Positions 1 through 64,000 of a stretch of DNA of 64,000 nucleotides are shown one piece after another. The stretch spans positions 11,911 to 75,910 of the forward strand of contig CAZSNF010000015.1 of the NCBI GenBank assembly GCA_964608315.1, read 5' to 3'. Origin of the DNA: an uncultured Rhodothermales bacterium (GTDB lineage Bacteria; Bacteroidota; Rhodothermia; Rhodothermales; VXPQ01). Below the pieces are notes generated by a model that worked only from the letters and a program-made list of their open reading frames with translations, was not told the DNA's origin and searched no databases. The position numbers were made by a program, and so were the translations under genes. Positions within the stretch are counted from its first letter, which is position 1. Every line of letters begins with the position of its first letter.

Positions 1-1676
1 GGAATCGTATTCTGCCAAGTCATTTCCCAAACGGTTTCTCCGGTCGCCGCATCCTCGATCCAGCCGTAATCGTACTGTCCGCTGAGCGAGGCTTCCCCCA
101 CGGCCCGAATCCGCAGAAATCCTTCCCCGTCGAACGTAAACGAAGCCGAAACGCGTTCCCGGTTGCCAATCCCGGTCAGATCGACCAGCGCGCCTTCCTG
201 AGACAGTGGCCGCGGCGCGCGATCCTGCGGCGCGGCGGGCGCGGTCGCCGCCGCCGAAAACGCCGAATCCTCTTCCGAAACCGGCGCTTCGTCAGGCGCC
301 TCCCGATCCGCCTCAAGCACTTCGATCGCAGCGGACGCCGGCCCCTCGTCCATCTGGAACAACGCCACTCCCCATCGTTCCGGATAATCGGGTTCTCCGT
401 GCGACCACCCGTCGTACGAATGCGAACCGTCGCTCTGGTAGGCAACCGTATAGACCCCGGGCGATAAATCCAGGAAAGCCAGTGCGCGCCAGTTGTCGTA
501 GCCAGCCGCAGGCAAGGAATTCTCCGTCGTCATGTCCCATACGACCCGCTCGGAAGACCCGGCGGTAATGGTCGCGTAATCGTACCGGTCGTCGTCCCCC
601 ATTTCCCCAAGCGCGTCCACGGCGATTCGGGCCGGCGCCTGGACGCGAAACCGCGAAACATGGCGTTCGTCGTCCCCGACGCGATGAATCCGGATGAACG
701 GCTCCCGGTCTTTCCGCAAATCGAACGGCTCCACGGCCTCCGGCGCGGCGGCGAACAACGAAATGCCCCATCCCGCCGGATCGAACGGCGGATTCCGCAC
801 CCAGTCCCCATAGTCCCGCCGCGGATCCGTCCGGAAAACCGCCCGATACAGACCGGGCGACAGGGAAACGGCCCCGTCGAACAAACGATTGACGTCCCAC
901 CCTCCCGCCGGCTCCGTATTCCCGCGCCGCATATCCCACGCCCGCTCTCCGGTGAACGCCTCTTCGATCCAGCCGTAATCCATCCGTTCCCGATCTATTT
1001 CGCCCACGGCGTACACGCGCACCTCCGCGGGTCGGGTCGCCCGAAACATATATTCGGCGGTTTCTCCCCCCTCCATGGGCGCCGATGTCCAGAGCAGCGT
1101 TTCTTCGCCGGGAGGAAAGGCAGGCGCCTCGGCGTCGGGATAGATGCGTTCGGCAACCGAATCCCCCAGCGGACGCACCGCCATGCGCCAGTGGTCCGCA
1201 TCCCCGCGCCACTCATGCCGGTCGTCCGAAGACAAATCGAGCAAACCGTCCAGAAACGACAAGCCCAGCGGGGAATCGTCCCTGTTTCCGTACGAAGTAA
1301 AATAAACGTCGTAAACGCCCGGCGACAATTCCACCGTATCCATAACGACTGCGAGCGTATTGCCCTGTCGCCGCAGCCGCGGCGAATGCATGTCCCAAAC
1401 CACCGCGCGATCTTCCCGCCGCAGCACCCATCCGTAGGCGGCGAGAGACGGGCTTTCCGAATCTTCGTCCGCTTCGAAAGACCCTGCGACGTCCAGCGCG
1501 ACGCGCACCGGCTGCTCGACGCGCAACGTTTCCTGCAACAACCGACCGGCGGAAATGTCCGAATAAACGATCACTCCCTCGGGCGGCGGGGACGGTTTCC
1601 CGACGCGCCACAGCACAAGCAGCGTAACCGCGAAAAGCAGCAACAACTGAAGCCGTATAAGACCGGATCGTTTCAT
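1..1676 (-). CDS. Signal-anchored protein of unknown function with four internal ~140-150 aa repeats. The C-terminus runs off the window start.
   Basis: Minus-strand frame is open from ATG 1676..1674 to position 1, so it has no stop and is absent from the ORF track. N-terminus MKRSGLIRLQLLLLFAVTLLVLW is hydrophobic. The motif (D)YGWI..A.TGE..W(D/E)M recurs four times in my manual translation. ORFs 313..1212(-) and 660..1712(+) are R/P-rich off-frame artefacts. Confidence 0.7.
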   Translation of the reverse strand, partial: MKRSGLIRLQLLLLFAVTLLVLWRVGKPSPPPEGVIVYSDISAGRLLQETLRVEQPVRVALDVAGSFEADEDSESPSLAAYGWVLRREDRAVVWDMHSPRLRRQGNTLAVVMDTVELSPGVYDVYFTSYGNRDDSPLGLSFLDGLLDLSSDDRHEWRGDADHWRMAVRPLGDSVAERIYPDAEAPAFPPGEETLLWTSAPMEGGETAEYMFRATRPAEVRVYAVGEIDRERMDYGWIEEAFTGERAWDMRRGNTEPAGGWDVNRLFDGAVSLSPGLYRAVFRTDPRRDYGDWVRNPPFDPAGWGISLFAAAPEAVEPFDLRKDREPFIRIHRVGDDERHVSRFRVQAPARIAVDALGEMGDDDRYDYATITAGSSERVVWDMTTENSLPAAGYDNWRALAFLDLSPGVYTVAYQSDGSHSYDGWSHGEPDYPERWGVALFQMDEGPASAAIEVLEADREAPDEAPVSEEDSAFSAAATAPAAPQDRAPRPLSQEGALVDLTGIGNRERVSASFTFDGEGFLRIRAVGEASLSGQYDYGWIEDAATGETVWEMTWQNTI

Positions 1677-1745
1677 GCGGCCTGGTCGCCTGCGTATAAG
1701 GAGGAATCGTAAAAAATCGTACGAAAATTAAAATCTGCGCACCGA

Positions 1746-4070
1746 ATGTACGCAACGGGCTATCCTTTACGTATTTACGTATCAAACCGGGACAAAGTTA
1801 CCAAACCGGGCGAAGCAAGAACCGCGCGGCGCATTCTCCGTATCAAAGACGCCCTCTCATCCGGCAGACTGCCTGTGCCAAATCATTTCGCAAATAGGAT
1901 TCTCCGAAGCGGGCAAGGCTATATCGACGTAGCGTTGCGCAACCAAAAACATCGCATCGCTTTCCTCGCAGCCGCACTGATATGTTTCGCCCTCGGCGCA
2001 GCATACAACGTATTCGAATGGTTGTCCGGCGCGCCCTGGCACCCCGCGGCGGATTTCGCATACCAGATGGTGATCGTCACGGGATTCGCGCTGTTCTGGT
2101 TTCTGCTGGCGTATTTCCTGAAACAGCGACCCGTCAGCCCGCTCAAAACGTTCTGGACCACCTTGCTGCTGGGCGTGCTTGCCGCAGGCGTCATCCGATT
2201 GCTGGTAGACATTACCGCCACCGCCCCGGAGGACGTACCCGTCACGCCCGCCCTGCTGGGTTTCGAATACGGCACCGGCGTTCCGCTCACGTTCGCCACG
2301 GTCGTCAAGATGCACGTGATCAGTTTCCTGCGAGCGCTCGTCGCCTTTTACCTGTTGTTGCGCTTTCAGGACCTGGTGCTGTTCAAACGCACGAAGCAAA
2401 GCCAGCGAAACTGGTATCTCATGCTCGTGTTCATGGGCGTCTTTTCGCTCCTCGCCATTCTGAAAGACCCCGCCGAAGACCCCAACGTGGTGCAATTCGC
2501 GGCCATCATTCCGGTCATCATTCTTATGATCCTGAATTCGTTCCGCGTGTCATGGATCGTTTTCCTGTCGTTCCGGGCCAAGGCGGCGGGCGTGGGCCTC
2601 TCCGTCCTGCTCATGCTGATGCTGGCGGGGACCCTCCCCGCAGAAGGGATTCTGCCGGCCCATTTCATGTACATACGCCACGCCAGCTACCCCCTCGATC
2701 AATTCACGCTGGTCGCATTGTCTTTTGGCCTGTTGTATTGCGTAACGTCGTTCCTTTTTCTCGTTTTTCACCTTCCGACCACCGGAGATTTCCAGCGCAA
2801 GGCCGGAGAAGTCGCCGCCATGTATTCGCTGACGAATCTCGTCAACAAGGCGTTCGACCCCGACAAACTGCATCTCGCCATTACGAAAACTCCCGTGGAG
2901 ACGGGCGCAGCGCAAATGGCCTGGCTGGCGATCAAAGACGAACGAAGCGGTTCGCTGCGCCCGCAGGTCGCGGCGGCGTGGAACACCACCGCCGAAGAAA
3001 TCGAAGCCATGACGGACGTGGCGGCGCTGTACGAAGAACTCGCGAGCCGGCGCGAGCCGGTCATTCTGAACGAAGCGCCCGCAGACCACCGCATCCGGAG
3101 CAATCCGGGCAACCCGATCGGCGCCATGCTGATGACGCCCCTCGTCACGCGAGACACGTTGCTGGGCGGGCTTTTCGTGGCCAAGGACATCGCACAGGGG
3201 TTCGAGGAGGACGATATCGAAGCGATCGGCGTCTACGCTGCCCAGGCCGCCATCGCGCTGGACAATGCGCGCCTTTTCGAAGAGAAACTCGAACGCGAAC
3301 GCCTGTCCCGCGAGCTGGACATCGCCCGCGACATGCAAAAAAGGCTCTTGCCGCGCGACCTGCCGAAAATGCAGGGTCTGGCCATCGCCGCTTCCAGCAT
3401 CCCCGCTCACGAAGTGGGTGGAGATTATTACGATTTCCTGAAACTGGACGAGGACCGGCTGGCGTTCATCGTAGCGGACGTATCCGGCAAGGGCATCTCC
3501 GCGGCGTTCTACATGGCGGAACTACAGGGCGTCTTCCGCGCCACCGCGCGCATAGCGCCCGGGCCGGCGGATTTTCTCGCACAGGCCAACGTGGCGATTT
3601 CTTCTGCGCTTGAGCGCGGCATGTTCGTATCCGCAATTTACGGGGTAATCGACAGCCGCGCGGGAACGGTGACGCTGGCCCGCGCCGGACATTGCCCGGC
3701 CATTCATATTTCCAGAGAGGGCGTGGAGCGCGACGTGCGCCCGCCCGGCGTCGCCCTCGGAATGGACCGAAGCAAGCGTTTCCGAAAACACCTCGAAGAA
3801 GAGCGTATTTCGCTTCGGCCCGGCGACACGGTTGCAGTCTATACGGACGGAATCGTCGAAAGCAGGGACAGCGAGGGGACCCTGTACGGACACAAGCGCC
3901 TGGTCGAAGCCCTCAAAACGCATCGACTACAAGACGTATCGGCCATCTACGAAGCGCTGCTCGCGAACCTTCACGAGTACATTGGTCGTACTGAATACGA
4001 CGACGACATGACCCTTGTGGTCATGCAATGGAACGGCATGCAAAACCATACGAAACAAGCGGCGACATGA
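1746..4070 (+). CDS. Membrane-bound PP2C/SpoIIE-family serine phosphatase with a multi-TM N-terminal region and a GAF-like middle domain (RsbU-like).
   Basis: 774-aa ORF with many hydrophobic helices in the first ~350 aa. C-terminal PP2C motifs: HEVGGDYYDF, VADVSGKGISAAFYMA, YTDGIVES, DDDMTLVV. Its stop overlaps the next start (ATGA at 4067-4070). Start codon is uncertain. Confidence 0.85.
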   Translation: MYATGYPLRIYVSNRDKVTKPGEARTARRILRIKDALSSGRLPVPNHFANRILRSGQGYIDVALRNQKHRIAFLAAALICFALGAAYNVFEWLSGAPWHPAADFAYQMVIVTGFALFWFLLAYFLKQRPVSPLKTFWTTLLLGVLAAGVIRLLVDITATAPEDVPVTPALLGFEYGTGVPLTFATVVKMHVISFLRALVAFYLLLRFQDLVLFKRTKQSQRNWYLMLVFMGVFSLLAILKDPAEDPNVVQFAAIIPVIILMILNSFRVSWIVFLSFRAKAAGVGLSVLLMLMLAGTLPAEGILPAHFMYIRHASYPLDQFTLVALSFGLLYCVTSFLFLVFHLPTTGDFQRKAGEVAAMYSLTNLVNKAFDPDKLHLAITKTPVETGAAQMAWLAIKDERSGSLRPQVAAAWNTTAEEIEAMTDVAALYEELASRREPVILNEAPADHRIRSNPGNPIGAMLMTPLVTRDTLLGGLFVAKDIAQGFEEDDIEAIGVYAAQAAIALDNARLFEEKLERERLSRELDIARDMQKRLLPRDLPKMQGLAIAASSIPAHEVGGDYYDFLKLDEDRLAFIVADVSGKGISAAFYMAELQGVFRATARIAPGPADFLAQANVAISSALERGMFVSAIYGVIDSRAGTVTLARAGHCPAIHISREGVERDVRPPGVALGMDRSKRFRKHLEEERISLRPGDTVAVYTDGIVESRDSEGTLYGHKRLVEALKTHRLQDVSAIYEALLANLHEYIGRTEYDDDMTLVVMQWNGMQNHTKQAAT

Positions 4071-4435
4071 GCAATTTTTCGGTTGGATTCCGCACGGAAG
4101 CACATATTCGCATTCTTGATCTGAACGGCGAACTGGATGCGCATACCGCATCCGAACTGGAAGCGGCGCTGCAAAAGTGTCGGGAGGAAGAAAATTACCG
4201 CATCGTCGCGAACGGGAAGCACCTGAAGTATATCTCCAGCGCCGGTCTGGGCGTATTCATGGCGTATATCGAGGAAATACGCGAGGCCGGAGGGGATATC
4301 AAGATTGCGGAACTCCAGGCAAGCGTCTTCAACATATTCGACCTGCTGGGCTTTCCGCTGCTGTTCGATATTGTCGAGGAAGAACAGGAAGCCATCCGGA
4401 AATTCGATGCAGACCCCGACGAAAACGCTGCCTGA
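4067..4435 (+). CDS. STAS-domain anti-sigma-factor antagonist (RsbV/SpoIIAA-like).
   Basis: MSNFSVGFRTEAHIRILDLNGELDAHTASELEAAL...KYISSAGLGVF has typical STAS architecture with the phosphorylatable Ser context (ISSAGLG). The internal ATG at 4067 was chosen because it overlaps the upstream stop. Confidence 0.8.
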   Translation: MSNFSVGFRTEAHIRILDLNGELDAHTASELEAALQKCREEENYRIVANGKHLKYISSAGLGVFMAYIEEIREAGGDIKIAELQASVFNIFDLLGFPLLFDIVEEEQEAIRKFDADPDENAA

Positions 4436-4469
4436 CCTGCGCCCCGGCGCCGGAGCAACCCCTTCCCCC

Positions 4470-4919
4470 ATGCCCGAATCCGCACATAGCCTTTGCATCC
4501 CTGGCGTCACGCAACGCCTTGGCGAGGTGCGGCGGTTCGTGGAAAAATATGCCCGCGAGGCAGACCTCGACGAGGAAGCGATCGCGCATGTAACGATCGC
4601 CGTGGACGAAGCCTGCGCCAATGTGATCAAACATGCCTATAACGAAGACGGGCGGGACATTTCGATCCGCGTCGCGATCGCCCCCGAACGATTCACTGTG
4701 TTCATCGAAGATCAGGGGCAGCCTTTCCGCCCGGAATTATGGTCTGAACCGGACATTTTCCGAATTGCAGAAAGCAGGCGAAGAGGCGGGCTCGGCGTAC
4801 AGATCATGCGCAGCCTGATGGATGAGGTGGAATACGCGACCCGGGGAACTACGAATCAGGTGCGCCTGACGAAATTTCGCGGCGAGGCGCCCGACCGGAA
4901 CCCCGAAAAAACCGCCTGA
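4470..4919 (+). CDS. Anti-sigma regulatory factor, Ser/Thr protein kinase (RsbW/SpoIIAB-like, HATPase_c).
   Basis: Motifs VDEACANVIKHAY (N-box) and RRGGLGVQIMRSLMDEV (G-box). Alternative in-frame ATG at 4407. The track start at 4305 lies inside the STAS gene. Confidence 0.8.
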   Translation: MPESAHSLCIPGVTQRLGEVRRFVEKYAREADLDEEAIAHVTIAVDEACANVIKHAYNEDGRDISIRVAIAPERFTVFIEDQGQPFRPELWSEPDIFRIAESRRRGGLGVQIMRSLMDEVEYATRGTTNQVRLTKFRGEAPDRNPEKTA

Positions 4920-4968
4920 CGAACCGGAAAGCCCTGATCCGGCGCAAAAGAAATCCGCAGAAAAAACC

Positions 4969-5700
4969 ATGAACAAGCCCTACGCACCCCGCGGCGCAGC
5001 GCCCGCAGCGCCGCCTGGCGCGATCCTGTGCGCGATCCTGTGCGCGGCCCTGTGGGGATCGGATCCGGGCGCGCTCCGGGAAGCCCGGGCGCAAACCCCG
5101 GAAATCATGGAGCCTTCCGTACGAAGGGCGTCCTCGGGCAAAGCGTTTGCGCTCAGCCTCCTCGCCCCCGGCCTGGGCCACCGCCACGCCCGAGGCGGAG
5201 ACTGGGGCCGCCTCGGCACGGCCTTCGCCCTCACGGACGCAGGCTTGTGGGCGGGACTTCTGGGCGCAAACTGGCGGCGCAGCCATCTTGTAGAAAGTTA
5301 TCGGACCATGGCGACGCGCTACGCCGGCGTCGATCCGGCGGGCAAGGATCGAACGTTTTACCTGTACGCCGCCACGTACCGGTCCTCGCAGGATTTTACC
5401 GACGCACAGTACCGGAACCTCGCACTGGATCAGATAGCGTACGCCGCCGACCCCTCGTTTCAGTGGCGATGGGATACCGAAGAACATTTTTTGCGTTTTC
5501 GCGAACTCCGCGAAGACGCCGAATCGTTGCGGCGGCGGCGCAGCATACTCATCGCTTCCCTTGCCGCCAACCGGCTGATCGCCGGTATTTCCGCCTTGCG
5601 CGCCGCCGGGCGGAACAATCGATCCGGGTTGCGCATTTCGCTCGGCGCTCCGCCCGCCGGGACCGACGCCCCCTTCGTGCGAATGCGCTACGCATTCTGA
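4969..5700 (+). CDS. Hypothetical exported/membrane protein.
   Basis: 243-aa ORF with coding-like composition. N-terminal hydrophobic stretch GAILCAILCAALWG. The LLAPGLGH motif weakly resembles DUF5683-type proteins (unverified). Confidence 0.5.
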   Translation: MNKPYAPRGAAPAAPPGAILCAILCAALWGSDPGALREARAQTPEIMEPSVRRASSGKAFALSLLAPGLGHRHARGGDWGRLGTAFALTDAGLWAGLLGANWRRSHLVESYRTMATRYAGVDPAGKDRTFYLYAATYRSSQDFTDAQYRNLALDQIAYAADPSFQWRWDTEEHFLRFRELREDAESLRRRRSILIASLAANRLIAGISALRAAGRNNRSGLRISLGAPPAGTDAPFVRMRYAF

Positions 5701-5731
5701 TCCGGCGTTCCAATCCGGCCCGAAATGCGCC

Positions 5732-5841
5732 CTGACTGTGTCATTTCTCAATTATGCGGGGCCGCCGCCTGCATTGCTTCGCATTCCTCGCCAGGGCGCC
5801 TCTCGCAGCCTCTGAACTTTGCAGATTTAATCAGAGTATCC
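5732..5841 (+). repeat. Partial copy of the MITE-like repeat family (stem-loop A module plus right terminal repeat).
   Basis: Aligns by eye to 14300-14408 of the full copy: ...gtcatt(t/c)ctca(a)ttatgcgggg...cctcgcagcctctgaactttgcaga(t/a)ttaatcagag... It ends in TTAATCAGAGTATCC. Confidence 0.75.
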
Positions 5842-5956
5842 TTGACATATAAACGCTCGCAGCGGTATCTTTGCAACCCTTTGCCGTTTCCGCGCTCCGT
5901 TCCGCGGCGCCCGCCGACAGCGCGGCGGACGCAAAAATACGACGCAAAAACACGCC

Positions 5957-6030
5957 GGGTCCTTAGCTCAGTTGGTTAGAGCGCTACGTTGACATCGTAG
6001 AGGTCGATGGTTCGAATCCGTCAGGACCCA
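5957..6030 (+). tRNA. tRNA-Val (anticodon GAC).
   Basis: Manual cloverleaf: acceptor GGGTCCT/AGGACCC, D-arm GCTC..GAGC, anticodon stem CTACG/CGTAG with loop TTGACAT, T-arm GATGG TTCGAAT CCGTC, discriminator A. 74 nt, no encoded CCA. Confidence 0.9.
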
Positions 6031-6077
6031 CACCCCCGGTCAGTTTGTCGCCTTGCGGCGCATCGCCCGAATTTATG

Positions 6078-6244
6078 GATACCCTGGCCAAAACCCCTTC
6101 GCTCAGCGCGTCGCGTTCGCGGACGCAGGACGCCATGCTTGCATCGTTAAAATCAGTGAAAAACACTTCGCATTCGCGCCGTCGCGTCCGTGACGCGCCC
6201 TTCGGGAGGCTGCGAGGGGCTTTGTGGACTCAATCAGAGTAGCC
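6078..6244 (+). repeat. Repeat-family copy lacking module A (left end + stem-loop B module + right end).
   Basis: GGATACCCTGG...cgcgttcgcg...gacgcgcccttcgggaggctgcgagg...CAATCAGAGTAGCC. It ends 2 nt before the thrS ATG. Confidence 0.7.
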
Positions 6245-6246
6245 AT

Positions 6247-8199
6247 ATGCCTGCCGACCACATCGCCATTACGCTCCCCGACGGGTCCGTCCACCGACGC
6301 GAAACCGGGATTACGGGGCAGGAACTTGCCCGCGGCATTTCGGCGGGCCTCGCCCGACAGGCATTGGCCGTACGGGTAAACGGAGAAGTCCGGGACCTGA
6401 CCCGACCCATCGACGAAGACGCCGCCATCGAGATTCTTACCTGGAGCGACCCGGACGGACAATCAACCTTTCGGCATTCCACGGCGCATCTCATGGCCGA
6501 AGCGCTCGAAGAGTTGTTTCCCGGCGTCAAATTCGGTATCGGACCGCCCATCGAGCAGGGATTCTACTACGACGTGGATACCGGCGACCGCAAAATCGGC
6601 GCGGACGACCTGGAGCGCATCGAGAAGCGGATGCGCGAGCTGGCCGCGCGCGACGCAGCGTACGAACGGCAAGACGTCTCCAAAGCGGATGCGATCCGGT
6701 ACTTTCGGGACAAGGGCGACGAGTACAAACTGGAACTGCTCGAAGACCTCGAAGACGGATCGATCACCTTCTACCGGCAGGGCAACTTCGTCGATCTGTG
6801 CCGCGGCCCCCACATCCCCTCGACAGGCCGGATCAGGCATGTCAAACTGCTCCATATCGCCGGCGCGTACTGGCGCGGAGACGAACGACGGCCTCAGTTG
6901 ACGCGCATCTACGGCGTCAGCTTCCCGAAAAAAAGCATGCTCGACGAGCATCTGGAGCGGCTGGCCCTCGCCGCGGAGCGCGACCACCGCAAACTGGGGA
7001 AGGAACTGGAATTGTTCGCCTTCGACAAACAGGTGGGCGCCGGATTGCCGATGTGGCTGCCGCGCGGCGCGGTCTTGCGCGAAACGCTCATAAATTTTCT
7101 GAAAAAAGAGCAGTTGGACCGGGGATACGAACCCGTCGTTACGCCGCACATCGGACGGCTCGATCTCTACAAGGCAAGCGGGCACTATCCCTACTACCGG
7201 GAAAGCCAGTTCCCTCCCATGCTGGACGCCCGCGACGAGGAAGAGGGGTTTTTGCTGAAACCCATGAATTGCCCGCACCATATTCGCATCTACGCGAACA
7301 AGCTGCGGTCGTACCGGGACCTCCCCGTGCGCTACGCGGAGTTCGGCGCGGTCTATCGGTACGAGCAGTCCGGGGAGTTGGGCGGATTGACCCGCGTACG
7401 CGGATTTACGCAGGACGACGGCCACATTTTCTGCACCGACGAGCAAGTAAAAGACGAATTCAAAAACGTCATCGACCTGACGCTGAGGGTATTGGGCGCG
7501 CTGAACTTTACCGATTTCAAGGCGCAGATTTCCCTGCACGACCCGGCGGACCGGGAAAAATATCAGGGGGACCAGGCGCGCTGGGAGCAAGCCGAACAGG
7601 CTATCCGCGAGGCAGTCCGGGAAACGGGGCTGGATGCGGTCGAAAAAACGGGCGAGGCGGCTTTCTACGGTCCCAAGCTGGATTTCATGGTGAAAGACGC
7701 GCTGGGCCGCGAATGGCAACTGGGCACGGTGCAACTGGACTACAACCTGCCGGAACGATTCGATCTTTCCTATGTCGGGGCAGACGACAAAAAACACCGG
7801 CCGGCGATGATCCACCGGGCGCCGTTCGGATCGCTGGAGCGATTCATCGGCGTGCTGATAGAACATTGCGGGGGCAACTTCCCGCTATGGCTGGCGCCCG
7901 TGCAGGCCATGGTCATTCCGATTTCCGAAAATCAGCGCGAATACGCCGAAAAAGTCGCTACGCAACTGCGTGAACACGACATCCGCGTGCAAGTGGACCG
8001 CCGCAACGAAAAAGCGGGATACAAGATCCGAAGCGCCGAGATGAACAAAACGCCCGTTATGCTCATCGTCGGCGCGCGCGAACAGGAAAAGGGCGCCGTC
8101 TCGGTACGGCGGCATGGCCAGGGAGAACAGGATACCGTATCCGTAGAAGAATGCGCGCAGCGGATGGTCCTGGAGATCGCCGAAGGCAAGAAGCGTTGA
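6247..8199 (+). CDS. thrS: Threonine--tRNA ligase.
   Basis: N-terminus MPADHIAITLPDGSV (TGS domain), then a class II core (FRHSTAHLMAEA, MNCPHH, RGFTQDDGHIF, HRAPFGSLERFIGVLIEH). The track start at 6190 (GTG) reads through the repeat element and is rejected. Confidence 0.95.
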   Translation: MPADHIAITLPDGSVHRRETGITGQELARGISAGLARQALAVRVNGEVRDLTRPIDEDAAIEILTWSDPDGQSTFRHSTAHLMAEALEELFPGVKFGIGPPIEQGFYYDVDTGDRKIGADDLERIEKRMRELAARDAAYERQDVSKADAIRYFRDKGDEYKLELLEDLEDGSITFYRQGNFVDLCRGPHIPSTGRIRHVKLLHIAGAYWRGDERRPQLTRIYGVSFPKKSMLDEHLERLALAAERDHRKLGKELELFAFDKQVGAGLPMWLPRGAVLRETLINFLKKEQLDRGYEPVVTPHIGRLDLYKASGHYPYYRESQFPPMLDARDEEEGFLLKPMNCPHHIRIYANKLRSYRDLPVRYAEFGAVYRYEQSGELGGLTRVRGFTQDDGHIFCTDEQVKDEFKNVIDLTLRVLGALNFTDFKAQISLHDPADREKYQGDQARWEQAEQAIREAVRETGLDAVEKTGEAAFYGPKLDFMVKDALGREWQLGTVQLDYNLPERFDLSYVGADDKKHRPAMIHRAPFGSLERFIGVLIEHCGGNFPLWLAPVQAMVIPISENQREYAEKVATQLREHDIRVQVDRRNEKAGYKIRSAEMNKTPVMLIVGAREQEKGAVSVRRHGQGEQDTVSVEECAQRMVLEIAEGKKR

Positions 8200-8393
8200 A
8201 GAAACGCTGATTTAGGGTCTGTGGATGCGCCTTTGAGCGAAACATCGGGCCCCAAAATCTCTGTGCCAACCCATCGTCTGCCTACCCTTATGTTTAGGAC
8301 ACTCTGATTAAAATTACTTGCAGAGATATTCTTTCTGATCCCGTCTGCACAACATCGTTACAATTCAGGGGAAACCAAACGATCCCGGCTCGC

Positions 8394-9059
8394 GTGAAAT
8401 TGATACGGGAGCGCAGCGCCATCGTTGCAGAACAGGCGCGCCCCCCCGTACAAAGCTCGCGGCCCGCCCCGAATTGTCGTCCGACGGCATACGGAACGCG
8501 CCGGAGATGCTCCCCTGCCCCCTCCACCCATAAAAAAGACAGAAGAACCATCGCTCGCAAAGTACGCATCAACGAGGATATCCGGGCCAATATGGTCCGG
8601 GTCGTAGATCCCAGCGGAGAACACCATGTTGTCTATATCGACGAGGCGCTGAAACGCGCCCGCGCCCACAAAATGGACCTGGTCGAGATTGCCCCCTCGG
8701 CGGACCCGCCCGTGTGCAAGATCGTAGACTACGGCAAGTTTCGGTACGAACAACAGAAAAAAGGGAAGGAACAACGCAAAAAATCGCAAACCATCCAGCT
8801 CAAGGAAGTACGCTTCCGCCCGCATACGGACACGCACGACTTTGAATTCAAGACGCGCCACGCGCGCAACTTCCTGCAAAGCGGCAACAAGGTCAAGGCG
8901 TGGGTGCAGTTCCGCGGACGGGACATCATTTACAAGGAGCAGGGCATGGATTTGCTGCGACGATTCACCGAGGACTTGCAGGATGTGGCTCGCATTGATC
9001 AGCCGCCCCGCATGGAAGGCCGCCGCATGACGACGATCCTGGCGCCGGACAAAAAATAG
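8394..9059 (+). CDS. infC: Translation initiation factor IF-3. The true start is probably downstream and non-canonical.
   Basis: Conserved region from RINEDIRANMVRVVDPSGEH to the C-terminal domain (LKEVRFRPHTDTHDFEFK...). The first ~50 residues from GTG 8394 are R/P-rich and not protein-like. Confidence 0.85.
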   Translation: MKLIRERSAIVAEQARPPVQSSRPAPNCRPTAYGTRRRCSPAPSTHKKDRRTIARKVRINEDIRANMVRVVDPSGEHHVVYIDEALKRARAHKMDLVEIAPSADPPVCKIVDYGKFRYEQQKKGKEQRKKSQTIQLKEVRFRPHTDTHDFEFKTRHARNFLQSGNKVKAWVQFRGRDIIYKEQGMDLLRRFTEDLQDVARIDQPPRMEGRRMTTILAPDKK

Positions 9060-9280
9060 CCGCAAACCTGGCCACAAGCCCGAGCCAAAAACCCCGACCG
9101 AAAGCCCGGGCAAAAACCCGACAGGAAATCTGAAAAGTCGGGAACCCGAGGGATGTCCGCATCGTATTTATAGTTTAGACCTTTTTTATGACCCGGCATG
9201 TCCTCGCCTGCGGCGCGGGCGTGCGCATCGTCCGGAAACGCTCCTCGTTTCGAGGCCCGCGCATCCGGCGCAAAGTGCTT

Positions 9281-9475
9281 ATGCCCAGGATGAAATCGAA
9301 TAGCGGCGCCCGGAAACGCTTCAAGGTAACCGGCTCCGGGAAGCTGGCCCGAAAGAAAGCGTACAAAAGCCACATCCTGACCAAAAAATCGGCCAAACGC
9401 AAGCGCGGCCTGCGCGAAAGCACGCTTGTCGACAAAACCGACGCGCCGCGGATGAAACGGCTTATTCAGTCCTGA
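9281..9475 (+). CDS. rpmI: 50S ribosomal protein L35.
   Basis: [39 protein letters not shown] verified at 9281. The track start at 9188 is an artefactual extension. Confidence 0.9.
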
Positions 9476-9491
9476 TCGCTCTTTAGTTCTT

Positions 9492-9842
9492 ATGCCACGT
9501 ACCGCTCACAGCGTAGCGTCGAGACGGCGCCGTAAAAAAATACTCCGGATGGCCAAAGGCTATCGCGGCGCGCGCTCCAAAATCTACACGGTCGCCAAAC
9601 ACTCTGTCGACAAGGCCTTGGGGTATGCCTACCGGGATCGCCGCCAGCGCAAGCGTGCGTTCCGCCGCCTCTGGATCGCCCGCATCAATGCGGCGGCCCG
9701 CCTGAACGGCACCACCTATTCCCGTTTCATGGGCGGACTGCGAAAAGGCGACATCGCCCTGAATCGAAAGGTGCTTGCAGATATGGCCGTGCACGATCCG
9801 GAAACGTTCCAGCGCATTGCGCAACATCTCGCCGGAAAATAA
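9492..9842 (+). CDS. rplT: 50S ribosomal protein L20.
   Basis: [29 protein letters not shown]...[10 protein letters not shown]. Confidence 0.95.
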
Positions 9843-9856
9843 ACGGGCGCAGCAAG

Positions 9857-10849
9857 ATGCCCGACGACATCCTGAAAGATATCGAGTCGGAAATCATTGA
9901 CTCGACGGAGGCCGCCGAAGCGTTCCGGGTCAAGTACCTCGGGAGAAAAAGCGGGAAAATAACCGGAATGTTCAAACGGATTCCGGAAGCCCCGCCGCAG
10001 GAGCGCAAGGCGCTCGGCCAGCGCATCAACGAGATCAAGCAACGGGCCGAGGCGCGGCTCGCAGCCTTTGAAGCCGGCCGTACGACGGGCGACGCCGCGC
10101 TCCGGGCGGCCCGCATGGACCGTACGCTTCCGGGCCGACTCCCCGCGCCGCCGGGCTCCCTGCATCCGCTGACGCACACGTTGCACGACATCGCGCATGT
10201 GTTCGAAGGCTTCGGATTTTCTGTCGTAACCGGCCCGGAAATCGAAACGGAATGGCATAACTTCACGGCGCTGAACTTTCCGGCGGACCATCCCGCGCGG
10301 GACATGCAGGACACCTTCTTCCTGGAGCCGGATCGGGTGCTCTTGCGTACGCACACTTCGCCCGTACAAATACGCACCTTGCTGACCGAACCGCCGCCGG
10401 TGCGCGTGATCGCGCCAGGGCGCGTGTACCGCAACGAGGCCGTTTCCTACAAATCGTACTGCCTGTTTCATCAAGTGGAAGGCTTGTACGTGGACGAAGG
10501 GGTCTCCTTCGCCGACCTGAAACAGGCGCTGCGCCTGTTCGTGCAGGCCATGTTCGGCGACGACGCCCGCATGCGTTTTCGCCCCAGCTTTTTCCCGTTC
10601 ACGGAACCCAGCGCCGAGGTGGACATCTGGTGGGGCGACGAAACCCTGCCCCAAAAAGGACGCTGGCTGGAAATCCTCGGATGCGGCATGGTGGACCCCA
10701 ATGTATTCGCCGCCGTGGACCTGGACCCGGAACGATGGACGGGCTACGCCTTCGGCATGGGCGTCGAGCGCATCGCCATGCTGCGCTACGGCATTCGCGA
10801 CATTCGTACGTTTTACGAAAACGACATCCGGTTCCTGGAACAGTTTTAA
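9857..10849 (+). CDS. pheS: Phenylalanine--tRNA ligase alpha subunit.
   Basis: 330 aa with class II motifs ([51 protein letters not shown]). Confidence 0.95.
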
Positions 10850-10875
10850 GGATACTCAAGCAGGACACTGAAGCC

Positions 10876-13398
10876 ATGAACGTCTCGTACAACTGGCTGC
10901 GGGAATACGCGCCCGTCAGGGAAAGCCCGGAGGAACTGGCCGAAATCCTCACTATGGGCGGCCTGGAAGTCGAAGAGGTCCGGAAAATCGGGTCGTCGCT
11001 GGACGGAGTCGTCGTGGGGCGGGTGGAGCGCGTACGGCCCCATCCGAACGCCGACCGGCTTGTCTGTTGCGAGGTGAACCTGGGCGATCCGGAAACCGCC
11101 CGCATCGTGTGCGGCGCCCCGAATGTCGCCGCCGGACAATACGTACCGGTCGCCGCGCCGGGCGCCGCCCTCTCGTTGCCCGACCGGAAAAACCCCGGTC
11201 AGCGCATGTCCGTCGTCATCCGCAAAACGAAACTGCGCGGCGAACCCTCGGAAGGCATGATTTGCGCGGAAGACGAACTGGGGCTTTCCGACAACCACGA
11301 CGAAATCATGGCGCTTCCCGTCGAGGACGGCGTAACGCCCCGCATCGGGCAGCCGTTTGCGGAATACCTTGCCGCCCGCGGCGTCGCGCCCGGAGACGCC
11401 GTGCTGGACGTCAGCATTACGCCCAACCGACCGGACGCCGCCAGCCACCTCGGCGTAGCCCGCGACGCAGCAGCGCTTACCGGCTGCGCCCTGCGCCTCC
11501 CGGAAGCGCCGGACCCGGAACCCGGCGGCGAGGCAGCCCGACTTGTTGCGATCGACATACAAGCCCCGGAGGCGTGTCCGCGATACGTGGCGATGATCGT
11601 GCGCAACGTAACCGTCTGCGAATCCCCGCGCTGGCTTCAGCTTAGGCTGAAGGCGATCGGGCTCAGGCCCCGCAACAACATCGTGGATATTACGAATTAC
11701 CTGCTCCACGACGCGGGCCAACCGTTGCATGCGTTCGATTTCGACGCCCTCGCCGGACAGGGCATTCGCGTACGGCTCACCGAGGCGCCCACCCCTTTTA
11801 CCACCCTCGACGACAAGGAGCGGATAGTTCCTCCCGGGACCATCATGATTGCCGACGCCGAACGCGACGTAGCGATCGGCGGCGTAATGGGCGGGCAAAA
11901 TTCGGAGGTCCGCGAAACCACAAGGAACGTACTCATCGAGTCCGCCTTCTTCGACCCTTCGCATGTCCGCAGAGCCGCGAAGACGCTCGGCGTCCAGAGC
12001 GACGCCAGCTATCGCTTCGAGCGCGGCGTGGATCCCACCGGGCAAGTGCGCGCTGCGGCGCGGGCCGCCGCGCTGATGGCGGAGCTGGGCGGCGGAACAG
12101 TGGTCCCCGGCATGGTGGACGCCCACCCCGTCCCGGCGGCGCCCAGGTCAATCGCCGTGCGAGCAAAGCGGATAGACCATGTACTGGGGGCGCGCATACC
12201 GCTGGAAACCAGTGAGCGTCTGTTGCGAAGCATCGGTTTCGACGCAACGCGGGAAGGCGAGTCGGAAACCGCCCGAATCCGCTGCATCGCGCCCCCCTTC
12301 CGCCCCGATATTCAGCGCGAAGCGGATGTAATCGAGGAGATTGCGCGCCTCTACGGGTATGATCGCATACCGGAACCGGCCCGCGCAGCCTCCCTGTCCG
12401 GGGGCGCGGCGCGCCAAAGCCCCGAAATACGCTTGCGGCGGACGGCCCGCACCCTCCTTGCCTGTACGGGACATCGGGAAATCTACGCGAACAGCATGTT
12501 GCGGCTGGAAACGGCGGAGCGCTTTGCGCAGATTGCAGGCTATGCCCCCGGGCAGGTCGTTCGGACGCTCAATCCGATCTCTCGCGAAATGGCGACCCTG
12601 CGCCCCAGCTTGTTGCCCGGGGCATTGCAAGCTATCGAATTCAACCGCAACCACGGGCAACGAACGATGCGGTTTTTTGAATTCGGCCATGTGTTCCGGC
12701 GAACGGATGGCGAGAACGATGCGGACAGCCCGGACGGCGCGGAGCAGAACGCAACGGCGGCGGAGAACTATGCGGAGCACGAATCCTTGCTGCTGACTTT
12801 TTCGGGACAAGCCGAGGAGGCGGACTGGAATACGTCCGCCCGTCCGTTCGATCTGTTCGACGCAAAGGGCGCGGCGGAAATGCTGCTCCAGCGCCTGCGT
12901 ACGCCCGACGTTCGCATGGAACCTGCAACCGACACGCCCTCCCGACTGGACATCTTTTCGGGAAATGTCCATATTGGAAATATGCTGGAGATCGCAGCGG
13001 ACCTTTCCGGCGGCAATGCTCCGGAAAACATAACCTATGCGGTGGAACTGCACTGGACCAACCTCGCGCGGCGAACCGCGCCATGCCTGGACCAGGCGTA
13101 TCGGCCCGTGGAGCGCCATCCTTCGGTGGAGCGCGACATGGCCCTGATCGTGGACTGCAAGGAACCGGCGGGCGGCCTGCTGCAAACGATTCGGCAAGCC
13201 GGGGGGCGCCTGCTGCAACAGGTCCGCCTCTTTGACCTCTACGAAGGCGAACAGGTGGGGCCGGACAAGAAAAGCGTGGCCTTCGCCCTGCGTTTTGGGG
13301 CCAGCCGAACGCTCACGGATCGGGAAGTGAACAAAAAGATGGCTCGTATCGTCCACGCACTGGAGAAAACGCACGGCGCATTGCTTCGAAGCGAATAA
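10876..13398 (+). CDS. pheT: Phenylalanine--tRNA ligase beta subunit.
   Basis: Starts MNVSYNWLREYAP (ATG verified at 10876). tRNA-binding, B3/4, B5 and FDX-ACB-like regions are recognisable. The track start at 10630 overlaps pheS. Confidence 0.95.
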   Translation: MNVSYNWLREYAPVRESPEELAEILTMGGLEVEEVRKIGSSLDGVVVGRVERVRPHPNADRLVCCEVNLGDPETARIVCGAPNVAAGQYVPVAAPGAALSLPDRKNPGQRMSVVIRKTKLRGEPSEGMICAEDELGLSDNHDEIMALPVEDGVTPRIGQPFAEYLAARGVAPGDAVLDVSITPNRPDAASHLGVARDAAALTGCALRLPEAPDPEPGGEAARLVAIDIQAPEACPRYVAMIVRNVTVCESPRWLQLRLKAIGLRPRNNIVDITNYLLHDAGQPLHAFDFDALAGQGIRVRLTEAPTPFTTLDDKERIVPPGTIMIADAERDVAIGGVMGGQNSEVRETTRNVLIESAFFDPSHVRRAAKTLGVQSDASYRFERGVDPTGQVRAAARAAALMAELGGGTVVPGMVDAHPVPAAPRSIAVRAKRIDHVLGARIPLETSERLLRSIGFDATREGESETARIRCIAPPFRPDIQREADVIEEIARLYGYDRIPEPARAASLSGGAARQSPEIRLRRTARTLLACTGHREIYANSMLRLETAERFAQIAGYAPGQVVRTLNPISREMATLRPSLLPGALQAIEFNRNHGQRTMRFFEFGHVFRRTDGENDADSPDGAEQNATAAENYAEHESLLLTFSGQAEEADWNTSARPFDLFDAKGAAEMLLQRLRTPDVRMEPATDTPSRLDIFSGNVHIGNMLEIAADLSGGNAPENITYAVELHWTNLARRTAPCLDQAYRPVERHPSVERDMALIVDCKEPAGGLLQTIRQAGGRLLQQVRLFDLYEGEQVGPDKKSVAFALRFGASRTLTDREVNKKMARIVHALEKTHGALLRSE

Positions 13399-13467
13399 CC
13401 CGTTGCGCGCGACCGTTCGCGAGGCGGCGCTTTACGGAATCCCCTGATCGATATTCAATGCGCCAGC

Positions 13468-13797
13468 ATGTCGATAACCCGCAAGACGAACCATTTCACG
13501 CCAGAACTCTTTGCCGATATGCCGAGTATGGAAACAAGCGCCGAATCGAAACCGGAACCGGCCACGCTGGACGCCCTGCGCCGTCGCATCGAAGAAACCG
13601 TCAAGCTCGTCAAACAGTTGCGCAAAACCAACGCCGCCCTCCTGAAACAGGTGCGCGATCTGGAAAAACGCCCCGCCGTCAACCCGGACCATGCCTTCTT
13701 TTCGGTGCCCCGCAACCCGGATGCGCTAAAAAACGACCTGCGTTCCTTCATCGAAATACTCGACGAACATATAGAACGAGCGCACAACGACGCATAA
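13468..13797 (+). CDS. Hypothetical coiled-coil protein, possibly cell-division associated.
   Basis: 109 aa with heptad-like charged sequence (LDALRRRIEETVKLVKQLRKTNAALLKQVRDLEK). It sits directly upstream of the zapA-like gene. Confidence 0.5.
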   Translation: MSITRKTNHFTPELFADMPSMETSAESKPEPATLDALRRRIEETVKLVKQLRKTNAALLKQVRDLEKRPAVNPDHAFFSVPRNPDALKNDLRSFIEILDEHIERAHNDA

Positions 13798-13834
13798 TCC
13801 AAGCGCTTTCGATCCGCAAAAACCGGTATCTATC

Positions 13835-14146
13835 GTGCCCCAGTCCATCCGCGTCCGTATTCTGAATCGCGACTATTCCCTCGAAATAACAAGAGGGAAC
13901 GAACAGCGCGTACGCGAGATTGTGCGCTACGTCGATACGAAGATCAGAAAATTCCAGCGAGACCATCCCGATCAGCCGGATATAACGGCCCCTGTGATCG
14001 TGGCGCTGGACATCGCAGAGAAACTCTATGCGGAACGCGAACAACAGACCGAAACCGAAACCGGCCTGGAAAAGGATATAGGCCGCCTCATTGCCTCGCT
14101 GGACGCCGTGTTGCCTGCCGGAGAATCGTCGGCTCCCGGCGAATAA
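13835..14146 (+). CDS. zapA: Cell division protein ZapA-like.
   Basis: 103 aa. The N-terminal VRILNRDYSLEI...EQRVREIVRYVD pattern and the position after pheST are typical of ZapA. Confidence 0.6.
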   Translation: MPQSIRVRILNRDYSLEITRGNEQRVREIVRYVDTKIRKFQRDHPDQPDITAPVIVALDIAEKLYAEREQQTETETGLEKDIGRLIASLDAVLPAGESSAPGE

Positions 14147-14150
14147 AGGG

Positions 14151-14412
14151 TTAAGGAACCTCTGATTAATTCTACTTCGATCAGCGCTTCGCGTTCGCGC
14201 GTACAGTGACATTATGACGGCATCGTTGAAATCAGCGGCATACGCTACGGATTCGGGCGCAGCGGACGCGAAGCGCCCTTCGGGAGGCCGCGAGGAACGC
14301 GCTGGCCGCGTCATTCCTCATTATGCGGGGCCTGCCGCATTGCTTCGTCATTCCTTGCCAGCGCGTCCCTCGCAGCCTCTGAACTTTGCAGAATTAATCA
14401 GAGGTCCCTTAA
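14151..14412 (+). mobile_element. Full-length MITE-like element (254 bp) plus flanking TTAA direct repeats.
   Basis: Terminal inverted repeats GGAACCTCTGATTAATTCT (14155-14173) and AGAATTAATCAGAGGTCCC (14390-14408) differ at one position. TTAA lies at 14151-14154 and 14409-14412. It is the near-identical reverse complement of 59172-59425. Confidence 0.8.
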
Positions 14413-14425
14413 ACCGGCGCGTTTT

Positions 14426-15169
14426 TCAGTCTCCCCGGTTCCGCCCCCTGTACAGGGAAACCACGCCGAACGTCAGCGGCTTCCACAACAAATCCTCGTA
14501 CCCGGCCAGCCGCAATTCGTCCAGAAAGCGCTCGCCGGACGGAAACACCTTTACGGAAGCAGGCAGATACTTGTAGGCGCCCGAATTGCCCGAGAGAAGA
14601 CGGCCGGCAAGGGGCAGCGCGATGTCCGAGTAGACCTCGTACAACTTTCGGATCAACAAGGAACCGGGCTGACTGAACTCAAGGACCACCAGCGTCCCCC
14701 CTGGACGGAGTACGCGCCGCATCTCCCGAATACCGTCCTGAAGGCGCTCGAAATTGCGTACGCCGAACCCCACCAGCGCCGCGTCGAAAGAGGCGTCCGG
14801 GAAAGGCAAGCAGGCCGCATCGCCGTATTCCAGCGCGATGGTTTCAGAAAGCCCGCCGCGCCGAACCTTTTCCCGCCCGCGCGCCAGCATCTGCTCGGAA
14901 ATATCGACGCCCACGATACGTTCGGGGCGCATTGACGCGGCGGCAATGGCCAGATCAGCGGTGCCGGTCGCCACATCCAGAATCCGGGCCGGCGCTTCCA
15001 TGCGCAGCAAACGGATCGCGGCCCGGCGCCACGCGCAATCCAGTCCGAAACTCAGCAGCCGATTCAGCAGATCGTACCGGGAAGCCACCCCGTCGAACAT
15101 GGCTTCGACGGCTTCCCTCTTGCCCGGGGCCTGTCCCGGCGGCGGCATGCGATGGGGCGACGTAGACAA
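14426..15169 (-). CDS. ubiE: Demethylmenaquinone/ubiquinone methyltransferase (UbiE/MenG family).
   Basis: 247 aa: FDGVASRYDLLNRLLSFG, SAM motif ILDVATGTADLA, FGVRNF, PGGTLVVLEFS. Confidence 0.85.
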   Translation of the reverse strand: MSTSPHRMPPPGQAPGKREAVEAMFDGVASRYDLLNRLLSFGLDCAWRRAAIRLLRMEAPARILDVATGTADLAIAAASMRPERIVGVDISEQMLARGREKVRRGGLSETIALEYGDAACLPFPDASFDAALVGFGVRNFERLQDGIREMRRVLRPGGTLVVLEFSQPGSLLIRKLYEVYSDIALPLAGRLLSGNSGAYKYLPASVKVFPSGERFLDELRLAGYEDLLWKPLTFGVVSLYRGRNRGD

Positions 15170-15314
15170 AACGCAGCAGAAATATCAGCGTATCTTCAGG
15201 AGTTTGAATGCAACATACGCGCAACCCGAGGCGCGGGGTCCGCACGGGGTTTGCTGATATCCGGCCGGGAGCGCAAGGCGTTGCGGACAATGCAAGGCGA
15301 TCGTCCGACGAACG

Positions 15315-16292
15315 TCACAGCGCCTGCGCAATGCGCTGCACGGTTTCCTCGAACGGACGGGGACGCCACCCCAGTTTTTCACGGGCGCGCGCGTTGTCGT
15401 ACCGATGCTCCGCGGACATGAAATGGGCGTGGGCTATCGGAAGCAGGGGTTCCGTGCGGGTCAAAAAAGCGCCCGCTTCCGAAAAACAGGCGGCGAGCAG
15501 CGCGACGGAAGGGGCCAGGCGAATAGCAGGAGGCGGCGCCCCGCAGGCCTCGGCCAGTTGACGGAAAATTTCTTTCCAGGACAGGTTATGGGCCGCCAGC
15601 ACGAATCGTTCGCCGGATTCGCCGTACTGCATGGCGCGCAACATGCCGTCCACCACGTCCAGCACATCCACCACGCTCGTAACGCCTATGGGATACAAGC
15701 GCATCCTTTTTCGACGAATCTCGTCCACCATGCGCTGCGTGTTTTCCCCTTTGCGCCCCAGCCCGAAAATGAGCGAGGGGTTGACCATCACCGCATCCAG
15801 CCCCTCGGCGACGCCCCGGCGCACCTCCATTTCCGCAAGGTGCTTCGAGTACCCGTAGGCGCTGCTCGACCGGGACCGGCGCCACTCCGCCTGTTCGTCC
15901 AGTACGCCATCGGGACGGGCGGCGCGACCGAGCGCGGCCACGGACGAGACATGCAGCAGACGGCGGACGCCTCGGTCCAGGGCTGCATTCACCACGGCGG
16001 CCGTACCGTCCACGTTGACGGACATAAGGCGATTTCGGACGCGCGAAGAACCGAACCCGATATTGCCGGCCACATGGTACGCGTACTCCACGCCTTGCAT
16101 CGCCTCGTGCAGCGCCATGGGGTCCGTAATGTCTCCAAACGCATGCTCGACCTCCTCCGCTGTCTTCCCCAATAAATCCAGCCGGGAGCCGCGGCGGCGA
16201 AAAACGCGCACGGGAACGCCCTCCAGCGTCAGGCGCCGGGTCAGCGCCGCCCCGACGAATCCCGTAGCTCCCGTAACAAGGGCGATGGGCAT
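15315..16292 (-). CDS. NAD-dependent epimerase/dehydratase-family SDR oxidoreductase.
   Basis: Rossmann motif VTGATGFVGAAL at the N-terminus and catalytic YGYSK. Confidence 0.8.
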   Translation of the reverse strand: MPIALVTGATGFVGAALTRRLTLEGVPVRVFRRRGSRLDLLGKTAEEVEHAFGDITDPMALHEAMQGVEYAYHVAGNIGFGSSRVRNRLMSVNVDGTAAVVNAALDRGVRRLLHVSSVAALGRAARPDGVLDEQAEWRRSRSSSAYGYSKHLAEMEVRRGVAEGLDAVMVNPSLIFGLGRKGENTQRMVDEIRRKRMRLYPIGVTSVVDVLDVVDGMLRAMQYGESGERFVLAAHNLSWKEIFRQLAEACGAPPPAIRLAPSVALLAACFSEAGAFLTRTEPLLPIAHAHFMSAEHRYDNARAREKLGWRPRPFEETVQRIAQAL

Positions 16293-16296
16293 GCCG

Positions 16297-16824
16297 CTAC
16301 GCTATTTCAAGGAGAATGTCGCCCTTGCCCACCGTATCGCCCGGCGCAACATGCACGGCCTGCACCGTACCCGCTCGCTCCGTACGCAATTCGTTTTCCA
16401 TTTTCATGGCTTCCAGCACCAGTACGCCGGTTCCCGCCTCCACGACTGCGCCCTGCGCCGCCGCTACAGACAGCACCATGCCGGGCATGGGGGCGTATAT
16501 TTTGAGCATGTCGCTTTCAGCGCCCCCGGATAACCCGAAACGTTCAAACAACAACGCCCGGTCGTCTTTCAACGCCACCTCGAACGTACGTCCGCCAATC
16601 CCGATCCGCCGCCGGTCCCCGGACGCCTCCAGCACTGTAGCGACGTAACTTTTGCCGTCCAGCAGCAGGGCGATGCGCTCCCGCCCAAGGCGCTCGTACG
16701 AAAACGGAACGACGCGGCCATCGCATGCAAACCGGTTCGGGCGGACGGCGATATCCATTTCCCGCCCGGCGCATTCCGCCCGGAAATGCTCGGAAAACTG
16801 TTTTGTCGCCTGTTTTGCCGTCAT
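16297..16824 (-). CDS. Biotin/lipoyl-attachment domain protein (biotin carboxyl carrier-like).
   Basis: C-terminal APMPGMV...LVLEAMKMENEL...GDILLEIA carries the AMKM biotinylation motif. Confidence 0.75.
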   Translation of the reverse strand: MTAKQATKQFSEHFRAECAGREMDIAVRPNRFACDGRVVPFSYERLGRERIALLLDGKSYVATVLEASGDRRRIGIGGRTFEVALKDDRALLFERFGLSGGAESDMLKIYAPMPGMVLSVAAAQGAVVEAGTGVLVLEAMKMENELRTERAGTVQAVHVAPGDTVGKGDILLEIA

Positions 16825-16925
16825 GGTTCGAATCGGGAACGCAATTTCGTAATATAAGGACGTCAGGGGATAATCTGATCAAAACAACTACGCTCAGCAC
16901 GTCGCTATCGCCCGTAAAGGACGCC

Positions 16926-17213
16926 ATGATTGTATCGTTGACATCAGCAGACAACCCGCCGAATCGCTCGCGCGCGAAGAAACTGTGGCGCTGGGCGATC
17001 ATGATCGCCGCCGCGCTCTTCTTTTTCGCCGTCCTGCGCGAAGCCGCAGACCCCTACGGCGACCAGCCGTATATAGAGATCACGCACGGAGACCATGTCC
17101 ACTATGTGCCGCGCGATCGGGACCCGAAGGTGCCCCTCAGCAAATTCCCCCGGGTTCCGCCGGGCCCGAATGAAATCATCACGCCGGAAGGCCGCGTCGT
17201 GCCGAAGGAATAA
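16926..17213 (+). CDS. Small membrane-anchored protein with an HGDHVHY motif (putative metal binding).
   Basis: 95 aa from ATG 16926. TM helix LWRWAIMIAAALFFFAVL followed by ITHGDHVHYVPRD. The track start at 16725 overlaps the upstream gene. Confidence 0.5.
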   Translation: MIVSLTSADNPPNRSRAKKLWRWAIMIAAALFFFAVLREAADPYGDQPYIEITHGDHVHYVPRDRDPKVPLSKFPRVPPGPNEIITPEGRVVPKE

Positions 17214-17214
17214 A

Positions 17215-17292
17215 GGGTACTCTGATTAGAGCCTGTTAACGCTGCGAATTCGGGGCATGGCGGACGTGAAGCGCCCTTCGGAAGGCCGCGCC
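17215..17292 (+). repeat. Partial repeat-family copy (left end + GATTAGAGCCTGTTAAC linker + 3' half of module B).
   Basis: GGGTACTCTGATTAGAGCCTGTTAACGCTGCGAATTCGGGGCATGGCGGACGTGAAGCGCCCTTCGGAAGGCCGCG aligns to 22384-22436. It starts right after stop codon TAA 17211-17213. Confidence 0.7.
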
Positions 17293-17305
17293 CTGCCGCA
17301 ATACC

Positions 17306-19525
17306 CTACCATAACACCTTGATCAGCAATTTGACGTTGCGGCCCTGCTCCGGCATGATGCTCTTTACGCGCGACAGATGATCCCGGTATTCGATGTTCG
17401 TCGCATTCTCGACGCCGATATCGAAAGTGTACAAAAAGCGGCCCAGCGAAAGATAGTACTGCGCATGCCCCCCGAACACGACATATCCATCGGTCGGTTC
17501 TTCGAACGCGCCCAGACGATCCTGACGACGGGCCGCCTCTGCAGAACCGGATATTCTGATTTTTCCGCTGGCGTACGCCGCTTCCACACGCCCCCGCAAG
17601 GGAGGAATAAAGGACATCGATTCGTCGACGTCGATCAACGTGCCCCGGACATACGCGCCCGACCCGGAAAGCGTTACGGAAGAGAACATTTGCAGCGCAA
17701 AGGAAGCCTCTGACCCCGTCATGCGCACCGTCGATCCGGTTTGCTGATATACCGGGAGGAGCGTACGTACGTTGAGCTGGCCCGTGTTTCGGGGATAAAT
17801 GTAATCCCGGACATAGTTGTGATACGCGTTCAGCGATCCGGAAAAACGCTCGCCGCGGTATTCTGCGAACGCCTCAAGGCCCAGTCCCTTTTCCACGCTC
17901 AGGTCCGCATTGCCTATCTCGAACGTATAGGCCGCCAAATGAGGCCCCGCCGAGAAAAGTTCTTCGATACCCGGTACGCGAATGGAGCGTACGCCGCCCA
18001 CGCCCGCGAAAGCGTCGCTTCCGAATCGACGCAAGACACGAAAAGAACCGGAAAAACCCCCGACCGTTCGGTTGCGAACCCGACCTGCGCGCGTTTCCAC
18101 GCCCACGACGCCGGGACGCACGGCGCGAAAATCGTAGCGAAGCGCTCCCTGCAGCGACAGGCTTCTCAGGTTGATATCCTGATACCGGAAGACCGCCGCC
18201 GTCCATTCCCGCGAATCCGGCGTGAACGTAAGCCCGCCGGAAGCAAAATCGCGATGTCCAGCCCAAAAGCCAGTCAAGCGGGAACTTCTCTGATTGTGAA
18301 CGCGCGAAAGAAAGCGCCCGTAATACGACAAAAGCCCGAATTCGACGCCGAGCGCACCGTTTGATTCGTACTCCTGATGCAGATACCTCGTAAACGATCC
18401 CTCGAATTCGAGATGCGATAACCGGGGAACCTTATCCAGAAGCAGGCCCTTCGTTTTCAGGTGACGGCGGGACAGATCAATGTCCACGCCGTTCGGATGC
18501 GCCCCGACGAATCCGCCCGGTATGCCATACCGGGACGCGTAATAACTGCCCGAAACGCCCGCATGCCCCCATGAGCCAAGACGGCTTATTCCAAACGAAC
18601 CGTTGCCGGTAGTCAAGGCGGTATTGGTCAATACGCCGACCGGCGTGGATACGTCCCCCGAATTGCGCATACTGCCGTCGGCGCGCACGGCGAAACCGGC
18701 CGCGGGCGTCTCAACGCTGAACCCGCCCGAAATCCCGTCGTTGACGGATTGCCCCTGAAGCACGCCGACGACATGCGTCTCCGAAGGCATGGCCTCGGGC
18801 ACATACCCGCGGACCGCATTCACCACGCCGCCCAGCGCACTTGAGCTGTAAAGCAACGCGGCCGGTCCGCGAATCACCTCAATCCGTTCCGTCAGCAGCG
18901 GATCTATCGTCACCGCATGATCGGCGGACGTGGCGGACAGGTCACCGGTCCGCCCGCCATCCTCCATAACGAGCAACCGCTCGCCGCCCAGGCCTCGAAG
19001 CACGGGTCGGGCGGGCGCGGGACCCATGGATCGGATGGAAATGCCGGGCTCGTTGTCGAGCGTTTCAGCGAGCGTCGTTCCGAGATGCTGCCGAAGCCGC
19101 TTGCCCCCCATCTCCATATCCGACTCGCGCAGGATATCGGACTCGCTCTCCCCGACCACCACGACTTCCTCCAGTTCGATCCGGGAAACCGACATGCGCA
19201 GCACGACGCGGGACGTATCCGAACCGGCGACGCCAGTCGCAACCCGACTTGCCGCCGGCTCATAGCCTACGCGCCAGACTCTGAGCGTATGCGCGCCGGG
19301 CGACAGAAAACGAATCTCGAAATGGCCTTGCCGATCCGTTCTGGCGTTGCGGTTGGCCTCTTCCGCCAGCACCTGGGCATGGCGAACAGGCTCCCCCGTT
19401 TCCGCATCCTCGACAGATCCCGCAATCACCGCCGTATGCTGGGCTTGCAACGCTCCGGCTGTCGCTACCGCACAACACGCTGCAAGCCCGGCCCGGCACA
19501 ACCATTGGCTTTTGCAACAACGCAT
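17306..19525 (-). CDS. TonB-dependent outer-membrane receptor with an N-terminal CarboxypepD_reg-like domain.
   Basis: 739 aa with a signal peptide. The GSVEDAETGEPV...RTDRQGHFEI segment is followed by a plug (VRGLGGERLLVMEDGGRTGD), a long beta-barrel and a C-terminal aromatic residue (KVLW). Confidence 0.9.
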   Translation of the reverse strand: MRCCKSQWLCRAGLAACCAVATAGALQAQHTAVIAGSVEDAETGEPVRHAQVLAEEANRNARTDRQGHFEIRFLSPGAHTLRVWRVGYEPAASRVATGVAGSDTSRVVLRMSVSRIELEEVVVVGESESDILRESDMEMGGKRLRQHLGTTLAETLDNEPGISIRSMGPAPARPVLRGLGGERLLVMEDGGRTGDLSATSADHAVTIDPLLTERIEVIRGPAALLYSSSALGGVVNAVRGYVPEAMPSETHVVGVLQGQSVNDGISGGFSVETPAAGFAVRADGSMRNSGDVSTPVGVLTNTALTTGNGSFGISRLGSWGHAGVSGSYYASRYGIPGGFVGAHPNGVDIDLSRRHLKTKGLLLDKVPRLSHLEFEGSFTRYLHQEYESNGALGVEFGLLSYYGRFLSRVHNQRSSRLTGFWAGHRDFASGGLTFTPDSREWTAAVFRYQDINLRSLSLQGALRYDFRAVRPGVVGVETRAGRVRNRTVGGFSGSFRVLRRFGSDAFAGVGGVRSIRVPGIEELFSAGPHLAAYTFEIGNADLSVEKGLGLEAFAEYRGERFSGSLNAYHNYVRDYIYPRNTGQLNVRTLLPVYQQTGSTVRMTGSEASFALQMFSSVTLSGSGAYVRGTLIDVDESMSFIPPLRGRVEAAYASGKIRISGSAEAARRQDRLGAFEEPTDGYVVFGGHAQYYLSLGRFLYTFDIGVENATNIEYRDHLSRVKSIMPEQGRNVKLLIKVLW

Positions 19526-19529
19526 GGCG

Positions 19530-20003
19530 TTACTCCGCCTCCTCCACGGTAACAGAAATGTCGGGAGTCGTGAAGTCGGCGTGATCGTTGTGCAAAAGTT
19601 GAACGCGTATGGCCGTATCGCCCGCCTCGTCTCCTTCCAGCGTAAACGTCCATCGACCGGGATAGGCTACGGTAACGATTTCGTCGCCCTGAACCACAAC
19701 GCCGAGGGAAAATTCGTCGTCCAACTCGTCGGCGTGCACCTCCTCCCCATCGTGATCCAGAAACTCGACGGTGATGTCGCCGGTGGTTTCGCCCTCCGTA
19801 ACGGTAAGCGACCCGTCTACTTCGGCTTCAAGGACGCGAACCGCTTCGTCGCCGCCGATGACAAGCGCTACGCCCTCCACTTCCTCGGCGTGATCGTCAT
19901 GATCGTGGTCATCCTCGGCGGGATTGTCGCAAGCGACCAGTCCGCCCATAAGAGCGGATACCAATAAAATAACGGCAATGCCGTGCAACCTCGTTGAAAA
20001 CAT
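19530..20003 (-). CDS. His/Asp-rich lipoprotein (putative metal-binding).
   Basis: Lipobox LVAC, then NPAEDDHDHDDHAEE. Further motifs HDGEEVHADE and LLHNDHADF. Its stop lies 4 nt upstream of the TonB receptor start. Confidence 0.6.
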   Translation of the reverse strand: MFSTRLHGIAVILLVSALMGGLVACDNPAEDDHDHDDHAEEVEGVALVIGGDEAVRVLEAEVDGSLTVTEGETTGDITVEFLDHDGEEVHADELDDEFSLGVVVQGDEIVTVAYPGRWTFTLEGDEAGDTAIRVQLLHNDHADFTTPDISVTVEEAE

Positions 20004-20066
20004 GGCTCTCCTCTGATTTTTTCAGTGCGTCTTGTAAAAAAACGCCGTCGGAACAGCGTTTGGATC

Positions 20067-20129
20067 AAGGATACGTTGGCCCGCAAAGCTCAGAGGCTGA
20101 GCAAAGTAGTTTTGACCCGGGTATCCTTA
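20067..20129. repeat. Degenerate mini copy of the repeat family.
   Basis: AAGGATACgttggcccGCAAAGcTCAGAGGCTGagc...cggGTATCCTTA has inverted ends and the GCAAAGTTCAGAGGCTG core. Confidence 0.5.
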
Positions 20130-20131
20130 CG

Positions 20132-20506
20132 TCAAGACGACAAGGGAGGAGCGCGTATTGAGCCGTATAAAAAGAAACGGGAAGCCGGTATGGACGGCAA
20201 GGCGTACGCCATCGTGCGGACCGGAAACCGCAGCGTCTGGAATTGATCGGAAGCCGAAGCGGTCATCGAACAAGCCGCGCACAGCTCGCACGTAAAAACA
20301 GGAGCCGGCGTCTGCTCTTCCACCAGAAAATCGGCGCACATACCCGCAGAACCGCGCTGCCCGACCTCGGCGGCCTCCCCATGAGCATGCTCCAGCGAGC
20401 GAATATGCGACAATTCGTGCCCGAACGGCGCCGCCACCGCGCCGCACAACAATACGACCAGCAGCAAAAGGCCTGATCGTTCGATATGCGTACGCAGCGA
20501 AAACAT
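20132..20506 (-). CDS. Small hypothetical His/Cys-containing membrane-anchored protein.
   Basis: 124 aa. TM helix SGLLLLVVLLCGAVAA, then HELSH, EHAH and CELCAAC motifs. It is the first gene of the lipoprotein/TonB receptor cluster. Confidence 0.45.
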   Translation of the reverse strand: MFSLRTHIERSGLLLLVVLLCGAVAAPFGHELSHIRSLEHAHGEAAEVGQRGSAGMCADFLVEEQTPAPVFTCELCAACSMTASASDQFQTLRFPVRTMAYALPSIPASRFFLYGSIRAPPLSS

Positions 20507-20600
20507 CTATCCGAATTCCGTGGGCGAGGGAGCGAGCGGAAGCGCGGATCAGGCCGCGACGAGGAATTGCAGGGATTGTCCCCGCGAGGCGCCTTGCTTC

Positions 20601-20655
20601 AAGGTTACTCTGATTATTGTTACCCTAACAATTTTAGCGCCTGATCAGAGCATGG
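20601..20655. repeat. Mini-palindromic repeat-family variant enclosing a 7-3-7 palindrome.
   Basis: AAGGTTACTCTGATTA ... CTGATCAGAGCATGG inverted ends, with core ATTGTTACCCTAACAAT (20616-20632). Confidence 0.55.
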
Positions 20656-20659
20656 TCAA
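20631..20659 (-). promoter_or_regulatory. Candidate sigma70-type promoter TTGACC-N17-TAAAAT for the 20506..17306 cluster.
   Basis: The minus strand reads TTGACC (20659-20654), a 17-nt spacer, then TAAAAT (20636-20631). It is followed immediately by the palindrome ATTGTTAGGGTAACAAT. Confidence 0.4.
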
Positions 20660-20761
20660 TATATTAAAAAAACAAGGCGAAAGCAACGTTCCGCGAAGCA
20701 ATTCACCTTATCCTCATTTCGATTCCGCGTACAAGGGCCGCGCCGAGCGAGGCGGTTTTGA

Positions 20762-21328
20762 TCAGGGCCTGTAATCGGCCTCGACTTTTCCGCTGGCGAC
20801 CTCCCGGAGTTTGCGGCGCAACAGACGGCGACGAAACGCGCTGATGCGGTCCACGAAAAAGACGCCCTCCAGATGATCCACTTCATGCTGAATCACGCGC
20901 GCCGCCAAACCGCCCGCCTCGATCTCCTGCGCCTGAAAATGACGGTCCAGGTACGTCATCCGGATGCGTTCGGGACGGCGAACCGTCTCGACGATGTCCG
21001 GAATGGATAAACACCCCTCCTCGAATTCGCTTTCCTCGTCGCTCTCCTCGATAATTTCAGGGTTGACGAACGCCATGGCTTCCCGAACCTGTTCCTGTTC
21101 CCGCGCATGTTCCCGGCCCCCGGCGGGCCGTATTTCCGCCGCTAGCTCGGCCACGAAGATGCGCTCCGTACGACCCACCTGCGGAGCGGCCAGGCCAATG
21201 CCCCCGGCGCGCCGCATGGTCTCGATCATATCGTCGATCAGTTGGCGAATGCTTGCACTGTCGCCCGGCACTTCGTCGGCGCCGCGGCGAAGGACGGAAT
21301 CGCCATACAAGCGAATGGGAAGAATCAT
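20762..21328 (-). CDS. def: Peptide deformylase.
   Basis: Starts MILPIRLYGDSVLR (ATG verified at 21328). Motifs GIGLAAPQVG, EGCLSIP, HEVDHLEG. The track start at 21595 overlaps ruvX. Confidence 0.9.
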   Translation of the reverse strand: MILPIRLYGDSVLRRGADEVPGDSASIRQLIDDMIETMRRAGGIGLAAPQVGRTERIFVAELAAEIRPAGGREHAREQEQVREAMAFVNPEIIEESDEESEFEEGCLSIPDIVETVRRPERIRMTYLDRHFQAQEIEAGGLAARVIQHEVDHLEGVFFVDRISAFRRRLLRRKLREVASGKVEADYRP

Positions 21329-21771
21329 GGAACCGGGCAGGAAGTCGATTCCTGCGTTTCGTCTATGTAATCCTGAAGAATGACCGCCGCCGCCGCCGCA
21401 TCTACTCGTTCCTTTCGGCAACGGGCTTTCTTGCGGACGCCCGCCCGGAACAGTAATTTTCTTGCCCGAACCGAGGAATGCCGTTCGTCCTGCATCACCA
21501 CGTTTTTTTCGGGAAAACGACTGGACAACCGGCGAACGAAAGAGCGAACGACCTCCGTAGCCGCTCCTTCTTCGCCCGACAACGTCAAAGGCCACCCCAC
21601 CACGATCGTATCGAATCCGGGATCCTCATGCAGGCGCGCCAGCGCTTGCAACGCCTCCTCGCCGGAATACGCTCCGACCGATTGCGCATACAGCCGAAAC
21701 GGATCGGATATGGCCAGGCCGACGCGCTGCGCGCCATAATCGACGCCGACGATGCGAGGCAAAGCGTTCAT
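21325..21771 (-). CDS. ruvX: Putative pre-16S rRNA nuclease / Holliday junction resolvase-like YqgF.
   Basis: RIVGVDYGAQRVGLAISD...IVVGWPLTLSGEEG. Its stop overlaps the def start. Confidence 0.85.
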   Translation of the reverse strand: MNALPRIVGVDYGAQRVGLAISDPFRLYAQSVGAYSGEEALQALARLHEDPGFDTIVVGWPLTLSGEEGAATEVVRSFVRRLSSRFPEKNVVMQDERHSSVRARKLLFRAGVRKKARCRKERVDAAAAAVILQDYIDETQESTSCPVP

Positions 21772-21787
21772 GACCGGAATACGCTGG

Positions 21788-21871
21788 GGATACTCTGATT
21801 AAATCTGCAAAGTTCAGAGGCTGCGAGGGGCGCTCTGGCAAGGAATGACGAAGCAGCGTGGCAGGCCCCGG
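21788..21871 (-). repeat. Partial repeat-family copy (terminal repeat + first half of stem-loop A).
   Basis: GGATACTCTGATTAAATCTGCAAAGTTCAGAGGCTGCGAGGGGCGCTCTGGCAAGGAATGACGAAGCA... aligns to 59172-59250. Confidence 0.75.
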
Positions 21872-21873
21872 GT

Positions 21874-22281
21874 TTACGACGAATTGGCGGCGTCCGCATC
21901 GCGCTTGTCGCCTGCGGATGCGCCGCCGTCCGCCGGCGACAAGGGAACCCGCAATACTTCCCGCAACCGCTTCCCCGGACGAAAGTGCGTCTTGCGGCGA
22001 CTGGGAATGAAGACCGTCTCGTTTGTCCTCGGATTGCGGGCCTTCGGCTTGGGGCGGGTCTTCTTGACCTCGAACACGCCGAATTCGCGCAGCTCAATGC
22101 GAACCTCCGGATCCGCATCCATCATAATGTCGCGGAGAGCGCCAAGCACCGCGCGAACCCAGGGATCCGCCTTGTACACGGGCTCGTCCATGGTTTCGGC
22201 CACGCGACGGGCCACGTCTTTTCGGGTTTGCGTACGGGATGGGGAGGGCATGATCGTCGTCTTTAACGCACTGTTATCCAT
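21874..22281 (-). CDS. HU/IHF-family DNA-binding protein.
   Basis: ELREFGVFEVKKTRPKPKARNPRTNETVFIPSRRKTHFRPGKRLRE is the beta-arm signature. Alternative start at 22251. Confidence 0.8.
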   Translation of the reverse strand: MDNSALKTTIMPSPSRTQTRKDVARRVAETMDEPVYKADPWVRAVLGALRDIMMDADPEVRIELREFGVFEVKKTRPKPKARNPRTNETVFIPSRRKTHFRPGKRLREVLRVPLSPADGGASAGDKRDADAANSS

Positions 22282-22295
22282 AAGGATACAATATA

Positions 22296-22463
22296 GGATA
22301 CTCTGATTAAACCTGTTTCGATCAGCGCCGCTTCGCGTTCGCGCGAACAGGAGATTGTGACGGCGTCGTCGAAATCAGCGGTAAACGCTGCGGATTCGGA
22401 GCATGGCGGACGCGAAGCGCCCTTCGGGAGGCTGCGAGAGACGCACTGGCATGTCATTCCTCG
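22296..22463 (+). repeat. Partial repeat-family copy (left end + stem-loop B + start of A). It overlaps the relA/spoT stop.
   Basis: GGATACTCTGATTAAACC...cgcttcgcgttcgcgcg...GCGGACGCGAAGCGCCCTTCGGGAGGCTGCGAGAGACGCACTGGCATGTCATTCCTC. Confidence 0.75.
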
Positions 22464-24697
22464 AACCGATACACGCCGTGAATTCCATCTATGCGCTTGA
22501 GCCGCTCGATAACGCGCCGAAGATGCGACAAATCCGTCACCGAGCATACGATCGCGCCTTCGAATACGCCATCTTCGGAATCCACGGTGATAGAGCGAAT
22601 ATTCGTTTTCAGGTTTTTGGAAATCACGGTCGTGATGTCGCTGACGATACCCACGCGATCCTCTCCCATCACCCGCAAACCGGATAAAAAATGTACGTCT
22701 TTCTGCCTGCTCCATTCCACTGAAACGATGCGGTCCGGGTGGTTCACAAGCAGGCCGGGCGCGTTCCGGCAATTCACGCGGTGAATCTTTATGCCTTCGC
22801 TGCGGCTTACGTATCCGAACACATCGTCTCCGGGAATCGGATTACAGCAAGGCGCATACCGCGTAACGATATCCGTATGCAATTCCCCATCGATTTCAAG
22901 CGCCGGACGAGCGGTTATCTGGGCCGAATCCCGAAAATCCTCGTAGCGCAGCCGAAGTCCTTCCTGTTCGGCGGATTCGCCTTCCTCTTCCTTGCGCCCG
23001 CGCGACTCGCCCCGAACGAATTTCACGAAATCCTTCGCGTCGAAAAGTCCCGTCCCGATCTCGTAAAACATTTGCTGGGCGTTCGGAAACTTGAGTCGGT
23101 TGGCCACCCGGCGCAGTTTCTGCTCATTGACCTGCAAGCCTGCCCTGTCGAGTTTTTTCCTGAGCGTTTCCCGACCCAGGTCGATGCTCCGGCGACGCTT
23201 CTCGTTGATAGAATGCCGTATCCTGCTGCGCGCCTTGTGCGTAACGACGAACTTCATCCAGTCGGGGTTCGGCGCTTGCTTCTTCGACGTAATGATCTCC
23301 ACCTGATCGCCGCTCTGCAGTTTGTACGAAAGCGGCGCCATCCTGCCATTCACTTTCGCCCCGATGCAGTGCATGCCTATTTCCGTATGCACCTGAAAAG
23401 CGAAATCGACCGGGGTTGCATGGCGGGGCAACGTCATCAAGTCCCCCTGCGGAGTGAAAATATAGATTTCCTCGTCGTATAAATTGAGCCGAAACTCCTT
23501 GACGAATTCCGTGGCGTGCTCCGGGTTGGGATTTTCAAGAATATCCCGCACCCAGTCCAGGAATTGCTCCATCCCCCGGTCCCGGTCGCTCACCGCCTCC
23601 TTGTATTTCCAGTGCGCCGCCACGCCGCGCTCGGCGATGGCGTGCATTTCTTCCGTTCGAATCTGCACTTCCACCCGCCGCCCCGCCGGACCGAGCACCG
23701 TCGTGTGCAAACTCTGGTATCCGTTGGATTTGGGCACCGAAATAAAATCCCGAAAGCGTTCCGGCAACGGTTTGTACAAGTCCGTAATGATCGAATACAC
23801 CCGCCAGCAATCTTCTTTGCCCTTCTTGCCCGCGCTTTTCAGCACAATGCGAATGGCGAGCAAGTCGTATATCTCTTCGATCGGCTTATCCGTCCGCTTC
23901 ATCTTCCGCCAGATCGAATAGATGTTCTTCGACCGGCCCGCCATCTCGAAATCGAATCCATCGCCCTCGAGGCGCTCCCGCAACGGTTGGATAAAACGGC
24001 GCACATAGCCGTCCCGCTCGACTTTGGTCGCCTGCAAACTTCGCACGACGCCGCGGTATTCTTCCGGGTGGAGGATTTTCAGGGAAATATCTTCCAACTC
24101 CGCCTTGATCGCGTGCAGCCCGAAACGGTGGGCGAGCGGCGCAAAGAGGTCCAGGGTCTCGCTCGCAATCTTGAGTTGCTTCTGCTTGGGAAGCGACCCG
24201 ATGGTCCGCAAATTGTGCAGCCGGTCCGCAAACTTGATAAGAATGACGCGGATGTCCGTCGCCATGGACAGCATAAGCTTGCGGACATTCTCGGCCTGAC
24301 CCAGTTCGCGGCTCCAGAAAACTCCCCGTATCTTGGTCAACCCATCGACGATGTTCGAAACCGCGTCGCCGAATTCTTCCCGTATGAGGTTCAGGGAAAA
24401 TTCCGTGTCCTCCACCGTGTCGTGCAACAGCGCCGAAACCACGCTGACATCGTCGAACCCGATATCCCTGGCCACGATCGTCGCCACTTCAATGGGGTGC
24501 GTAATGAACCTTTCCCCCGAGGCGCGCCGGTCGTTTCGATGGGCCCAATAGCCCAGCATGAAGGCGCGCCGGATCATATCCTCGTCCACCGACCGCAGGG
24601 ATTGGCGACACGCAACGAGCAAGTCGTTGAGCCCGGACTCGAATTCCGGTTCGACCTGCAAGTCGGTATTGCTCAGAATGGAAGAAGCGCGCAGCAT
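22454..24697 (-). CDS. spoT: Bifunctional (p)ppGpp synthetase/hydrolase (RelA/SpoT homologue).
   Basis: 747 aa with an HD hydrolase domain (HPIEVA...LHDTVEDT), synthetase domain (YQSLHTTV), TGS domain and C-terminal ACT-like domain. Confidence 0.92.
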   Translation of the reverse strand: MLRASSILSNTDLQVEPEFESGLNDLLVACRQSLRSVDEDMIRRAFMLGYWAHRNDRRASGERFITHPIEVATIVARDIGFDDVSVVSALLHDTVEDTEFSLNLIREEFGDAVSNIVDGLTKIRGVFWSRELGQAENVRKLMLSMATDIRVILIKFADRLHNLRTIGSLPKQKQLKIASETLDLFAPLAHRFGLHAIKAELEDISLKILHPEEYRGVVRSLQATKVERDGYVRRFIQPLRERLEGDGFDFEMAGRSKNIYSIWRKMKRTDKPIEEIYDLLAIRIVLKSAGKKGKEDCWRVYSIITDLYKPLPERFRDFISVPKSNGYQSLHTTVLGPAGRRVEVQIRTEEMHAIAERGVAAHWKYKEAVSDRDRGMEQFLDWVRDILENPNPEHATEFVKEFRLNLYDEEIYIFTPQGDLMTLPRHATPVDFAFQVHTEIGMHCIGAKVNGRMAPLSYKLQSGDQVEIITSKKQAPNPDWMKFVVTHKARSRIRHSINEKRRRSIDLGRETLRKKLDRAGLQVNEQKLRRVANRLKFPNAQQMFYEIGTGLFDAKDFVKFVRGESRGRKEEEGESAEQEGLRLRYEDFRDSAQITARPALEIDGELHTDIVTRYAPCCNPIPGDDVFGYVSRSEGIKIHRVNCRNAPGLLVNHPDRIVSVEWSRQKDVHFLSGLRVMGEDRVGIVSDITTVISKNLKTNIRSITVDSEDGVFEGAIVCSVTDLSHLRRVIERLKRIDGIHGVYRFEE

Positions 24698-24830
24698 GAC
24701 AGATGACAGAGGGTGACGAAGATCGGGTTCGGCGTTCGGTTCTTACGCTCGCCCTCCTTCGACAAGCGCAATGGAAATTGTTAATATTTTGTTAAATCGA
24801 ATTTTCCGCGAACGGTTTCCCTCAGAAAAT

Positions 24831-24879
<49 letters not shown>

Positions 24880-24971
24880 CCGTGAATCTTTTGAAAAGAA
24901 AAAAAGTGTAAGTTATATCGTTTTTCTGCGAGATGTCTTGGACGCAGGAAAAAAACAAGTGAGTAAGTACG

Positions 24972-27900
24972 ATGGGTTGGCATAACGGGGAACTATCGTT
25001 CTCCTTGGTGCGAAAGGTGAAGTTTGTATGGATGTGCAGCAAGGAAGGCGATCATATATTCCCATCCGAACATAGGCGCGGCGCTCCGGATCGCCGGAAG
25101 CCAGGAGGGGGGACGGCCCCCCTTACATATTCGCCGATTGACCGACCGGTGTCTTGGGCGAGAGGTGTGTCCGCTAAACTGTGTAAGCGGGGTTATTCAA
25201 TAGGGACACGCCTGTCGCGACCTTTCCTCCAGCTGACCGTGCTGCTCCTGTTCGCCAGCGCGGCGCCGGCGCGCGGCCAGGACCAGAACGTCATCACCGT
25301 CGAACCCGGACCGGACGCGGTCGAGGGAGGCGGCGTCAGTTTCAACATCAAGCGCGCCTATGCTCACGCGTTGGGCGTCTCGGGCATCAAGTACTCCTGG
25401 TCGCAGGAGGGCTACTGGGTAGTCTGGGGAGGCTCGACGACCGGCATCAGCGGAGGCCTAAGCCAGCAGACTATCACCCTGACCGGCATCCCGGGCGACA
25501 ACATCGACAAGCCGAACGGTTCGGTCACCCTGAAAGTGAATACCGGCGCAGGCTATGTTGTGGGTTCGCCCTGGACCGCCACCGTCCCCGTGGCCGACGA
25601 CGACCCGACGCCGGTAACTTTAAGTGCGGTCGCCGGCGATATCGAAGAGGGCGGATCGAAGACGCTGACCGTCTCGCTGGGACGGGCTCTCGTGGCGGGC
25701 GAGCAGCTCACCGTCGCCCTGACCTTCGGCGGACAGGCCAGTTTCGGCGCCGACTACTCGCTTTCGGCGCCGGACCCGGCGCCGGCAGGGGTCTCCTACA
25801 CGAATCTTTCGAGCGACGACCTGACAGACGATCCGCCCAGCATCGTCTTCACCGGCGGGGCCAACGCCGCGGCCGCGGCCACGCTGATCCTGGAAAGCTC
25901 GAGGGACCGCGTCATGGAATCGAGCGAGACCGTGAGCGTCGGCCTGGGCACGCTCACCGCGGGCGAGGGCCTCGGGGGCGGAGCGTCCGCCGTCGCGGGA
26001 GGCGCGAGCTTCTCGATCGACGACGCCACGAAGATCCTGGTCGGCATCGCGGCCGCGGCCGATCCGGTCACCGAGGGCACGAACGCCGCCTTCACCCTCA
26101 CCGCCGATATCGCGCCGACCGCCGACGTGACGGTCGAAGTCGCGCTCACCCTGGTCGGCGGCAGCTACCTGAAGGACGAAGCGACATCGAAGAACGTGGT
26201 GATCAAGAAGGGCGCGACGACCGCCGGTTTCGCCCTGGAAACTGTCGGAGACACCGTCGACGAAGCCCCAGGCAGCGTGACGGCCGCCATCCAGAACGAC
26301 CCCGCCTACATCGTGGGGCCGAACGACGCCGCGAGCGTGAACATCCAGGACGACGATCCGACGTCCGTGACCCTGGAGGTCACGGACGCCGAAGCCATCG
26401 AGTTGACGACGCGGCAATCGGCCGCGATCCGGGTGAGGATCGGCCGCCGGCTGCGGTTCGACGAGAAACTCTCCGTTCCCCTTCTCTTCTCCGGCAGTAC
26501 GCCGAGAGCAAACCTCACCCTGGAACTGGTTCGGTCAGCCAGCACGGTGACCGCTCCTTCCTTCAACCCCACCACTGACATCCTGACGTTCAACCCCGGT
26601 TTCGGACGCAAGACAGGGGCCGCCGTCGCCGACATTCGCGTCAGCGTCACGCACCCCGACGGCAACGCCGTGGACGACACGATCATCGCGGATATTCCGA
26701 GGTCCTCCACGGGCACGCCCAGTCTCGGGGCGGCCAAACTGCAGGGCGGCGCCCTCGGCACCCGGAGCGGCGACGGAGAGATCGATGTCCTCGACCTTGA
26801 AGCCAGGCGCACGTTCCGGATATCCGGCGGAAGCGCGGTGGACGAGGGCGGCACGGCCAGCTTCACCGTGCACGCGGACCGGAAGACGGCCCGGAGCACC
26901 ATCGTTTTCGTCGACGTGACGCAGGAGGGCGACTTCGCCGCCGCGTCCTCCCTCGGAAGGAAGCAGGTCCGGGTGTTGCAACTCGCCACCAGCGGGACCC
27001 TGAACGTCCCGACGGTCGGGGACGACAAGAACGAGGCGCATGGCAAGATCGTAGCCACGATCAGCGCCAACAATGCCTACGTAGTCGCCGCCAAACCCGA
27101 CGACAGCGCCGCCGTGACGGTCAACGACGACGACGATCCTCCCGCTACCCCGCCGGTCGCGAAATTCGCCGCGGCTTCAGCGACCGCGGCGGAGACGGCG
27201 GGATCGACGATGATCGACGTCGCGCTCTCGCCCGCGCCTACAGCGGAACTCACGCTGAAGTATACGCTGTCCGGCTCCGCCGCCCTGGGGACCGACTACG
27301 CGATCGCCGGCGCGAGCGACGGCGCCGGAACCCTGACGATCCCGAAGGACAGCACGGCTGCTTCGATCAAGGTCGCGATCACGGACGACGCGCTCGGCGA
27401 AGGAAACGAGACCGTCGTCCTGAGCCTCGCCGACGGAACGGGCTACGCTCTCGGAACGCCCGCCCGTTTCACCCTGACCATCGCCGACGACGAACCCGCG
27501 CTCGCCATTTCGGCCTCGGCGCCCGCCGTCTCCGAGGGAACGGCCGCGACCTTCGCGGTGACCGCGAACCAGGCCGTCGCGGCGGACGTCAAGGCGAGCG
27601 TGACCGTGGCCGCCGGCGGCGATTTCGTCGCGGCCGACGACCTCGGCGCGCAAACGGTCACCATTGCGAAGGGCAAGAAAACCGCCGCGCTGTCGATTCC
27701 GACCGCGGACGACGAGACGGACGAGCCGAACGGCTGGATCCGCGCGACCCTTGACGCCAACTCCGCCTACACGATCCCGAAGCCTCCGAACAACAGCGCG
27801 CAGGTCGCCGTCAACGACGACGACGATCCTCCCGTCGACACGCCGGTCGCGAAATTCGCCGCGGCTTCAGCGACCGCGGCGGAGACGGCGGGATCGACGA

Positions 27901-29486
27901 TGATCGACGTCGCGCTCTCGCCCGCGCCTACAGCGGAACTCACGCTGAAGTATACGCTGTCCGGCTCCGCCGCCCTGGGGACCGACTACGCGATCGCCGG
28001 CGCGAGCGACGGCGCCGGAACCCTGACGATCCCGAAGGACAGCACGGCTGCTTCGATCAAGGTCGCGATCACGGACGACGCGCTCGGCGAAGGAAACGAG
28101 ACCGTCGTCCTGAGCCTCGCCGACGGAACGGGCTACGCTCTCGGAACGCCCGCCCGTTTCACCCTGACCATCGCCGACGACGAACCCGCGCTCGCCATTT
28201 CGGCCTCGGCGCCCGCCGTCTCCGAGGGAACGGCCGCGACCTTCGCGGTGACCGCGAACCAGGCCGTCGCGGCGGACGTCAAGGCGAGCGTGACCGTGGC
28301 CGCCGGCGGCGATTTCGTCGCGGCCGACGACCTCGGCGCGCAAACGGTCACCATTGCGAAGGGCAAGAAAACCGCCGCGCTGTCGATTCCGACCGCGGAC
28401 GACGAGACGGACGAGCCGAACGGCTGGATCCGCGCGACCCTTGACGCCAACTCCGCCTACACGATCCCGAAGCCTCCGAACAACAGCGCGCAGTGCACCG
28501 TCAACGACAACGACAACGCGCTGCCCGTCGTCAGCATCTCCGGCGGCGCGACGGTCACCGAGGGCGGCGAGGCGTCCTTTGACCTTACCGCTTCGCCGGC
28601 CCCGACCGAAAGCCTCGCGGTCGATGTAAGCATCGATCAAAACGGCGACTTCGCCGCACAGGGGCAAACCGGGCAGAGAACGATCACCCTCGGCGTAAGC
28701 GGCACAGTCCGCTTCAACGTCGCCACGGCGGACGACAACGCCGAAGAAACAAACGGAACGATACGAGCAACCGTCCAGAACGGAACTGGTTACGTCGCGG
28801 CCGATCCGCCGGCCAACAGCGCCCTGGTCGCTGTCAACGACAACGATACCGAGACAACCACGACCGAAGTAACGCTGTCGGCGACCCCCAACCCGGTGCA
28901 AGAAGGAGAGTACGTCACTATTACCGTTTCGTTCTCGCAGCCGCTCGACAACGACATAGCCATTCCGCTCATGTTCACGCCGGAAACGGCAGAGCCTGAC
29001 GACTTCGTCATGCTCGCCTTGATCACGATCAGGGCAAACGAGACGAGCGCGCAGGGCGCCATCGCGATATTGGAAGACGACGATCCGAACGACGAAACCT
29101 TCACCGTGAGTCTGGGAACGCTTCCTGAAAATCTCGTGGCCGGAACGCCTTCGTCGACCACCCTGCTCATTACGGATAAAACAAACGTTACATCGGTCGA
29201 ACCGGTCGGAGAGGAAATCCCCGCGGCCTTCGCTTTGGAGCAAAACTATCCGAACCCATTCAATCCGTCCACAACCATCGAATTCGCGCTCGACAAGACG
29301 CAGCGCATCACGCTTTCGGCGTACGACATGCTTGGTCAAGAGGTGCGGGTACTGATGGACGGCGTACAACCGGCGGGCCGCTACCGCGTATCGTTCGACG
29401 GGAGCGGACTTGCGAGCGGTACGTATCTGTATATCCTCCGCACCGAGGAGCAAGTGGCCGTCAAAACGATGGCGCTGCTCAAGTAG
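24972..29486 (+). CDS. Giant Calx-beta repeat surface protein with a T9SS C-terminal sorting domain.
   Basis: Repeated ~110-aa modules (e.g. LKYTLSGSAALGTDYAI...ITDDALGEGNETVVLSL). The C-terminus NYPNPFNPSTTIEFAL...GTYLYILRTEEQVAVKTMALLK is Por_Secre_tail-like. The signal peptide (LQLTVLLLFASAAPARGQ) suggests the real start is GTG 25167; 24972-25166 looks non-coding. Confidence 0.85.
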   Translation: MGWHNGELSFSLVRKVKFVWMCSKEGDHIFPSEHRRGAPDRRKPGGGTAPLTYSPIDRPVSWARGVSAKLCKRGYSIGTRLSRPFLQLTVLLLFASAAPARGQDQNVITVEPGPDAVEGGGVSFNIKRAYAHALGVSGIKYSWSQEGYWVVWGGSTTGISGGLSQQTITLTGIPGDNIDKPNGSVTLKVNTGAGYVVGSPWTATVPVADDDPTPVTLSAVAGDIEEGGSKTLTVSLGRALVAGEQLTVALTFGGQASFGADYSLSAPDPAPAGVSYTNLSSDDLTDDPPSIVFTGGANAAAAATLILESSRDRVMESSETVSVGLGTLTAGEGLGGGASAVAGGASFSIDDATKILVGIAAAADPVTEGTNAAFTLTADIAPTADVTVEVALTLVGGSYLKDEATSKNVVIKKGATTAGFALETVGDTVDEAPGSVTAAIQNDPAYIVGPNDAASVNIQDDDPTSVTLEVTDAEAIELTTRQSAAIRVRIGRRLRFDEKLSVPLLFSGSTPRANLTLELVRSASTVTAPSFNPTTDILTFNPGFGRKTGAAVADIRVSVTHPDGNAVDDTIIADIPRSSTGTPSLGAAKLQGGALGTRSGDGEIDVLDLEARRTFRISGGSAVDEGGTASFTVHADRKTARSTIVFVDVTQEGDFAAASSLGRKQVRVLQLATSGTLNVPTVGDDKNEAHGKIVATISANNAYVVAAKPDDSAAVTVNDDDDPPATPPVAKFAAASATAAETAGSTMIDVALSPAPTAELTLKYTLSGSAALGTDYAIAGASDGAGTLTIPKDSTAASIKVAITDDALGEGNETVVLSLADGTGYALGTPARFTLTIADDEPALAISASAPAVSEGTAATFAVTANQAVAADVKASVTVAAGGDFVAADDLGAQTVTIAKGKKTAALSIPTADDETDEPNGWIRATLDANSAYTIPKPPNNSAQVAVNDDDDPPVDTPVAKFAAASATAAETAGSTMIDVALSPAPTAELTLKYTLSGSAALGTDYAIAGASDGAGTLTIPKDSTAASIKVAITDDALGEGNETVVLSLADGTGYALGTPARFTLTIADDEPALAISASAPAVSEGTAATFAVTANQAVAADVKASVTVAAGGDFVAADDLGAQTVTIAKGKKTAALSIPTADDETDEPNGWIRATLDANSAYTIPKPPNNSAQCTVNDNDNALPVVSISGGATVTEGGEASFDLTASPAPTESLAVDVSIDQNGDFAAQGQTGQRTITLGVSGTVRFNVATADDNAEETNGTIRATVQNGTGYVAADPPANSALVAVNDNDTETTTTEVTLSATPNPVQEGEYVTITVSFSQPLDNDIAIPLMFTPETAEPDDFVMLALITIRANETSAQGAIAILEDDDPNDETFTVSLGTLPENLVAGTPSSTTLLITDKTNVTSVEPVGEEIPAAFALEQNYPNPFNPSTTIEFALDKTQRITLSAYDMLGQEVRVLMDGVQPAGRYRVSFDGSGLASGTYLYILRTEEQVAVKTMALLK
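27121..28500 (+). repeat. Tandem duplication (2 x 690 bp) inside the Calx-beta gene.
   Basis: 27151-27803 matches 27841-28493 base for base when read side by side. Track ORFs 27443..27760 and 28133..28450 have identical translations. Confidence 0.9.
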
Positions 29487-29557
29487 CGATTCGGGATGTG
29501 GCGCGCATTCGAGCGAAACATTGGGCCCGGGATACGCCTTCTCAAAGCCGCCGCATA

Positions 29558-30211
29558 TCAGGCGCTTGCCTTGTCGGCTTCAGACTCCGCTTCAGATGAG
29601 TCGGACGATGGATCGGCAGAGGCTTCCGGATCGGACGGCCTGGCCTCGCTATCGCTCGCCGCTTCAACCGAAACCGGCTCCTCCGCAAGCGCATCGGTCG
29701 CCTCTTCCTCATCCCCGGAAACATCCGCCGGCCTAACGGCCTCGCCCGCCTCCTGCTGTTTGTCCGGCCCCACCGATACGCCGCCGCTGCGCCGTCGCCC
29801 GCGCCGCGTACGCCTGCTTTTTTGAGGTCCGCCGCTCACCGCAGCGTCCGCCTCGTTGTAATCCACCAGTTCGACGACAGCCATAGGCGCAGCATCCCCT
29901 GCGCGGCGGCCAATTCGGACCACCCGCGTATATCCGCCCGGGCGGTCGCCGATTTTTTCAGCCACGTCGGTGAACAATGTCGTGACAGATTGCTTGTCCC
30001 GCAAACGCCGAAACGCCTGCCGCCGGTTATGCTGCGAATCCTCCCTGGCGCGGGTAAGAACAGGCTCGATAAACGTTCGCAGCGCCTTGGCCCGGGATAC
30101 CGTGGTCGTAACGCGCTTGTGCGTAATCAAGGCATTGCCCAGCGCAATGAGCGTGGCCTTTCGATGGGATGCGTTGCGCCCCAGTTTATGTCGCTTTTTC
30201 TGGTGTCTCAT
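29558..30211 (-). CDS. rplQ: 50S ribosomal protein L17 with an acidic low-complexity C-terminal extension.
   Basis: MRHQKKRHKLGRNASHRKATL...GGYTRVVRIGRRAGDAAPMAVVELV, followed by a ~95-aa E/D/S/A-rich tail. Confidence 0.9.
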   Translation of the reverse strand: MRHQKKRHKLGRNASHRKATLIALGNALITHKRVTTTVSRAKALRTFIEPVLTRAREDSQHNRRQAFRRLRDKQSVTTLFTDVAEKIGDRPGGYTRVVRIGRRAGDAAPMAVVELVDYNEADAAVSGGPQKSRRTRRGRRRSGGVSVGPDKQQEAGEAVRPADVSGDEEEATDALAEEPVSVEAASDSEARPSDPEASADPSSDSSEAESEADKASA

Positions 30212-30255
30212 AATACAGGCAGGTCATAACAGGCCATAATCAGGCGATACGCCGG

Positions 30256-31239
30256 TCAAGCCTTTTCCTCTTGCTTGGCCTCGATCATCCCGAAATGCAA
30301 ACCCCGATCATTCAGCACATGAACGAGTTCCTGCAACGATTTGCGACCAAAATTCCGGAATTTCAACATCTCTGACTCCTCGCGGCGCACCAGATCGCCA
30401 ATACTCGTGATATTGGCCGCTTTCAGGCAATTCTGCGCACGGACCGACAGGTCCAGATCCTCCACGGACTGTACGAGCAATTCCCGAATGCGCTGCGTTT
30501 CCGTATCAATGACTTCCGGCTTTTCGACGGGAATCACGGGTACGACATCCATCGCAATAAACAGGTTTACGTGGTTCCGCAAAACGGTCGCAGCCTGCAT
30601 CAGGGCGTCCTCTGCGGAAATGGAACCGTCCGTATCGACGTCTATCGCAAGGCGCTCATAGTCGATCTTCTGTCCGACGCGCGTCGGCTTGACCGAATAT
30701 CTCACATTCCGGATGGGGGTGAAAATCGCATCCATGGCGATCACGCCGATCGGATCGTCGGCGCGCTTGTTCTCGTCGGCAGGCACATACCCCCTGCCGC
30801 GCTCAATACGCAATTCAATGCTCAGGGAAACGCTGTCGTCAAGGGTAGCGATATGACGATCCGGATTTAGCACTTCGTAGTCGCTCGTGGCGGCGCCAAT
30901 ATCTCCAGCAGTAAACGCGCCCGGCCCCTTGACCAGGAGATGAATGTTGCCTTCTTCCGTTTCTTCGGTTGCGCGAAAACGCACCTCCTTGAGATTCAGG
31001 ATAATATCGGCGACGTCTTCGGTTACGCCCTCTATCGTCGAGAACTCATGCTGTACGCCGTCAATGCGCACGCCGGTGATGGCGAAACCTCCAAGCGACG
31101 ACAAAAGCACCCGCCGCAGCGCATTCCCGATCGTTACGCCGTATCCGCGCTCAAGAGGCTGTAACGAAAATTTCCCGGAAAATTCCGATGCATTGTCAAT
31201 CTGAATGCCCTCCGGCATGTGAATCGCATGATGGCTCAT
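30256..31239 (-). CDS. rpoA: DNA-directed RNA polymerase alpha subunit.
   Basis: Starts MSHHAIHMPEGIQ (ATG verified at 31239). GNALRRVLLSS in the N-terminal domain; the C-terminal domain has LDLSVRAQNCLKAANI. The track start at 31548 overlaps rpsD. Confidence 0.93.
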   Translation of the reverse strand: MSHHAIHMPEGIQIDNASEFSGKFSLQPLERGYGVTIGNALRRVLLSSLGGFAITGVRIDGVQHEFSTIEGVTEDVADIILNLKEVRFRATEETEEGNIHLLVKGPGAFTAGDIGAATSDYEVLNPDRHIATLDDSVSLSIELRIERGRGYVPADENKRADDPIGVIAMDAIFTPIRNVRYSVKPTRVGQKIDYERLAIDVDTDGSISAEDALMQAATVLRNHVNLFIAMDVVPVIPVEKPEVIDTETQRIRELLVQSVEDLDLSVRAQNCLKAANITSIGDLVRREESEMLKFRNFGRKSLQELVHVLNDRGLHFGMIEAKQEEKA

Positions 31240-31318
31240 GTTTCTCAATCGGTCAAAGTCTTGCGAAAGGGGAAGGGTGGACGCTGCAACAGGCCGGTTG
31301 GCCAGCATCGTCCAGCAA

Positions 31319-31921
31319 CTACTTCGAGTACAACTCGACGATAAGCTGCTCGCGAATATTTTCCGGAATGTCTTCCCGGGCAGGCATGTCCAGCATCTTG
31401 CCCCGGAGATTGCCGCGGTCCACGTCAAGCCAGGCGAACGTCCGGCGACTCTGCAAAGCCGATTCCACGATCGGCCGCAGAGAGCGGCTTCGCGGTCGAA
31501 CCGCAACGATATCTCCCGGGCGCAACTGCGCCGAGGGAATATCGACAACCCGGTCGTTCACCATGATATGTCCGTGGTTCACCAATTGGCGGGCTTGCCG
31601 CCTCGTACGCGCAAAACCAAGGCGAAACACCGTATTGTCCAGCCTGGCTTCCAGAAATTTCAGCAGGTTTTCGCCCGTGACCCCTTTTTTGCGGGAAGCC
31701 TTCTCGAACAGGTTGCGGAACTGGCGTTCCTGAAGGCCATACGTATAGCGCGCTTTTTGTTTTTCCTTGAGCTGCACAGCGTACTCGCTATCCCTGGACC
31801 GACGATTCTGTCCGTGCTGGCCAGGCGGATACGCCTTGCGCTCAAGCGCCTTGCTCGGACCAAAAACAGGTTCCTTGAAGCGCCGGGCGATTTTCTGTTT
31901 GGGGCCTCTGTATCGAGCCAT
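31319..31921 (-). CDS. rpsD: 30S ribosomal protein S4.
   Basis: MARYRGPKQKIARRF...YAVQLKEKQKARYTYG. Confidence 0.95.
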   Translation of the reverse strand: MARYRGPKQKIARRFKEPVFGPSKALERKAYPPGQHGQNRRSRDSEYAVQLKEKQKARYTYGLQERQFRNLFEKASRKKGVTGENLLKFLEARLDNTVFRLGFARTRRQARQLVNHGHIMVNDRVVDIPSAQLRPGDIVAVRPRSRSLRPIVESALQSRRTFAWLDVDRGNLRGKMLDMPAREDIPENIREQLIVELYSK

Positions 31922-31975
31922 GTATCGCTATTGGGTATGCTGGCTTGCTGCTATCGTTCTGTTCGAACGGCGTCC

Positions 31976-32386
31976 TTATACGCGGCGGCGTTTCGGGGAA
32001 CGGCAGCCATTGTGAGGAATGGGCGTTACGTCCCGGATGGAAGAAATGTCGAGCCCGGCCCCGGCAAGCGCCCGAATGGCCGACTCGCGGCCCGATCCGG
32101 GTCCTTTCACATATACGTCCACGCGCCGCAAACCGAGGCCATGCGCCTCTTCCGCCGCGGTCGTAGCCGCCACCTGGGCCGCATACGGCGTGTTCTTGCG
32201 GCTGCCCCTGAAACCCATTTTCCCGGAACTGGCCCACGATATAACGTTTCCGTACTGGTCCGTCAGCGTCACGATCACGTTATTGAACGTAGCCTTGATG
32301 TGCGCCTGCCCATTGGCTTCGACAATGACGTTGCGTTTGCGCGAGGAACGTCCGGAACGTCCCGATTTTTGTTGATTTTTCGCCAT
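31976..32386 (-). CDS. rpsK: 30S ribosomal protein S11.
   Basis: [32 protein letters not shown]. Confidence 0.95.
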
Positions 32387-32437
32387 ATTAACGTTACAGA
32401 AGCAAAGACTGACAGTCTGAGGGAGCGAGGCGGGCGA

Positions 32438-32818
32438 TTATTTCCGCGGAGCCTTCTTCTTGCCGGCCACGGTTTTCCGGCGACCCTTGCGCGTACGGGC
32501 GTTCGTGCGCGTGCGTTGTCCGCGCACAGGCAATCCCCGACGATGCCGAAGCCCGCGGTAACACCCGATGTCCATCAATCGCTTGATGCTCATCTGTACT
32601 TCCGAACGCAACTGTCCCTCTACAAGATACTCGTCTTCAATAAGGCGGCGTACGCTTCGGGTCTGCTCCTCTGTCCAGTCGTTCGGGTGCGCATCGTACT
32701 TGACGCCGATGCGATCAAGGATTTCGCGAGCGCGAGAACGCCCGATCCCGAAAATCGAGGACAAAGCGATTTCTCCGCGTTTATGCGGAGGTACGTCCAC
32801 TCCGGCTATTCGAGGCAT
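32438..32818 (-). CDS. rpsM: 30S ribosomal protein S13.
   Basis: [14 protein letters not shown]...[24 protein letters not shown]. Confidence 0.95.
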
Positions 32819-32878
32819 AAGGTTTCATGTCTTTTCGGCGGCGCCCGTTCGAAAACGCAACGCCCGCGACGAAGGGCG

Positions 32879-32995
32879 TCAACCCTGTCGTTGCTTGTGC
32901 TTCGGGTTCTTCTTGTTAATGACGTAAATACGGCCCTTGCGACGAACGATCTTGTCGTCGGAACTCCGCTTTTTGACGCTGGCGCGAACTTTCAT
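32879..32995 (-). CDS. rpmJ: 50S ribosomal protein L36.
   Basis: Not in the track (38 aa). My manual translation is [38 protein letters not shown]. Confidence 0.9.
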
Positions 32996-33038
32996 GGGTC
33001 TGTTCGGCTCGTTCACGAAAAAATACAAGGCATAGCTG

Positions 33039-33884
33039 TTACATAACGCCTATACCTTGCTCAGGTTCATAAATTTTGTATGCAGGCAACGAATCGAGCG
33101 CCGCCCCGGGCACGGCTTCTATGTACGCAAAGGTGCTCAGCACTTCTGCCTGGCCGGACTGCACGGCCACCATATGCTCGTAATGCGCGGCGGCTTTCCC
33201 GTCCGCGGTGCGAACCGCCCAGCCGTCCGCGTCCACTGCGGTCCGGGCGGTCCCGAGGGTAATCATGGGTTCGATGCATAACGTCATGCCGCGTATCAGG
33301 CGGGAGCCGGTTCCCGGCCCGCCGACATTGGGAACATTGGGTTTTTCGTGCAATTTCTTGCCGATCCCGTGGCCCACGAGTTCCTGAACGACGCCATAGC
33401 CCCTGCTTTCGCAATGCTGCTGGACGGCAAACGAAATATCCCCGATGCGCCGCCCCGCGACGGCTTGCTCAATGCCCTGATGCAAGGCTCCGTACGTCGC
33501 TTCGCATAAAGCGCGCTTCTCTGCGGATATTTCGCCGACGGGAAAGGTGTAGGCGCTGTCGCCGTAATACCCGTTGAATCGTACGCCGCAATCCACCGAC
33601 AGCAAATCGCCTTCCCGGAGCGGTGCGTCGTTCGGAACGCCATGCACCACCGTGTCGTTTACGGAAGCGCACAGCGTACCGGGAAAAATCAGATTGCCCA
33701 CGCGATAGCCCTTGAACGCCGGTTCGGCGCCGCGCTCGCGGATGAACGCCTCTGCGATGCGGTCCAGCTGGCGCGTCGTAACGCCCGGCTCAATGTACCG
33801 CGCGACCTGTCCAAGCGTCTGCCCGACAAGGTCCGCGCTTTCCCTGAGGCGGTCTATTTTGTATGCGCTTTTCGACAAAGGCAT
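33039..33884 (-). CDS. map: Type I methionine aminopeptidase.
   Basis: 281 aa: [42 protein letters not shown]. Confidence 0.92.
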
Positions 33885-33887
33885 GCG

Positions 33888-33904
33888 CTGAATCAGAGTA
33901 TCCC
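33888..33904. repeat. Solo terminal-repeat motif of the repeat family, between secY and map.
   Basis: CTGAATCAGAGTATCCC. On the gene strand it reads GGGATACTCTGATTCAGCGC followed by the map ATG. Confidence 0.6.
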
Positions 33905-33935
33905 GAAAGCAAGGGGCCGGCGAACGGCTGCGCCA

Positions 33936-35252
33936 TTACATATACCGGCCTCGCACGCGCCCGCTTTTCATGAAGCCATCGTAATGGCGCATGAGCAAAT
34001 GGCTTTCGATCTGCTGAAGCGTATCCAGCGTCACCTGAACAAGAATCAGCAAGCTCGTTCCCCCGAAAAATGCGGCGAAACCGGGCGAAACGCCTGCCTG
34101 CATGGCGAAGGCGGGAAGAATCGCCACGAGCCCGAGGAAAATCGACCCGGGGAGGGTAATTTTCGTCAGAATGTTGTCGATGAATTCGCTGGTGTGCTTG
34201 CCCGGCCGGATCCCGGGAATAAATCCGCCCTGCCGCTTCATGGTGTCGGCCATTTCTCGCGGATTCACTGCAATAGCGGTGTAGAAATACGTAAAGAATA
34301 CGCAGATCACAAAAAACACGGTCGAATATCCCCAGCCGGAAATGTCCGAGAACCAGCGTCCGAATTCGACCATGAAAGCGCTGTCGGGGAAGAACGAAGC
34401 CACCGTCGCCGGAACGAACATGATGGACTGCGCAAAGATAATGGGCATGACGCCCGCCGCATTGACGCGAAGCGGAAGATACTGGGTCGCGCCGCCGTAC
34501 ACTTTGCGCCCCACCACGCGCTTCGCATACTGCACCGGGATGCGCCGCGTGCCTTGCGAAACCAGCACGACGCCCAGCGTCACCAGCGCCCATATCCCGA
34601 TCTCCATCAGGAAAATGAAGAGGTTGCCCACCAGCGTGAACTCATTGAATAGCGCATTGGGCAAAAAGGCGATGATCCCGATCATAATGACGATGGAAAT
34701 GCCGTTCCCGATGCCATTTTCCGTAATGCGCTCGCCAAGCCACATCACGAAGATGGTGCCTGCGGTCAACACGATCACCGTCGTGATCATGAAAAACGTG
34801 GAGTTAATGACAATGGCCTGCCCGGTGGCGCCGTATTGCAGGTTGATCGCATACCCAATGGACTGAAACGCGGTAATGCCTACGGTGCCGTACCGGGTCA
34901 GCTGGGTGATCTTGCGACGGCCCTCTTCGCCTTCGCGCTGAAGCTTCTGGAAATACGGAACTACTGCGCCCAGCAGCTGGATGATAATGGAGGCGGTAAT
35001 GTACGGCATGATGCCAAGCGCGAAAATACCGGCCTGGCTGAAAGCGCCTCCCACGAACATGTCCAGAAAACCGAAAATGTCATTCGGGTTGCCTTGCGCA
35101 TTGACGTCCGCCAGAATAGCGGCGTCCACCCCGGGAAGCGTCACGTAGGCCCCCAGTCGATACACGAGAAGCAGCCCGACCGTGTACAGAATCCGTCGGC
35201 GGAGCTCCTCTATCTTCCAGATGTTGCGTACGTTCTCGGCGATGCTTGCCAT
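33936..35252 (-). CDS. secY: Preprotein translocase subunit SecY.
   Basis: 438 aa, 10-TM pattern, with GIMPYITASII and GGFIPGIRPG. Confidence 0.95.
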   Translation of the reverse strand: MASIAENVRNIWKIEELRRRILYTVGLLLVYRLGAYVTLPGVDAAILADVNAQGNPNDIFGFLDMFVGGAFSQAGIFALGIMPYITASIIIQLLGAVVPYFQKLQREGEEGRRKITQLTRYGTVGITAFQSIGYAINLQYGATGQAIVINSTFFMITTVIVLTAGTIFVMWLGERITENGIGNGISIVIMIGIIAFLPNALFNEFTLVGNLFIFLMEIGIWALVTLGVVLVSQGTRRIPVQYAKRVVGRKVYGGATQYLPLRVNAAGVMPIIFAQSIMFVPATVASFFPDSAFMVEFGRWFSDISGWGYSTVFFVICVFFTYFYTAIAVNPREMADTMKRQGGFIPGIRPGKHTSEFIDNILTKITLPGSIFLGLVAILPAFAMQAGVSPGFAAFFGGTSLLILVQVTLDTLQQIESHLLMRHYDGFMKSGRVRGRYM

Positions 35253-35291
35253 AATGAAATACCGGGTAAAAAGTCGTTTCCGATCCGTACG

Positions 35292-35753
35292 TTAGCCAAG
35301 CACGGCGGCCTTGCCCCCGGCCGCTTCGATTTTTTGCTTCGCCGCGGCGCTGAACGCATGCGCGGTAACCGAAAGGTTTTCAGGGGCTTCGCCGTCGCCG
35401 AGAATTTTAATCCGGTCGGCCTTGCGCGCTACGCCAGCGGCCACAAGCACTTCGGGCGTGACTTCTGCCGCGCCATCGATGCGCCCTTCCTCCACGAGGC
35501 GGGCAATCCAGGACAGGTTGACCGGGCGGTACTCGACGCGAAACCGGTTCCGGAACCCGAATTTGGGTACGCGCCGCTGGAGCGGCATCTGGCCTCCCTC
35601 GAACCAGGCGGGAATGCGGGCGCCTGCGCGGCTTTTCTGCCCCTTCGTTCCCTTCGTGGAACTGTGGCCGCCCTTGCCCGATCCTGTGCCGCGGGCGATG
35701 CGCTTCCTCTTTCGGGTAGCGCCCTTGACCGGTTTCAGATTACTGAGGTCCAT
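35292..35753 (-). CDS. rplO: 50S ribosomal protein L15.
   Basis: MDLSNLKPVKGATRKRKRIARGTGSGKGGHS. Confidence 0.93.
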   Translation of the reverse strand: MDLSNLKPVKGATRKRKRIARGTGSGKGGHSSTKGTKGQKSRAGARIPAWFEGGQMPLQRRVPKFGFRNRFRVEYRPVNLSWIARLVEEGRIDGAAEVTPEVLVAAGVARKADRIKILGDGEAPENLSVTAHAFSAAAKQKIEAAGGKAAVLG

Positions 35754-35824
35754 AATGCATTTCGACGGAATGTCCCTCCCCGGCCAACGCGCCAGGGAAA
35801 GCAGAATGCCTGAGATTCGACGGA

Positions 35825-36019
35825 TCAGGCTTCGGTAACGGTAACAAGATGTCGAACCTTGTCGATCATCCCGCGCAGTTGCGGAGAGTCCTTGTGTTCG
35901 ACGCGCTGGCGCATCCGCCGGACGCCAAGCGCTTCAAGGGTGCGCACGATGCGCTTCGGCGAACCGATTGCGGATTTTGTCTGGGTTACGATAAGTTTGC
36001 TTGCCATATCCTTGTCCAT
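35825..36019 (-). CDS. rpmD: 50S ribosomal protein L30.
   Basis: KLIVTQTKSAIGSPKRIVRTLEALGVRRM. The start may be the internal M at 36007. Confidence 0.88.
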   Translation of the reverse strand: MDKDMASKLIVTQTKSAIGSPKRIVRTLEALGVRRMRQRVEHKDSPQLRGMIDKVRHLVTVTEA

Positions 36020-36054
36020 CTGTTCGGGGCCTCGCGGCGCAAATCCGGCGCCGT

Positions 36055-36579
36055 TTATCCCTCGAACACTCTTTTGAGCGAAATACCGCGGCGTTTGGCT
36101 ACTTCCATCGGGTCCTCAATCTGTTCCAGCGCCTGCATGGTGGCGGAAACCTGATTATGCGGATTGCTGGAGCCCAGCGACTTGGAGAGAATGTCCCGGA
36201 CGCCGGCGCATTCCAGCACAGCCCGTACGCCGCCCCCGGCGATCACGCCGGTTCCCGGCGTGGCGGGTTTCAGCAACACCTTTCCGGCGTCCTGCCGCCC
36301 CACAACGGGGTGGGGAATCGTGTTGTCCTTGAGCCGAACGCGAACAAGGTTCTTCTTCGCATCTTCCGTGCCCTTTGCAATTGCGTCGGAAACCTCGTTC
36401 GCCTTGCCAAGGCCGGCCCCCACCGTTCCCTTCCCGTCGCCTACCACCACGACGGCGTTGAACGAAAAACGGCGCCCCCCCTTGACGACCTTCGCCACGC
36501 GGGAAACGGATACAAGCCGTTCCTGCCAATCCTGGCCCTCCGCCGCTTCGCGGCGACGTTGCTCCTTTCGTGCTGCCAT
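36055..36579 (-). CDS. rpsE: 30S ribosomal protein S5.
   Basis: [34 protein letters not shown]. Confidence 0.95.
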
Positions 36580-36623
36580 ATAAAACCTGAATGAGTGTAG
36601 CGTAGTGTTTCGTAAGAAACTAT

Positions 36624-36659
36624 AGATACTCTGATTAAGTCCGCTTCATCAGAATATCC
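36624..36659. repeat. Mini-palindromic repeat-family unit between rplR and rpsE.
   Basis: AGATACTCTGATTAAGTCCGCTTCATCAGAATATCC has the two terminal repeats back to back with the GTCCGC linker seen in copy 43285-43537. It abuts the rplR stop codon. Confidence 0.65.
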
Positions 36660-37012
36660 TACAGTTGCAATCCCCCTTCGCGCGCGCCGTCCGCCAAAGC
36701 GCGGACGCGCCCGTGATAGCGATAACCGTTCCGGTCGAACACAACCTGTTCAATGCCCTGGTCGCGCGCCCGCCGGGCGATATTCGCGCCAACCGCCTTG
36801 CTGACCTCAATGGGCGTATCCCCGCCCACGCCGGACTCCTTGCTCGAAGCCGCCGCCAGCGTAACGCCCGCGCGGTCGTCGATCAGTTGCGCATAGATGT
36901 ACTTGTTCGAACGAAACACGGAAAGGCGCGGGCGCCGTGCGGTGCCAGCCACCTTCGCGCGCATGCCGCGCTTTACGCGACGTTTCCGTTCCTGTTTTTT
37001 GTGCGAGGCCAT
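36659..37012 (-). CDS. rplR: 50S ribosomal protein L18.
   Basis: Starts [21 protein letters not shown]...[19 protein letters not shown] (ATG verified at 37012). Confidence 0.92.
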
Positions 37013-37061
37013 AATTCCTGTCCGATGCGCAAACGATGCTGATCCTTGAAAAGGAGGAGTA

Positions 37062-37616
37062 TTACCGGGCGGCGGTCTTGCCGGCCTTGCGGCGAACGTA
37101 TTCGCCCACGTAGCGAATGCCTTTGCCCTTGTACGGCTCGGGGGGACGGAGCGCCCGGATCTTTGCGGCGACCTGCCCGACAATTTGCTTGTCGATCCCT
37201 TCGATCGTAATCACTGTGTTTTTGCCCCGCGCCGCCTCGACGGTCACGGAAACCGTGGTCGGCGGCACAAAATAAATCGGATGCGAAAAGCCCAGCGCCA
37301 GTTCAAGGACGCCGTTGTTCACCGCAGCCCGGTACCCGACGCCAATCACCTCCAGTTGTTTGCGATACCCTTTGGCGACCCCTTCCACGGCATTGCTGAT
37401 GAGCGAGGCGTACAACCCGTGCATCGCCGCGTGACGCTTTTGCTCCCCGGAGCGTCGGACCGAAATTACGCCCTCCTCGTGCGTAACCAGAATTTCAGGG
37501 GCAACCTGCACGGACAATTCTCCTTTGGGGCCCTTGACCGTCACGAGATTGTGCTCCGAGACGTCCACGGATACGCCGTCGCCGACTTCAACAGGTCTGT
37601 TGCCTATGCGAGACAT
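37062..37616 (-). CDS. rplF: 50S ribosomal protein L6.
   Basis: Starts [11 protein letters not shown] (ATG verified at 37616), with KGPKGELS and YKGKGIRY. Confidence 0.93.
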
Positions 37617-37684
37617 GTGTCTTCTCTGTAAGGGTTCAGGGATAGCGCGGGGTCCCTGCAACGCGCAGGGAATGGTTTCGAGAA

Positions 37685-38086
37685 TCAATAAAGATACGCA
37701 AGCACCTCGCCGCCAATGTGCGCCTTGCGGGCCTCCTTGTCGGTCATCACGCCGCGCGACGTGGACAGGATGGCGATCCCCAGTCCATTCATCACGCGCG
37801 GCAATTCACGGGCGCCCACGTACCGGCGCAAACCCGGCGTGGACACCCGCTTCATCATGCGAATGACCGGCTCGCCCTGCCCATCGTACTTGAGGCGGAC
37901 CCGAAGGAATCCCTGCTTGCCGTCGTCCACATCGAGGTAACTGCGGATGTAGCCTTTATCCAGCAATATCTGCGTGATGGCCCGCTTTTGTTTCGAGGCG
38001 GGTATATCCACGTATTTGCGACCGGCCCGCTGGCCGTTGCGAATGCGCGTCAGATAATCTGCAACCGGGTCTGTTATGCCGCTCAT
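37685..38086 (-). CDS. rpsH: 30S ribosomal protein S8.
   Basis: MSGITDPVADYLTRIRNGQRA...GGEVLAYLY. Confidence 0.95.
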   Translation of the reverse strand: MSGITDPVADYLTRIRNGQRAGRKYVDIPASKQKRAITQILLDKGYIRSYLDVDDGKQGFLRVRLKYDGQGEPVIRMMKRVSTPGLRRYVGARELPRVMNGLGIAILSTSRGVMTDKEARKAHIGGEVLAYLY

Positions 38087-38092
38087 ATTGTT

Positions 38093-38109
38093 TTAATCAG
38101 AGTATCCTT
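38093..38109. repeat. Solo terminal-repeat motif between rpsN and rpsH.
   Basis: TTAATCAGAGTATCCTT. On the gene strand it reads AAGGATACTCTGATTAAAACAAT followed by the rpsH ATG. Confidence 0.6.
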
Positions 38110-38111
38110 GT

Positions 38112-38381
38112 TTACCAGGACGCCTTGCGTACGCCAGGTATCTTGCCTCCCAGCGCCATCTCGCGAAAAGCGATGCGGGAAATTCCGAAATCGCGCATGT
38201 ACCCGCGCGCGCGGCCCGTAAGCGGGCAACGGTTGTGCAACCGCACGGGGCTGGCGTCCCGGGGAAGTTTTTGCAAACCGATCCAGTCGCCCTGCTCCTT
38301 TAGCTGACGACGTTTCTCGGCGTATTTCTCGACCATGCGCTGGCGCTTTCTTTCGCGCGCCATCCAACTTGTTTTCGCCAT
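38112..38381 (-). CDS. rpsN: 30S ribosomal protein S14.
   Basis: [24 protein letters not shown]...[21 protein letters not shown] (ATG verified at 38381). Confidence 0.93.
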
Positions 38382-38437
38382 AGGGTTAACGATTTCCTGA
38401 TTTCTTGCAGTGGGGGCGCCTGCGGAAACGGTGAAGG

Positions 38438-39007
38438 TCAAGCGGCGGAGCGTTCTTCCCACCGCACAAAGGGCATGCCGAGCTCCTTCAGCAACGCATG
38501 GGCCGCTTCGTCCGTGGCCGCCGTCGTGACAAACGTTATATCCAGCCCGCTGATTCGGTCGATCTTGTCCACATCGATCTCCGGAAAGATGATCTGTTCC
38601 TGAATGCCCAGCGTGAAATTGCCCCGACCGTCGAAACTGCGATCCGATACGCCGCGAAAATCGCGTACGCGCGGGAGCGCCAGCGTAACGAGACGGTCGA
38701 CGAACTCGTACATGTGGTCCGCGCGCAGCGTAACGTAACAGCCGATAGCCATGCCCTGCCGCAGTTTAAAATTCGACACGCTCTTGCGCGCTCTCGCCAC
38801 CCTGGGCTGCCGACCCGTGATGCGCCGCAATTCGTCCATGGCGTTGTCCAGCGCTTTCTTGTCCGCAGAAGCATCCCCGACCCCCTTGTTCACCACAACC
38901 TTCTCAAGGCGAGGGACTTGCATAACGTTGCCGTATCCGAGCTGCTTCGTCAGCGCCGGAACGACCTGCGTACGATACCGCTCCTTCAATCTTGGCGTGT
39001 AAGTCAT
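38438..39007 (-). CDS. rplE: 50S ribosomal protein L5.
   Basis: Starts [19 protein letters not shown] (ATG verified at 39007), with [20 protein letters not shown]. Confidence 0.93.
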
Positions 39008-39078
39008 CTGTCCAGTCTCAATGAGCAAAGTGTGGCGAAACCATGGTCCGGCGCAGCGAAATCCGCCAGGCGCATGCC

Positions 39079-39432
39079 TTACGGAAGTTCTTCCCCCGTG
39101 GATTTTGCATATCGAACCCATTGCCCGCGGCCTGTTTCCGTATCCGTAATGCGCTTGCGCCCCACGCGCGTCGGCTCGCCGTCCGAGGCGATCGGCTGTA
39201 CGTTGGACACATGCACCGGAACTTCTTTCTCTGTGCGGCCTCCCTGCGGATTGGCGGCGCTCGGTTTTTCGTGATGAAAACGCAGGTTGACCCCTTCCAC
39301 GATCACGCGCTCCTTTTCCGGGAACGTCACCAGGATTTTCCCTTCGTATCCCCGGTAGTTGCCCGCAATCACGCGTACGCGATCCCCCTTCTTCACGTGC
39401 ATCTTCTTGTGTGCGTTGTATTTTCTCGGCAT
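39079..39432 (-). CDS. rplX: 50S ribosomal protein L24.
   Basis: [24 protein letters not shown] (KOW motif). ATG verified at 39432. Confidence 0.9.
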
Positions 39433-39437
39433 GGTCG

Positions 39438-39806
39438 TTAAAGCACCTCCGGGGCAAGAGAAACAATGCGCATAAACCGTTTTTCGCGCAATTCGCGGGC
39501 CACCGGCCCAAAAATACGGGTGCCGCGCGGCTCGTCCTGAGGATTCAGGAGCACCGCGGCGTTTTCGTCGAAGCGGATATACGAACCATCCTTGCGGCGC
39601 AGTTCCTTTTTCGTGCGAACGACCACCGCCGTCGAAACGTCTCCTTTCTTGACGGCGCTGCCCGGTATGGCGGATTTGACGGTCACGATAATCCGATCGC
39701 CGATGCGCGCATAACGCCGACCGCTTCCGCCCAGTACGCGGATACACAGCACCTCTTTGGCGCCGCTGTTATCCGCTACGGCAAGTCTCGACTCCTGCTG
39801 AATCAT
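39438..39806 (-). CDS. rplN: 50S ribosomal protein L14.
   Basis: [27 protein letters not shown]. Confidence 0.95.
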
Positions 39807-39826
39807 GGCTTCGCTAAGAATGTGGG

Positions 39827-40117
39827 CTACCGGGCCCGTTCAATGACTTCGGCAAGACGCCAGCGCTTGCGCTTGCTAAGCGGGCGCGTTTCCATAATGC
39901 GTACGGAATCTCCCCGGTTCGCATCGTTGCGCTCGTCGTGCGCCATCAACTTCGTCGTCTTCTTGATGAACTTGCCGTATATCGGATGCTTGATCTGCCG
40001 CTGCACCGCCACCAGGATCGTTTTGTCCATGCGGTCGCTGATAACCACGCCGATGCGCTCCTTGCGCGATGGGCGGCTTGCCTGCGGCGCCGCAGCCTCT
40101 GTTGTGTCTGTGCTCAT
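39827..40117 (-). CDS. rpsQ: 30S ribosomal protein S17.
   Basis: [31 protein letters not shown]. Confidence 0.93.
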
Positions 40118-40133
40118 CGTCTTTGCTTCCGGT

Positions 40134-40331
40134 TCAAACTTCGTTTTCCTGCTCGCGCAGGATGGTTTTCAGTCGCGCAACGAGGCGCCGCTTCCGACGA
40201 AGCAACGTGGGGTTCTCAATCTGCGCAATGGCGTGCTGAAAATGCAGCCGGCGCAATTGATCCTCTTCCTCGTCGATGCGTTTCCGGGCCTCTTCCTGGC
40301 CGAGTTCGCGAATTTCGCTGGGCTTCAACAT
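40134..40331 (-). CDS. rpmC: 50S ribosomal protein L29.
   Basis: 65 aa: [31 protein letters not shown]. Confidence 0.9.
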
Positions 40332-40356
40332 GGCGCATTCCTGATATAATTAATGG

Positions 40357-40797
40357 CTATCGTCCGGCAGATTCTGCGGGCTGGTAGTCCGGGCGAACGA
40401 CGAACTTCGTCTTGATCGGCAGCTTGTGCCGGGCAAGCCGAAGCGCCTCCCGAGCCAATTCTTCCGAAATGCCCCCGCCGATCTCAAAAAGGATACGACC
40501 CGGCTTTACGTTGGCGGCCCAGTATTCCGGAGATCCCTTGCCCTTTCCCATGCGGGTTTCCGCAGGTTTTTTCGTAATCGGCTTGTCCGGGAAAATGCGA
40601 ATCCACACCTTGCCGACACGCTTCATGCGGCGCGTCATGGCGACGCGGGCCGCCTCGATCTGCCGACTGGTGATCCGTCCCGGCTCCAGTGCCTTGATGC
40701 CGAAATCGCCAAAATTGACGCTGGCCCCTCGCTGCGCATTCCCCTTGATGCGTCCTTTCTGGTACTTTCGGTACTTTGTCCGCTTCGGCGTTAACAT
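40357..40797 (-). CDS. rplP: 50S ribosomal protein L16.
   Basis: [19 protein letters not shown]...[12 protein letters not shown]. Confidence 0.95.
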
Positions 40798-40851
40798 GGC
40801 TATGCGTTATTTCGAATCTCTGAATGACAGAACGAGGGCGAAAACAGCAGG

Positions 40852-41595
40852 TCAGGAGGACGAATCGCCGTCGCGTCCCCGGCGCCCGCGACGCTTGCGC
40901 GCCGGCGGCTGAAACTGCTGCTGCATCTGCTGCCGCTGCGCCTGGATATTCGGACTCAGGTCGGGCTGCCCGAGGATTTCGCCCCGATATATCCATACTT
41001 TCACGCCGATAGAGCCGTAAATGGTGTGGGACGTAGCCTGGGCGAAGTCGATGTCGGCGCGGATCGTGTGCAGCGGAACGCGCCCTTCGAGATACTGCTC
41101 GGTACGGCCCATCTCCGCGCCGCCCAAACGCCCCGAAACGCGAATGCGAATCCCTTCCGCGCCCATGCGCATGGCCGAAGTAACCGCCTGCTTCATGGCC
41201 CGCCGAAACGAAATACGCCCCTCCAGCTGCTGAGCCACGTTCTGGGCAACCAGTTCGGCGTCCAGTTCGGGCCGCTTGATTTCGTTGATGTTTATCCGAA
41301 TGTCCTCCTTGTTCGTCAGTTTCCTGATTTCCTCGCGGAGTTTCTCCACCTCGCTGCCGCTGCGACCGATGACCACGCCGGGACGGCTCGTATGCAGCGT
41401 CAGCACGACGCTCTTCAGCGTACGTTCGATGACGCAACGGCTTAGTCCCGCGCGACGCAGGCGCGTCGCAAGATACCGGCGAATTTCTTCGTCCTCAACA
41501 AGTTTTACCGGCAAATCCCGCGTGGCGTACCAGTTGGAATCCCAACCTCGAATGATGCCTAACCGAAATCCGACCGGATGTGTTTTCTGACCCAA
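40852..41595 (-). CDS. rpsC: 30S ribosomal protein S3.
   Basis: MGQKTHPVGFRLGIIRGWDSNWYA, with a basic/Q-rich C-terminal tail. Confidence 0.95.
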   Translation of the reverse strand: MGQKTHPVGFRLGIIRGWDSNWYATRDLPVKLVEDEEIRRYLATRLRRAGLSRCVIERTLKSVVLTLHTSRPGVVIGRSGSEVEKLREEIRKLTNKEDIRININEIKRPELDAELVAQNVAQQLEGRISFRRAMKQAVTSAMRMGAEGIRIRVSGRLGGAEMGRTEQYLEGRVPLHTIRADIDFAQATSHTIYGSIGVKVWIYRGEILGQPDLSPNIQAQRQQMQQQFQPPARKRRGRRGRDGDSSS

Positions 41596-41643
41596 TGCCT
41601 TTCTCTTTTTAGCGTGTCCTTGTGCTGAGGTTATGCGATGCGC

Positions 41644-42021
41644 TTATGCGTCGTCTTCTGGCTCTTCCGTTTCGATCTCGCCCGTAGTCGCCACAACCAC
41701 GGTCAGGTGGCACGAACGTTTGAGTATGGGGTGGGCGCGCCCGCGAGACACTGGACGAAAACGTTTCATGCGCACCCCTTCGTCCGCCCGTATCTCCTTG
41801 ACCACCAGGTCGCTTTCTTCAAACCGGTCGTCCGGATTTCTGTCCATCAGATTGTACACGGCGGACTGAATCGTCAATTCGACCGGTCGGGTCGCCCTTT
41901 GCGGCTGATAATGCAAAATGCTGAGCGCATCCGCAACCGTCTTGCCGCGAACAAGGTTGATCACCGTACGCATCTTGCGAGGCGAACTGCGAATATGCTT
42001 TCTGATGGCGCGTGCTTCCAT
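41644..42021 (-). CDS. rplV: 50S ribosomal protein L22.
   Basis: MEARAIRKHIRSSPRKMRTVINLVRGK. Alternative upstream ATG at 42048. Confidence 0.92.
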   Translation of the reverse strand: MEARAIRKHIRSSPRKMRTVINLVRGKTVADALSILHYQPQRATRPVELTIQSAVYNLMDRNPDDRFEESDLVVKEIRADEGVRMKRFRPVSRGRAHPILKRSCHLTVVVATTGEIETEEPEDDA

Positions 42022-42079
42022 AAGTCGTCGTGCGTCCCGATAAACCATGCGGCGGCAGGCGAGAGCGCGGCTTGCGTGG

Positions 42080-42361
42080 TTATCGTTTGCGCTTGTCTAC
42101 GTTCTTCCCGGCGTGTCCGCGAAAAGATCGCGTGGGCGAAAATTCGCCCAACTTGTGGCCAACCATGTTTTCCGTCACATAGACCGGAATAAATTGCTTC
42201 CCGTTGTGCACGGCAAAGGTATGCCCAACGAATTCCGGGGTAATCATGGAATCCCTGCTCCAGGTCTTGATCACCTTTTTGGAATTACTCTTGTTCAGGG
42301 CGTCCACCTTGCGTTGCAACTTGAAGTGAACGTAAGGCCCTTTGCGTAGCGAACGTGCCAT
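42080..42361 (-). CDS. rpsS: 30S ribosomal protein S19.
   Basis: [15 protein letters not shown]...[23 protein letters not shown] (ATG verified at 42361). Confidence 0.95.
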
Positions 42362-42410
42362 GTTTTCGTAATCTGCTCTCCGAAAGCGACCGGGCGCGAA
42401 ACAGCGCCTG

Positions 42411-43232
42411 TCAGCCTCGCCGCCGGACGATGTACTTGTCGGATTGTTTGTTTTTCTTGCGCGTCTTGTATCCCTTGGCGGGAACGCCATGCGGAGAACG
42501 CGGCAGGCCCCCGGACGCTTTGCCTTCCCCGCCGCCCATCGGGTGGTCGATAGGGTTCATCGCCACGCCGCGCGTCTTGGGGCGGACGCCAAGCCACCGG
42601 TTGCGGCCTGCTTTCCCGATATCGATGTTCATGTGATCCAGGTTGCTCGCCACGCCAATGGTGGCCATGCACGCCACAGGAACAAGGCGCGTCTCCCCCG
42701 AAGGCAGTTTGAGCGTGGCGTACTTCCCTTCGCGGGCCATGAGCTGTGCGCTGGCCCCCGCCGAACGAGCCAGCTGCGCTCCTTTTCCGGGGCGCATCTC
42801 GATCGCATGGACTTGCGTGCCGAGGGGAATGCTGGACAACGGAAGGCAATTGCCCGGTTCGGGCGGAGCGTCCGGCCCGTTCCGAAGCGTCATGCCCACT
42901 TTCACCCCGTCGGGGGCGATAATATAGCGCTTTTCGCCGTCGGCATAGGCCAGCAACGCGATGCGGGCCGAACGATTGGGGTCGTATTCGATCGTAGCCA
43001 CCTGCGCCGGAATGCCCTGCTTGTTGCGCTTGAAATCAATGATGCGATACCGGCGCTTGTGGCCTCCGCCCTGGTGACGCGTGGTAATCCGCCCCGTGTT
43101 ATTGCGTCCGGCCTTGTGCTTCAACGGAGCCAGCAACTTTTTCTCGGGCTTCGACGACGTAATGTCGTCGAACGCATCGAGCGTATATTGCCGTCTGGCG
43201 TTGGAGGTCGGTTTTACTTTCCTGATGGCCAT
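42411..43232 (-). CDS. rplB: 50S ribosomal protein L2.
   Basis: Starts [14 protein letters not shown] (ATG verified at 43232), with GGGHKRRYR and HPMGGGEG. Confidence 0.95.
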
Positions 43233-43280
43233 GGTTATCCGCGATCCTGCAAGGGGCAGGCCCCTGCTTCGCAATGCGTA

Positions 43281-43541
43281 TTAAGGATACTCTGATCAAG
43301 TCCGCAAAGATCAGAGGCTGCCAGGCGCGCTCTGGCAAGGAATGACGAAGCAATGTGGCAGGTCCCGCATAATGAGAAATGACACAGCCAGAGCGCCTCT
43401 CGCAGCCTCCCGAAGGGCGCGTCACGTCCGCAACGACAGAAACCCGCGGTGTTTTCTGCTGATTTCAACGATGTAATCATGATGTCCTTACGGGCAAATG
43501 TGACGCGCTGGGCGAAGCGGTTTTGATCAGAGTATCCTTAA
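43281..43541 (-). mobile_element. Full-length but diverged MITE-like element (253 bp + TTAA duplications) inserted between rplW and rplB.
   Basis: GGATACTCTGATCAAGTCC (43285-) and GGTTTTGATCAGAGTATCC (-43537) are inverted ends. TTAA lies at 43281-43284 and 43538-43541. The internal sequence aligns along its whole length to 59172-59425. Confidence 0.8.
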
Positions 43542-43837
43542 ACCTGTTCGAAAAAGTCGATCGGCTCGGAATCCGGGTGCAACGTGATAATCGCCCGCTT
43601 GCGCCGCGCAGTGTGTCCCTCCACGACGCCCCGCCGGGTGCGCTGATTGCGTTGCTTGCCCCGAACGATACAGGTGCGAACCTTCTTGATCGAAACGGAA
43701 GGATAACGTTCCTGCACGGCTTTTTTGATCTCGACCTTGTTGGCGTCCAGCCGCACCTCGAAGGCATAATGGTTCTCTTCCATAAGCCTTGTCAGCTTCT
43801 CGGTAACCAGCGGCTGAATGAGTATGTCGTTACGCAT
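43538..43837 (-). CDS. rplW: 50S ribosomal protein L23.
   Basis: ILIQPLVTEKLTRLMEENHYAFEV...KVEIKKAV. Stop codon TAA (43540-43538) lies inside the TTAA flank of the element. Confidence 0.93.
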   Translation of the reverse strand: MRNDILIQPLVTEKLTRLMEENHYAFEVRLDANKVEIKKAVQERYPSVSIKKVRTCIVRGKQRNQRTRRGVVEGHTARRKRAIITLHPDSEPIDFFEQV

Positions 43838-43857
43838 GGCGATTTTGCCTGTATTCG

Positions 43858-44520
43858 TTACGATGCCGCGGCCCGGGCTGTTGCGTTTTCGCTGGATCCC
43901 AGCAAACGGGTGAGCAGCGTCAGGGCGCCTTTCTCAAAGACAACCACATCGGCGTCGAGAATGTCGAGCGTGGAAACATGCTGCGCTTCCTTGACCCGGA
44001 TGCGCGGAAGGTTGCTGCTTGAACGATATACTTCCGGGCTATGCGCTTCCGTAAGCACAAGCACCTTGTCGCCGGAAAAACCCATGGCCTCCACCAGATC
44101 CGCAAGTTTGCGGGAACTGGGCTCGTCGTACTGCAAATCGCCTACGACGCACACGGCATTGCGCTGCGCCTTGTAGCTGAGCGCAGACCGGCGGGCGAGA
44201 CGGCTTGCCTTCGCATTCATCTTGAAGCGGTACTGCCGGGGACGCGGCCCGAAAAACGTGCCGCCGCTCCGACGAAGCGGAGACGTACGGGCGCCCGCGC
44301 GCGCATAGCCCGTGCCTTTCTGGCGATACAGTTTCCGGGTGCTTCCCCGGACCTCGCTGCGCTCCTTCGTTTTATGCGTTCCCTGCCGCGCGCGAGCCTG
44401 TATTCTCCGCACGTCCAGCCAGATCACATGGTCGTTGGGCTCGATGGCGAACACCGAGGGGTCCAGCGACGCCTTGCGCTTCGCGGCGCTCCCGTCAGAA
44501 CCGAAAACCCTAACTTTCAT
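43858..44520 (-). CDS. rplD: 50S ribosomal protein L4.
   Basis: RQGTHKTKERSEVRGSTRKLYRQKGTGYAR. Confidence 0.93.
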   Translation of the reverse strand: MKVRVFGSDGSAAKRKASLDPSVFAIEPNDHVIWLDVRRIQARARQGTHKTKERSEVRGSTRKLYRQKGTGYARAGARTSPLRRSGGTFFGPRPRQYRFKMNAKASRLARRSALSYKAQRNAVCVVGDLQYDEPSSRKLADLVEAMGFSGDKVLVLTEAHSPEVYRSSSNLPRIRVKEAQHVSTLDILDADVVVFEKGALTLLTRLLGSSENATARAAAS

Positions 44521-44583
44521 AAAGCATCCGAACGCGTTCGAACCTGTGCGTTTCCGAGGGGCGCGCAGGCTGCAACAGAACCA

Positions 44584-45219
44584 TTATTTCTTTTTGTGGA
44601 TGGTGACGACGCCTCCTTTCGGACCGGGCACCGCGCCCTTCAGCAAAAGCGCATGCCGTTCGCCCAGCACCCGAACCACTTGCAGATTCTGCACGGTCGT
44701 GCGCGCATTGCCCATGCGCCCCGCCATCTTCATGCCGGGAAATACGCGGGAAGGATCGGAGGACGCGCCGATAGAGCCGGGCGCGCGCTCCCGATTGTGC
44801 TGGCCGTGCGTACGCGAACCCACGCCCCGGAATCCGTGCCGCCGCACCACGCCCTGAAAGCCTTTCCCCTTGGAAATACCGACGACGTCCACGATATCCC
44901 CTTCCTCGAACACATCGCTCACGACGATCTCGTCCCCGGGCGACAACTCCCGCCCCGCAAAATCGCGACGGAATTCGACCGACTTTTTCTTCGGCGAGGT
45001 TCCCGCCCGCTCGTAATGGCCCTTTCGGGCTCGCGTAGTCCGGGAGGGTTTGCACTCGAAGGCCGCAAGCTGCACGGCGTCGTAGCCGTCCGGTCCGTCG
45101 GCAGACTTCACCTGGGTTACGACATTCGGCGTCACTTCGACCAGCGTACAGGGAATGTTATTCCCCAACTCGTCGAACACATTGGTCATGCCCATTTTTT
45201 TGCCGATCAGCGCACCCAT
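44584..45219 (-). CDS. rplC: 50S ribosomal protein L3.
   Basis: MGALIGKKMGMTNVFDELGN...KGKGFQGVVRRHGF. Confidence 0.95.
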   Translation of the reverse strand: MGALIGKKMGMTNVFDELGNNIPCTLVEVTPNVVTQVKSADGPDGYDAVQLAAFECKPSRTTRARKGHYERAGTSPKKKSVEFRRDFAGRELSPGDEIVVSDVFEEGDIVDVVGISKGKGFQGVVRRHGFRGVGSRTHGQHNRERAPGSIGASSDPSRVFPGMKMAGRMGNARTTVQNLQVVRVLGERHALLLKGAVPGPKGGVVTIHKKK

Positions 45220-45223
45220 CGTA

Positions 45224-45706
45224 TTACTGCTTTTGAATAGTCACCATGACCGTGCCCTCGTAGGGCGTGGTCGGCTCGAAAACCGGATTGACGAGCGCCG
45301 CAGACGTCGTAAGGCGCGCCCGCGAATCGTTTTCGAACGCATACGTGAACGGAAGGCTGGCGCCGCTGACGATCGTCAGTGTAAGACTCCGCGGCCCGTC
45401 GTCCACTGCATACGTTCCGGGAAGCAGCAAATCTTCCCGTTCCGAAGCCTCCGTGTAATCCACCGTAAGCGAAAAAGCAGGGTCTTCGTCGCCCGCCTGA
45501 AATACGACAGTCATGCTGGTCACAAGCTCCGCAAAGGCCGCCGATTGATCGCCATTGCTATCGGTGATGGCGATGGCCGTCCAGGTCCCGACGAACCGCT
45601 CCGCGTCGGTGGGGCCTTCGTCGTTCGAATCGCACCCGACCGCCAGCAACGCCGGCGCGACCAGCAAGCTTGTTATGGAGAAGTATCTGCGCATCAACGC
45701 ACGCAT
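45224..45706 (-). CDS. Small lipoprotein (lipocalin-like?) encoded between rpsJ and rplC.
   Basis: MRALMRRYFSITSLLVAPALLAVGC has a lipobox and is followed by a 135-aa beta-rich sequence with FVGTWTA. ATG verified at 45706. In the track it is hidden inside the composite ORF 45224..46366. Confidence 0.7.
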   Translation of the reverse strand: MRALMRRYFSITSLLVAPALLAVGCDSNDEGPTDAERFVGTWTAIAITDSNGDQSAAFAELVTSMTVVFQAGDEDPAFSLTVDYTEASEREDLLLPGTYAVDDGPRSLTLTIVSGASLPFTYAFENDSRARLTTSAALVNPVFEPTTPYEGTVMVTIQKQ

Positions 45707-45723
45707 GGCGGTTTCAGGCAAAA

Positions 45724-46035
45724 TTACACTTTGATTTCCACATCGACGCCGCTCGGAAGCTCCAGCTTCATAAGCGCATCCACGGTTTTGCTGCTCGTGG
45801 ACAGGATATCGATCAGGCGCTCGTGACTTCGCGTTTCGAATTGCTCCCGGCTTTTCTTGTCCACGTGCGGACTGCGCAGCACCGTATACACTGACCGTTT
45901 CACGGGAAGCGGAATCGGACCGCTTACCACCGCGCCGGTGGACTTCACCGTACGGAGTATCTTGCTTGCGCTCTTGTCGATCAGCCGATGATCGTACGAC
46001 CTGAGCTTGATGCGAATTTTCTGATTCAGCGCCAT
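45724..46035 (-). CDS. rpsJ: 30S ribosomal protein S10.
   Basis: [22 protein letters not shown]. Confidence 0.95.
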
Positions 46036-46098
46036 GATCCTTGCCAGTCGTTCTCGCCGCGCCGAAGCGCGACAGGAATATCCCGATCTCGTTGCCTC

Positions 46099-47295
46099 CT
46101 AATCCAGTATCTTCGTCACCACGCCGGCGCCCACCGTACGGCCGCCCTCGCGAATCGCGAAGCGCAAGCCTTCCTCCATCGCCACCGGCTGAATCAGCTT
46201 CACTTCGAACTGCGTATTGTCGCCGGGCATCACCATTTCCACGCCGCCGGGCAATTCGATATCTCCCGTCACGTCGGTGGTGCGGAAGTAGAACTGCGGA
46301 CGGTAGCCCTTGAAGAACGGCGTGTGACGCCCTCCTTCCTCCTTGGACAACACGTACACCTCGCATTCGAAATGACGGTGGGGCTTAATGGAGCCCGGCT
46401 TGCAGATCACCATGCCGCGCTCAATCTCCTCCTTGCCGACGCCGCGAAGCAACAAGCCCACGTTATCCCCCGCCTGACCGGAATCAAGCAGTTTTCTGAA
46501 CATCTCCACGCCCGTCACCGTGGAGGTGATTTTCTCTTCCTGCATGCCGAGAATCTCCACCGGGTTGCCCACATTGATGACCCCCCGCTCGATCCGCCCC
46601 GTGGCGACCGTGCCGCGGCCCGTAATTGAAAAAATGTCCTCTACCGGCATCAGGAACGGCTTGTCCATCTCGCGGGCGGGCGTCGGAATGTAGGAATCCA
46701 CGGCGGTCATCAACTCCATGACCTTGTCCTCCCATTCCGTTTCGCCATTCAGGGCGCCGAGGGCGGAACCGGCGATAACCGGCGTATCGTCGCCGGGAAA
46801 TTCGTACGTATCGAGGAGTTCGCGCACTTCGATATCCACGAGTTCCAGTAGCTCCTCGTCGTCGACCAGGTCCACCTTGTTCAAAAACACCACGATGTAG
46901 GGAACGCCCACCTGACGGGCAAGCAGGATGTGCTCCCGGGTCTGCGGCATGGGACCGTCGGTGGCCGCCACAACGAGGATCGCGCCATCCATCTGGGCCG
47001 CGCCCGTCACCATGTTCTTGACGTAGTCGGCGTGCCCCGGGCAGTCCACATGGGCGTAATGGCGCGCATCCGTGGCGTATTCCACGTGCGCCGTAGCGAT
47101 CGTAATGCCCCGTTCGCGCTCTTCGGGGGCATTGTCGATGGAGTCGAACGAACGGATGGCGTTCGCCGGATCTTCCACGCGACGATTCAGGACCAGCGTA
47201 ATCGCTGCCGTCAACGTAGTCTTTCCGTGATCCACGTGTCCGATCGTGCCTATGTTCACGTGAGGCTTGCTGCGCTCAAAAGTTTCCTTTGCCAT
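46099..47295 (-). CDS. tuf: Elongation factor Tu.
   Basis: [32 protein letters not shown]; 398 aa. Confidence 0.97.
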
Positions 47296-47365
47296 GGCTG
47301 AATGCTCTGTTGGGCGATAAGGTGTTCGGAAAAATGGTTTTCAGTGAAGGTTGCCTGACCGGCGG

Positions 47366-49462
47366 CTACGCCGCAACGGCCCCGGCGCTGGACGAAACGA
47401 TCTCCTCGACGATGCTCTTCGGCGCCTGTTCGTAATGGTCGAATTGCATCGTGTAGATGGCCCGTCCTTGCGTAATGGATCGAAGATCGGTGGAATACCC
47501 GAACATTTCCGACAGCGGCACGGACGCCGTGATGCCCTGCGCATCCTGGCGCGGAACCATGCTTTCGATGCGGCCGCGGCGGCTGTTCAGGTCGCCAATC
47601 ACATCGCCCATGTATTCCTCCGGCGTAATCGCCTCTACTTGCATGATGGGTTCCATCATGACGGGCGTAGCCTTCCGGGCTGCGCTGCGGAAAGCCATCC
47701 GGCCCGCAATCTCGAAGGCGTTCTGATCGGAATCCACGTCGTGGTATTTGCCATCGTAGAGGCGGGCCCGGACTCCTTCGACGGGGTATCCGGCAAGCGG
47801 GCCTTGCAGCATGGCCGCCCTGATCCCCTTTTCCACGGAAGGAATATACTCCTTCGGGATATTGCCTCCCTTGATTTCATCGACGAACTCGAAGCCGACG
47901 CCGCTTTCGGTGGGCGTAAACTCGATGTGGACCTCGGCGAATTGCCCGCGGCCCCCGGTCTGCTTTTTGTGCGTGTACCGCTCGTCCCAAATCGTCGTAA
48001 TCGCCTCGCGATACGCCACCTGGGGACGGCCCACATTGGCGTCCACCTGAAATTCGCGACGCAAACGATCTACGATAATTTCGAGGTGCAGTTCGCCCAT
48101 CCCTGCGATGAGCGTTTGGCCTGTTTCTTCGTCGGTGCGAACGACGAACGTCGGGTCCTCCTCCGACAATTTCATAAGGCCCTGCGACATTTTGTCGCCG
48201 TCCGCCTTGGTCTTCGGCTCGATCGCAATGCGAATAACGGGTTCGGGAAATTCCATGTGCTCAAGCACCACCGGATGGCCCGTATCGCACAAGGTGTCTC
48301 CCGTCCGGATTTTCTTGAGCCCGACCGCCGCCGCAATATCTCCGGCGACCACGCGCTCAACGTCCTCCCGGTGATTCGCATGCATAAACAGAATGCGCCC
48401 GACCCGTTCCTTTTGCTGCGAGGAGCCATTCAAAATCTGCGACCCCTTGTTGAGCGTACCGCTATAAACACGAAAAAAGGTCAGTTTGCCCACGTAGGGG
48501 TCCGTGGCGATCTTGAACGCAATGGCGCTGAACGGAGCGGACGGATCGGGATTGCGCTCGATTTCCTCGCCAGACCTCGGATGAATGCCGGACACCGCCG
48601 GAATGTCCACCGGCCCCGGCAAATAATCGATAGCGCCGTCCAGCAAGCGCTGAACGCCCTTGTTTTTGAATGCGGAACCGCAAAAAACCGGCGTAATGTC
48701 GATGTTCAGGGTGGCTGCGCGAACCGCCGCCCTGATTTCCTGCGGCGTGATTTCCTCGCCTTCGAGGTACTTCATCAGCAAGGCGTCGTTGTGCTCCGCA
48801 ATCGCCTCCAGAAGATGAATGCGCCAGTGCCGCGCTTCCTTCCTGAGGTCCGCAGGCACCTTGATCTCGTCCCAGGTGGCTCCCTGCGTTTCGTCGTGCC
48901 AAATGATCGCCTTGTCCTCGATCAGGTCGATAACGCCCCGAAACATGTCCCCGGCGCCGATCGGTATCTGCACGGGAATAGGATGCGCCTTGAGCCGTTC
49001 GCGCATCATTTGCACGGCGTTCTCGAAATCGGCCCCCGTGCGGTCCATCTTGTTGATAAAGGCGATGCGCGGCACGCCATACTTGTTGGCCTGTCGCCAT
49101 ACCGTCTCGGATTGCGGCTCCACCCCCCCTACGGCGCAGAACAGCGCGATCGCCCCGTCCAGCACGCGCAGCGAGCGCTCCACTTCGACCGTGAAATCCA
49201 CATGGCCCGGCGTATCGATAATGTTAATGCGATGATCTCGCCAGAAGCAGGTGGTCGCGGCGCTCGTGATCGTAATGCCGCGCTCCTTTTCCTGCTCCAT
49301 CCAGTCCATGACGGCGCCGCCTTCATGCACCTCTCCCATGCGATGAAGCCGTCCCGTATAGAACAGGATACGCTCCGTCGTGGTGGTTTTCCCCGCGTCA
49401 ATATGGGCCATGATGCCGATATTGCGGGTTTTTTCAAGAGGTATCGTCTTTATGTTGGCCAT
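47366..49462 (-). CDS. fusA: Elongation factor G.
   Basis: Starts [30 protein letters not shown] (ATG verified at 49462). Confidence 0.96.
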
Positions 49463-49534
49463 TGCTGTGCTCGATATATCAAGCCCCCGCCGCAAACAAG
49501 CGACCGAAAGGCTGCAAATCGCATCCCTGGTCCG

Positions 49535-50002
49535 TCAAAACCGAAAGTGGGCGAACGCCTTGTTGGATTCAGCCATTCTGTGCGTATCGTCTTTCTTCTT
49601 GACGGACCCTCCTTCTCCCTTGGCCGCCGCCTGCAGTTCGTTTGCAAGCCGCAACGCAAAGCTCTTGTCGCTACGGGCGTGCGCGTAGCGGATAATCCAC
49701 CGAAACGCCAGCGCGGTGCGGCGCTCGGGGCGGACTTCAACGGGCACCTGATAGGTAGCCCCGCCGACGCGACGACTCCGCACCTCAATGAGCGGCGCCA
49801 CATTCTCGACCGCTTTTCTGAACACCTCGACCCCCGGCTCCCCGGTGCGCTCCCCGGCAAGGTCGAACGCCTGATACACTACCCGTTGCGCCGTGCTCTT
49901 CTTGCCGTCTTTCAGCACGCTGGAAATAAAACGGCCCACGAGCTCGTCGCCATAGACAGAATCCGCGGCGGTCTTGCGTTTTTCTGCTTTGTTTCTGCGC
50001 AT
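49535..50002 (-). CDS. rpsG: 30S ribosomal protein S7.
   Basis: MRRNKAEKR...YQVPVEVRPERR...AHFRF. Confidence 0.95.
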   Translation of the reverse strand: MRRNKAEKRKTAADSVYGDELVGRFISSVLKDGKKSTAQRVVYQAFDLAGERTGEPGVEVFRKAVENVAPLIEVRSRRVGGATYQVPVEVRPERRTALAFRWIIRYAHARSDKSFALRLANELQAAAKGEGGSVKKKDDTHRMAESNKAFAHFRF

Positions 50003-50066
50003 GATTCAGACCTTTTTGCAATACGGACCAGGCATCCTGTCCTGAAGAACGAATTTTCTTTCCGGA

Positions 50067-50441
50067 TTACTTTCGCGGCTTCTTTGCGCCGTACTTCGAC
50101 CGGGCCTGCATGCGATCCCCCACGCCCGCCGTATCCAGCGCACCGCGCACAATGTGGTACTTCACGCCGGGCAAGTCCTTGACGCGCCCGCCCCGCACAA
50201 GCACAATCGAATGCTCCTGCAAATTGTGCCCCTCGCCCGGAATGTAGGCGATCACCTCATAGCCGTTCGTAAGCCGCACCTTCGCCACTTTGCGGAGCGC
50301 AGAATTCGGCTTCTTCGGCGTCGTCGTGTAGACGCGCGTACAGACGCCCCGCTTCTGCGGACTGCCTTCAAGCGCAGCGGCTTTGGTCTTTACAGGCTTT
50401 TGCGCTCGTCCATGGCGAACGAGCTGCTGAATGGTCGGCAC
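50067..50441 (-). CDS. rpsL: 30S ribosomal protein S12.
   Basis: [12 protein letters not shown]...[19 protein letters not shown]. Confidence 0.96.
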
Positions 50442-50555
50442 GATTCGGCGTCAGATTCTATCGGGATGAAAAAAATCGTTCGGGCGCCGCCGCAGAACCG
50501 CACGGACAACGCCGGCGGGCGTCGCAGCAAGGCGCCAAAACAGCGCAAGCCTCAC

Positions 50556-50584
50556 AATATAATGCATGTGAGCGTTGAATTCAA
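50556..50584 (-). promoter_or_regulatory. Candidate sigma70-type promoter for the str operon (TTGAAT-N17-TATATT).
   Basis: The minus strand reads TTGAAT (50584-50579), a 17-nt spacer, then TATATT (50561-50556). It lies ~115 nt upstream of the rpsL ATG in a locally AT-rich patch. Confidence 0.4.
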
Positions 50585-50638
50585 TACAATTGGTTAAGAT
50601 CGGGTAAAAAATCATTCCGGGCAGCGCAGCAACCGGGG

Positions 50639-50672
50639 GGATACCCTGATTAGGGCTTGTTAACACTATGCG
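50639..50672. repeat. Short repeat-family variant (terminal repeat + GATTAGGGCTTGTTAACAC linker) overlapping the ftsH stop.
   Basis: GGATACCCTGATTAGGGCTTGTTAACACTATGCG is nearly identical to 58526-58558. Confidence 0.65.
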
Positions 50673-52792
50673 CCGCCGTCGGCCTTTTCCTCTTCGCCGA
50701 CATGCGTCTCCGAATCCGGGGAATCTTCTTCTCCGTCGAGGACAACGCGCAACGCTTCCTGAGCCACTCCGTTTCCAGACGCCTCTGCTCCGGCCTCCCC
50801 GCCGGAAGCGCCGTTCAGCGAGATATATTCGCCATGGGGACGCGGCCCGAGAATATCGACAAGTTCCCTTGGACCCAGCACTTCCTTGTCCAGCAACGCC
50901 CTGGCCATCTCTTCCAGCGATGACCGCTTCTCTTCCAGCAAGGCGCGCGCGCGTTCGCGAATTTCGTCAATAATCACCCGTACTTCCTCGTCGATAATGC
51001 GGGCCGTCTCGTTGGAGTACGGTTTTTCGAAAATGGGGCCGTCCTCGTCCCGGTTGGAGCGGTTATACGAAACGCACCCGACCCGATCGCTCATGCCGTA
51101 ATAAACCACCATGGCGTAGGCCATTCGGGTAATGCGTTCGAGATCGTTCTGCGCGCCGGTCGAAATGCGCCCGAAAACGATTTCCTCCGCCACGCGCCCG
51201 CCAACGGCCATGGTCATCCGATCCATCAACGCCTCTCTGGTGTAGAGATAGCGTTCTTCGGGAAGATACTGGGCGTAGCCAAGCGCAGCCAGCCCGCGCG
51301 GTATGATCGACACCTTGACGACCGGGTCCGTATGCTCCAGAAACCAGCCCGCAATGGCGTGGCCCGCCTCGTGGTAGGCGACAATCTTGCGTTCTTCCGG
51401 CGAGATCAGTTTGTTCTTCTTTTCAAGCCCGGCGATCACGCGGTCGATGGCTTGCTCGAAATCCCCCATTTCAATGGATTCCTTCTCCGCCCGCGCGGCG
51501 AGCAGGGCCGCCTCGTTGCACACGTTGGCGATTTCGGCGCCCGCAAAACCGGGCGTTTGTCCGGCCAGCACTTCCGGGTTTACATCGTCGTGCAGCAGCA
51601 AGCGCCGGGTATGCACCCTGAAAATTTCCGCGCGCTCGCGGCGATCCGGCTTGTCTATCAGAATCTGCCGATCAAAACGGCCAGGGCGCAACAACGCGCT
51701 GTCCAGCACGTCCGGACGATTCGTGGCGGCCATGATAATGACCCCCTTGTCGGTATTGAACCCGTCCATCTCGACCAGCAACTGGTTCAATGTATTCTCG
51801 CGCTCGTCGTTGGCGCCCATCATCATGCCGCGTCCGCGGGTCCGCCCGATGGCGTCGATCTCGTCGATGAAAATGATGCAGGGGGCTTTTTCCTTGGCCT
51901 GCTTGAAAAGATCGCGTACGCGGGCGGCGCCGACGCCCACGAACATCTCTACGAAATCGGACCCGGAAAGCGAAAAGAACGGAACGCCCGCTTCCCCGGC
52001 AACCGCCTTCGCCAACAGGGTTTTACCCGTTCCCGGAGGGCCTACGAGCAACACGCCCTTGGGTAGTTTGCCCCCCAGTTTGATGAATTTTTTGGGATTC
52101 GTCAGAAAATCGGCGACTTCTACGACTTCTTCCTTGGCTTCGTCCAGTCCCGCCACATCCTTGAACGTCAACTGCTGCTCTCCCATGGCGTCGAAAAGCA
52201 CGGCCTTGTTCTTGCCGATGCTGAGCACCTGGGACCCCGGATTCATGCGGCGAATCAGAAAAACCCACAGCAACACAATCAGCAGGAGCGGAAAAATCCA
52301 GATCAGCATCCCGCCGAACCACGGTTCCTCGACGCGCGCGGAAAATTCCACGGCCGCCTTGTCCTCGCCGACAGCCTGCGCATTGTAATCCCGCAGAAAA
52401 TCGGTCAGGTCGTGGTCGTCGGGCTTGGCGCTGACGAAGGCAAGCGCCGCCTCCGGAGAACTGTCGGCCCAGAACGCATCGGACGGCTCCGGGACTTCAA
52501 CATGGCCCTCCTCTACGGCTTCCGGCGTAAAAACGCCCTCTATGCGCTGATCGTTGACCACGACCACGCGATCCACGTACCCGCTCTCTACATGCTCGAG
52601 GAAGGCGCTGTAGTCGATGAGATTCGACGACCCGACGGACCGGAACAGCAAAAGGTGCACGAGCAGCATCAGGAATACCGCGAGGTATATCCACACGGCA
52701 ATCCGGGGCTTGCGTTTCGCAGGCCGCGCGTTATCTTGCCTGGAAGGCTCTTCTGCTTCCGGTTGGGTATGTTCAGGGCCGGATTCCGACAT
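50666..52792 (-). CDS. ftsH: ATP-dependent zinc metalloprotease FtsH.
   Basis: Walker [17 protein letters not shown] region, zinc motif HEAGHAI. Alternative start at 52840. Confidence 0.95.
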
Positions 52793-53028
52793 ATCGCCAA
52801 GGTTTGCGCCTGGACGGCATTGCGCGCCGATCACGGACACGGATGCGTAAATGCATAATATCGCGTACAGCGCCGATTGCGCCGGCGCAACTACAGGTAC
52901 AGGATATTACAGGGACAAACTATGTTTACGCGCGACGGCAGGCGGTTGTTTCCTGGAGCAACAGCGCCGGCAAGGCCCGGGGAAACGATCCGCCGCCCCT
53001 TGCGGAGTTAGGGCCTGTCAAAGCGTCC

Positions 53029-56000
53029 CTAAGGAGTATTCAGCGGAATGACCCGGGCTGCTTGCGCCATGTCCTCCAATATGTATCGGACGCCTTGCAG
53101 CCCCGCCTCGGCAGCCTCCTCGCTCGGAAAATGGCCCAGCACGGCAAGGTAAACCGTCGCATCGTCCACCGAATCGACCACGACCGCGACTCGAAACCCC
53201 TGCTGCCTGTACGGCGCAATGAGCGTTTCCATGGGTTCGCGCTCGGCGTGGGCGTCGAACGCGATGGTGAATCCGCCCAATACAGGCTGAACGCCGCCCG
53301 GGCCGTACATGGAAAATTCGCCGGTGGGGATCTCGGACAGGGCCGGCGCAAACGCTTCTTCGGACAACACAGCGGTTTCGTCTGGCGGCGCAGGCGCTTC
53401 GCTCGGCGGGGCAAACGTTTCTTCCGCAGGAACAGGGACCTCGCTCGGCGGAGCGGAAACGTCTCTGGACGCCGCGGGCGCTTCGTCCGGCGGGGCGGCT
53501 TCGTCAAGGGAGTCGGGCGTCGCGCCAACCTGTTCGACGAAAAGGGAATCCGGAACGGTCGGCGCCGCAAGCGAATCGGCGAAGATATTCAGGGAGTCCG
53601 AAACAGCGGGCGCCGCAAGCGAATCAGCGGAGGCGTTCAGGGAATCCTGCAAGGCCTGTTCCGCATCCAGCACATCCAGGATATATCCGGCTCGCTCGGC
53701 ATACGGCGTACCGGGGTACAAGGTGCGGACGCCGGCGTACACCGAACGGAGATCGACGATATCTACGGCGGCGGAAGCAAGCAAATCGCCCGGCGGAACT
53801 TCGTCGTTCGCAGGCAACGCGACCAGCAAGTCCGGCGCAGCGTTCGCTTGCAAGGAATCCGCAGCAAGATCCGTTTGCAGGGAATCCGGCAAAGCGATTA
53901 CAGGGGATTCAGGGGATAAGGAATCCGCAGCGGCAAGCATGTCCGGCGGAGGTTGCATAATGCCGGCCTGGATCAGCACCGAATCCGGCAACGCGACGGA
54001 CAACGGCCCAAGCACGTCCAGCGAATCCTCGGCGGCCCATTCGAAATAAATGCGGCCCGCGGCGAACAGCGCCTTCGGCGCCGCCTCCATATCCCGATAA
54101 CGGGAAGCAATAAGCACCATGCGGCGAAACGCCTCTTCGTACGCCTCGTCCCGCCACTGAACCACCGCCTCTTCGTACGCCTCTTGCGCAACGGCAAGAC
54201 TGTCCAGCGTTTCCTTTGGCTCAAGGCCCAGTTCCATGCGAACCCGCGCGGCAAAATCGGAATCCGGATAATCAGACAAAACCTGCCGGTATATCCCTTG
54301 CGCACTGAGCGTATCGCCCAGCGAACGCTGCACTTCGGCCAAGGCGTAAAACGCTCGCTGGGCAACTTCTGCATCCGCATTCTCCTCGATCACCATACGA
54401 TACCAGACGGCAGCGGAATCCGCCTTGTTCATAGACAGGAAAAGCACATTCCCCAGTTCGTACCGGGCCAGCGCGCGCGCTTCTTCCATCTCCGCCTGGC
54501 TCAGCGAATCGCGCGGAACGCCGGACACGTCAATCAGGGGAAATGCAAACATATCCATAGCGCCCATTCCGCCATCCGAAGCGTCCGCCTCTTCTCCGGA
54601 ATCGCCCTCCTCGCGCGCGTTCAAGGCGATCGAAACGGCCTCCATGCGGCGCCAGCCGGGCACATGCGGACGTTCGCCCCAGCGCGACACAAAGTTTATG
54701 CGCGCCTCCTGTACGCGCACGCGGTCCCGATGATGCAGGAAGCCCGCCTCGCCAATATTGGCCGCGCTGGAGCTCCCGGCTGTTCCGACCGCCCCCGCCC
54801 GGGAAGCCGCATCCCGGAAGCCGCGCTCGGCTTGCAACTGCTCCGTGCGGCGACGCTCTTCTTCAAGTTCCCTCGCTTTCTGCTCCTGCATTGCGCGAAT
54901 GCGCTCTTCAAATTCCTCTTCGGGCAAACGCCCCAGCGCAAGCAACGAATCCATGCGAGCGACGCGGAGGCGCACCTCGGCGAAACCGCCGAACACGTCG
55001 GCCTGCTCATCCGCATCTGTCACGGCTTCGGGAGCATATTGCGCAACGCTTCCGGATCTCGAGGCGGAAAAGGCGGAAAGCGCTGTCCGGGCGGTATCGA
55101 AGTGCGCCGAAGCAAGCGGGTAATCCCGAAAAGCGTCCCGGTACAATTCGGCCAGCGCATAGTGCGTCAGTCCGCGGACGGTCTGGTTTCTGACTTCTTC
55201 CTCGTACAGGATGCGGTCGTATGCGGCGAACGCATCGCGGAACAAGCCTTGCGCCTGATAAATGCGGCCCCGCACATACGCAAGTTCGGGGCGGCGGTCG
55301 TAATGCTTGTCGTCGCGATCCATGCGACGCAATGCCTCCAGCGCCGCTACGCGATCAAGATGCATGCCCTGGACGCGCACCATGCTCAGCGACGCAGCAT
55401 AGTCCAGTTCGTACGGGGGGCGTTCCTTGCGCACCCGCTCGTAGGCCTCGACGGCGTCCTCGTACCGCTCCAGGGTTTCGTATACCTGGCCAAGCAAAAA
55501 AGCCCCTTTGGCCCGGAACTCCTTGTTGCGCGCATCGGACAAACCCGCTGCGAGTTCCTCCGCCGCCTTGTCGAAAGCACCCTGCTTAACGAACAATTCC
55601 CCAAACGCAAGGCGCAACTGCGCCCTCGACCGCCGCGAAACATTTTCCCGCTCCAGGCTGCCTGCAAGGTGTTGCTGCGCCGCTTCGTAGGAACGCACGG
55701 CCATCAGGGTCCGGGCCAGCCAGATCCGGGCCTCGTCCTCAAGGCTGGATCCGAAGGCGATGACCTCGCGGAATTTCTGTTCGGCGCCTACGTAATTTTC
55801 CTGATAAAAATAGGACTTTCCGATCAACATGAGCGCATCGTCCACCCATTTGGAGCGCGGATGGTCGATCAATATATCGGTGCTCTTGTCGATGGCCGCC
55901 CGGAAATTGACATTGCCGCCCGAGCGAGGCGGGCCTCCGAAGATGGCGAGATATTGCATCCGGTCTATGGGCTCCTCGGAGGATTCCATGGCCTGAACGC

Positions 56001-56157
56001 CATTCTCGTAGGACTGCCCTGCGTTATAGAACGTATTGTAATACGAGGTGAAATTGTCGTAACGCCGCCCGATAAAGGAAGCGCTTCCGCACCCGGTCGC
56101 AACGAACAGGAGAATCGCTGCGACAAGATAGACGCCGGTGCGAACGTAGGGCGACAT
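53029..56157 (-). CDS. TPR-repeat lipoprotein with a P/A/S-rich linker and a SPOR-like C-terminal domain.
   Basis: Lipobox LFVATGC, many TPR-like helical repeats, ~250 aa of low complexity (ADSLAAPAVSDSL, APPSEAPAPPDE), then a terminal ~80 aa resembling a SPOR fold. ATG verified at 56157. Confidence 0.7.
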   Translation of the reverse strand: MSPYVRTGVYLVAAILLFVATGCGSASFIGRRYDNFTSYYNTFYNAGQSYENGVQAMESSEEPIDRMQYLAIFGGPPRSGGNVNFRAAIDKSTDILIDHPRSKWVDDALMLIGKSYFYQENYVGAEQKFREVIAFGSSLEDEARIWLARTLMAVRSYEAAQQHLAGSLERENVSRRSRAQLRLAFGELFVKQGAFDKAAEELAAGLSDARNKEFRAKGAFLLGQVYETLERYEDAVEAYERVRKERPPYELDYAASLSMVRVQGMHLDRVAALEALRRMDRDDKHYDRRPELAYVRGRIYQAQGLFRDAFAAYDRILYEEEVRNQTVRGLTHYALAELYRDAFRDYPLASAHFDTARTALSAFSASRSGSVAQYAPEAVTDADEQADVFGGFAEVRLRVARMDSLLALGRLPEEEFEERIRAMQEQKARELEEERRRTEQLQAERGFRDAASRAGAVGTAGSSSAANIGEAGFLHHRDRVRVQEARINFVSRWGERPHVPGWRRMEAVSIALNAREEGDSGEEADASDGGMGAMDMFAFPLIDVSGVPRDSLSQAEMEEARALARYELGNVLFLSMNKADSAAVWYRMVIEENADAEVAQRAFYALAEVQRSLGDTLSAQGIYRQVLSDYPDSDFAARVRMELGLEPKETLDSLAVAQEAYEEAVVQWRDEAYEEAFRRMVLIASRYRDMEAAPKALFAAGRIYFEWAAEDSLDVLGPLSVALPDSVLIQAGIMQPPPDMLAAADSLSPESPVIALPDSLQTDLAADSLQANAAPDLLVALPANDEVPPGDLLASAAVDIVDLRSVYAGVRTLYPGTPYAERAGYILDVLDAEQALQDSLNASADSLAAPAVSDSLNIFADSLAAPTVPDSLFVEQVGATPDSLDEAAPPDEAPAASRDVSAPPSEVPVPAEETFAPPSEAPAPPDETAVLSEEAFAPALSEIPTGEFSMYGPGGVQPVLGGFTIAFDAHAEREPMETLIAPYRQQGFRVAVVVDSVDDATVYLAVLGHFPSEEAAEAGLQGVRYILEDMAQAARVIPLNTP

Positions 56158-56229
56158 GGGCGGCAAGCGAATGGGCGGGAAAAAGAGGAGAAAAAGCCCG
56201 GAGGAACCGCGAAACATCCAGCGCGGCGG

Positions 56230-57657
<1,428 letters not shown>

Positions 57658-57667
57658 AATAGCAAAG

Positions 57668-58066
57668 CTATGAGCCCCGGTCGTACGCGACTTCGGGATC
57701 GAAGACGCGCTCGCCGTCCGTAATCAGGCGTTCGTCGTCGTATCGGCGATAAAAACACGACCTGTACCCGGCATGGCACGCGCCGCCCCCATGCTGTTTC
57801 ACCTTGAAAAGCAGTGCGTCGCCGTCGCAATCGATTCGTATTTCCACGACTTCCTGAATATGCCCGCTGCTTTGGCCTTTCACCCATACCTCCTGACGAG
57901 AACGACTCCAGTACGTCATGACGCCGTCGCACAGCGTACGGTGCAGGGTATCCCGGTTCATCCATGCAAGCATCAGCACTTCGCCTGTTGCGTGGTCCTG
58001 CGCCAGGGCAGGAACCAATCCGTTGGGGTCAAACGTTACCTGTTCGAGAAATACGTTCGTATCCAT
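57668..58066 (-). CDS. hisI: Phosphoribosyl-AMP cyclohydrolase (monofunctional HisI).
   Basis: Starts [24 protein letters not shown] (ATG verified at 58066), with [18 protein letters not shown] and DCDGDALL. Confidence 0.88.
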
Positions 58067-58249
58067 AATTCCGTAATGATTGTACGCGCTCGCAAGAACA
58101 TCCCGCGTTCCCGCGCAAAAACGCATGGCGCCGAGCAGAGGAACCGGAACGTTCCTTGCCGAATTACAACGGAATGCCCGCCGAACGGTTCTGTCTCCAT
58201 GTTTTTCGAGCGGCCTCGCTCCTGCGCCCCTTTTCATCCGTCCGCGTTC

Positions 58250-58540
58250 ATGCACCGCGCCATCGCCCGCATAGTACGAATCCCGCGCCTGCTTTTGAAA
58301 GGGCTGGTGCGGTTGTATCAGTACGCCGTGTCCCCGCACATACCGTCCAGCTGCCGCTATACGCCCTCTTGTTCGGAATACGCCGCAGAGGCGTTCGAAA
58401 AGTACGGCGCCCTCAAGGGCGCAGTGCTGGCTGCGCACCGCCTGCTGCGATGCACTCCCTGGGGGCGAGGCGGATACGACCCGCCCCGCTGGCATGGCGA
58501 GAAAAAACAGCAAAACGCCCCTGAAGGATATTCTGATTAG
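58250..58540 (+). CDS. yidD: Membrane protein insertion efficiency factor YidD.
   Basis: [39 protein letters not shown]...[12 protein letters not shown]. It lies inside the longer artefactual ORF 57773..58540. Confidence 0.85.
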
Positions 58541-58568
58541 GGCCTGTTAACACTATGCAGAGGTTCCT
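58524..58568. repeat. Short repeat-family variant filling the yidD-moaB junction.
   Basis: AAGGATATTCTGATTAGGGCCTGTTAACACTATGCAGAGGTTCCTT. The first 17 nt encode the last yidD residues (GYSD) and its TAG stop. Confidence 0.7.
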
Positions 58569-58571
58569 TAA

Positions 58572-59078
58572 ATGTCCAGTTACGAAGAACACAAACGGGC
58601 CGCGGCGAAAACGCCTGTGCGCGCAGGCGTAATCACGGTCAGCGACACCCGAACGGAAGCAACAGACGCCAGCGGTCGATACATTGCAGAAACGCTGGGG
58701 CAAGGCGGCGTGGAAATCCTTGCCGCCCGCATCGTGCCGGACGAGCCAGAACGCATCGAAGCCGCCCTGAACGAACTGGGGACGCGGTGCGAGGTCCTTG
58801 TGACGACGGGCGGGACGGGCGTCGGCCGCCGGGACACGACCATTGACGTCGTAACCCGCAAATTCGAGCGCACGCTGCCAGGATTCGGCGAAATTTTTCG
58901 CATGCTTTCCTACGAGGAAATCGGGTCGGGCGCCATACTTTCGCGCGCCGAAGCAGGGATATGGGGCCAGACGCTGGTTTTTTCGCTCCCGGGCTCCCTG
59001 AATGCGGTGCGCCTGGCGATCGACCGATTGATCCTGCCCGAAATCCATCATCTTGTCTGGGAAACGATCCGGCAATAA
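58572..59078 (+). CDS. moaB: Molybdenum cofactor biosynthesis protein B (MoaB/MogA family).
   Basis: AGVITVSDTR...VLVTTGGTGVGRRDTT...FSLPGS. Confidence 0.85.
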   Translation: MSSYEEHKRAAAKTPVRAGVITVSDTRTEATDASGRYIAETLGQGGVEILAARIVPDEPERIEAALNELGTRCEVLVTTGGTGVGRRDTTIDVVTRKFERTLPGFGEIFRMLSYEEIGSGAILSRAEAGIWGQTLVFSLPGSLNAVRLAIDRLILPEIHHLVWETIRQ

Positions 59079-59167
59079 GCGCAGGCCGAAAACAACCGCG
59101 TCGAAGCAAGGCCTTCCGCCGGACATGCGCCTGAACGCCATGCAGGCGCTTCCGCGCCGTCTTTTCG

Positions 59168-59429
59168 TTAGGGAACCTCTGGTTAATTCTGCAAAGTTCA
59201 GAGGCTGCGAGGGACGCGCTGGCAAGGAATGACGAAGCAATGCGGCAGGCCCCGCATAATGAGGAATGACGCGGCCAGCGCGTCCCTCGCAGCCTCCCGA
59301 AGGGCGCTTCGCGTCCGCTGCGCCCGAATACGTAGCGTATGCCGCTGATTGCAACGACGCCGTCATAATGTCACTGTACGCGCGAACGCGAAGCGCTGAT
59401 CGAAGTAGAATTAATCAGAGGTTCCTTAG
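59168..59429 (-). mobile_element. Full-length MITE-like element (254 bp) plus flanking TTAG direct repeats.
   Basis: Ends GGAACCTCTGGTTAATTCT (59172-59190) and AGAATTAATCAGAGGTTCC (59407-59425). TTAG lies at 59168-59171 and 59426-59429. A perfect 23-bp inverted repeat pairs 59201-59223 with 59274-59296. Confidence 0.85.
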
Positions 59430-59457
59430 ATATTGTTTTTCATCGCATCCCCGTCCC

Positions 59458-60987
59458 ATGCCCGAAAAAATCTTCCGCATATATAATTCGATGACGCGAA
59501 GCACGGAAGTCGTCGAGCCTGCGCAGCCCGGGCGCCTGCGGTTCTATGCGTGCGGCCCGACGGTCTATTCCTATGCGCATATCGGGAATTTCCGGTCCTT
59601 CCTGACCGCGGACCTCGTGCTTCGAACCGCGCAAGCCATTGGATGGAAAACCGCCTACGTAACCAACATTACGGACGTAGGCCATCTGACCGAAGACGAC
59701 GTCGCGGACGCCGAAGGGGAAGACCGCATGACGAAAGCGCTGCGGTCCAAAGAAGGGGAGCGCTTTGCGAATATCTGGGACCTGGCGCGCTATTACGCGA
59801 ACATTCTGCTGTCCGACTGGCAAGCGCTCAATCTCCGCGAACCCGATGTGCGCCCGCGCGCCACGGACCATGTCGCACAGCAAATCCGGGACATCGCCCG
59901 GCTCCTCGAAAAAGGCCATGCCTACGAAACTGCGCAGGGCGTGTATTTTTCGGTGGCGTCCTTCCCGGATTACGGCAAATTGTCCGGCAATGTGCTGGCG
60001 AATCAACTGGACGAAGGCGTTCGGGACGTCGTGCAGGACCCGGAAAAACGGGATGCGCGCGATTTTGCCCTGTGGAAAAAAGACCCCGACCACCTTATGG
60101 TATGGCACAGTCCGTGGGGCTGGGGCTTCCCGGGATGGCACATCGAATGCTCCACCATGGCGCAAACCTATCTGGGCGAATCGTTCGATCTTCACACAGG
60201 AGGCGAAGACAACAAATTCCCCCACCACGAATGCGAAATCGCGCAAGCCGAATGTCTTTCCGGCAAGCCTTTCGCGCGGTATTGGCTCCACACGCGCTTC
60301 CTGCAAGTGGAAGGAGAAAAAATGGCCAAGAGCGCGGGGAATTTCTTTACCGTGCGCGAACTCGTTGGACCCGATTCGGAAGGAGGGCGCGGCGTACACC
60401 CCCTTGCCCTCCGCCTGGCGCTGATTTCGGGGCAATACCGGAAGCCCCTGAATTTCACGTTCGATCAACTGTTGGCGTGCGCCCGGCATATTCAGCGGTT
60501 CGAGGAGGCCGCAAGCCTGGCGGAACAGGGCGTCGTCCGCAACGACCCCGGCAAGGACCTGCTTCGGGAACCGCTTGACCGCTTGTACGAACAGGCGCTG
60601 GACGCCATGCTGGACGATCTGAACACGCCGGAGGCCATTGCCGCCGCTATCGAAGGCGCGAAATTGATCTTGCGAGGCGGGCGAACCATCAGCGGCGCAG
60701 CGGCGCGATCCGCTCAAAACTGGCTGGAAAAAATCAACGACCTGCTGGGCGTCGTGGAACGGGAAACGCCGCAAGAAGCCGCGCAAACCACCGATTCCGC
60801 CGTCGTGGAGGATGCATTCGCCCGGCAAGTGGAAGACCTGTTGGGCCAACGCGCCGACGCCCGCGCGCAACGCGATTTTCACCGGGCAGACGCAATCCGG
60901 GACCAACTCGCCGAAATGCAGGTCGAAATTATGGACGCCCCGGAAGGTACGCGATGGCGGCGCAAAATAACGAGCCCTGTTTCCTGA
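59458..60987 (+). CDS. cysS: Cysteine--tRNA ligase.
   Basis: Starts [15 protein letters not shown] (ATG verified at 59458), with the HIGN motif (YAHIGNFRS) and KMAKS. The track start at 59266 reads through the repeat. Confidence 0.95.
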
Positions 60988-61020
60988 CGCATTTTCCGCG
61001 CCGCCCGGCGCCCGTATTTC

Positions 61021-62019
61021 ATGCGCATCCGCCCGCGACGGTTAAGAGCGAACCCCGGCGTCCGCCGACTTGCCCGGGAAACCCGCCTGGACGCCGACTG
61101 CCTGGCGGCGCCCCTGTTTGTCGTGGAAGGCAAGGGAATTCGCGAGGAAATTCCGTCCATGCCGGGACAATGCCGGATGAGCCTCGACGTTATGGCCGAG
61201 GAAGTGCGCGAACTGGCCGACCTGGGCATTCCGGCCATTGCGCTCTTTCCGAAAATAGACGATGCGCTGAAAGATGCGCGCGGAAGCGCCTCGCTGGATC
61301 CGGAAGGCCTCGTTCCGCGCGCCATTCAAGCAGCCCGGGAGGCCGCAGGGCACATGCTGATCGTCGCGGACGTGGCCCTGGACCCCTATTCTTCGGACGG
61401 CCACGACGGAATCGTTCGGCAAGGACGCATACAAAACGACGCCACGCTGGACGTGCTGGCCCGCATGGCGACCGTGCAGGCAAGCGCAGGAGCGGATATC
61501 GTAGCCCCGTCGGATATGATGGACGGGCGCGTGGGAGCGATACGGGATGCGCTGGACGCCGCCGGGCATACGGACGTCGCCATCCTGTCGTACACGGCCA
61601 AGTACGCCTCTGCTTTCTACGGCCCTTTCCGGGACGCGCTTGATTCGGCTCCGCGGACAAACAAAAACATCCCCGGCGACAAAAAGACGTACCAGATGGA
61701 CCCCGCCAACGGCGAGGAAGCGCTTCGCGAACTTGATCTGGACCTTGCGGAAGGAGCCGACATGGTCATGGTCAAACCGGCGATCCCGTACCTGGACGTG
61801 ATATACCGCCTGCGCCGGCGCTCGACCGTTCCCGTGGCGGCGTACCATGTAAGCGGAACGTACGCCATGCTTTGCGCCGCCGCGCAAAACGGATGGATCG
61901 ACCGGGAGAAAGCCCTGATGGAATCGCTCGTCGCCATCCGGCGGGCCGGAGCCGACGTCATTCTGACGTATTTCGCCAAAGAAGCCGCCAAACTCTTGCG
62001 CCTTGCGCCGAACCCATGA
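61021..62019 (+). CDS. hemB: Porphobilinogen synthase (delta-aminolevulinate dehydratase).
   Basis: RPRRLR, DVALDPYSSDGHDG, MVKPA and YHVSGTYAM. Confidence 0.93.
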   Translation: MRIRPRRLRANPGVRRLARETRLDADCLAAPLFVVEGKGIREEIPSMPGQCRMSLDVMAEEVRELADLGIPAIALFPKIDDALKDARGSASLDPEGLVPRAIQAAREAAGHMLIVADVALDPYSSDGHDGIVRQGRIQNDATLDVLARMATVQASAGADIVAPSDMMDGRVGAIRDALDAAGHTDVAILSYTAKYASAFYGPFRDALDSAPRTNKNIPGDKKTYQMDPANGEEALRELDLDLAEGADMVMVKPAIPYLDVIYRLRRRSTVPVAAYHVSGTYAMLCAAAQNGWIDREKALMESLVAIRRAGADVILTYFAKEAAKLLRLAPNP

Positions 62020-62543
62020 CTGAAACCCGTGAAACGATTCGCATTGTCCCCCTTGATTACAGCCATCTGGGCGGCGGACTGAGCCGCATGATGGACCGCT
62101 TCCGCGACGAAGGCACGCTGACCGGCGAACCCGATGCGGACGATTTCTTGCGAAATAGCGCGGCGGGCGTATTGCTCGGCCTGCTGTACGATCAGCGCGT
62201 ACGAGCTGAATACGCCTTTACCGGACCCATACGCCTCCATGACCGCCTCGGTCATCTGGACCTGTCCCGGATTGCGGGCATGGAGCCGGAGGAATTGCAA
62301 ACCCTGTTCGCGGAAACGCCGGCGGTGCATCGCTTCACCAACAAGATGGCCGACTACACGCAGCAGGCGGCCCGCTTTGTGGCGGACCGGTACGAAGGAG
62401 ACGCCGCCCGTATCTGGAACGACGGCGCGCCCTTTCCCGAAATAGAAAAACGGGTGCGCGCGCTGCCGGGATTCGGGGCGCTCAAGGCCTCCAAAATGAA
62501 GTTCGTATTGCACTACTTCGGGTACCGCGACTTCTCGGAGTAA
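62016..62543 (+). CDS. HhH-GPD-type base-excision-repair-like protein.
   Basis: 175 aa from ATG 62016, which overlaps the hemB stop (ATGA). The LLGLLYDQRVRAEYAF...PAVHRF pattern is recalled from this family and is unverified. Confidence 0.5.
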   Translation: MTETRETIRIVPLDYSHLGGGLSRMMDRFRDEGTLTGEPDADDFLRNSAAGVLLGLLYDQRVRAEYAFTGPIRLHDRLGHLDLSRIAGMEPEELQTLFAETPAVHRFTNKMADYTQQAARFVADRYEGDAARIWNDGAPFPEIEKRVRALPGFGALKASKMKFVLHYFGYRDFSE

Positions 62544-62660
62544 ATTCGGCGCGCCTTCGCGTGCGCTTGTTTCCGCGCCTTTGCGCCTCGTCCGCGTACG
62601 CGTTGACGATCCAGCGGCGCATGGCTTTCGGGAACGCTGCGGCCGAATGGCGACCAACCG

Positions 62661-64000
62661 TCACCGCTTCCAGAACGCCGGCGCCAGCAGGATGAGCACG
62701 GTGAACAACTCGAGCCGACCGGCCATCATCAGGAAGGAAAGCGCCCACTTCCCAAGCGCCGGAATGTGGGCGTAATTACCGGCGGGGCCCACCGAGCCGA
62801 AGGCCGGGCCGATATTGCCGATACTGGCGATGGCGGCGCTAAACGCGCTCAGCAGGTCCAGGCCCAGCACGAACATGATCATCGTGCCCAGCCCCACGCC
62901 GCCCACATAAAGCACCACGAACGAAAGCACATTGCTCATAATATCCCGGGGAACGACGTCGCCGCCCAGGCGCACGTGAATAACCGCCGCGGGATGCAGC
63001 AATTGCCGGATTTCCCGAAAGGAATTCTTGAACATCAGCATGTGCCGGATAATCTTGACCCCGCCGGACGTCGATCCCGCCATGCCCCCGCAAAAAAACA
63101 GCAGGAAGACGACGCCTGCGGCGAGCGGCGGCCAGAGCTGATAATCGACTGTGGCGTACCCGGTGGTCGTCATGATGGAAACCACCTGAAACGCGGCGTG
63201 GCGCAGGGCGTCGGACAACGACTCGTGCCGGTCGAACGCGCCGGCTTCGCCCTCCACCCACGGCATGGCGGGGCCCGCCGCGCTCCACACCCCGACGCCG
63301 ACGAGAAAAATCGCCGCGAGCGCAATAGCGGCGTACACCCGAAACTCGGCGTCCCGGAAAAGAACGCGAGGGCGGCCCTTCAGCAGGTGGTAATGCAGCA
63401 CGAAATTCATGCCCCCGATAAACATGAACGCGATGATCACCCACTCCACGTACGCAGAACCATAGGCCCCGATCGAGTCGTCCTGCGTGGAGAACCCGGC
63501 GGTGGCCATGGTGGTGAACGCATGATTAACGCTGTCGAAAAGGGACATGGCCGGCAGCAGGAACAACACCTGGAGCGCGGTGAAACCGACGTAAATAAAC
63601 CACAAGCGCCGGGCGGTCTCGCGTACGCGGGGCGTAATCTTGTCTGCGGACGGCCCTGGCGCTTCCGCCTTGAAAAGTTGCATGCCGCCTATGCCCAGAA
63701 TGGGCAGAATCGCCAGGGTAAGCACGATAATGCCCATGCCCCCCAGCCACTGCATCAGGCTGCGCCAGAACAAAAAAGCATGGGGAAGTTCTGAAATAGC
63801 CGGGTTCCCCCCGCCGCCGAGAATGGAGGCGCCGGTCGTGGTGAACCCGCTCATCGTTTCAAAAAAAGCGTCGGCCCAGGAATCCAGCGCCCCGCCGAGC
63901 ACAAAGGGAACCGAGCCGACCAGCGACAACGCAAGCCAGGAAAGCGCAACCACGGCGAATCCTTCCCGTATACCCAAATACCCGGAGAAATCCCTCAGGC
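62661..64000 (-). CDS. trkH: TrkH/KtrB-family potassium uptake permease. The N-terminus probably lies beyond the window end.
   Basis: Multi-TM protein with repeated selectivity-filter-like segments (TTTGAS, TTGYAT, IGNIGP). The frame stays open upstream of the TTG at 63977 to position 64000. Confidence 0.85.
   Translation of the reverse strand, partial: LRDFSGYLGIREGFAVVALSWLALSLVGSVPFVLGGALDSWADAFFETMSGFTTTGASILGGGGNPAISELPHAFLFWRSLMQWLGGMGIIVLTLAILPILGIGGMQLFKAEAPGPSADKITPRVRETARRLWFIYVGFTALQVLFLLPAMSLFDSVNHAFTTMATAGFSTQDDSIGAYGSAYVEWVIIAFMFIGGMNFVLHYHLLKGRPRVLFRDAEFRVYAAIALAAIFLVGVGVWSAAGPAMPWVEGEAGAFDRHESLSDALRHAAFQVVSIMTTTGYATVDYQLWPPLAAGVVFLLFFCGGMAGSTSGGVKIIRHMLMFKNSFREIRQLLHPAAVIHVRLGGDVVPRDIMSNVLSFVVLYVGGVGLGTMIMFVLGLDLLSAFSAAIASIGNIGPAFGSVGPAGNYAHIPALGKWALSFLMMAGRLELFTVLILLAPAFWKR

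Follow-up and report, generated by a model that had tools for sequence, protein, structure and literature searches.

Correia/NEMIS, ERIC, and RUP-type MITEs are small intergenic inverted repeats that are often co-transcribed and form stable RNA structures; they are essentially single long hairpins, flanked by TA or other duplications. Related by ends to the IS5 family are BrickBuilt and MITE239/464 of Porphyromonas gingivalis and ATR of N. meningitidis, which are IS5-family-derived, non-autonomous, multi-copy and intergenic, with ends matching IS5-family insertion sequences (ISs) of the same or other hosts (PMC4596501). These elements have GAGACCTTTGCA-type ends (other IS5 subgroups) and variable duplications, and are present in 10-20 copies per genome (PMC4596501). 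In the 64,000-nucleotide stretch of an uncultured Rhodothermales genome analysed here (referred to as the window), we found a 254-bp repeat that very probably represents a family of non-autonomous MITEs, either descended from an IS5-group insertion sequence or parasitising one.

The first full copy (14155-14408, + strand), located between zapA and a ubiE-type methyltransferase gene, and the second (59172-59425, - strand; 59168-59429 with its flanks), located ~30 bp upstream of cysS, are both 254 bp long and belong to a young GGAACC subfamily. An earlier note on this DNA had described them as reverse complements with about 7 mismatches, and the alignment gives exactly 7 (97.2% identity). Both terminate in GGAACCTCTGATTAATTCT ... 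AGAATTAAYCAGAGGTYCC, and the 19-bp inverted ends reported for them are present, with 18 of the 19 positions complementary in each copy. In copy 1, the left terminal inverted repeat (GGAACCTCTGATTAATTCT) occupies 14155-14173 (+) and the right one, reading GGGACCTCTGATTAATTCT inward, occupies 14390-14408 (-), and the element is enclosed by a TTAA at 14151-14154, assigned as the left target-site duplication from the sequence and from duplication statistics, and a second TTAA at 14409-14412. Copy 2 is flanked by TTAG/TTAG (+ strand). The third full copy (43285-43537, - orientation, 253 bp; 43281-43541 with its flanks) is ~80% identical and belongs to an older GGATAC subfamily, with termini (GGATACTCTGATCAA...TTGATCAGAGTATCC) unlike those of copies 1 and 2. 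It is flanked by TTAA/TTAA, and thus the 4-bp direct repeats claimed for all three full copies hold. Copy 3 lies within the S10 ribosomal-protein operon, in sense orientation between rplW and rplB, and the rplW stop codon falls in its duplicated TTAA. GGATAC... is the usual end of the family, with GGAACC... being a young variant in the window's genome. In the young subfamily the inverted ends are 19 bp long, with 18/19 positions complementary; in the family consensus they extend over ~30 bp and pair imperfectly.

Besides the three full copies, the window contains ~15 fragments or solo ends, and about one third of its intergenic regions contain a piece of this family. The end motif occurs 24 times (<=3 mismatches), compared to 1.25 occurrences expected in shuffles. 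Related fragments had been counted at 18 or more loci; a family profile search recovered 13 separate loci, and the solo ends bring the total to roughly 18. The size classes form a mosaic of 36-96, 130-190 and 250 bp. The tRNA-Val gene is preceded by a partial copy consisting of internal hairpin B (see below) and the right end (5721-5841, +; profile positions 137-254), and followed by a 168-bp form with both ends and hairpin A, without hairpin B (6077-6244, +). The start of the open reading frame (ORF) at 16926-17213 lies inside a 5' fragment (16868-16965, +; profile 1-99), and at 17215-17290 (+) a second end type (GGGTACTCTGATTAGAGCCTGTTAAC) is fused to profile positions 83-138. A short form consisting of the outer stem only is present at 20057-20126 (-), where the related locus L050 has a full copy at the same site, and a fragment (profile 6-63) at 20710-20767 (-). 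The partial copy at 21788-21965 (-; profile 79-254) provides an HU-like gene (21874-22281) with its final ~25 codons and its stop, and another at 22296-22462 (+; profile 1-165) abuts the 3' end of the gene at 22454-24697. Two very short forms are a 36-bp mini-palindrome of two ends between rplR and rpsE (36624-36659) and a 42-bp mini-element at 58526-58567, in which a type-2 end is paired with a GGAACC end and TTAA comes after the element. Solo ends occur 6 nt upstream of the rpsH start codon (GGATACTCTGATTAA; 38093-38107, -), 4 nt upstream of the start codon of map, encoding methionine aminopeptidase (GGATACTCTGATTCA; 33889-33903, -), and, as a type-2 end (GGATACCCTGATTAGGGCTTGTTAACAC), at 50639-50672 (+). 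An end-like match at 8297-8377 (+; GGACACTCTGATTAA...) is weak (E = 0.27), and its membership of the family is uncertain.

The family is not confined to this genome. A search of genome contigs with a core 22-mer returned at least 83 loci in at least 8 species, all of those among the matches listed being Rhodothermales metagenome-assembled genomes (MAGs), and the profile gave 136 matches in 84 loci. From the 22-mer loci we took 58 full copies, which are 244-263 bp long and 75-86% identical to the window copy. Duplications flank these other copies as well: 19 of the 58 have exact 4-bp duplications, a number reached in 0 of 10000 permutations (permutation mean 6.5), and 25 more match at three of four positions. 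Six of the exact duplications are non-palindromic (TGTA, TACA, TAAA, TTAT, and CTAA twice), compared to two matches as inverted repeats only. The flank consensus is TTAA on either side, and TTAA, CTAA and TTAG dominate the targets; A/T-rich ones that do not fit YTAR (TATA, ATAT, TGTA, TACA, TAAA, TTAT) are also used. The target range of this family is wider than the classical YTAR of IS5, which weighs against the IS5-group reading.

Clean empty sites were found in relatives. The filled site L007:2390-2643 has a duplicated ATAT, whereas its counterpart in L077 is empty with a single ATAT. Similarly, the site of copy 2 reads TTAG, element, TTAG in the window and a single TTAC in the empty locus L034, and the orthologous site in L068 carries a copy of the older subfamily in the opposite orientation; this site has been filled twice independently, by two subfamilies, and is empty in L034. 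Eight of nine testable insertion sites are empty in a relative. Insertions are mostly species-specific, and each copy is therefore young and lacks positional conservation. Orthologous pairs with both sites filled, sought for evolution after insertion, were not found, except for the L050/window remnant. In short-read assemblies of the window's species (Logan contigs), every contig ends at the element, which indirectly supports a high copy number, and a search of these contigs for same-species empty sites returned none, since all contigs stop at the element. Searches of plasmids with the whole element and of viral contigs with the core 22-mer gave no match, and a literature search for the end sequences and for Rhodothermales MITEs found nothing relevant.

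The end GGAACCTCTGATTAATTCT of copies 1 and 2 matches 18 of 19 positions of the left inverted repeat (IRL) of a 1204-bp IS on the Methylomonas plasmid pUP202. This IS has TTAA/CTAA flanks and carries the annotation "IS5 family transposase". With its frameshift repaired, the pUP202 transposase aligns with E. coli IS5 InsH over 325 aa at 50% identity (E = 3e-113). The 18/19 match holds for the GGAACC subfamily only: the GGATAC-type end is identical to IS5 ends at only 12-13 of 19 positions, and a plasmid search with this commoner end gave no match to a known IS. The earlier note had attributed the duplications to the YTAR specificity of IS5-group transposases; the end match supports the IS5-group assignment, while the target is TTAA/TWWA-like and not strictly TTAR. 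The same 19-mer is borne by other MITEs of 50-230 bp at no fewer than 120 metagenome loci, with YTAR flanks in 90 of 121 cases and exact duplications in 51 of 83. A possible but unlikely reading is that the young subfamily is a MITE that switched to a newly arrived transposase, both of its ends having changed from GGATAC to GGAACC so as to coincide with a 19-bp end found in a widespread lineage of the IS5 group known from Gammaproteobacteria.

With E. coli InsH and the pUP202 transposase as queries, tblastn detected no IS5-type transposase in either the window or ~1.4 Mb of loci, and none lies between any pair of ends, in agreement with the earlier view of these elements as non-autonomous and of the window as free of transposase. 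The window and ~650 kb of Rhodothermales loci likewise yielded no cognate autonomous element with the same ends, and a metagenome scan for such a partner with the 19-mer end returned only other MITEs. Several candidates were considered and rejected. A weak tblastn match in L030 (E = 0.85) overlies a MITE and a non-transposase ORF. End pairs 0.9-3.8 kb apart in the loci enclose ordinary genes (glycosyltransferase-like and purK-like ORFs, among others), as does the 1484-bp interval at 36624-38107 in the window, which contains rplR, rplF and rpsH. A search for multi-copy repeats of >450 bp within genomes gave nothing beyond orthologous segments and a 2.6-kb duplication in L067, and this duplication contains no transposase-like ORF. 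A 1.1-1.5-kb autonomous partner would be recognizable by ends reading GGATACTCTGAT or GGAACCTCTGAT.

The data directly show the inverted ends with their flanking duplications, empty sites in relatives, a second, independent insertion at one site, spread across the clade, and an end matching that of a real IS5-group IS. We infer that an IS5-group transposase elsewhere in these genomes moves the element in trans; no cognate transposase gene was found in the Rhodothermales sequence searched. In this mechanism, a DDE transposase supplied in trans would bind the 19-30-bp inverted ends and cut an A/T-rich tetranucleotide, mostly TTAA with CTAA, TTAG, TATA and similar ones also used, and its 4-bp stagger would therefore leave a 4-bp duplication on either side of the element. 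All copies are intergenic because A/T-rich tetranucleotides in a genome of 60% G+C occur mainly at stop codons and in the spaces between genes; copies often lie 0-10 bp from a stop codon, and the duplication regenerates the stop.

The element is predicted to fold as a three-way junction, with an outer stem and two long internal hairpins. In copy 1, hairpin A (element positions 30-122) occupies 14184-14276 (+) and hairpin B (element positions 129-228) 14283-14382 (+), and a near-invariant junction, GCGCCCTTCGGGAGGCYGCGAG, with a CC-TTCG-GG mini-hairpin spans 14273-14294 (+). The loop region of hairpin B (14310-14363) contains the invariant GTCATTCCTCATT...GCTTCGTCATTCCTTGCCAGCG. Across the 58 copies, 91.7% of cells at the 82 pairs are paired (94.9% in the outer helix), and the indels and compensatory stem changes leave no room for a conserved ORF. 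Compensated stems, invariant loops and an orientation bias, all seen in this family, are not expected from a plain MITE model.

These features raise the possibility, which we regard as unlikely, that the mobile element is also a selected structured nucleic acid, i.e., a three-way-junction module of RNA or single-stranded DNA; such a module would add to the MITE reading. To the benefit of the host or of the element itself, it might process or stabilise mRNA, insulate translational coupling in operons, or bind a protein at the repeated GTCATTCCT, to name some examples. The predicted fold is far more stable than that of shuffled sequences (z = -6.4 as DNA; -7.0 and -9.8 as RNA of the two strands). 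Double changes occur at 34 pairs, compared to 17.3 +/- 2.4 in shuffles (reached in 0 of 500) and 12-15 in slid controls; in pairwise comparisons, compensated double changes are 5-7-fold above expectation, and stems diverge more slowly than unpaired positions. Mean column identity is 77%, and 45 columns are invariant across the 58 copies from at least 8 species; these are concentrated at the junction and in the loop of hairpin B, and the invariant loops include the twice-repeated GTCATTCCT and the CC-TTCG-GG mini-hairpin. The orientation of the element follows that of the flanking genes by 21:9 to 23:8 (p ~0.01-0.04), and copy 3 is a sense copy inside the S10 operon. It is conceivable, at a similarly low probability, that the fold has been selected since the module is co-transcribed in operons, including S10, where it would act at the RNA level or bind a host protein; action at the RNA level could consist of processing, stability or translation uncoupling.

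Several observations stand against such a module. Wobble pairs favour no strand: G:U outnumbers A:C in hairpin A (212 vs 69), while the reverse holds for the outer stem and hairpin B (41 vs 125), and a strand assignment from these counts was rejected, as the helices contradict one another and point to opposite strands. An Rfam 15 search up to E = 10 gave the elements no match or chance-level matches only, the sole match in the window being the tRNA, so that the element is not a member of a conserved RNA gene family in Rfam, and a scan of the element for promoter-like and terminator-like sites returned none. Further, the copies are not conserved in place, with eight of the nine testable sites empty in a relative. 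Template switching within hairpins is established for quasipalindromes, and compensation in an inverted repeat may arise in this way without selection. In our view, the compensatory stems reflect a constraint acting on the element, whether through selection for compact folding or through correction of the arms on a hairpin template; we do not take them to indicate another mode of mobility.

A MITE of another superfamily, i.e., IS630/Tc1-mariner with a TA duplication or a TTAA-specific piggyBac/IS1380-like element, is very improbable. TTAA is the commonest flank and, because TTAA is palindromic, a duplication of the TA within it is formally possible for the TTAA copies. However, the exact non-palindromic 4-base repeats (TGTA, TACA, TAAA, CTAA twice, TTAT) exclude a 2-bp TA duplication, filled and empty sites differ by exactly 4 bp, the targets are not exclusively TTAA, and the GG...CC ends match those of an IS5-group IS, whereas piggyBac ends read CCC...GGG. 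The high intergenic density, the mosaic size classes and the strong palindromy would also fit a REP/BIME-type palindromic repeat that RAYT (TnpA-REP) spreads, or another non-transpositional repeat. This is the least probable reading: it is contradicted by the inverted ends and the target duplications beside them, by clean empty sites, by ends in common with an IS5-group IS, and by a unit of 254 bp with no GTAG-headed 20-40-bp REP unit present.

The IS5-group MITE is an element of an ordinary kind, but densely packed and unusually well folded. It is a major structural feature of these Rhodothermales genomes, in which every copy breaks short-read assemblies, and it reshapes gene ends, as in the HU-like C-terminus and stop derived from a fragment and the small ORF that starts in another. 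It is also a clear natural case of stop codons being exploited by IS5-type YTAR/TTAA targeting where the genome is G+C-rich, of one hot-spot tetranucleotide used repeatedly and independently, and of a single 19-bp transposon end common to unrelated MITEs and an IS of another phylum. The standard MITE model leaves the conserved branched fold with compensatory changes unexplained, and this family is a tractable case for distinguishing pairing kept by selection from hairpin-templated repair.

Compared to E. coli IS5, the MITE has the same GGA start and the same end layout (GGAAGGTGCGAAyAAGTCC in IS5, as read from a real copy, vs GGATACTCTGATyAAGTCC in the MITE; 12-13 of 19 identical), and both make a 4-bp YTAR-type duplication, which is CTAA in the E. 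coli copy. IS5 is 1195 bp long and encodes a transposase, whereas the MITE is 254 bp long and does not, has an unrelated interior, and uses broader, TWWA-like targets. The pUP202 IS (Methylomonas sp. UP202, NZ_CP123898.1, 52817-54020) is of the autonomous type in a gammaproteobacterial host, with a transposase gene that is frameshifted in this copy; its IRL (GGAACCTCTGATTAATTCC) is the one identical at 18 of 19 positions to the end of copies 1 and 2; the opposite end, IRR (GGAATCTCTGAAAAAC), has diverged further, and the similarity to the MITE is confined to the end. The metagenome MITEs (L092-L211; 50-230 bp, from marine sediment and other sources) have GGAACCTCTGATTAATTCTGG...CATGAATTRATCAGAGGTTCC ends with an identical 19-bp end, and 4-bp YTAR duplications of TTAA (21), CTAG (11), CTAA (10) and TTAG (5), whereas their interiors are entirely different, without a profile match, and their contigs have a lower and variable G+C content of 44-59%. 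Relative to BrickBuilt, MITE239/464 and ATR, the Rhodothermales MITE occurs at a far higher density and shows conserved three-way folding, and unlike the Correia/NEMIS, ERIC and RUP-type elements it is branched, with two independent internal hairpins and invariant loops.

The window contains three full copies of a 254-bp MITE-like element. Copy 1 (14155-14408, + strand, 254 bp, flanked by TTAA on both sides) and copy 2 (59172-59425, - strand, 254 bp, flanked by TTAG on both sides) are reverse complements of each other with 97.2% identity and 7 mismatches, just as the earlier note had read them, and the inverted ends and the TTAA, TTAG, and TTAA flanks that it described for the three copies are all present. 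The ends of copies 1 and 2 are GGAACCTCTGATTAATTCT and the complement of this sequence, each copy having one mismatch. Copy 3 (43285-43537, - strand, 253 bp, flanked by TTAA on both sides) is about 80% identical to copy 1 and is bounded by GGATACTCTGATCAA...TTGATCAGAGTATCC. Copy 1 lies between convergent genes for zapA and a ubiE-type methyltransferase, copy 2 about 30 bp upstream of cysS, and copy 3 in the S10 operon, in the gap between rplW (L23) and rplB (L2), where the rplW stop codon falls within the TTAA duplication.

The family is widespread in Rhodothermales. A near-invariant 22-mer from mid-element, GCGCCCTTCGGRAGGCYGCGAG, was found at at least 83 loci in a species-representative genome collection, hosted throughout by Rhodothermales MAGs among the matches listed, and at least eight species carry the family (OX638293, OX638295, OZ246975, OZ220746, OZ244993, JAJDWX01, JAJECT01, and JANQSQ01). 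Several collected loci match parts of the window as orthologs (80-91% identity), which places the window in a related species outside this collection. From the listed 22-mer loci we took 58 full copies (244-263 bp, 75-86% identity to copy 1). Searching 84 loci with the family profile gave 136 hits (64 full, 41 partial, and 31 short, among the matches listed), falling into size classes: outer stems alone at about 36-96 bp, forms with a single internal hairpin at 130-190 bp, and those of about 250 bp. Every Logan short-read assembly of the window's own species ends at the element, as expected of a high-copy repeat. In a locus of OX638293 (L067), two 2.6-kb segments with 95% identity (1-2632 and 5372-8000) flank a full copy at 3203-3458; no transposase-like ORF was seen in these duplicated segments.

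Two checks that the earlier note had named, flanking duplications in other copies and empty sites in relatives, both came out in favor of mobility. The 4-bp flanks are identical in 19 of the 58 full copies and match at three of four positions in another 25, with a consensus of TTAA on the left and right; permuting the right flanks among copies gave on average 6.5 exact matches, with 19 reached in none of 10000 permutations. Six exact duplications are non-palindromic (TGTA, TACA, TAAA, CTAA twice, and TTAT), and only two copies of this set have flanks matching solely as inverted repeats; such direct matches indicate that the flanks are duplications rather than extensions of the inverted repeats. 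Joining the flanks and matching them against other loci yielded several empty sites. The best is that of L007:2390-2643, whose flanks are 91% identical to L077: the sequence is ACAATATGATG where empty and, where filled, ACAATAT, the element, and then ATATGATG. Eight of nine comparable sites are empty in the relative and one has a short remnant, thus most insertions occurred later than speciation.

The site of copy 2 was used twice. At this shared TTAC/TTAG site, the orthologous locus L034 (6090-6110) is empty (TTTTTTCGTTAC followed by ATATCG), L068 (2064-2299) holds an older-subfamily copy with its left end leading (CTTTCCGTTAC followed by GGATACTCTGATCAAAGCC...), and the window (59168-59172) holds the young subfamily with its right end leading (CTTTTCGTTAG followed by GGAACCTCTGGTTAATTCTGCAAAG...). 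One tetranucleotide, an insertion hot spot, was thus hit independently in two species by copies of opposite orientation, and a third genome has no insertion there.

The ends and duplications resemble those of IS5. A real copy of E. coli IS5 has the left repeat GGAAGGTGCGAACAAGTCC, the right repeat GGAAGGTGCGAATAAGCGG, and a CTAA duplication, and shares 12-13 of 19 positions with the MITE ends (GGATACTCTGATyAAGTCC). The young-subfamily end GGAACCTCTGATTAATTCT was further identified at at least 120 loci in metagenome contigs, none of which, among those listed, matched the profile of the 254-bp body. Instead, the listed loci represent other MITEs, mostly of 150-200 bp and some of 50-60 bp, with ends GGAACCTCTGATTAATTCTGG...CATGAATTRATCAGAGGTTCC. 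Their left flank is YTAR in 90 of 121 (among the matches listed), and 51 of the 83 two-ended ones listed have an exact 4-bp duplication (TTAA 21, CTAG 11, CTAA 10, and TTAG 5).

A plasmid search with the same end recovered a 1204-bp element in pUP202 of Methylomonas sp. UP202, with left repeat GGAACCTCTGATTAATTCC (18/19), right repeat GGAATCTCTGAA..., flanks TTAA and CTAA, and a CDS annotated as "IS5 family transposase". With one frameshift repaired, its product shares 50% identity with E. coli InsH across 325 residues (E = 3e-113), and at the DNA level the gene has thousands of relatives annotated as IS5-family transposase genes. The attribution to the IS5 group, made initially from the duplications, is thus backed by an actual insertion sequence sharing 18 of 19 end positions. 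With either IS5 transposase, tblastn gave no match in Rhodothermales loci totaling about 650 kb, in metagenome loci totaling 760 kb, or in the window, which agrees with the earlier description of the window as lacking a transposase. The GGATAC-type end had no match in plasmids. On a plasmid of the sponge isolate Microbulbifer sp. MI-G (NZ_CP098024.1, L213:2501-3350), a GGAACCTCTGATTTATTC end with a TTAA flank precedes small ORFs, of which a 246-bp one is annotated "transposase"; these are probably the decayed remains of an IS with this end type.

All other subfamilies, in eight genomes among the loci listed, have GGATAC...GTATCC ends. The nearest kin of the young subfamily (L007, L008, and L016, all in OX638293) have the subterminal ...TGATTAATTCTACTTCGATCAG in common with it, yet start with GGATAC, while in the window lineage both ends are altered to GGAACC...GGTTCC or GGTCCC. 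This GGAACC end is the exact 19-mer bounding unrelated MITEs elsewhere and a near-match to the pUP202 IS end. The 97% identity of the two copies indicates that the young subfamily moved recently, and we infer from the shared ends that it may have adapted to, or been selected by, a GGAACC-type IS5-group transposase.

All 49 full copies that could be scored lie between genes, about a third of them 0-11 bp from a stop codon. On either strand YTAR includes TAA or TAG, and in TTAA both strands have TAA. Since such tetranucleotides are rare inside genes at a genome G+C of 60.5%, stop codons are natural targets, and an insertion there restores the stop codon through the duplication, as copy 3 shows at rplW. 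Relative to co-directional flanking genes there is a moderate orientation bias (23:8 among full copies; 21:9, p = 0.043, when every hit of 120 bp or more is counted).

Within the window, a 15-nt end motif occurs 24 times, compared to 1.25 in shuffles (up to three mismatches). The profile detected 13 separate loci, which together with solo ends come close to the "18 or more" counted earlier. A 36-bp two-end palindrome occupies the rplR-rpsE gap, in the same ribosomal-protein operon region as copy 3, and two solo ends in the ribosomal-protein/secY operon precede start codons, that of rpsH by 6 nt (38093-38107) and that of map by 4 nt (33889-33903). A MITE fragment (21788-21965) supplies the last ~25 codons and the stop codon of an HU-like gene (21874-22281, - strand), whose 135-residue product has Pfam Bac_DNA_binding at residues 19-110. 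Similarly, a 95-codon ORF without a Pfam match (16926-17213) begins within a 5' fragment (16868-16965) and is followed at 17215 by a second end type joined to profile positions 83-138, so that 16868-17290 resembles an element either interrupted by a small gene or carrying one. This second end type, GGRTAYYCTGATTAGRGCYTGTTAAC, was found three times (17215-17240, 50639-50672, and 58526-58567), the last being a 42-bp mini-element that combines it with a GGAACC-type end and is followed by TTAA. A tRNA-Val (GAC) gene (5957-6031) is located between two partial elements (5721-5841 and a 168-bp form at 6077-6244). The window also has tandem repeats of ~690 bp with 96-99% identity (27100-28514) within a 1504-codon ORF (24972-29486), weaker related 46-nt units at 16541 and 28806, and three 48-bp tandem units, 60-79% identical to the first, at 53543-53686 within a long ORF (53029-56217, - strand).

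Either strand is predicted to fold into a three-way junction that is considerably more stable than shuffled sequences, with z = -6.4 (DNA) and -7.0 and -9.8 (RNA, two strands). The terminal repeats form its outer stem, inside which lie hairpin A (element positions 30-122) and hairpin B (129-228), separated by a short junction that carries a CC-TTCG-GG mini-hairpin. RNAalifold on the 58-copy alignment gave a structure of 82 pairs, with 91.7% of the alignment cells in these pairs actually paired; 34 pairs have double changes, compared to 17.3 +/- 2.4 for shuffles (0/500) and 12-15 for slid controls. When disjoint pairs of copies were compared by identity band, compensated double changes exceeded the expectation for two sides changing independently: 5 against about 0.7 above 90% identity, 46 against about 7 at 84-90%, and 70 against about 14 at 78-84%. 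Stems also change less quickly than positions outside them; divergence in the 84-90% band is 0.10 per site in stems and 0.15 in unpaired positions. Several single copies have matched changes at both termini (GGACAC/GTGTCC, GGAGAC/GTCTCC, GGGTAC/GTACCC, GGATGC/GCATCC, and ACGCTG/CAGCGT). The alignment has 45 invariant columns (77% mean column identity), clustered in the junction GCGCCCTTCGG and the hairpin B loop GTCATTCCTCATT...GCTTCGTCATTCCTTGCC, which carries GTCATTCCT twice.

Two explanations for this conserved fold may be considered. Selection for compactness may keep it, either because of co-transcription inside operons or as a help to transposition. Alternatively, one arm could be corrected from the other by template switching, an established mechanism in bacterial quasipalindromes. 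Both fit the MITE mechanism, for which the evidence is the ends and duplications. The structure does not clearly point to an RNA gene: wobble pairs point to the top strand for hairpin A (G:U 212 vs. A:C 69) but to the bottom one for the outer stem and for hairpin B (41 vs. 125), Rfam had no match, and no promoter-like or terminator-like sites were found. The defining features of a REP/BIME element, a TA-duplicating IS630 derivative, or a piggyBac-like element were not found either.

The element shows every testable defining feature of a bacterial MITE, and the GGAACC subfamily, as judged from sequence, has the end identity and duplications of the IS5 group. Ends, duplications, empty sites, and the pUP202 IS together support the original interpretation as an IS5-type MITE. 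Its mechanism is ordinary. More notable are how densely it is packed, a branched fold conserved with compensatory changes, a copy placed within an operon for ribosomal proteins, one hot spot used repeatedly, and what appears to be a change of both ends to one that is widely shared in the IS5 group. We found no earlier description of the element in the literature. The closest published analogs are the IS5-family MITEs of Porphyromonas and Neisseria (PMC4596501), the ends of which differ from those of the Rhodothermales element.

Follow-up and report, generated by a model that had tools for sequence, protein, structure and literature searches.

This study analyzed a window of 64,000 nucleotides from an uncultured Rhodothermales bacterium (NCBI GenBank assembly GCA_964608315.1, contig CAZSNF010000015.1, positions 11,911 to 75,910 of the forward strand), in which the S10 ribosomal protein operon lies on the minus strand. 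Two adjacent genes of this operon, rplW and rplB, are separated by a gap of 305 nt. The rplW stop codon (TAA, 43538-43540) falls within a TTAA tetranucleotide, and the gap that follows it is filled by a 253-bp element, a second TTAA, and the spacer that leads to the rplB start codon. The features of the locus are as follows:

42411-43232, minus strand: rplB (ribosomal protein L2), 273 aa, from the ORF list, with its ATG at 43232
43233-43280, minus strand: native rplW-rplB spacer of 48 nt downstream of the insertion, containing the rplB initiation region, recognized from the homologous spacers of congeners
43281-43284, no strand assigned: TTAA target-site duplication, copy 2, recognized from the single TTAA at the empty sites of congeners
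43285-43537, no strand assigned: 253-bp body of the element, classified here as an IS5-derived MITE from its approximately 127 full-length genome copies and its absence at this site in 11 congeners
43285-43303, no strand assigned: terminal inverted repeat at the operon-3' end, from terminus comparison
43313-43410, minus strand: predicted internal hairpin B, with a 21-bp G+C-rich stem and a 10-bp distal stem, from the minimum free energy (MFE) fold and compensatory changes across copies
43411-43514, minus strand: predicted internal hairpin A, branched, with stems of 9 and 11 bp and distal stems, from the MFE fold and compensatory changes across copies
43519-43537, no strand assigned: terminal inverted repeat at the operon-5' end (GGATACTCTGATCAA and four imperfect nucleotides), whose 15-nt terminus equals that of the IS5-family insertion sequence (IS) of congeners
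43538-43541, no strand assigned: TTAA target-site duplication, copy 1, which holds the rplW stop codon, recognized from the single TTAA at the empty sites of congeners
43538-43837, minus strand: rplW (ribosomal protein L23), 99 aa, from the ORF list and a Pfam Ribosomal_L23 match on identical public-contig products

We compared the rplW-rplB spacer with that of 11 other species of the genus, in which it measured 27-50 nt. Each of the 11 congeners had a precise empty site (…CAGGT TTAA TACG…) with a single TTAA, which is exactly what remains at this locus of the present genome once the element and one TTAA are taken out. The homologous native spacer was 44-50 nt long in seven of them and 27-33 nt in four. 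Despite the insertion, L23 is unaltered and the native 48-nt region upstream of rplB is intact. The spacers of family-level relatives were unrelated in sequence (39-126 nt) and the element was absent from the locus; in more distant bacteria, the spacer was usually 1-80 nt. An apparent 289-nt spacer in one family-level relative was rejected as an assembly gap, as it includes a stretch of Ns and a flank that is present twice. These comparisons indicate that the insertion is specific to this lineage and took place after the lineage had separated from its nearest sister species. A preliminary description of this DNA had placed a full-length repeat copy at this normally short junction, and the empty sites, the spacer lengths, and the approximately 127 copies elsewhere in the genome bore this out; the 253-bp size, the coordinates, the position of the stop codon within TTAA, and the 48-nt distance to rplB were likewise correct on the sequence.

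The native spacer contains a 7-bp hairpin of its own (GCAGGGG…CCCUUGC, 43249-43267), which is common to 7 of the 11 congeners. One compensatory variant of this hairpin (GGAT/ATCC) occurs in congener G008, and the hairpin is deleted in the four closest relatives.

The 15-nt termini of the rplW-rplB copy form perfect inverted repeats at both ends, and the arms including the TTAAs span 25 nt with 92% complementarity. At no more than three mismatches, the 17-mer terminus occurred 16 times in the window versus 0.02 occurrences expected. A blastn search of the 3.08-Mb genome recovered approximately 127 full-length copies, which lie on most contigs, and approximately 290 fragments, and a terminus search counted approximately 900 termini, including those of shorter size classes of 150-229 nt and less than 150 nt. 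The family was present in 12/12 genomes of the genus, with the highest terminus count in this lineage; outside the genus, a search of 19 other genera from the same family and order gave only one weak match (E = 8.7e-5). Four-base flanks were identical in 61 of the 120 copies with both termini located and differed by one base in 35 more. TTAA accounted for 36 of the 61 identical pairs, followed by TTTA, TATA, and others.

To find the parent IS, a DDE_Tnp_1 search was conducted across the genus. An IS of 1171-1181 bp with the same 15-nt termini was present in 12-13 copies in each of the congeners G003 and G002; its flanks formed a matching TAAG duplication in the examined G003 copy and were one base apart (TAAA/TTAA) in a G002 copy. 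Its transposase of 315 aa matched NF033581 (NCBIfam IS5-family) with 332 bits at a cut-off of 140, as well as PF01609 (DDE_Tnp_1) and PF05598 (DUF772). The short element shares only the termini with this IS, and its interior exhibits no similarity to it. Because the termini are shared with an IS5-family IS, we conclude that the element is a non-autonomous MITE of the IS5 family, which would be mobilized in trans by a transposase of this kind. As in the IS5 group, the termini start with GGA and a 4-bp target duplication arises at a YTAR-like site with a preference for TTAA; unlike in that group, the 220-bp interior of the MITE has nothing in common with the IS and folds into two conserved hairpins.

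An intact parent IS was not found in this 96%-complete assembly. A tblastn search with the transposase of the congeners detected a C-terminal remnant as the sole trace (C5:28883-29193, aa 211-314, 62-68% identity). Copies of another MITE subfamily are 97-99% identical, which suggests recent mobilization by a transposase that is now lost or unassembled. Approximately 30 pairs of termini lying 0.7-3.5 kb apart were considered as candidates for an autonomous IS in this genome, and none was identified as one. Just one of these pairs has matching TTAA flanks at either end, and what it encloses is the glutamate 5-kinase gene, an ordinary gene with a MITE on each side. Long self-similar regions, considered as further candidates, were paralogous protein genes instead.

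We further analyzed where the copies sit, using the calls of a simple home-made codon-usage caller (1945 genes, 80% coding), which recovered the ribosomal protein genes. None of the 127 copies lay inside a called gene; the neighboring genes were co-directional for 74 copies, divergent for 30, and convergent for 20. In 18 of the 127 copies, the stop codon of a gene falls inside the 4-bp duplication, and in seven more, a gene ends in the terminus. Among the co-directional pairs, 24 copies lie within 120 nt of both neighbors. Residence inside probable operons thus appears to be common for the family. Since TTAA sites concentrate at TAA stops in a genome of 60% G+C, the rplW site is one instance of a general funnel, and the insertion at the rplW stop is typical for the family. 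The locus illustrates how elements that target TTAA are funneled to TAA stops in such a genome. The copies also exhibited an orientation bias, which rests on the home-made gene caller and pools both directions of replication: 47:27 in co-directional pairs (p = 0.027) and 18:6 in the tight pairs (p = 0.023), with the rplW-rplB copy in the favored orientation. This modest bias hints that the two orientations may not be neutral for expression, whether through a promoter, polarity, or RNA stability.

The age of the rplW-rplB copy was assessed from its divergence. Its nearest copy in the genome is 86% identical, the family median being 95%, and it forms a singleton at a clustering cut of 12%; its best matches in congeners are 87-89% identical. 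Across the 11 congeners, L23 is 86-97% identical. The closest sister species, which carries no element at the site, is 97% identical in L23 and 96% in L2, and the third codon positions of rplW and rplB are 82-84% identical to it. Because third-position identity to this sister is just 82-84%, an insertion after the split fits the divergence of the copy. Part of that divergence reflects the lack of a close source copy in the genome. The copy had been described as more diverged than two others in the window and hence as older. The first part stood, as it is approximately 79% identical to the copies at 14152-14412 and 59168-59428, which are 97% identical to each other; the second, which places it among the older copies, holds only relative to that recently amplified subfamily, the insertion being younger than the sister split.

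The structure of the element was then considered. The operon-sense RNA was predicted to fold with -143.8 kcal/mol (z = -7.4 versus shuffles) into two long internal hairpins and a 24-bp outer stem in which the termini pair. As RNAalifold with default settings produced a poor consensus from the 127-copy alignment, we used the consensus MFE structure with our own pair counts. On this structure, 89.6% of the cells in the 127-copy alignment held standard pairs, versus 35-42% in a control in which the 3' partner was slid by 1-3 columns. Compensatory changes on both sides were observed in 44 of 89 pairs, including those of the internal hairpins (e.g., A-T in 67 copies and G-C in 42), although these counts are not independent events, as subfamilies amplify. 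The rplW-rplB copy keeps 73 of the 89 consensus pairs (family median 80), and all five of its doubly changed pairs are still paired. These results indicate that the fold has been retained between subfamilies. Selection on a single RNA strand was looked for through the asymmetry of G-U versus A-C pairs and through the MFE of both orientations, and none was detected: the sense orientation gives the better fold in 56 of the 127 copies, and the two mean energies are equal. Because strand asymmetry is absent, the constraint could act on DNA or on the RNA of either strand.

A coding reading of the element was also considered and rejected. In the favored orientation, the consensus has a frame that is open across the entire element (86 codons), for which the chance is approximately 6% per frame, and hairpin covariation dominates; it was rejected also because the element and its duplication total 257 nt, which is not a multiple of three. 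The open frame is probably the product of chance and shared ancestry. In the favored orientation, the longest open stretch has a median of 86 codons versus 60 in the other orientation, and the other two frames of the consensus are closed by TTAA and by a TGA in the terminus.

On the basis of these findings, we propose the following sequence of events. A transposase supplied in trans would have inserted the MITE at the TTAA overlapping the rplW stop codon, thereby duplicating four bases. L23 is unaltered because the original TTAA copy remains on the rplW side, and the initiation signals of rplB are unaltered because its native 48-nt upstream region is kept whole on the far side. The S10 operon transcript would presumably run through the element, as suggested by its position and by the terminator scan, in which no canonical intrinsic terminator was found in either orientation of the element (two weak terminator-like sites, no more than chance would give at 0.7 +/- 0.9 expected). 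A gene for Rho is present in the genome, and the dense folding would prevent Rho from entering at the 305-nt untranslated gap. The long perfect stems of 24 bp and 21 bp are predicted to be likely substrates of RNase III, the gene for which is present (TIGR02191, 223.8 bits, above the cut-off), so the mRNA may be cut into a part from rpsJ to rplW and a part from rplB onwards. The net fitness effect would be small, and the MITE would be a tolerated passenger and no dedicated regulator. We consider it probable that the element is such a tolerated, co-transcribed IS5-family passenger, with RNase III possibly cutting its long stems.

An extension of this reading, which we regard as doubtful, is that the family has evolved to be safe in operons: it would be free of terminators, too folded for Rho, and able to excise itself at the RNA level through RNase III cleavage at the stem of the terminal inverted repeats, in the favored orientation. 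If this were true, the family could colonize even the most highly expressed essential operons; three separate traces of it occur in the ribosomal protein cluster of this genome. The S10 mRNA would then be physically split, and the genes from rplB onwards would be uncoupled from leader-based control at the rpsJ end.

Alternatively, the hairpins might serve as a partial terminator, an attenuator, or a regulated processing site that lowers the expression of rplB and the following genes or uncouples it from that of rpsJ-rplW, a function that could have been selected. The very stable predicted fold, the family-wide compensatory changes in 44 of 89 pairs, the RNase III gene, and a moderately U-rich stretch after hairpin B (UCUGAUCUUUG) are consistent with this reading. 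However, none of the hairpins has a canonical U-tract after it, and the cell needs the downstream genes, which are essential, in equal amounts. The insertion is moreover the sole allele seen in several independent samples, and the element also resides in at least 24 other tight co-directional gene pairs. The fold is equally stable on both strands (56/127 better in sense), and without strand asymmetry the conservation of the structure need not reflect selection at the RNA level. We therefore judge a regulatory function of this kind unlikely.

An outward-facing promoter within the MITE might instead transcribe rplB and the downstream genes at least partly and thus split the S10 operon. The orientation bias (47:27, and 18:6 in tight pairs), with the rplW-rplB copy in the favored orientation, points in this direction, as do copies that end just 4-20 nt before the start of the next gene. 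An A..TTTG-like motif (GATCTTTG; consensus GAACTTTG) lies approximately 30 nt from the downstream end, and promoters have been documented in Correia and other MITEs (PMC10969869). By contrast, the promoter scan yielded no sigma-70-type match, the consensus used being that of sigma-70, which may not be that of this phylum. The motif departs from the Bacteroidota TAnnTTTG and has no well-spaced upstream TTG, and a genome-wide motif search was swamped by MITE k-mers (TA..TTTG occurred 22 versus 11 times in upstream regions). The bias itself is modest and depends on the home-made gene caller. We hold a promoter effect at rplB to be distinctly improbable.

A dedicated, locus-specific leader RNA of rplB, such as an autoregulatory site for a ribosomal protein, is suggested by the strong predicted structure within a ribosomal protein operon, but it is too improbable to be entertained in view of the element's absence from the locus in 11/11 congeners and in family-level relatives, its 127 dispersed copies, and its terminal inverted repeats and target duplication. 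An Rfam scan of 40000-47000 at E <= 1 produced no match. The preliminary description had named a conserved leader with covariation as the finding that would speak against an insertion; the comparison of spacers in related genomes returned empty sites instead. For annotators, the locus is a warning against taking this long rplW-rplB gap for a regulatory RNA.

To examine the junctions in other data, independent Logan assemblies were located by the exact protein sequence of L23 or L2. An identical L23 was found in SRR22586461, SRR8304769, SRR8304771, and SRR8304772, the contig of the last being shared by six samples, and an identical L2 was found in SRR8304767, SRR8304770, and others. The contigs bearing L23 stop 25 nt beyond the rplW stop codon, reading …GGTTTAAGGATACTCTGATCAAAACCGCTTCG, and those bearing L2 begin inside the element, 124 nt ahead of the rplB ATG; neither set differs from the window. 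The Logan contigs break within the element because its interior is repetitive. No empty site was present among the Logan contigs with identical L23 or L2, and an exact-pattern metagenome scan for the end of rplW returned no match. Since independent assemblies from at least seven runs (SRR22586461 and SRR8304767-72) reproduce both junctions to the base, these junctions are real. The genome is a draft of 54 contigs, many of them broken by repeats, but a repeat misplaced in the contig is hardly conceivable, given that this copy is unique in sequence (at most 86-88% identical to any other), is bordered by a perfect TTAA duplication, and has both junctions reproduced; the assembly artefact that the preliminary description had allowed for is thereby set aside.

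Comparable elements have been described in other bacteria. [quoted passage not shown] 2008, cited in PMC10969869) lies in an operon whose structure is, in the account given there, reported to be undisturbed. According to the same account, it resembles the present element in being a MITE of approximately 235 bp with terminal inverted repeats and direct repeats, located inside an operon and accompanied by dozens of other intergenic copies. It differs in phylum and in occupying a phosphate-uptake operon rather than the essential S10 operon, and its co-transcription is described there as shown, whereas that of the present element is inferred from its position. Operon transcripts of Neisseria that contain Correia elements undergo RNase III cleavage at the terminal inverted repeats of these elements, and ERIC elements of Enterobacteria and Yersinia alter mRNA decay (PMC10969869). 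Like these, the present family is a high-copy MITE co-transcribed, presumably, with its neighbors, and the long hairpins formed by their terminal inverted repeats have a counterpart here in the predicted 24-bp stem and the RNase III gene. Correia elements differ in duplicating TA, in having documented promoters and an IHF site, and in being without a known parent IS of the IS5 type.

MITEs in operons are already known, and an IS5-derived MITE is an element of an ordinary kind; its location here, the S10 operon, is an unusually sensitive one. Few transcription units are expressed as highly or constrained as tightly in stoichiometry as this operon. The fixed insertion would constitute a natural experiment on how much strongly folded non-coding RNA an essential polycistronic message can bear. 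Together with the filled site, the empty sites of the eleven sister species provide a before-and-after pair for studying transcriptional read-through, polarity due to Rho, and processing by RNase III.

Further traces of the family were found when the ribosomal protein cluster was compared with that of 10 congeners over the same 14.5 kb. Two of them, in the downstream spc genes, are as follows:

36621-36663, no strand assigned: 35-bp mini-derivative composed of two termini and a 6-nt loop, flanked by TATA/TACA, at the stop codon of rplR (L18) between rplR and rpsE
38093-38109, minus strand: solo terminus in the 25-nt rpsN-rpsH spacer, ending 6 nt before the rpsH ATG and absent in the 10 congeners examined

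The mini-derivative lies 42 nt upstream of rpsE, and all 10 congeners examined carried an empty site at this position (CAACTGTAGTTTC). At the rpsN-rpsH site, 10/10 congeners had an unrelated, conserved spacer of 21-22 nt (CGTTTTTCGATTCAAGACGAT), and the trace looks like the result of an insertion followed by a deletion that removed the native spacer as well. An older solo terminus (GGATACTCTGATTCA) lies between secY and map at approximately 33889-33903; it is common to G001 and G006, with more mismatches in G006, and is not found in the others. These findings indicate that the ribosomal protein cluster has been hit repeatedly in this lineage.

Other features of the window were also observed. 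The S10 operon carries an unusual passenger between rpsJ and rplC, a gene for a predicted lipoprotein of 160 aa (45224-45706, minus strand). Its signal peptide ends in …LLAVGC, and the product exhibited a weak match to Lipocalin_4 (E = 0.048), under the cut-off. The gene occupies the same place in 10/10 congeners examined, with 61-81% identity. A repeat scan of the window detected three 48-nt units in tandem at 53543-53686 and a 300-nt direct repeat (27100-27399 and 27790-28089), the copies of which are 96% identical and lie 690 nt apart.
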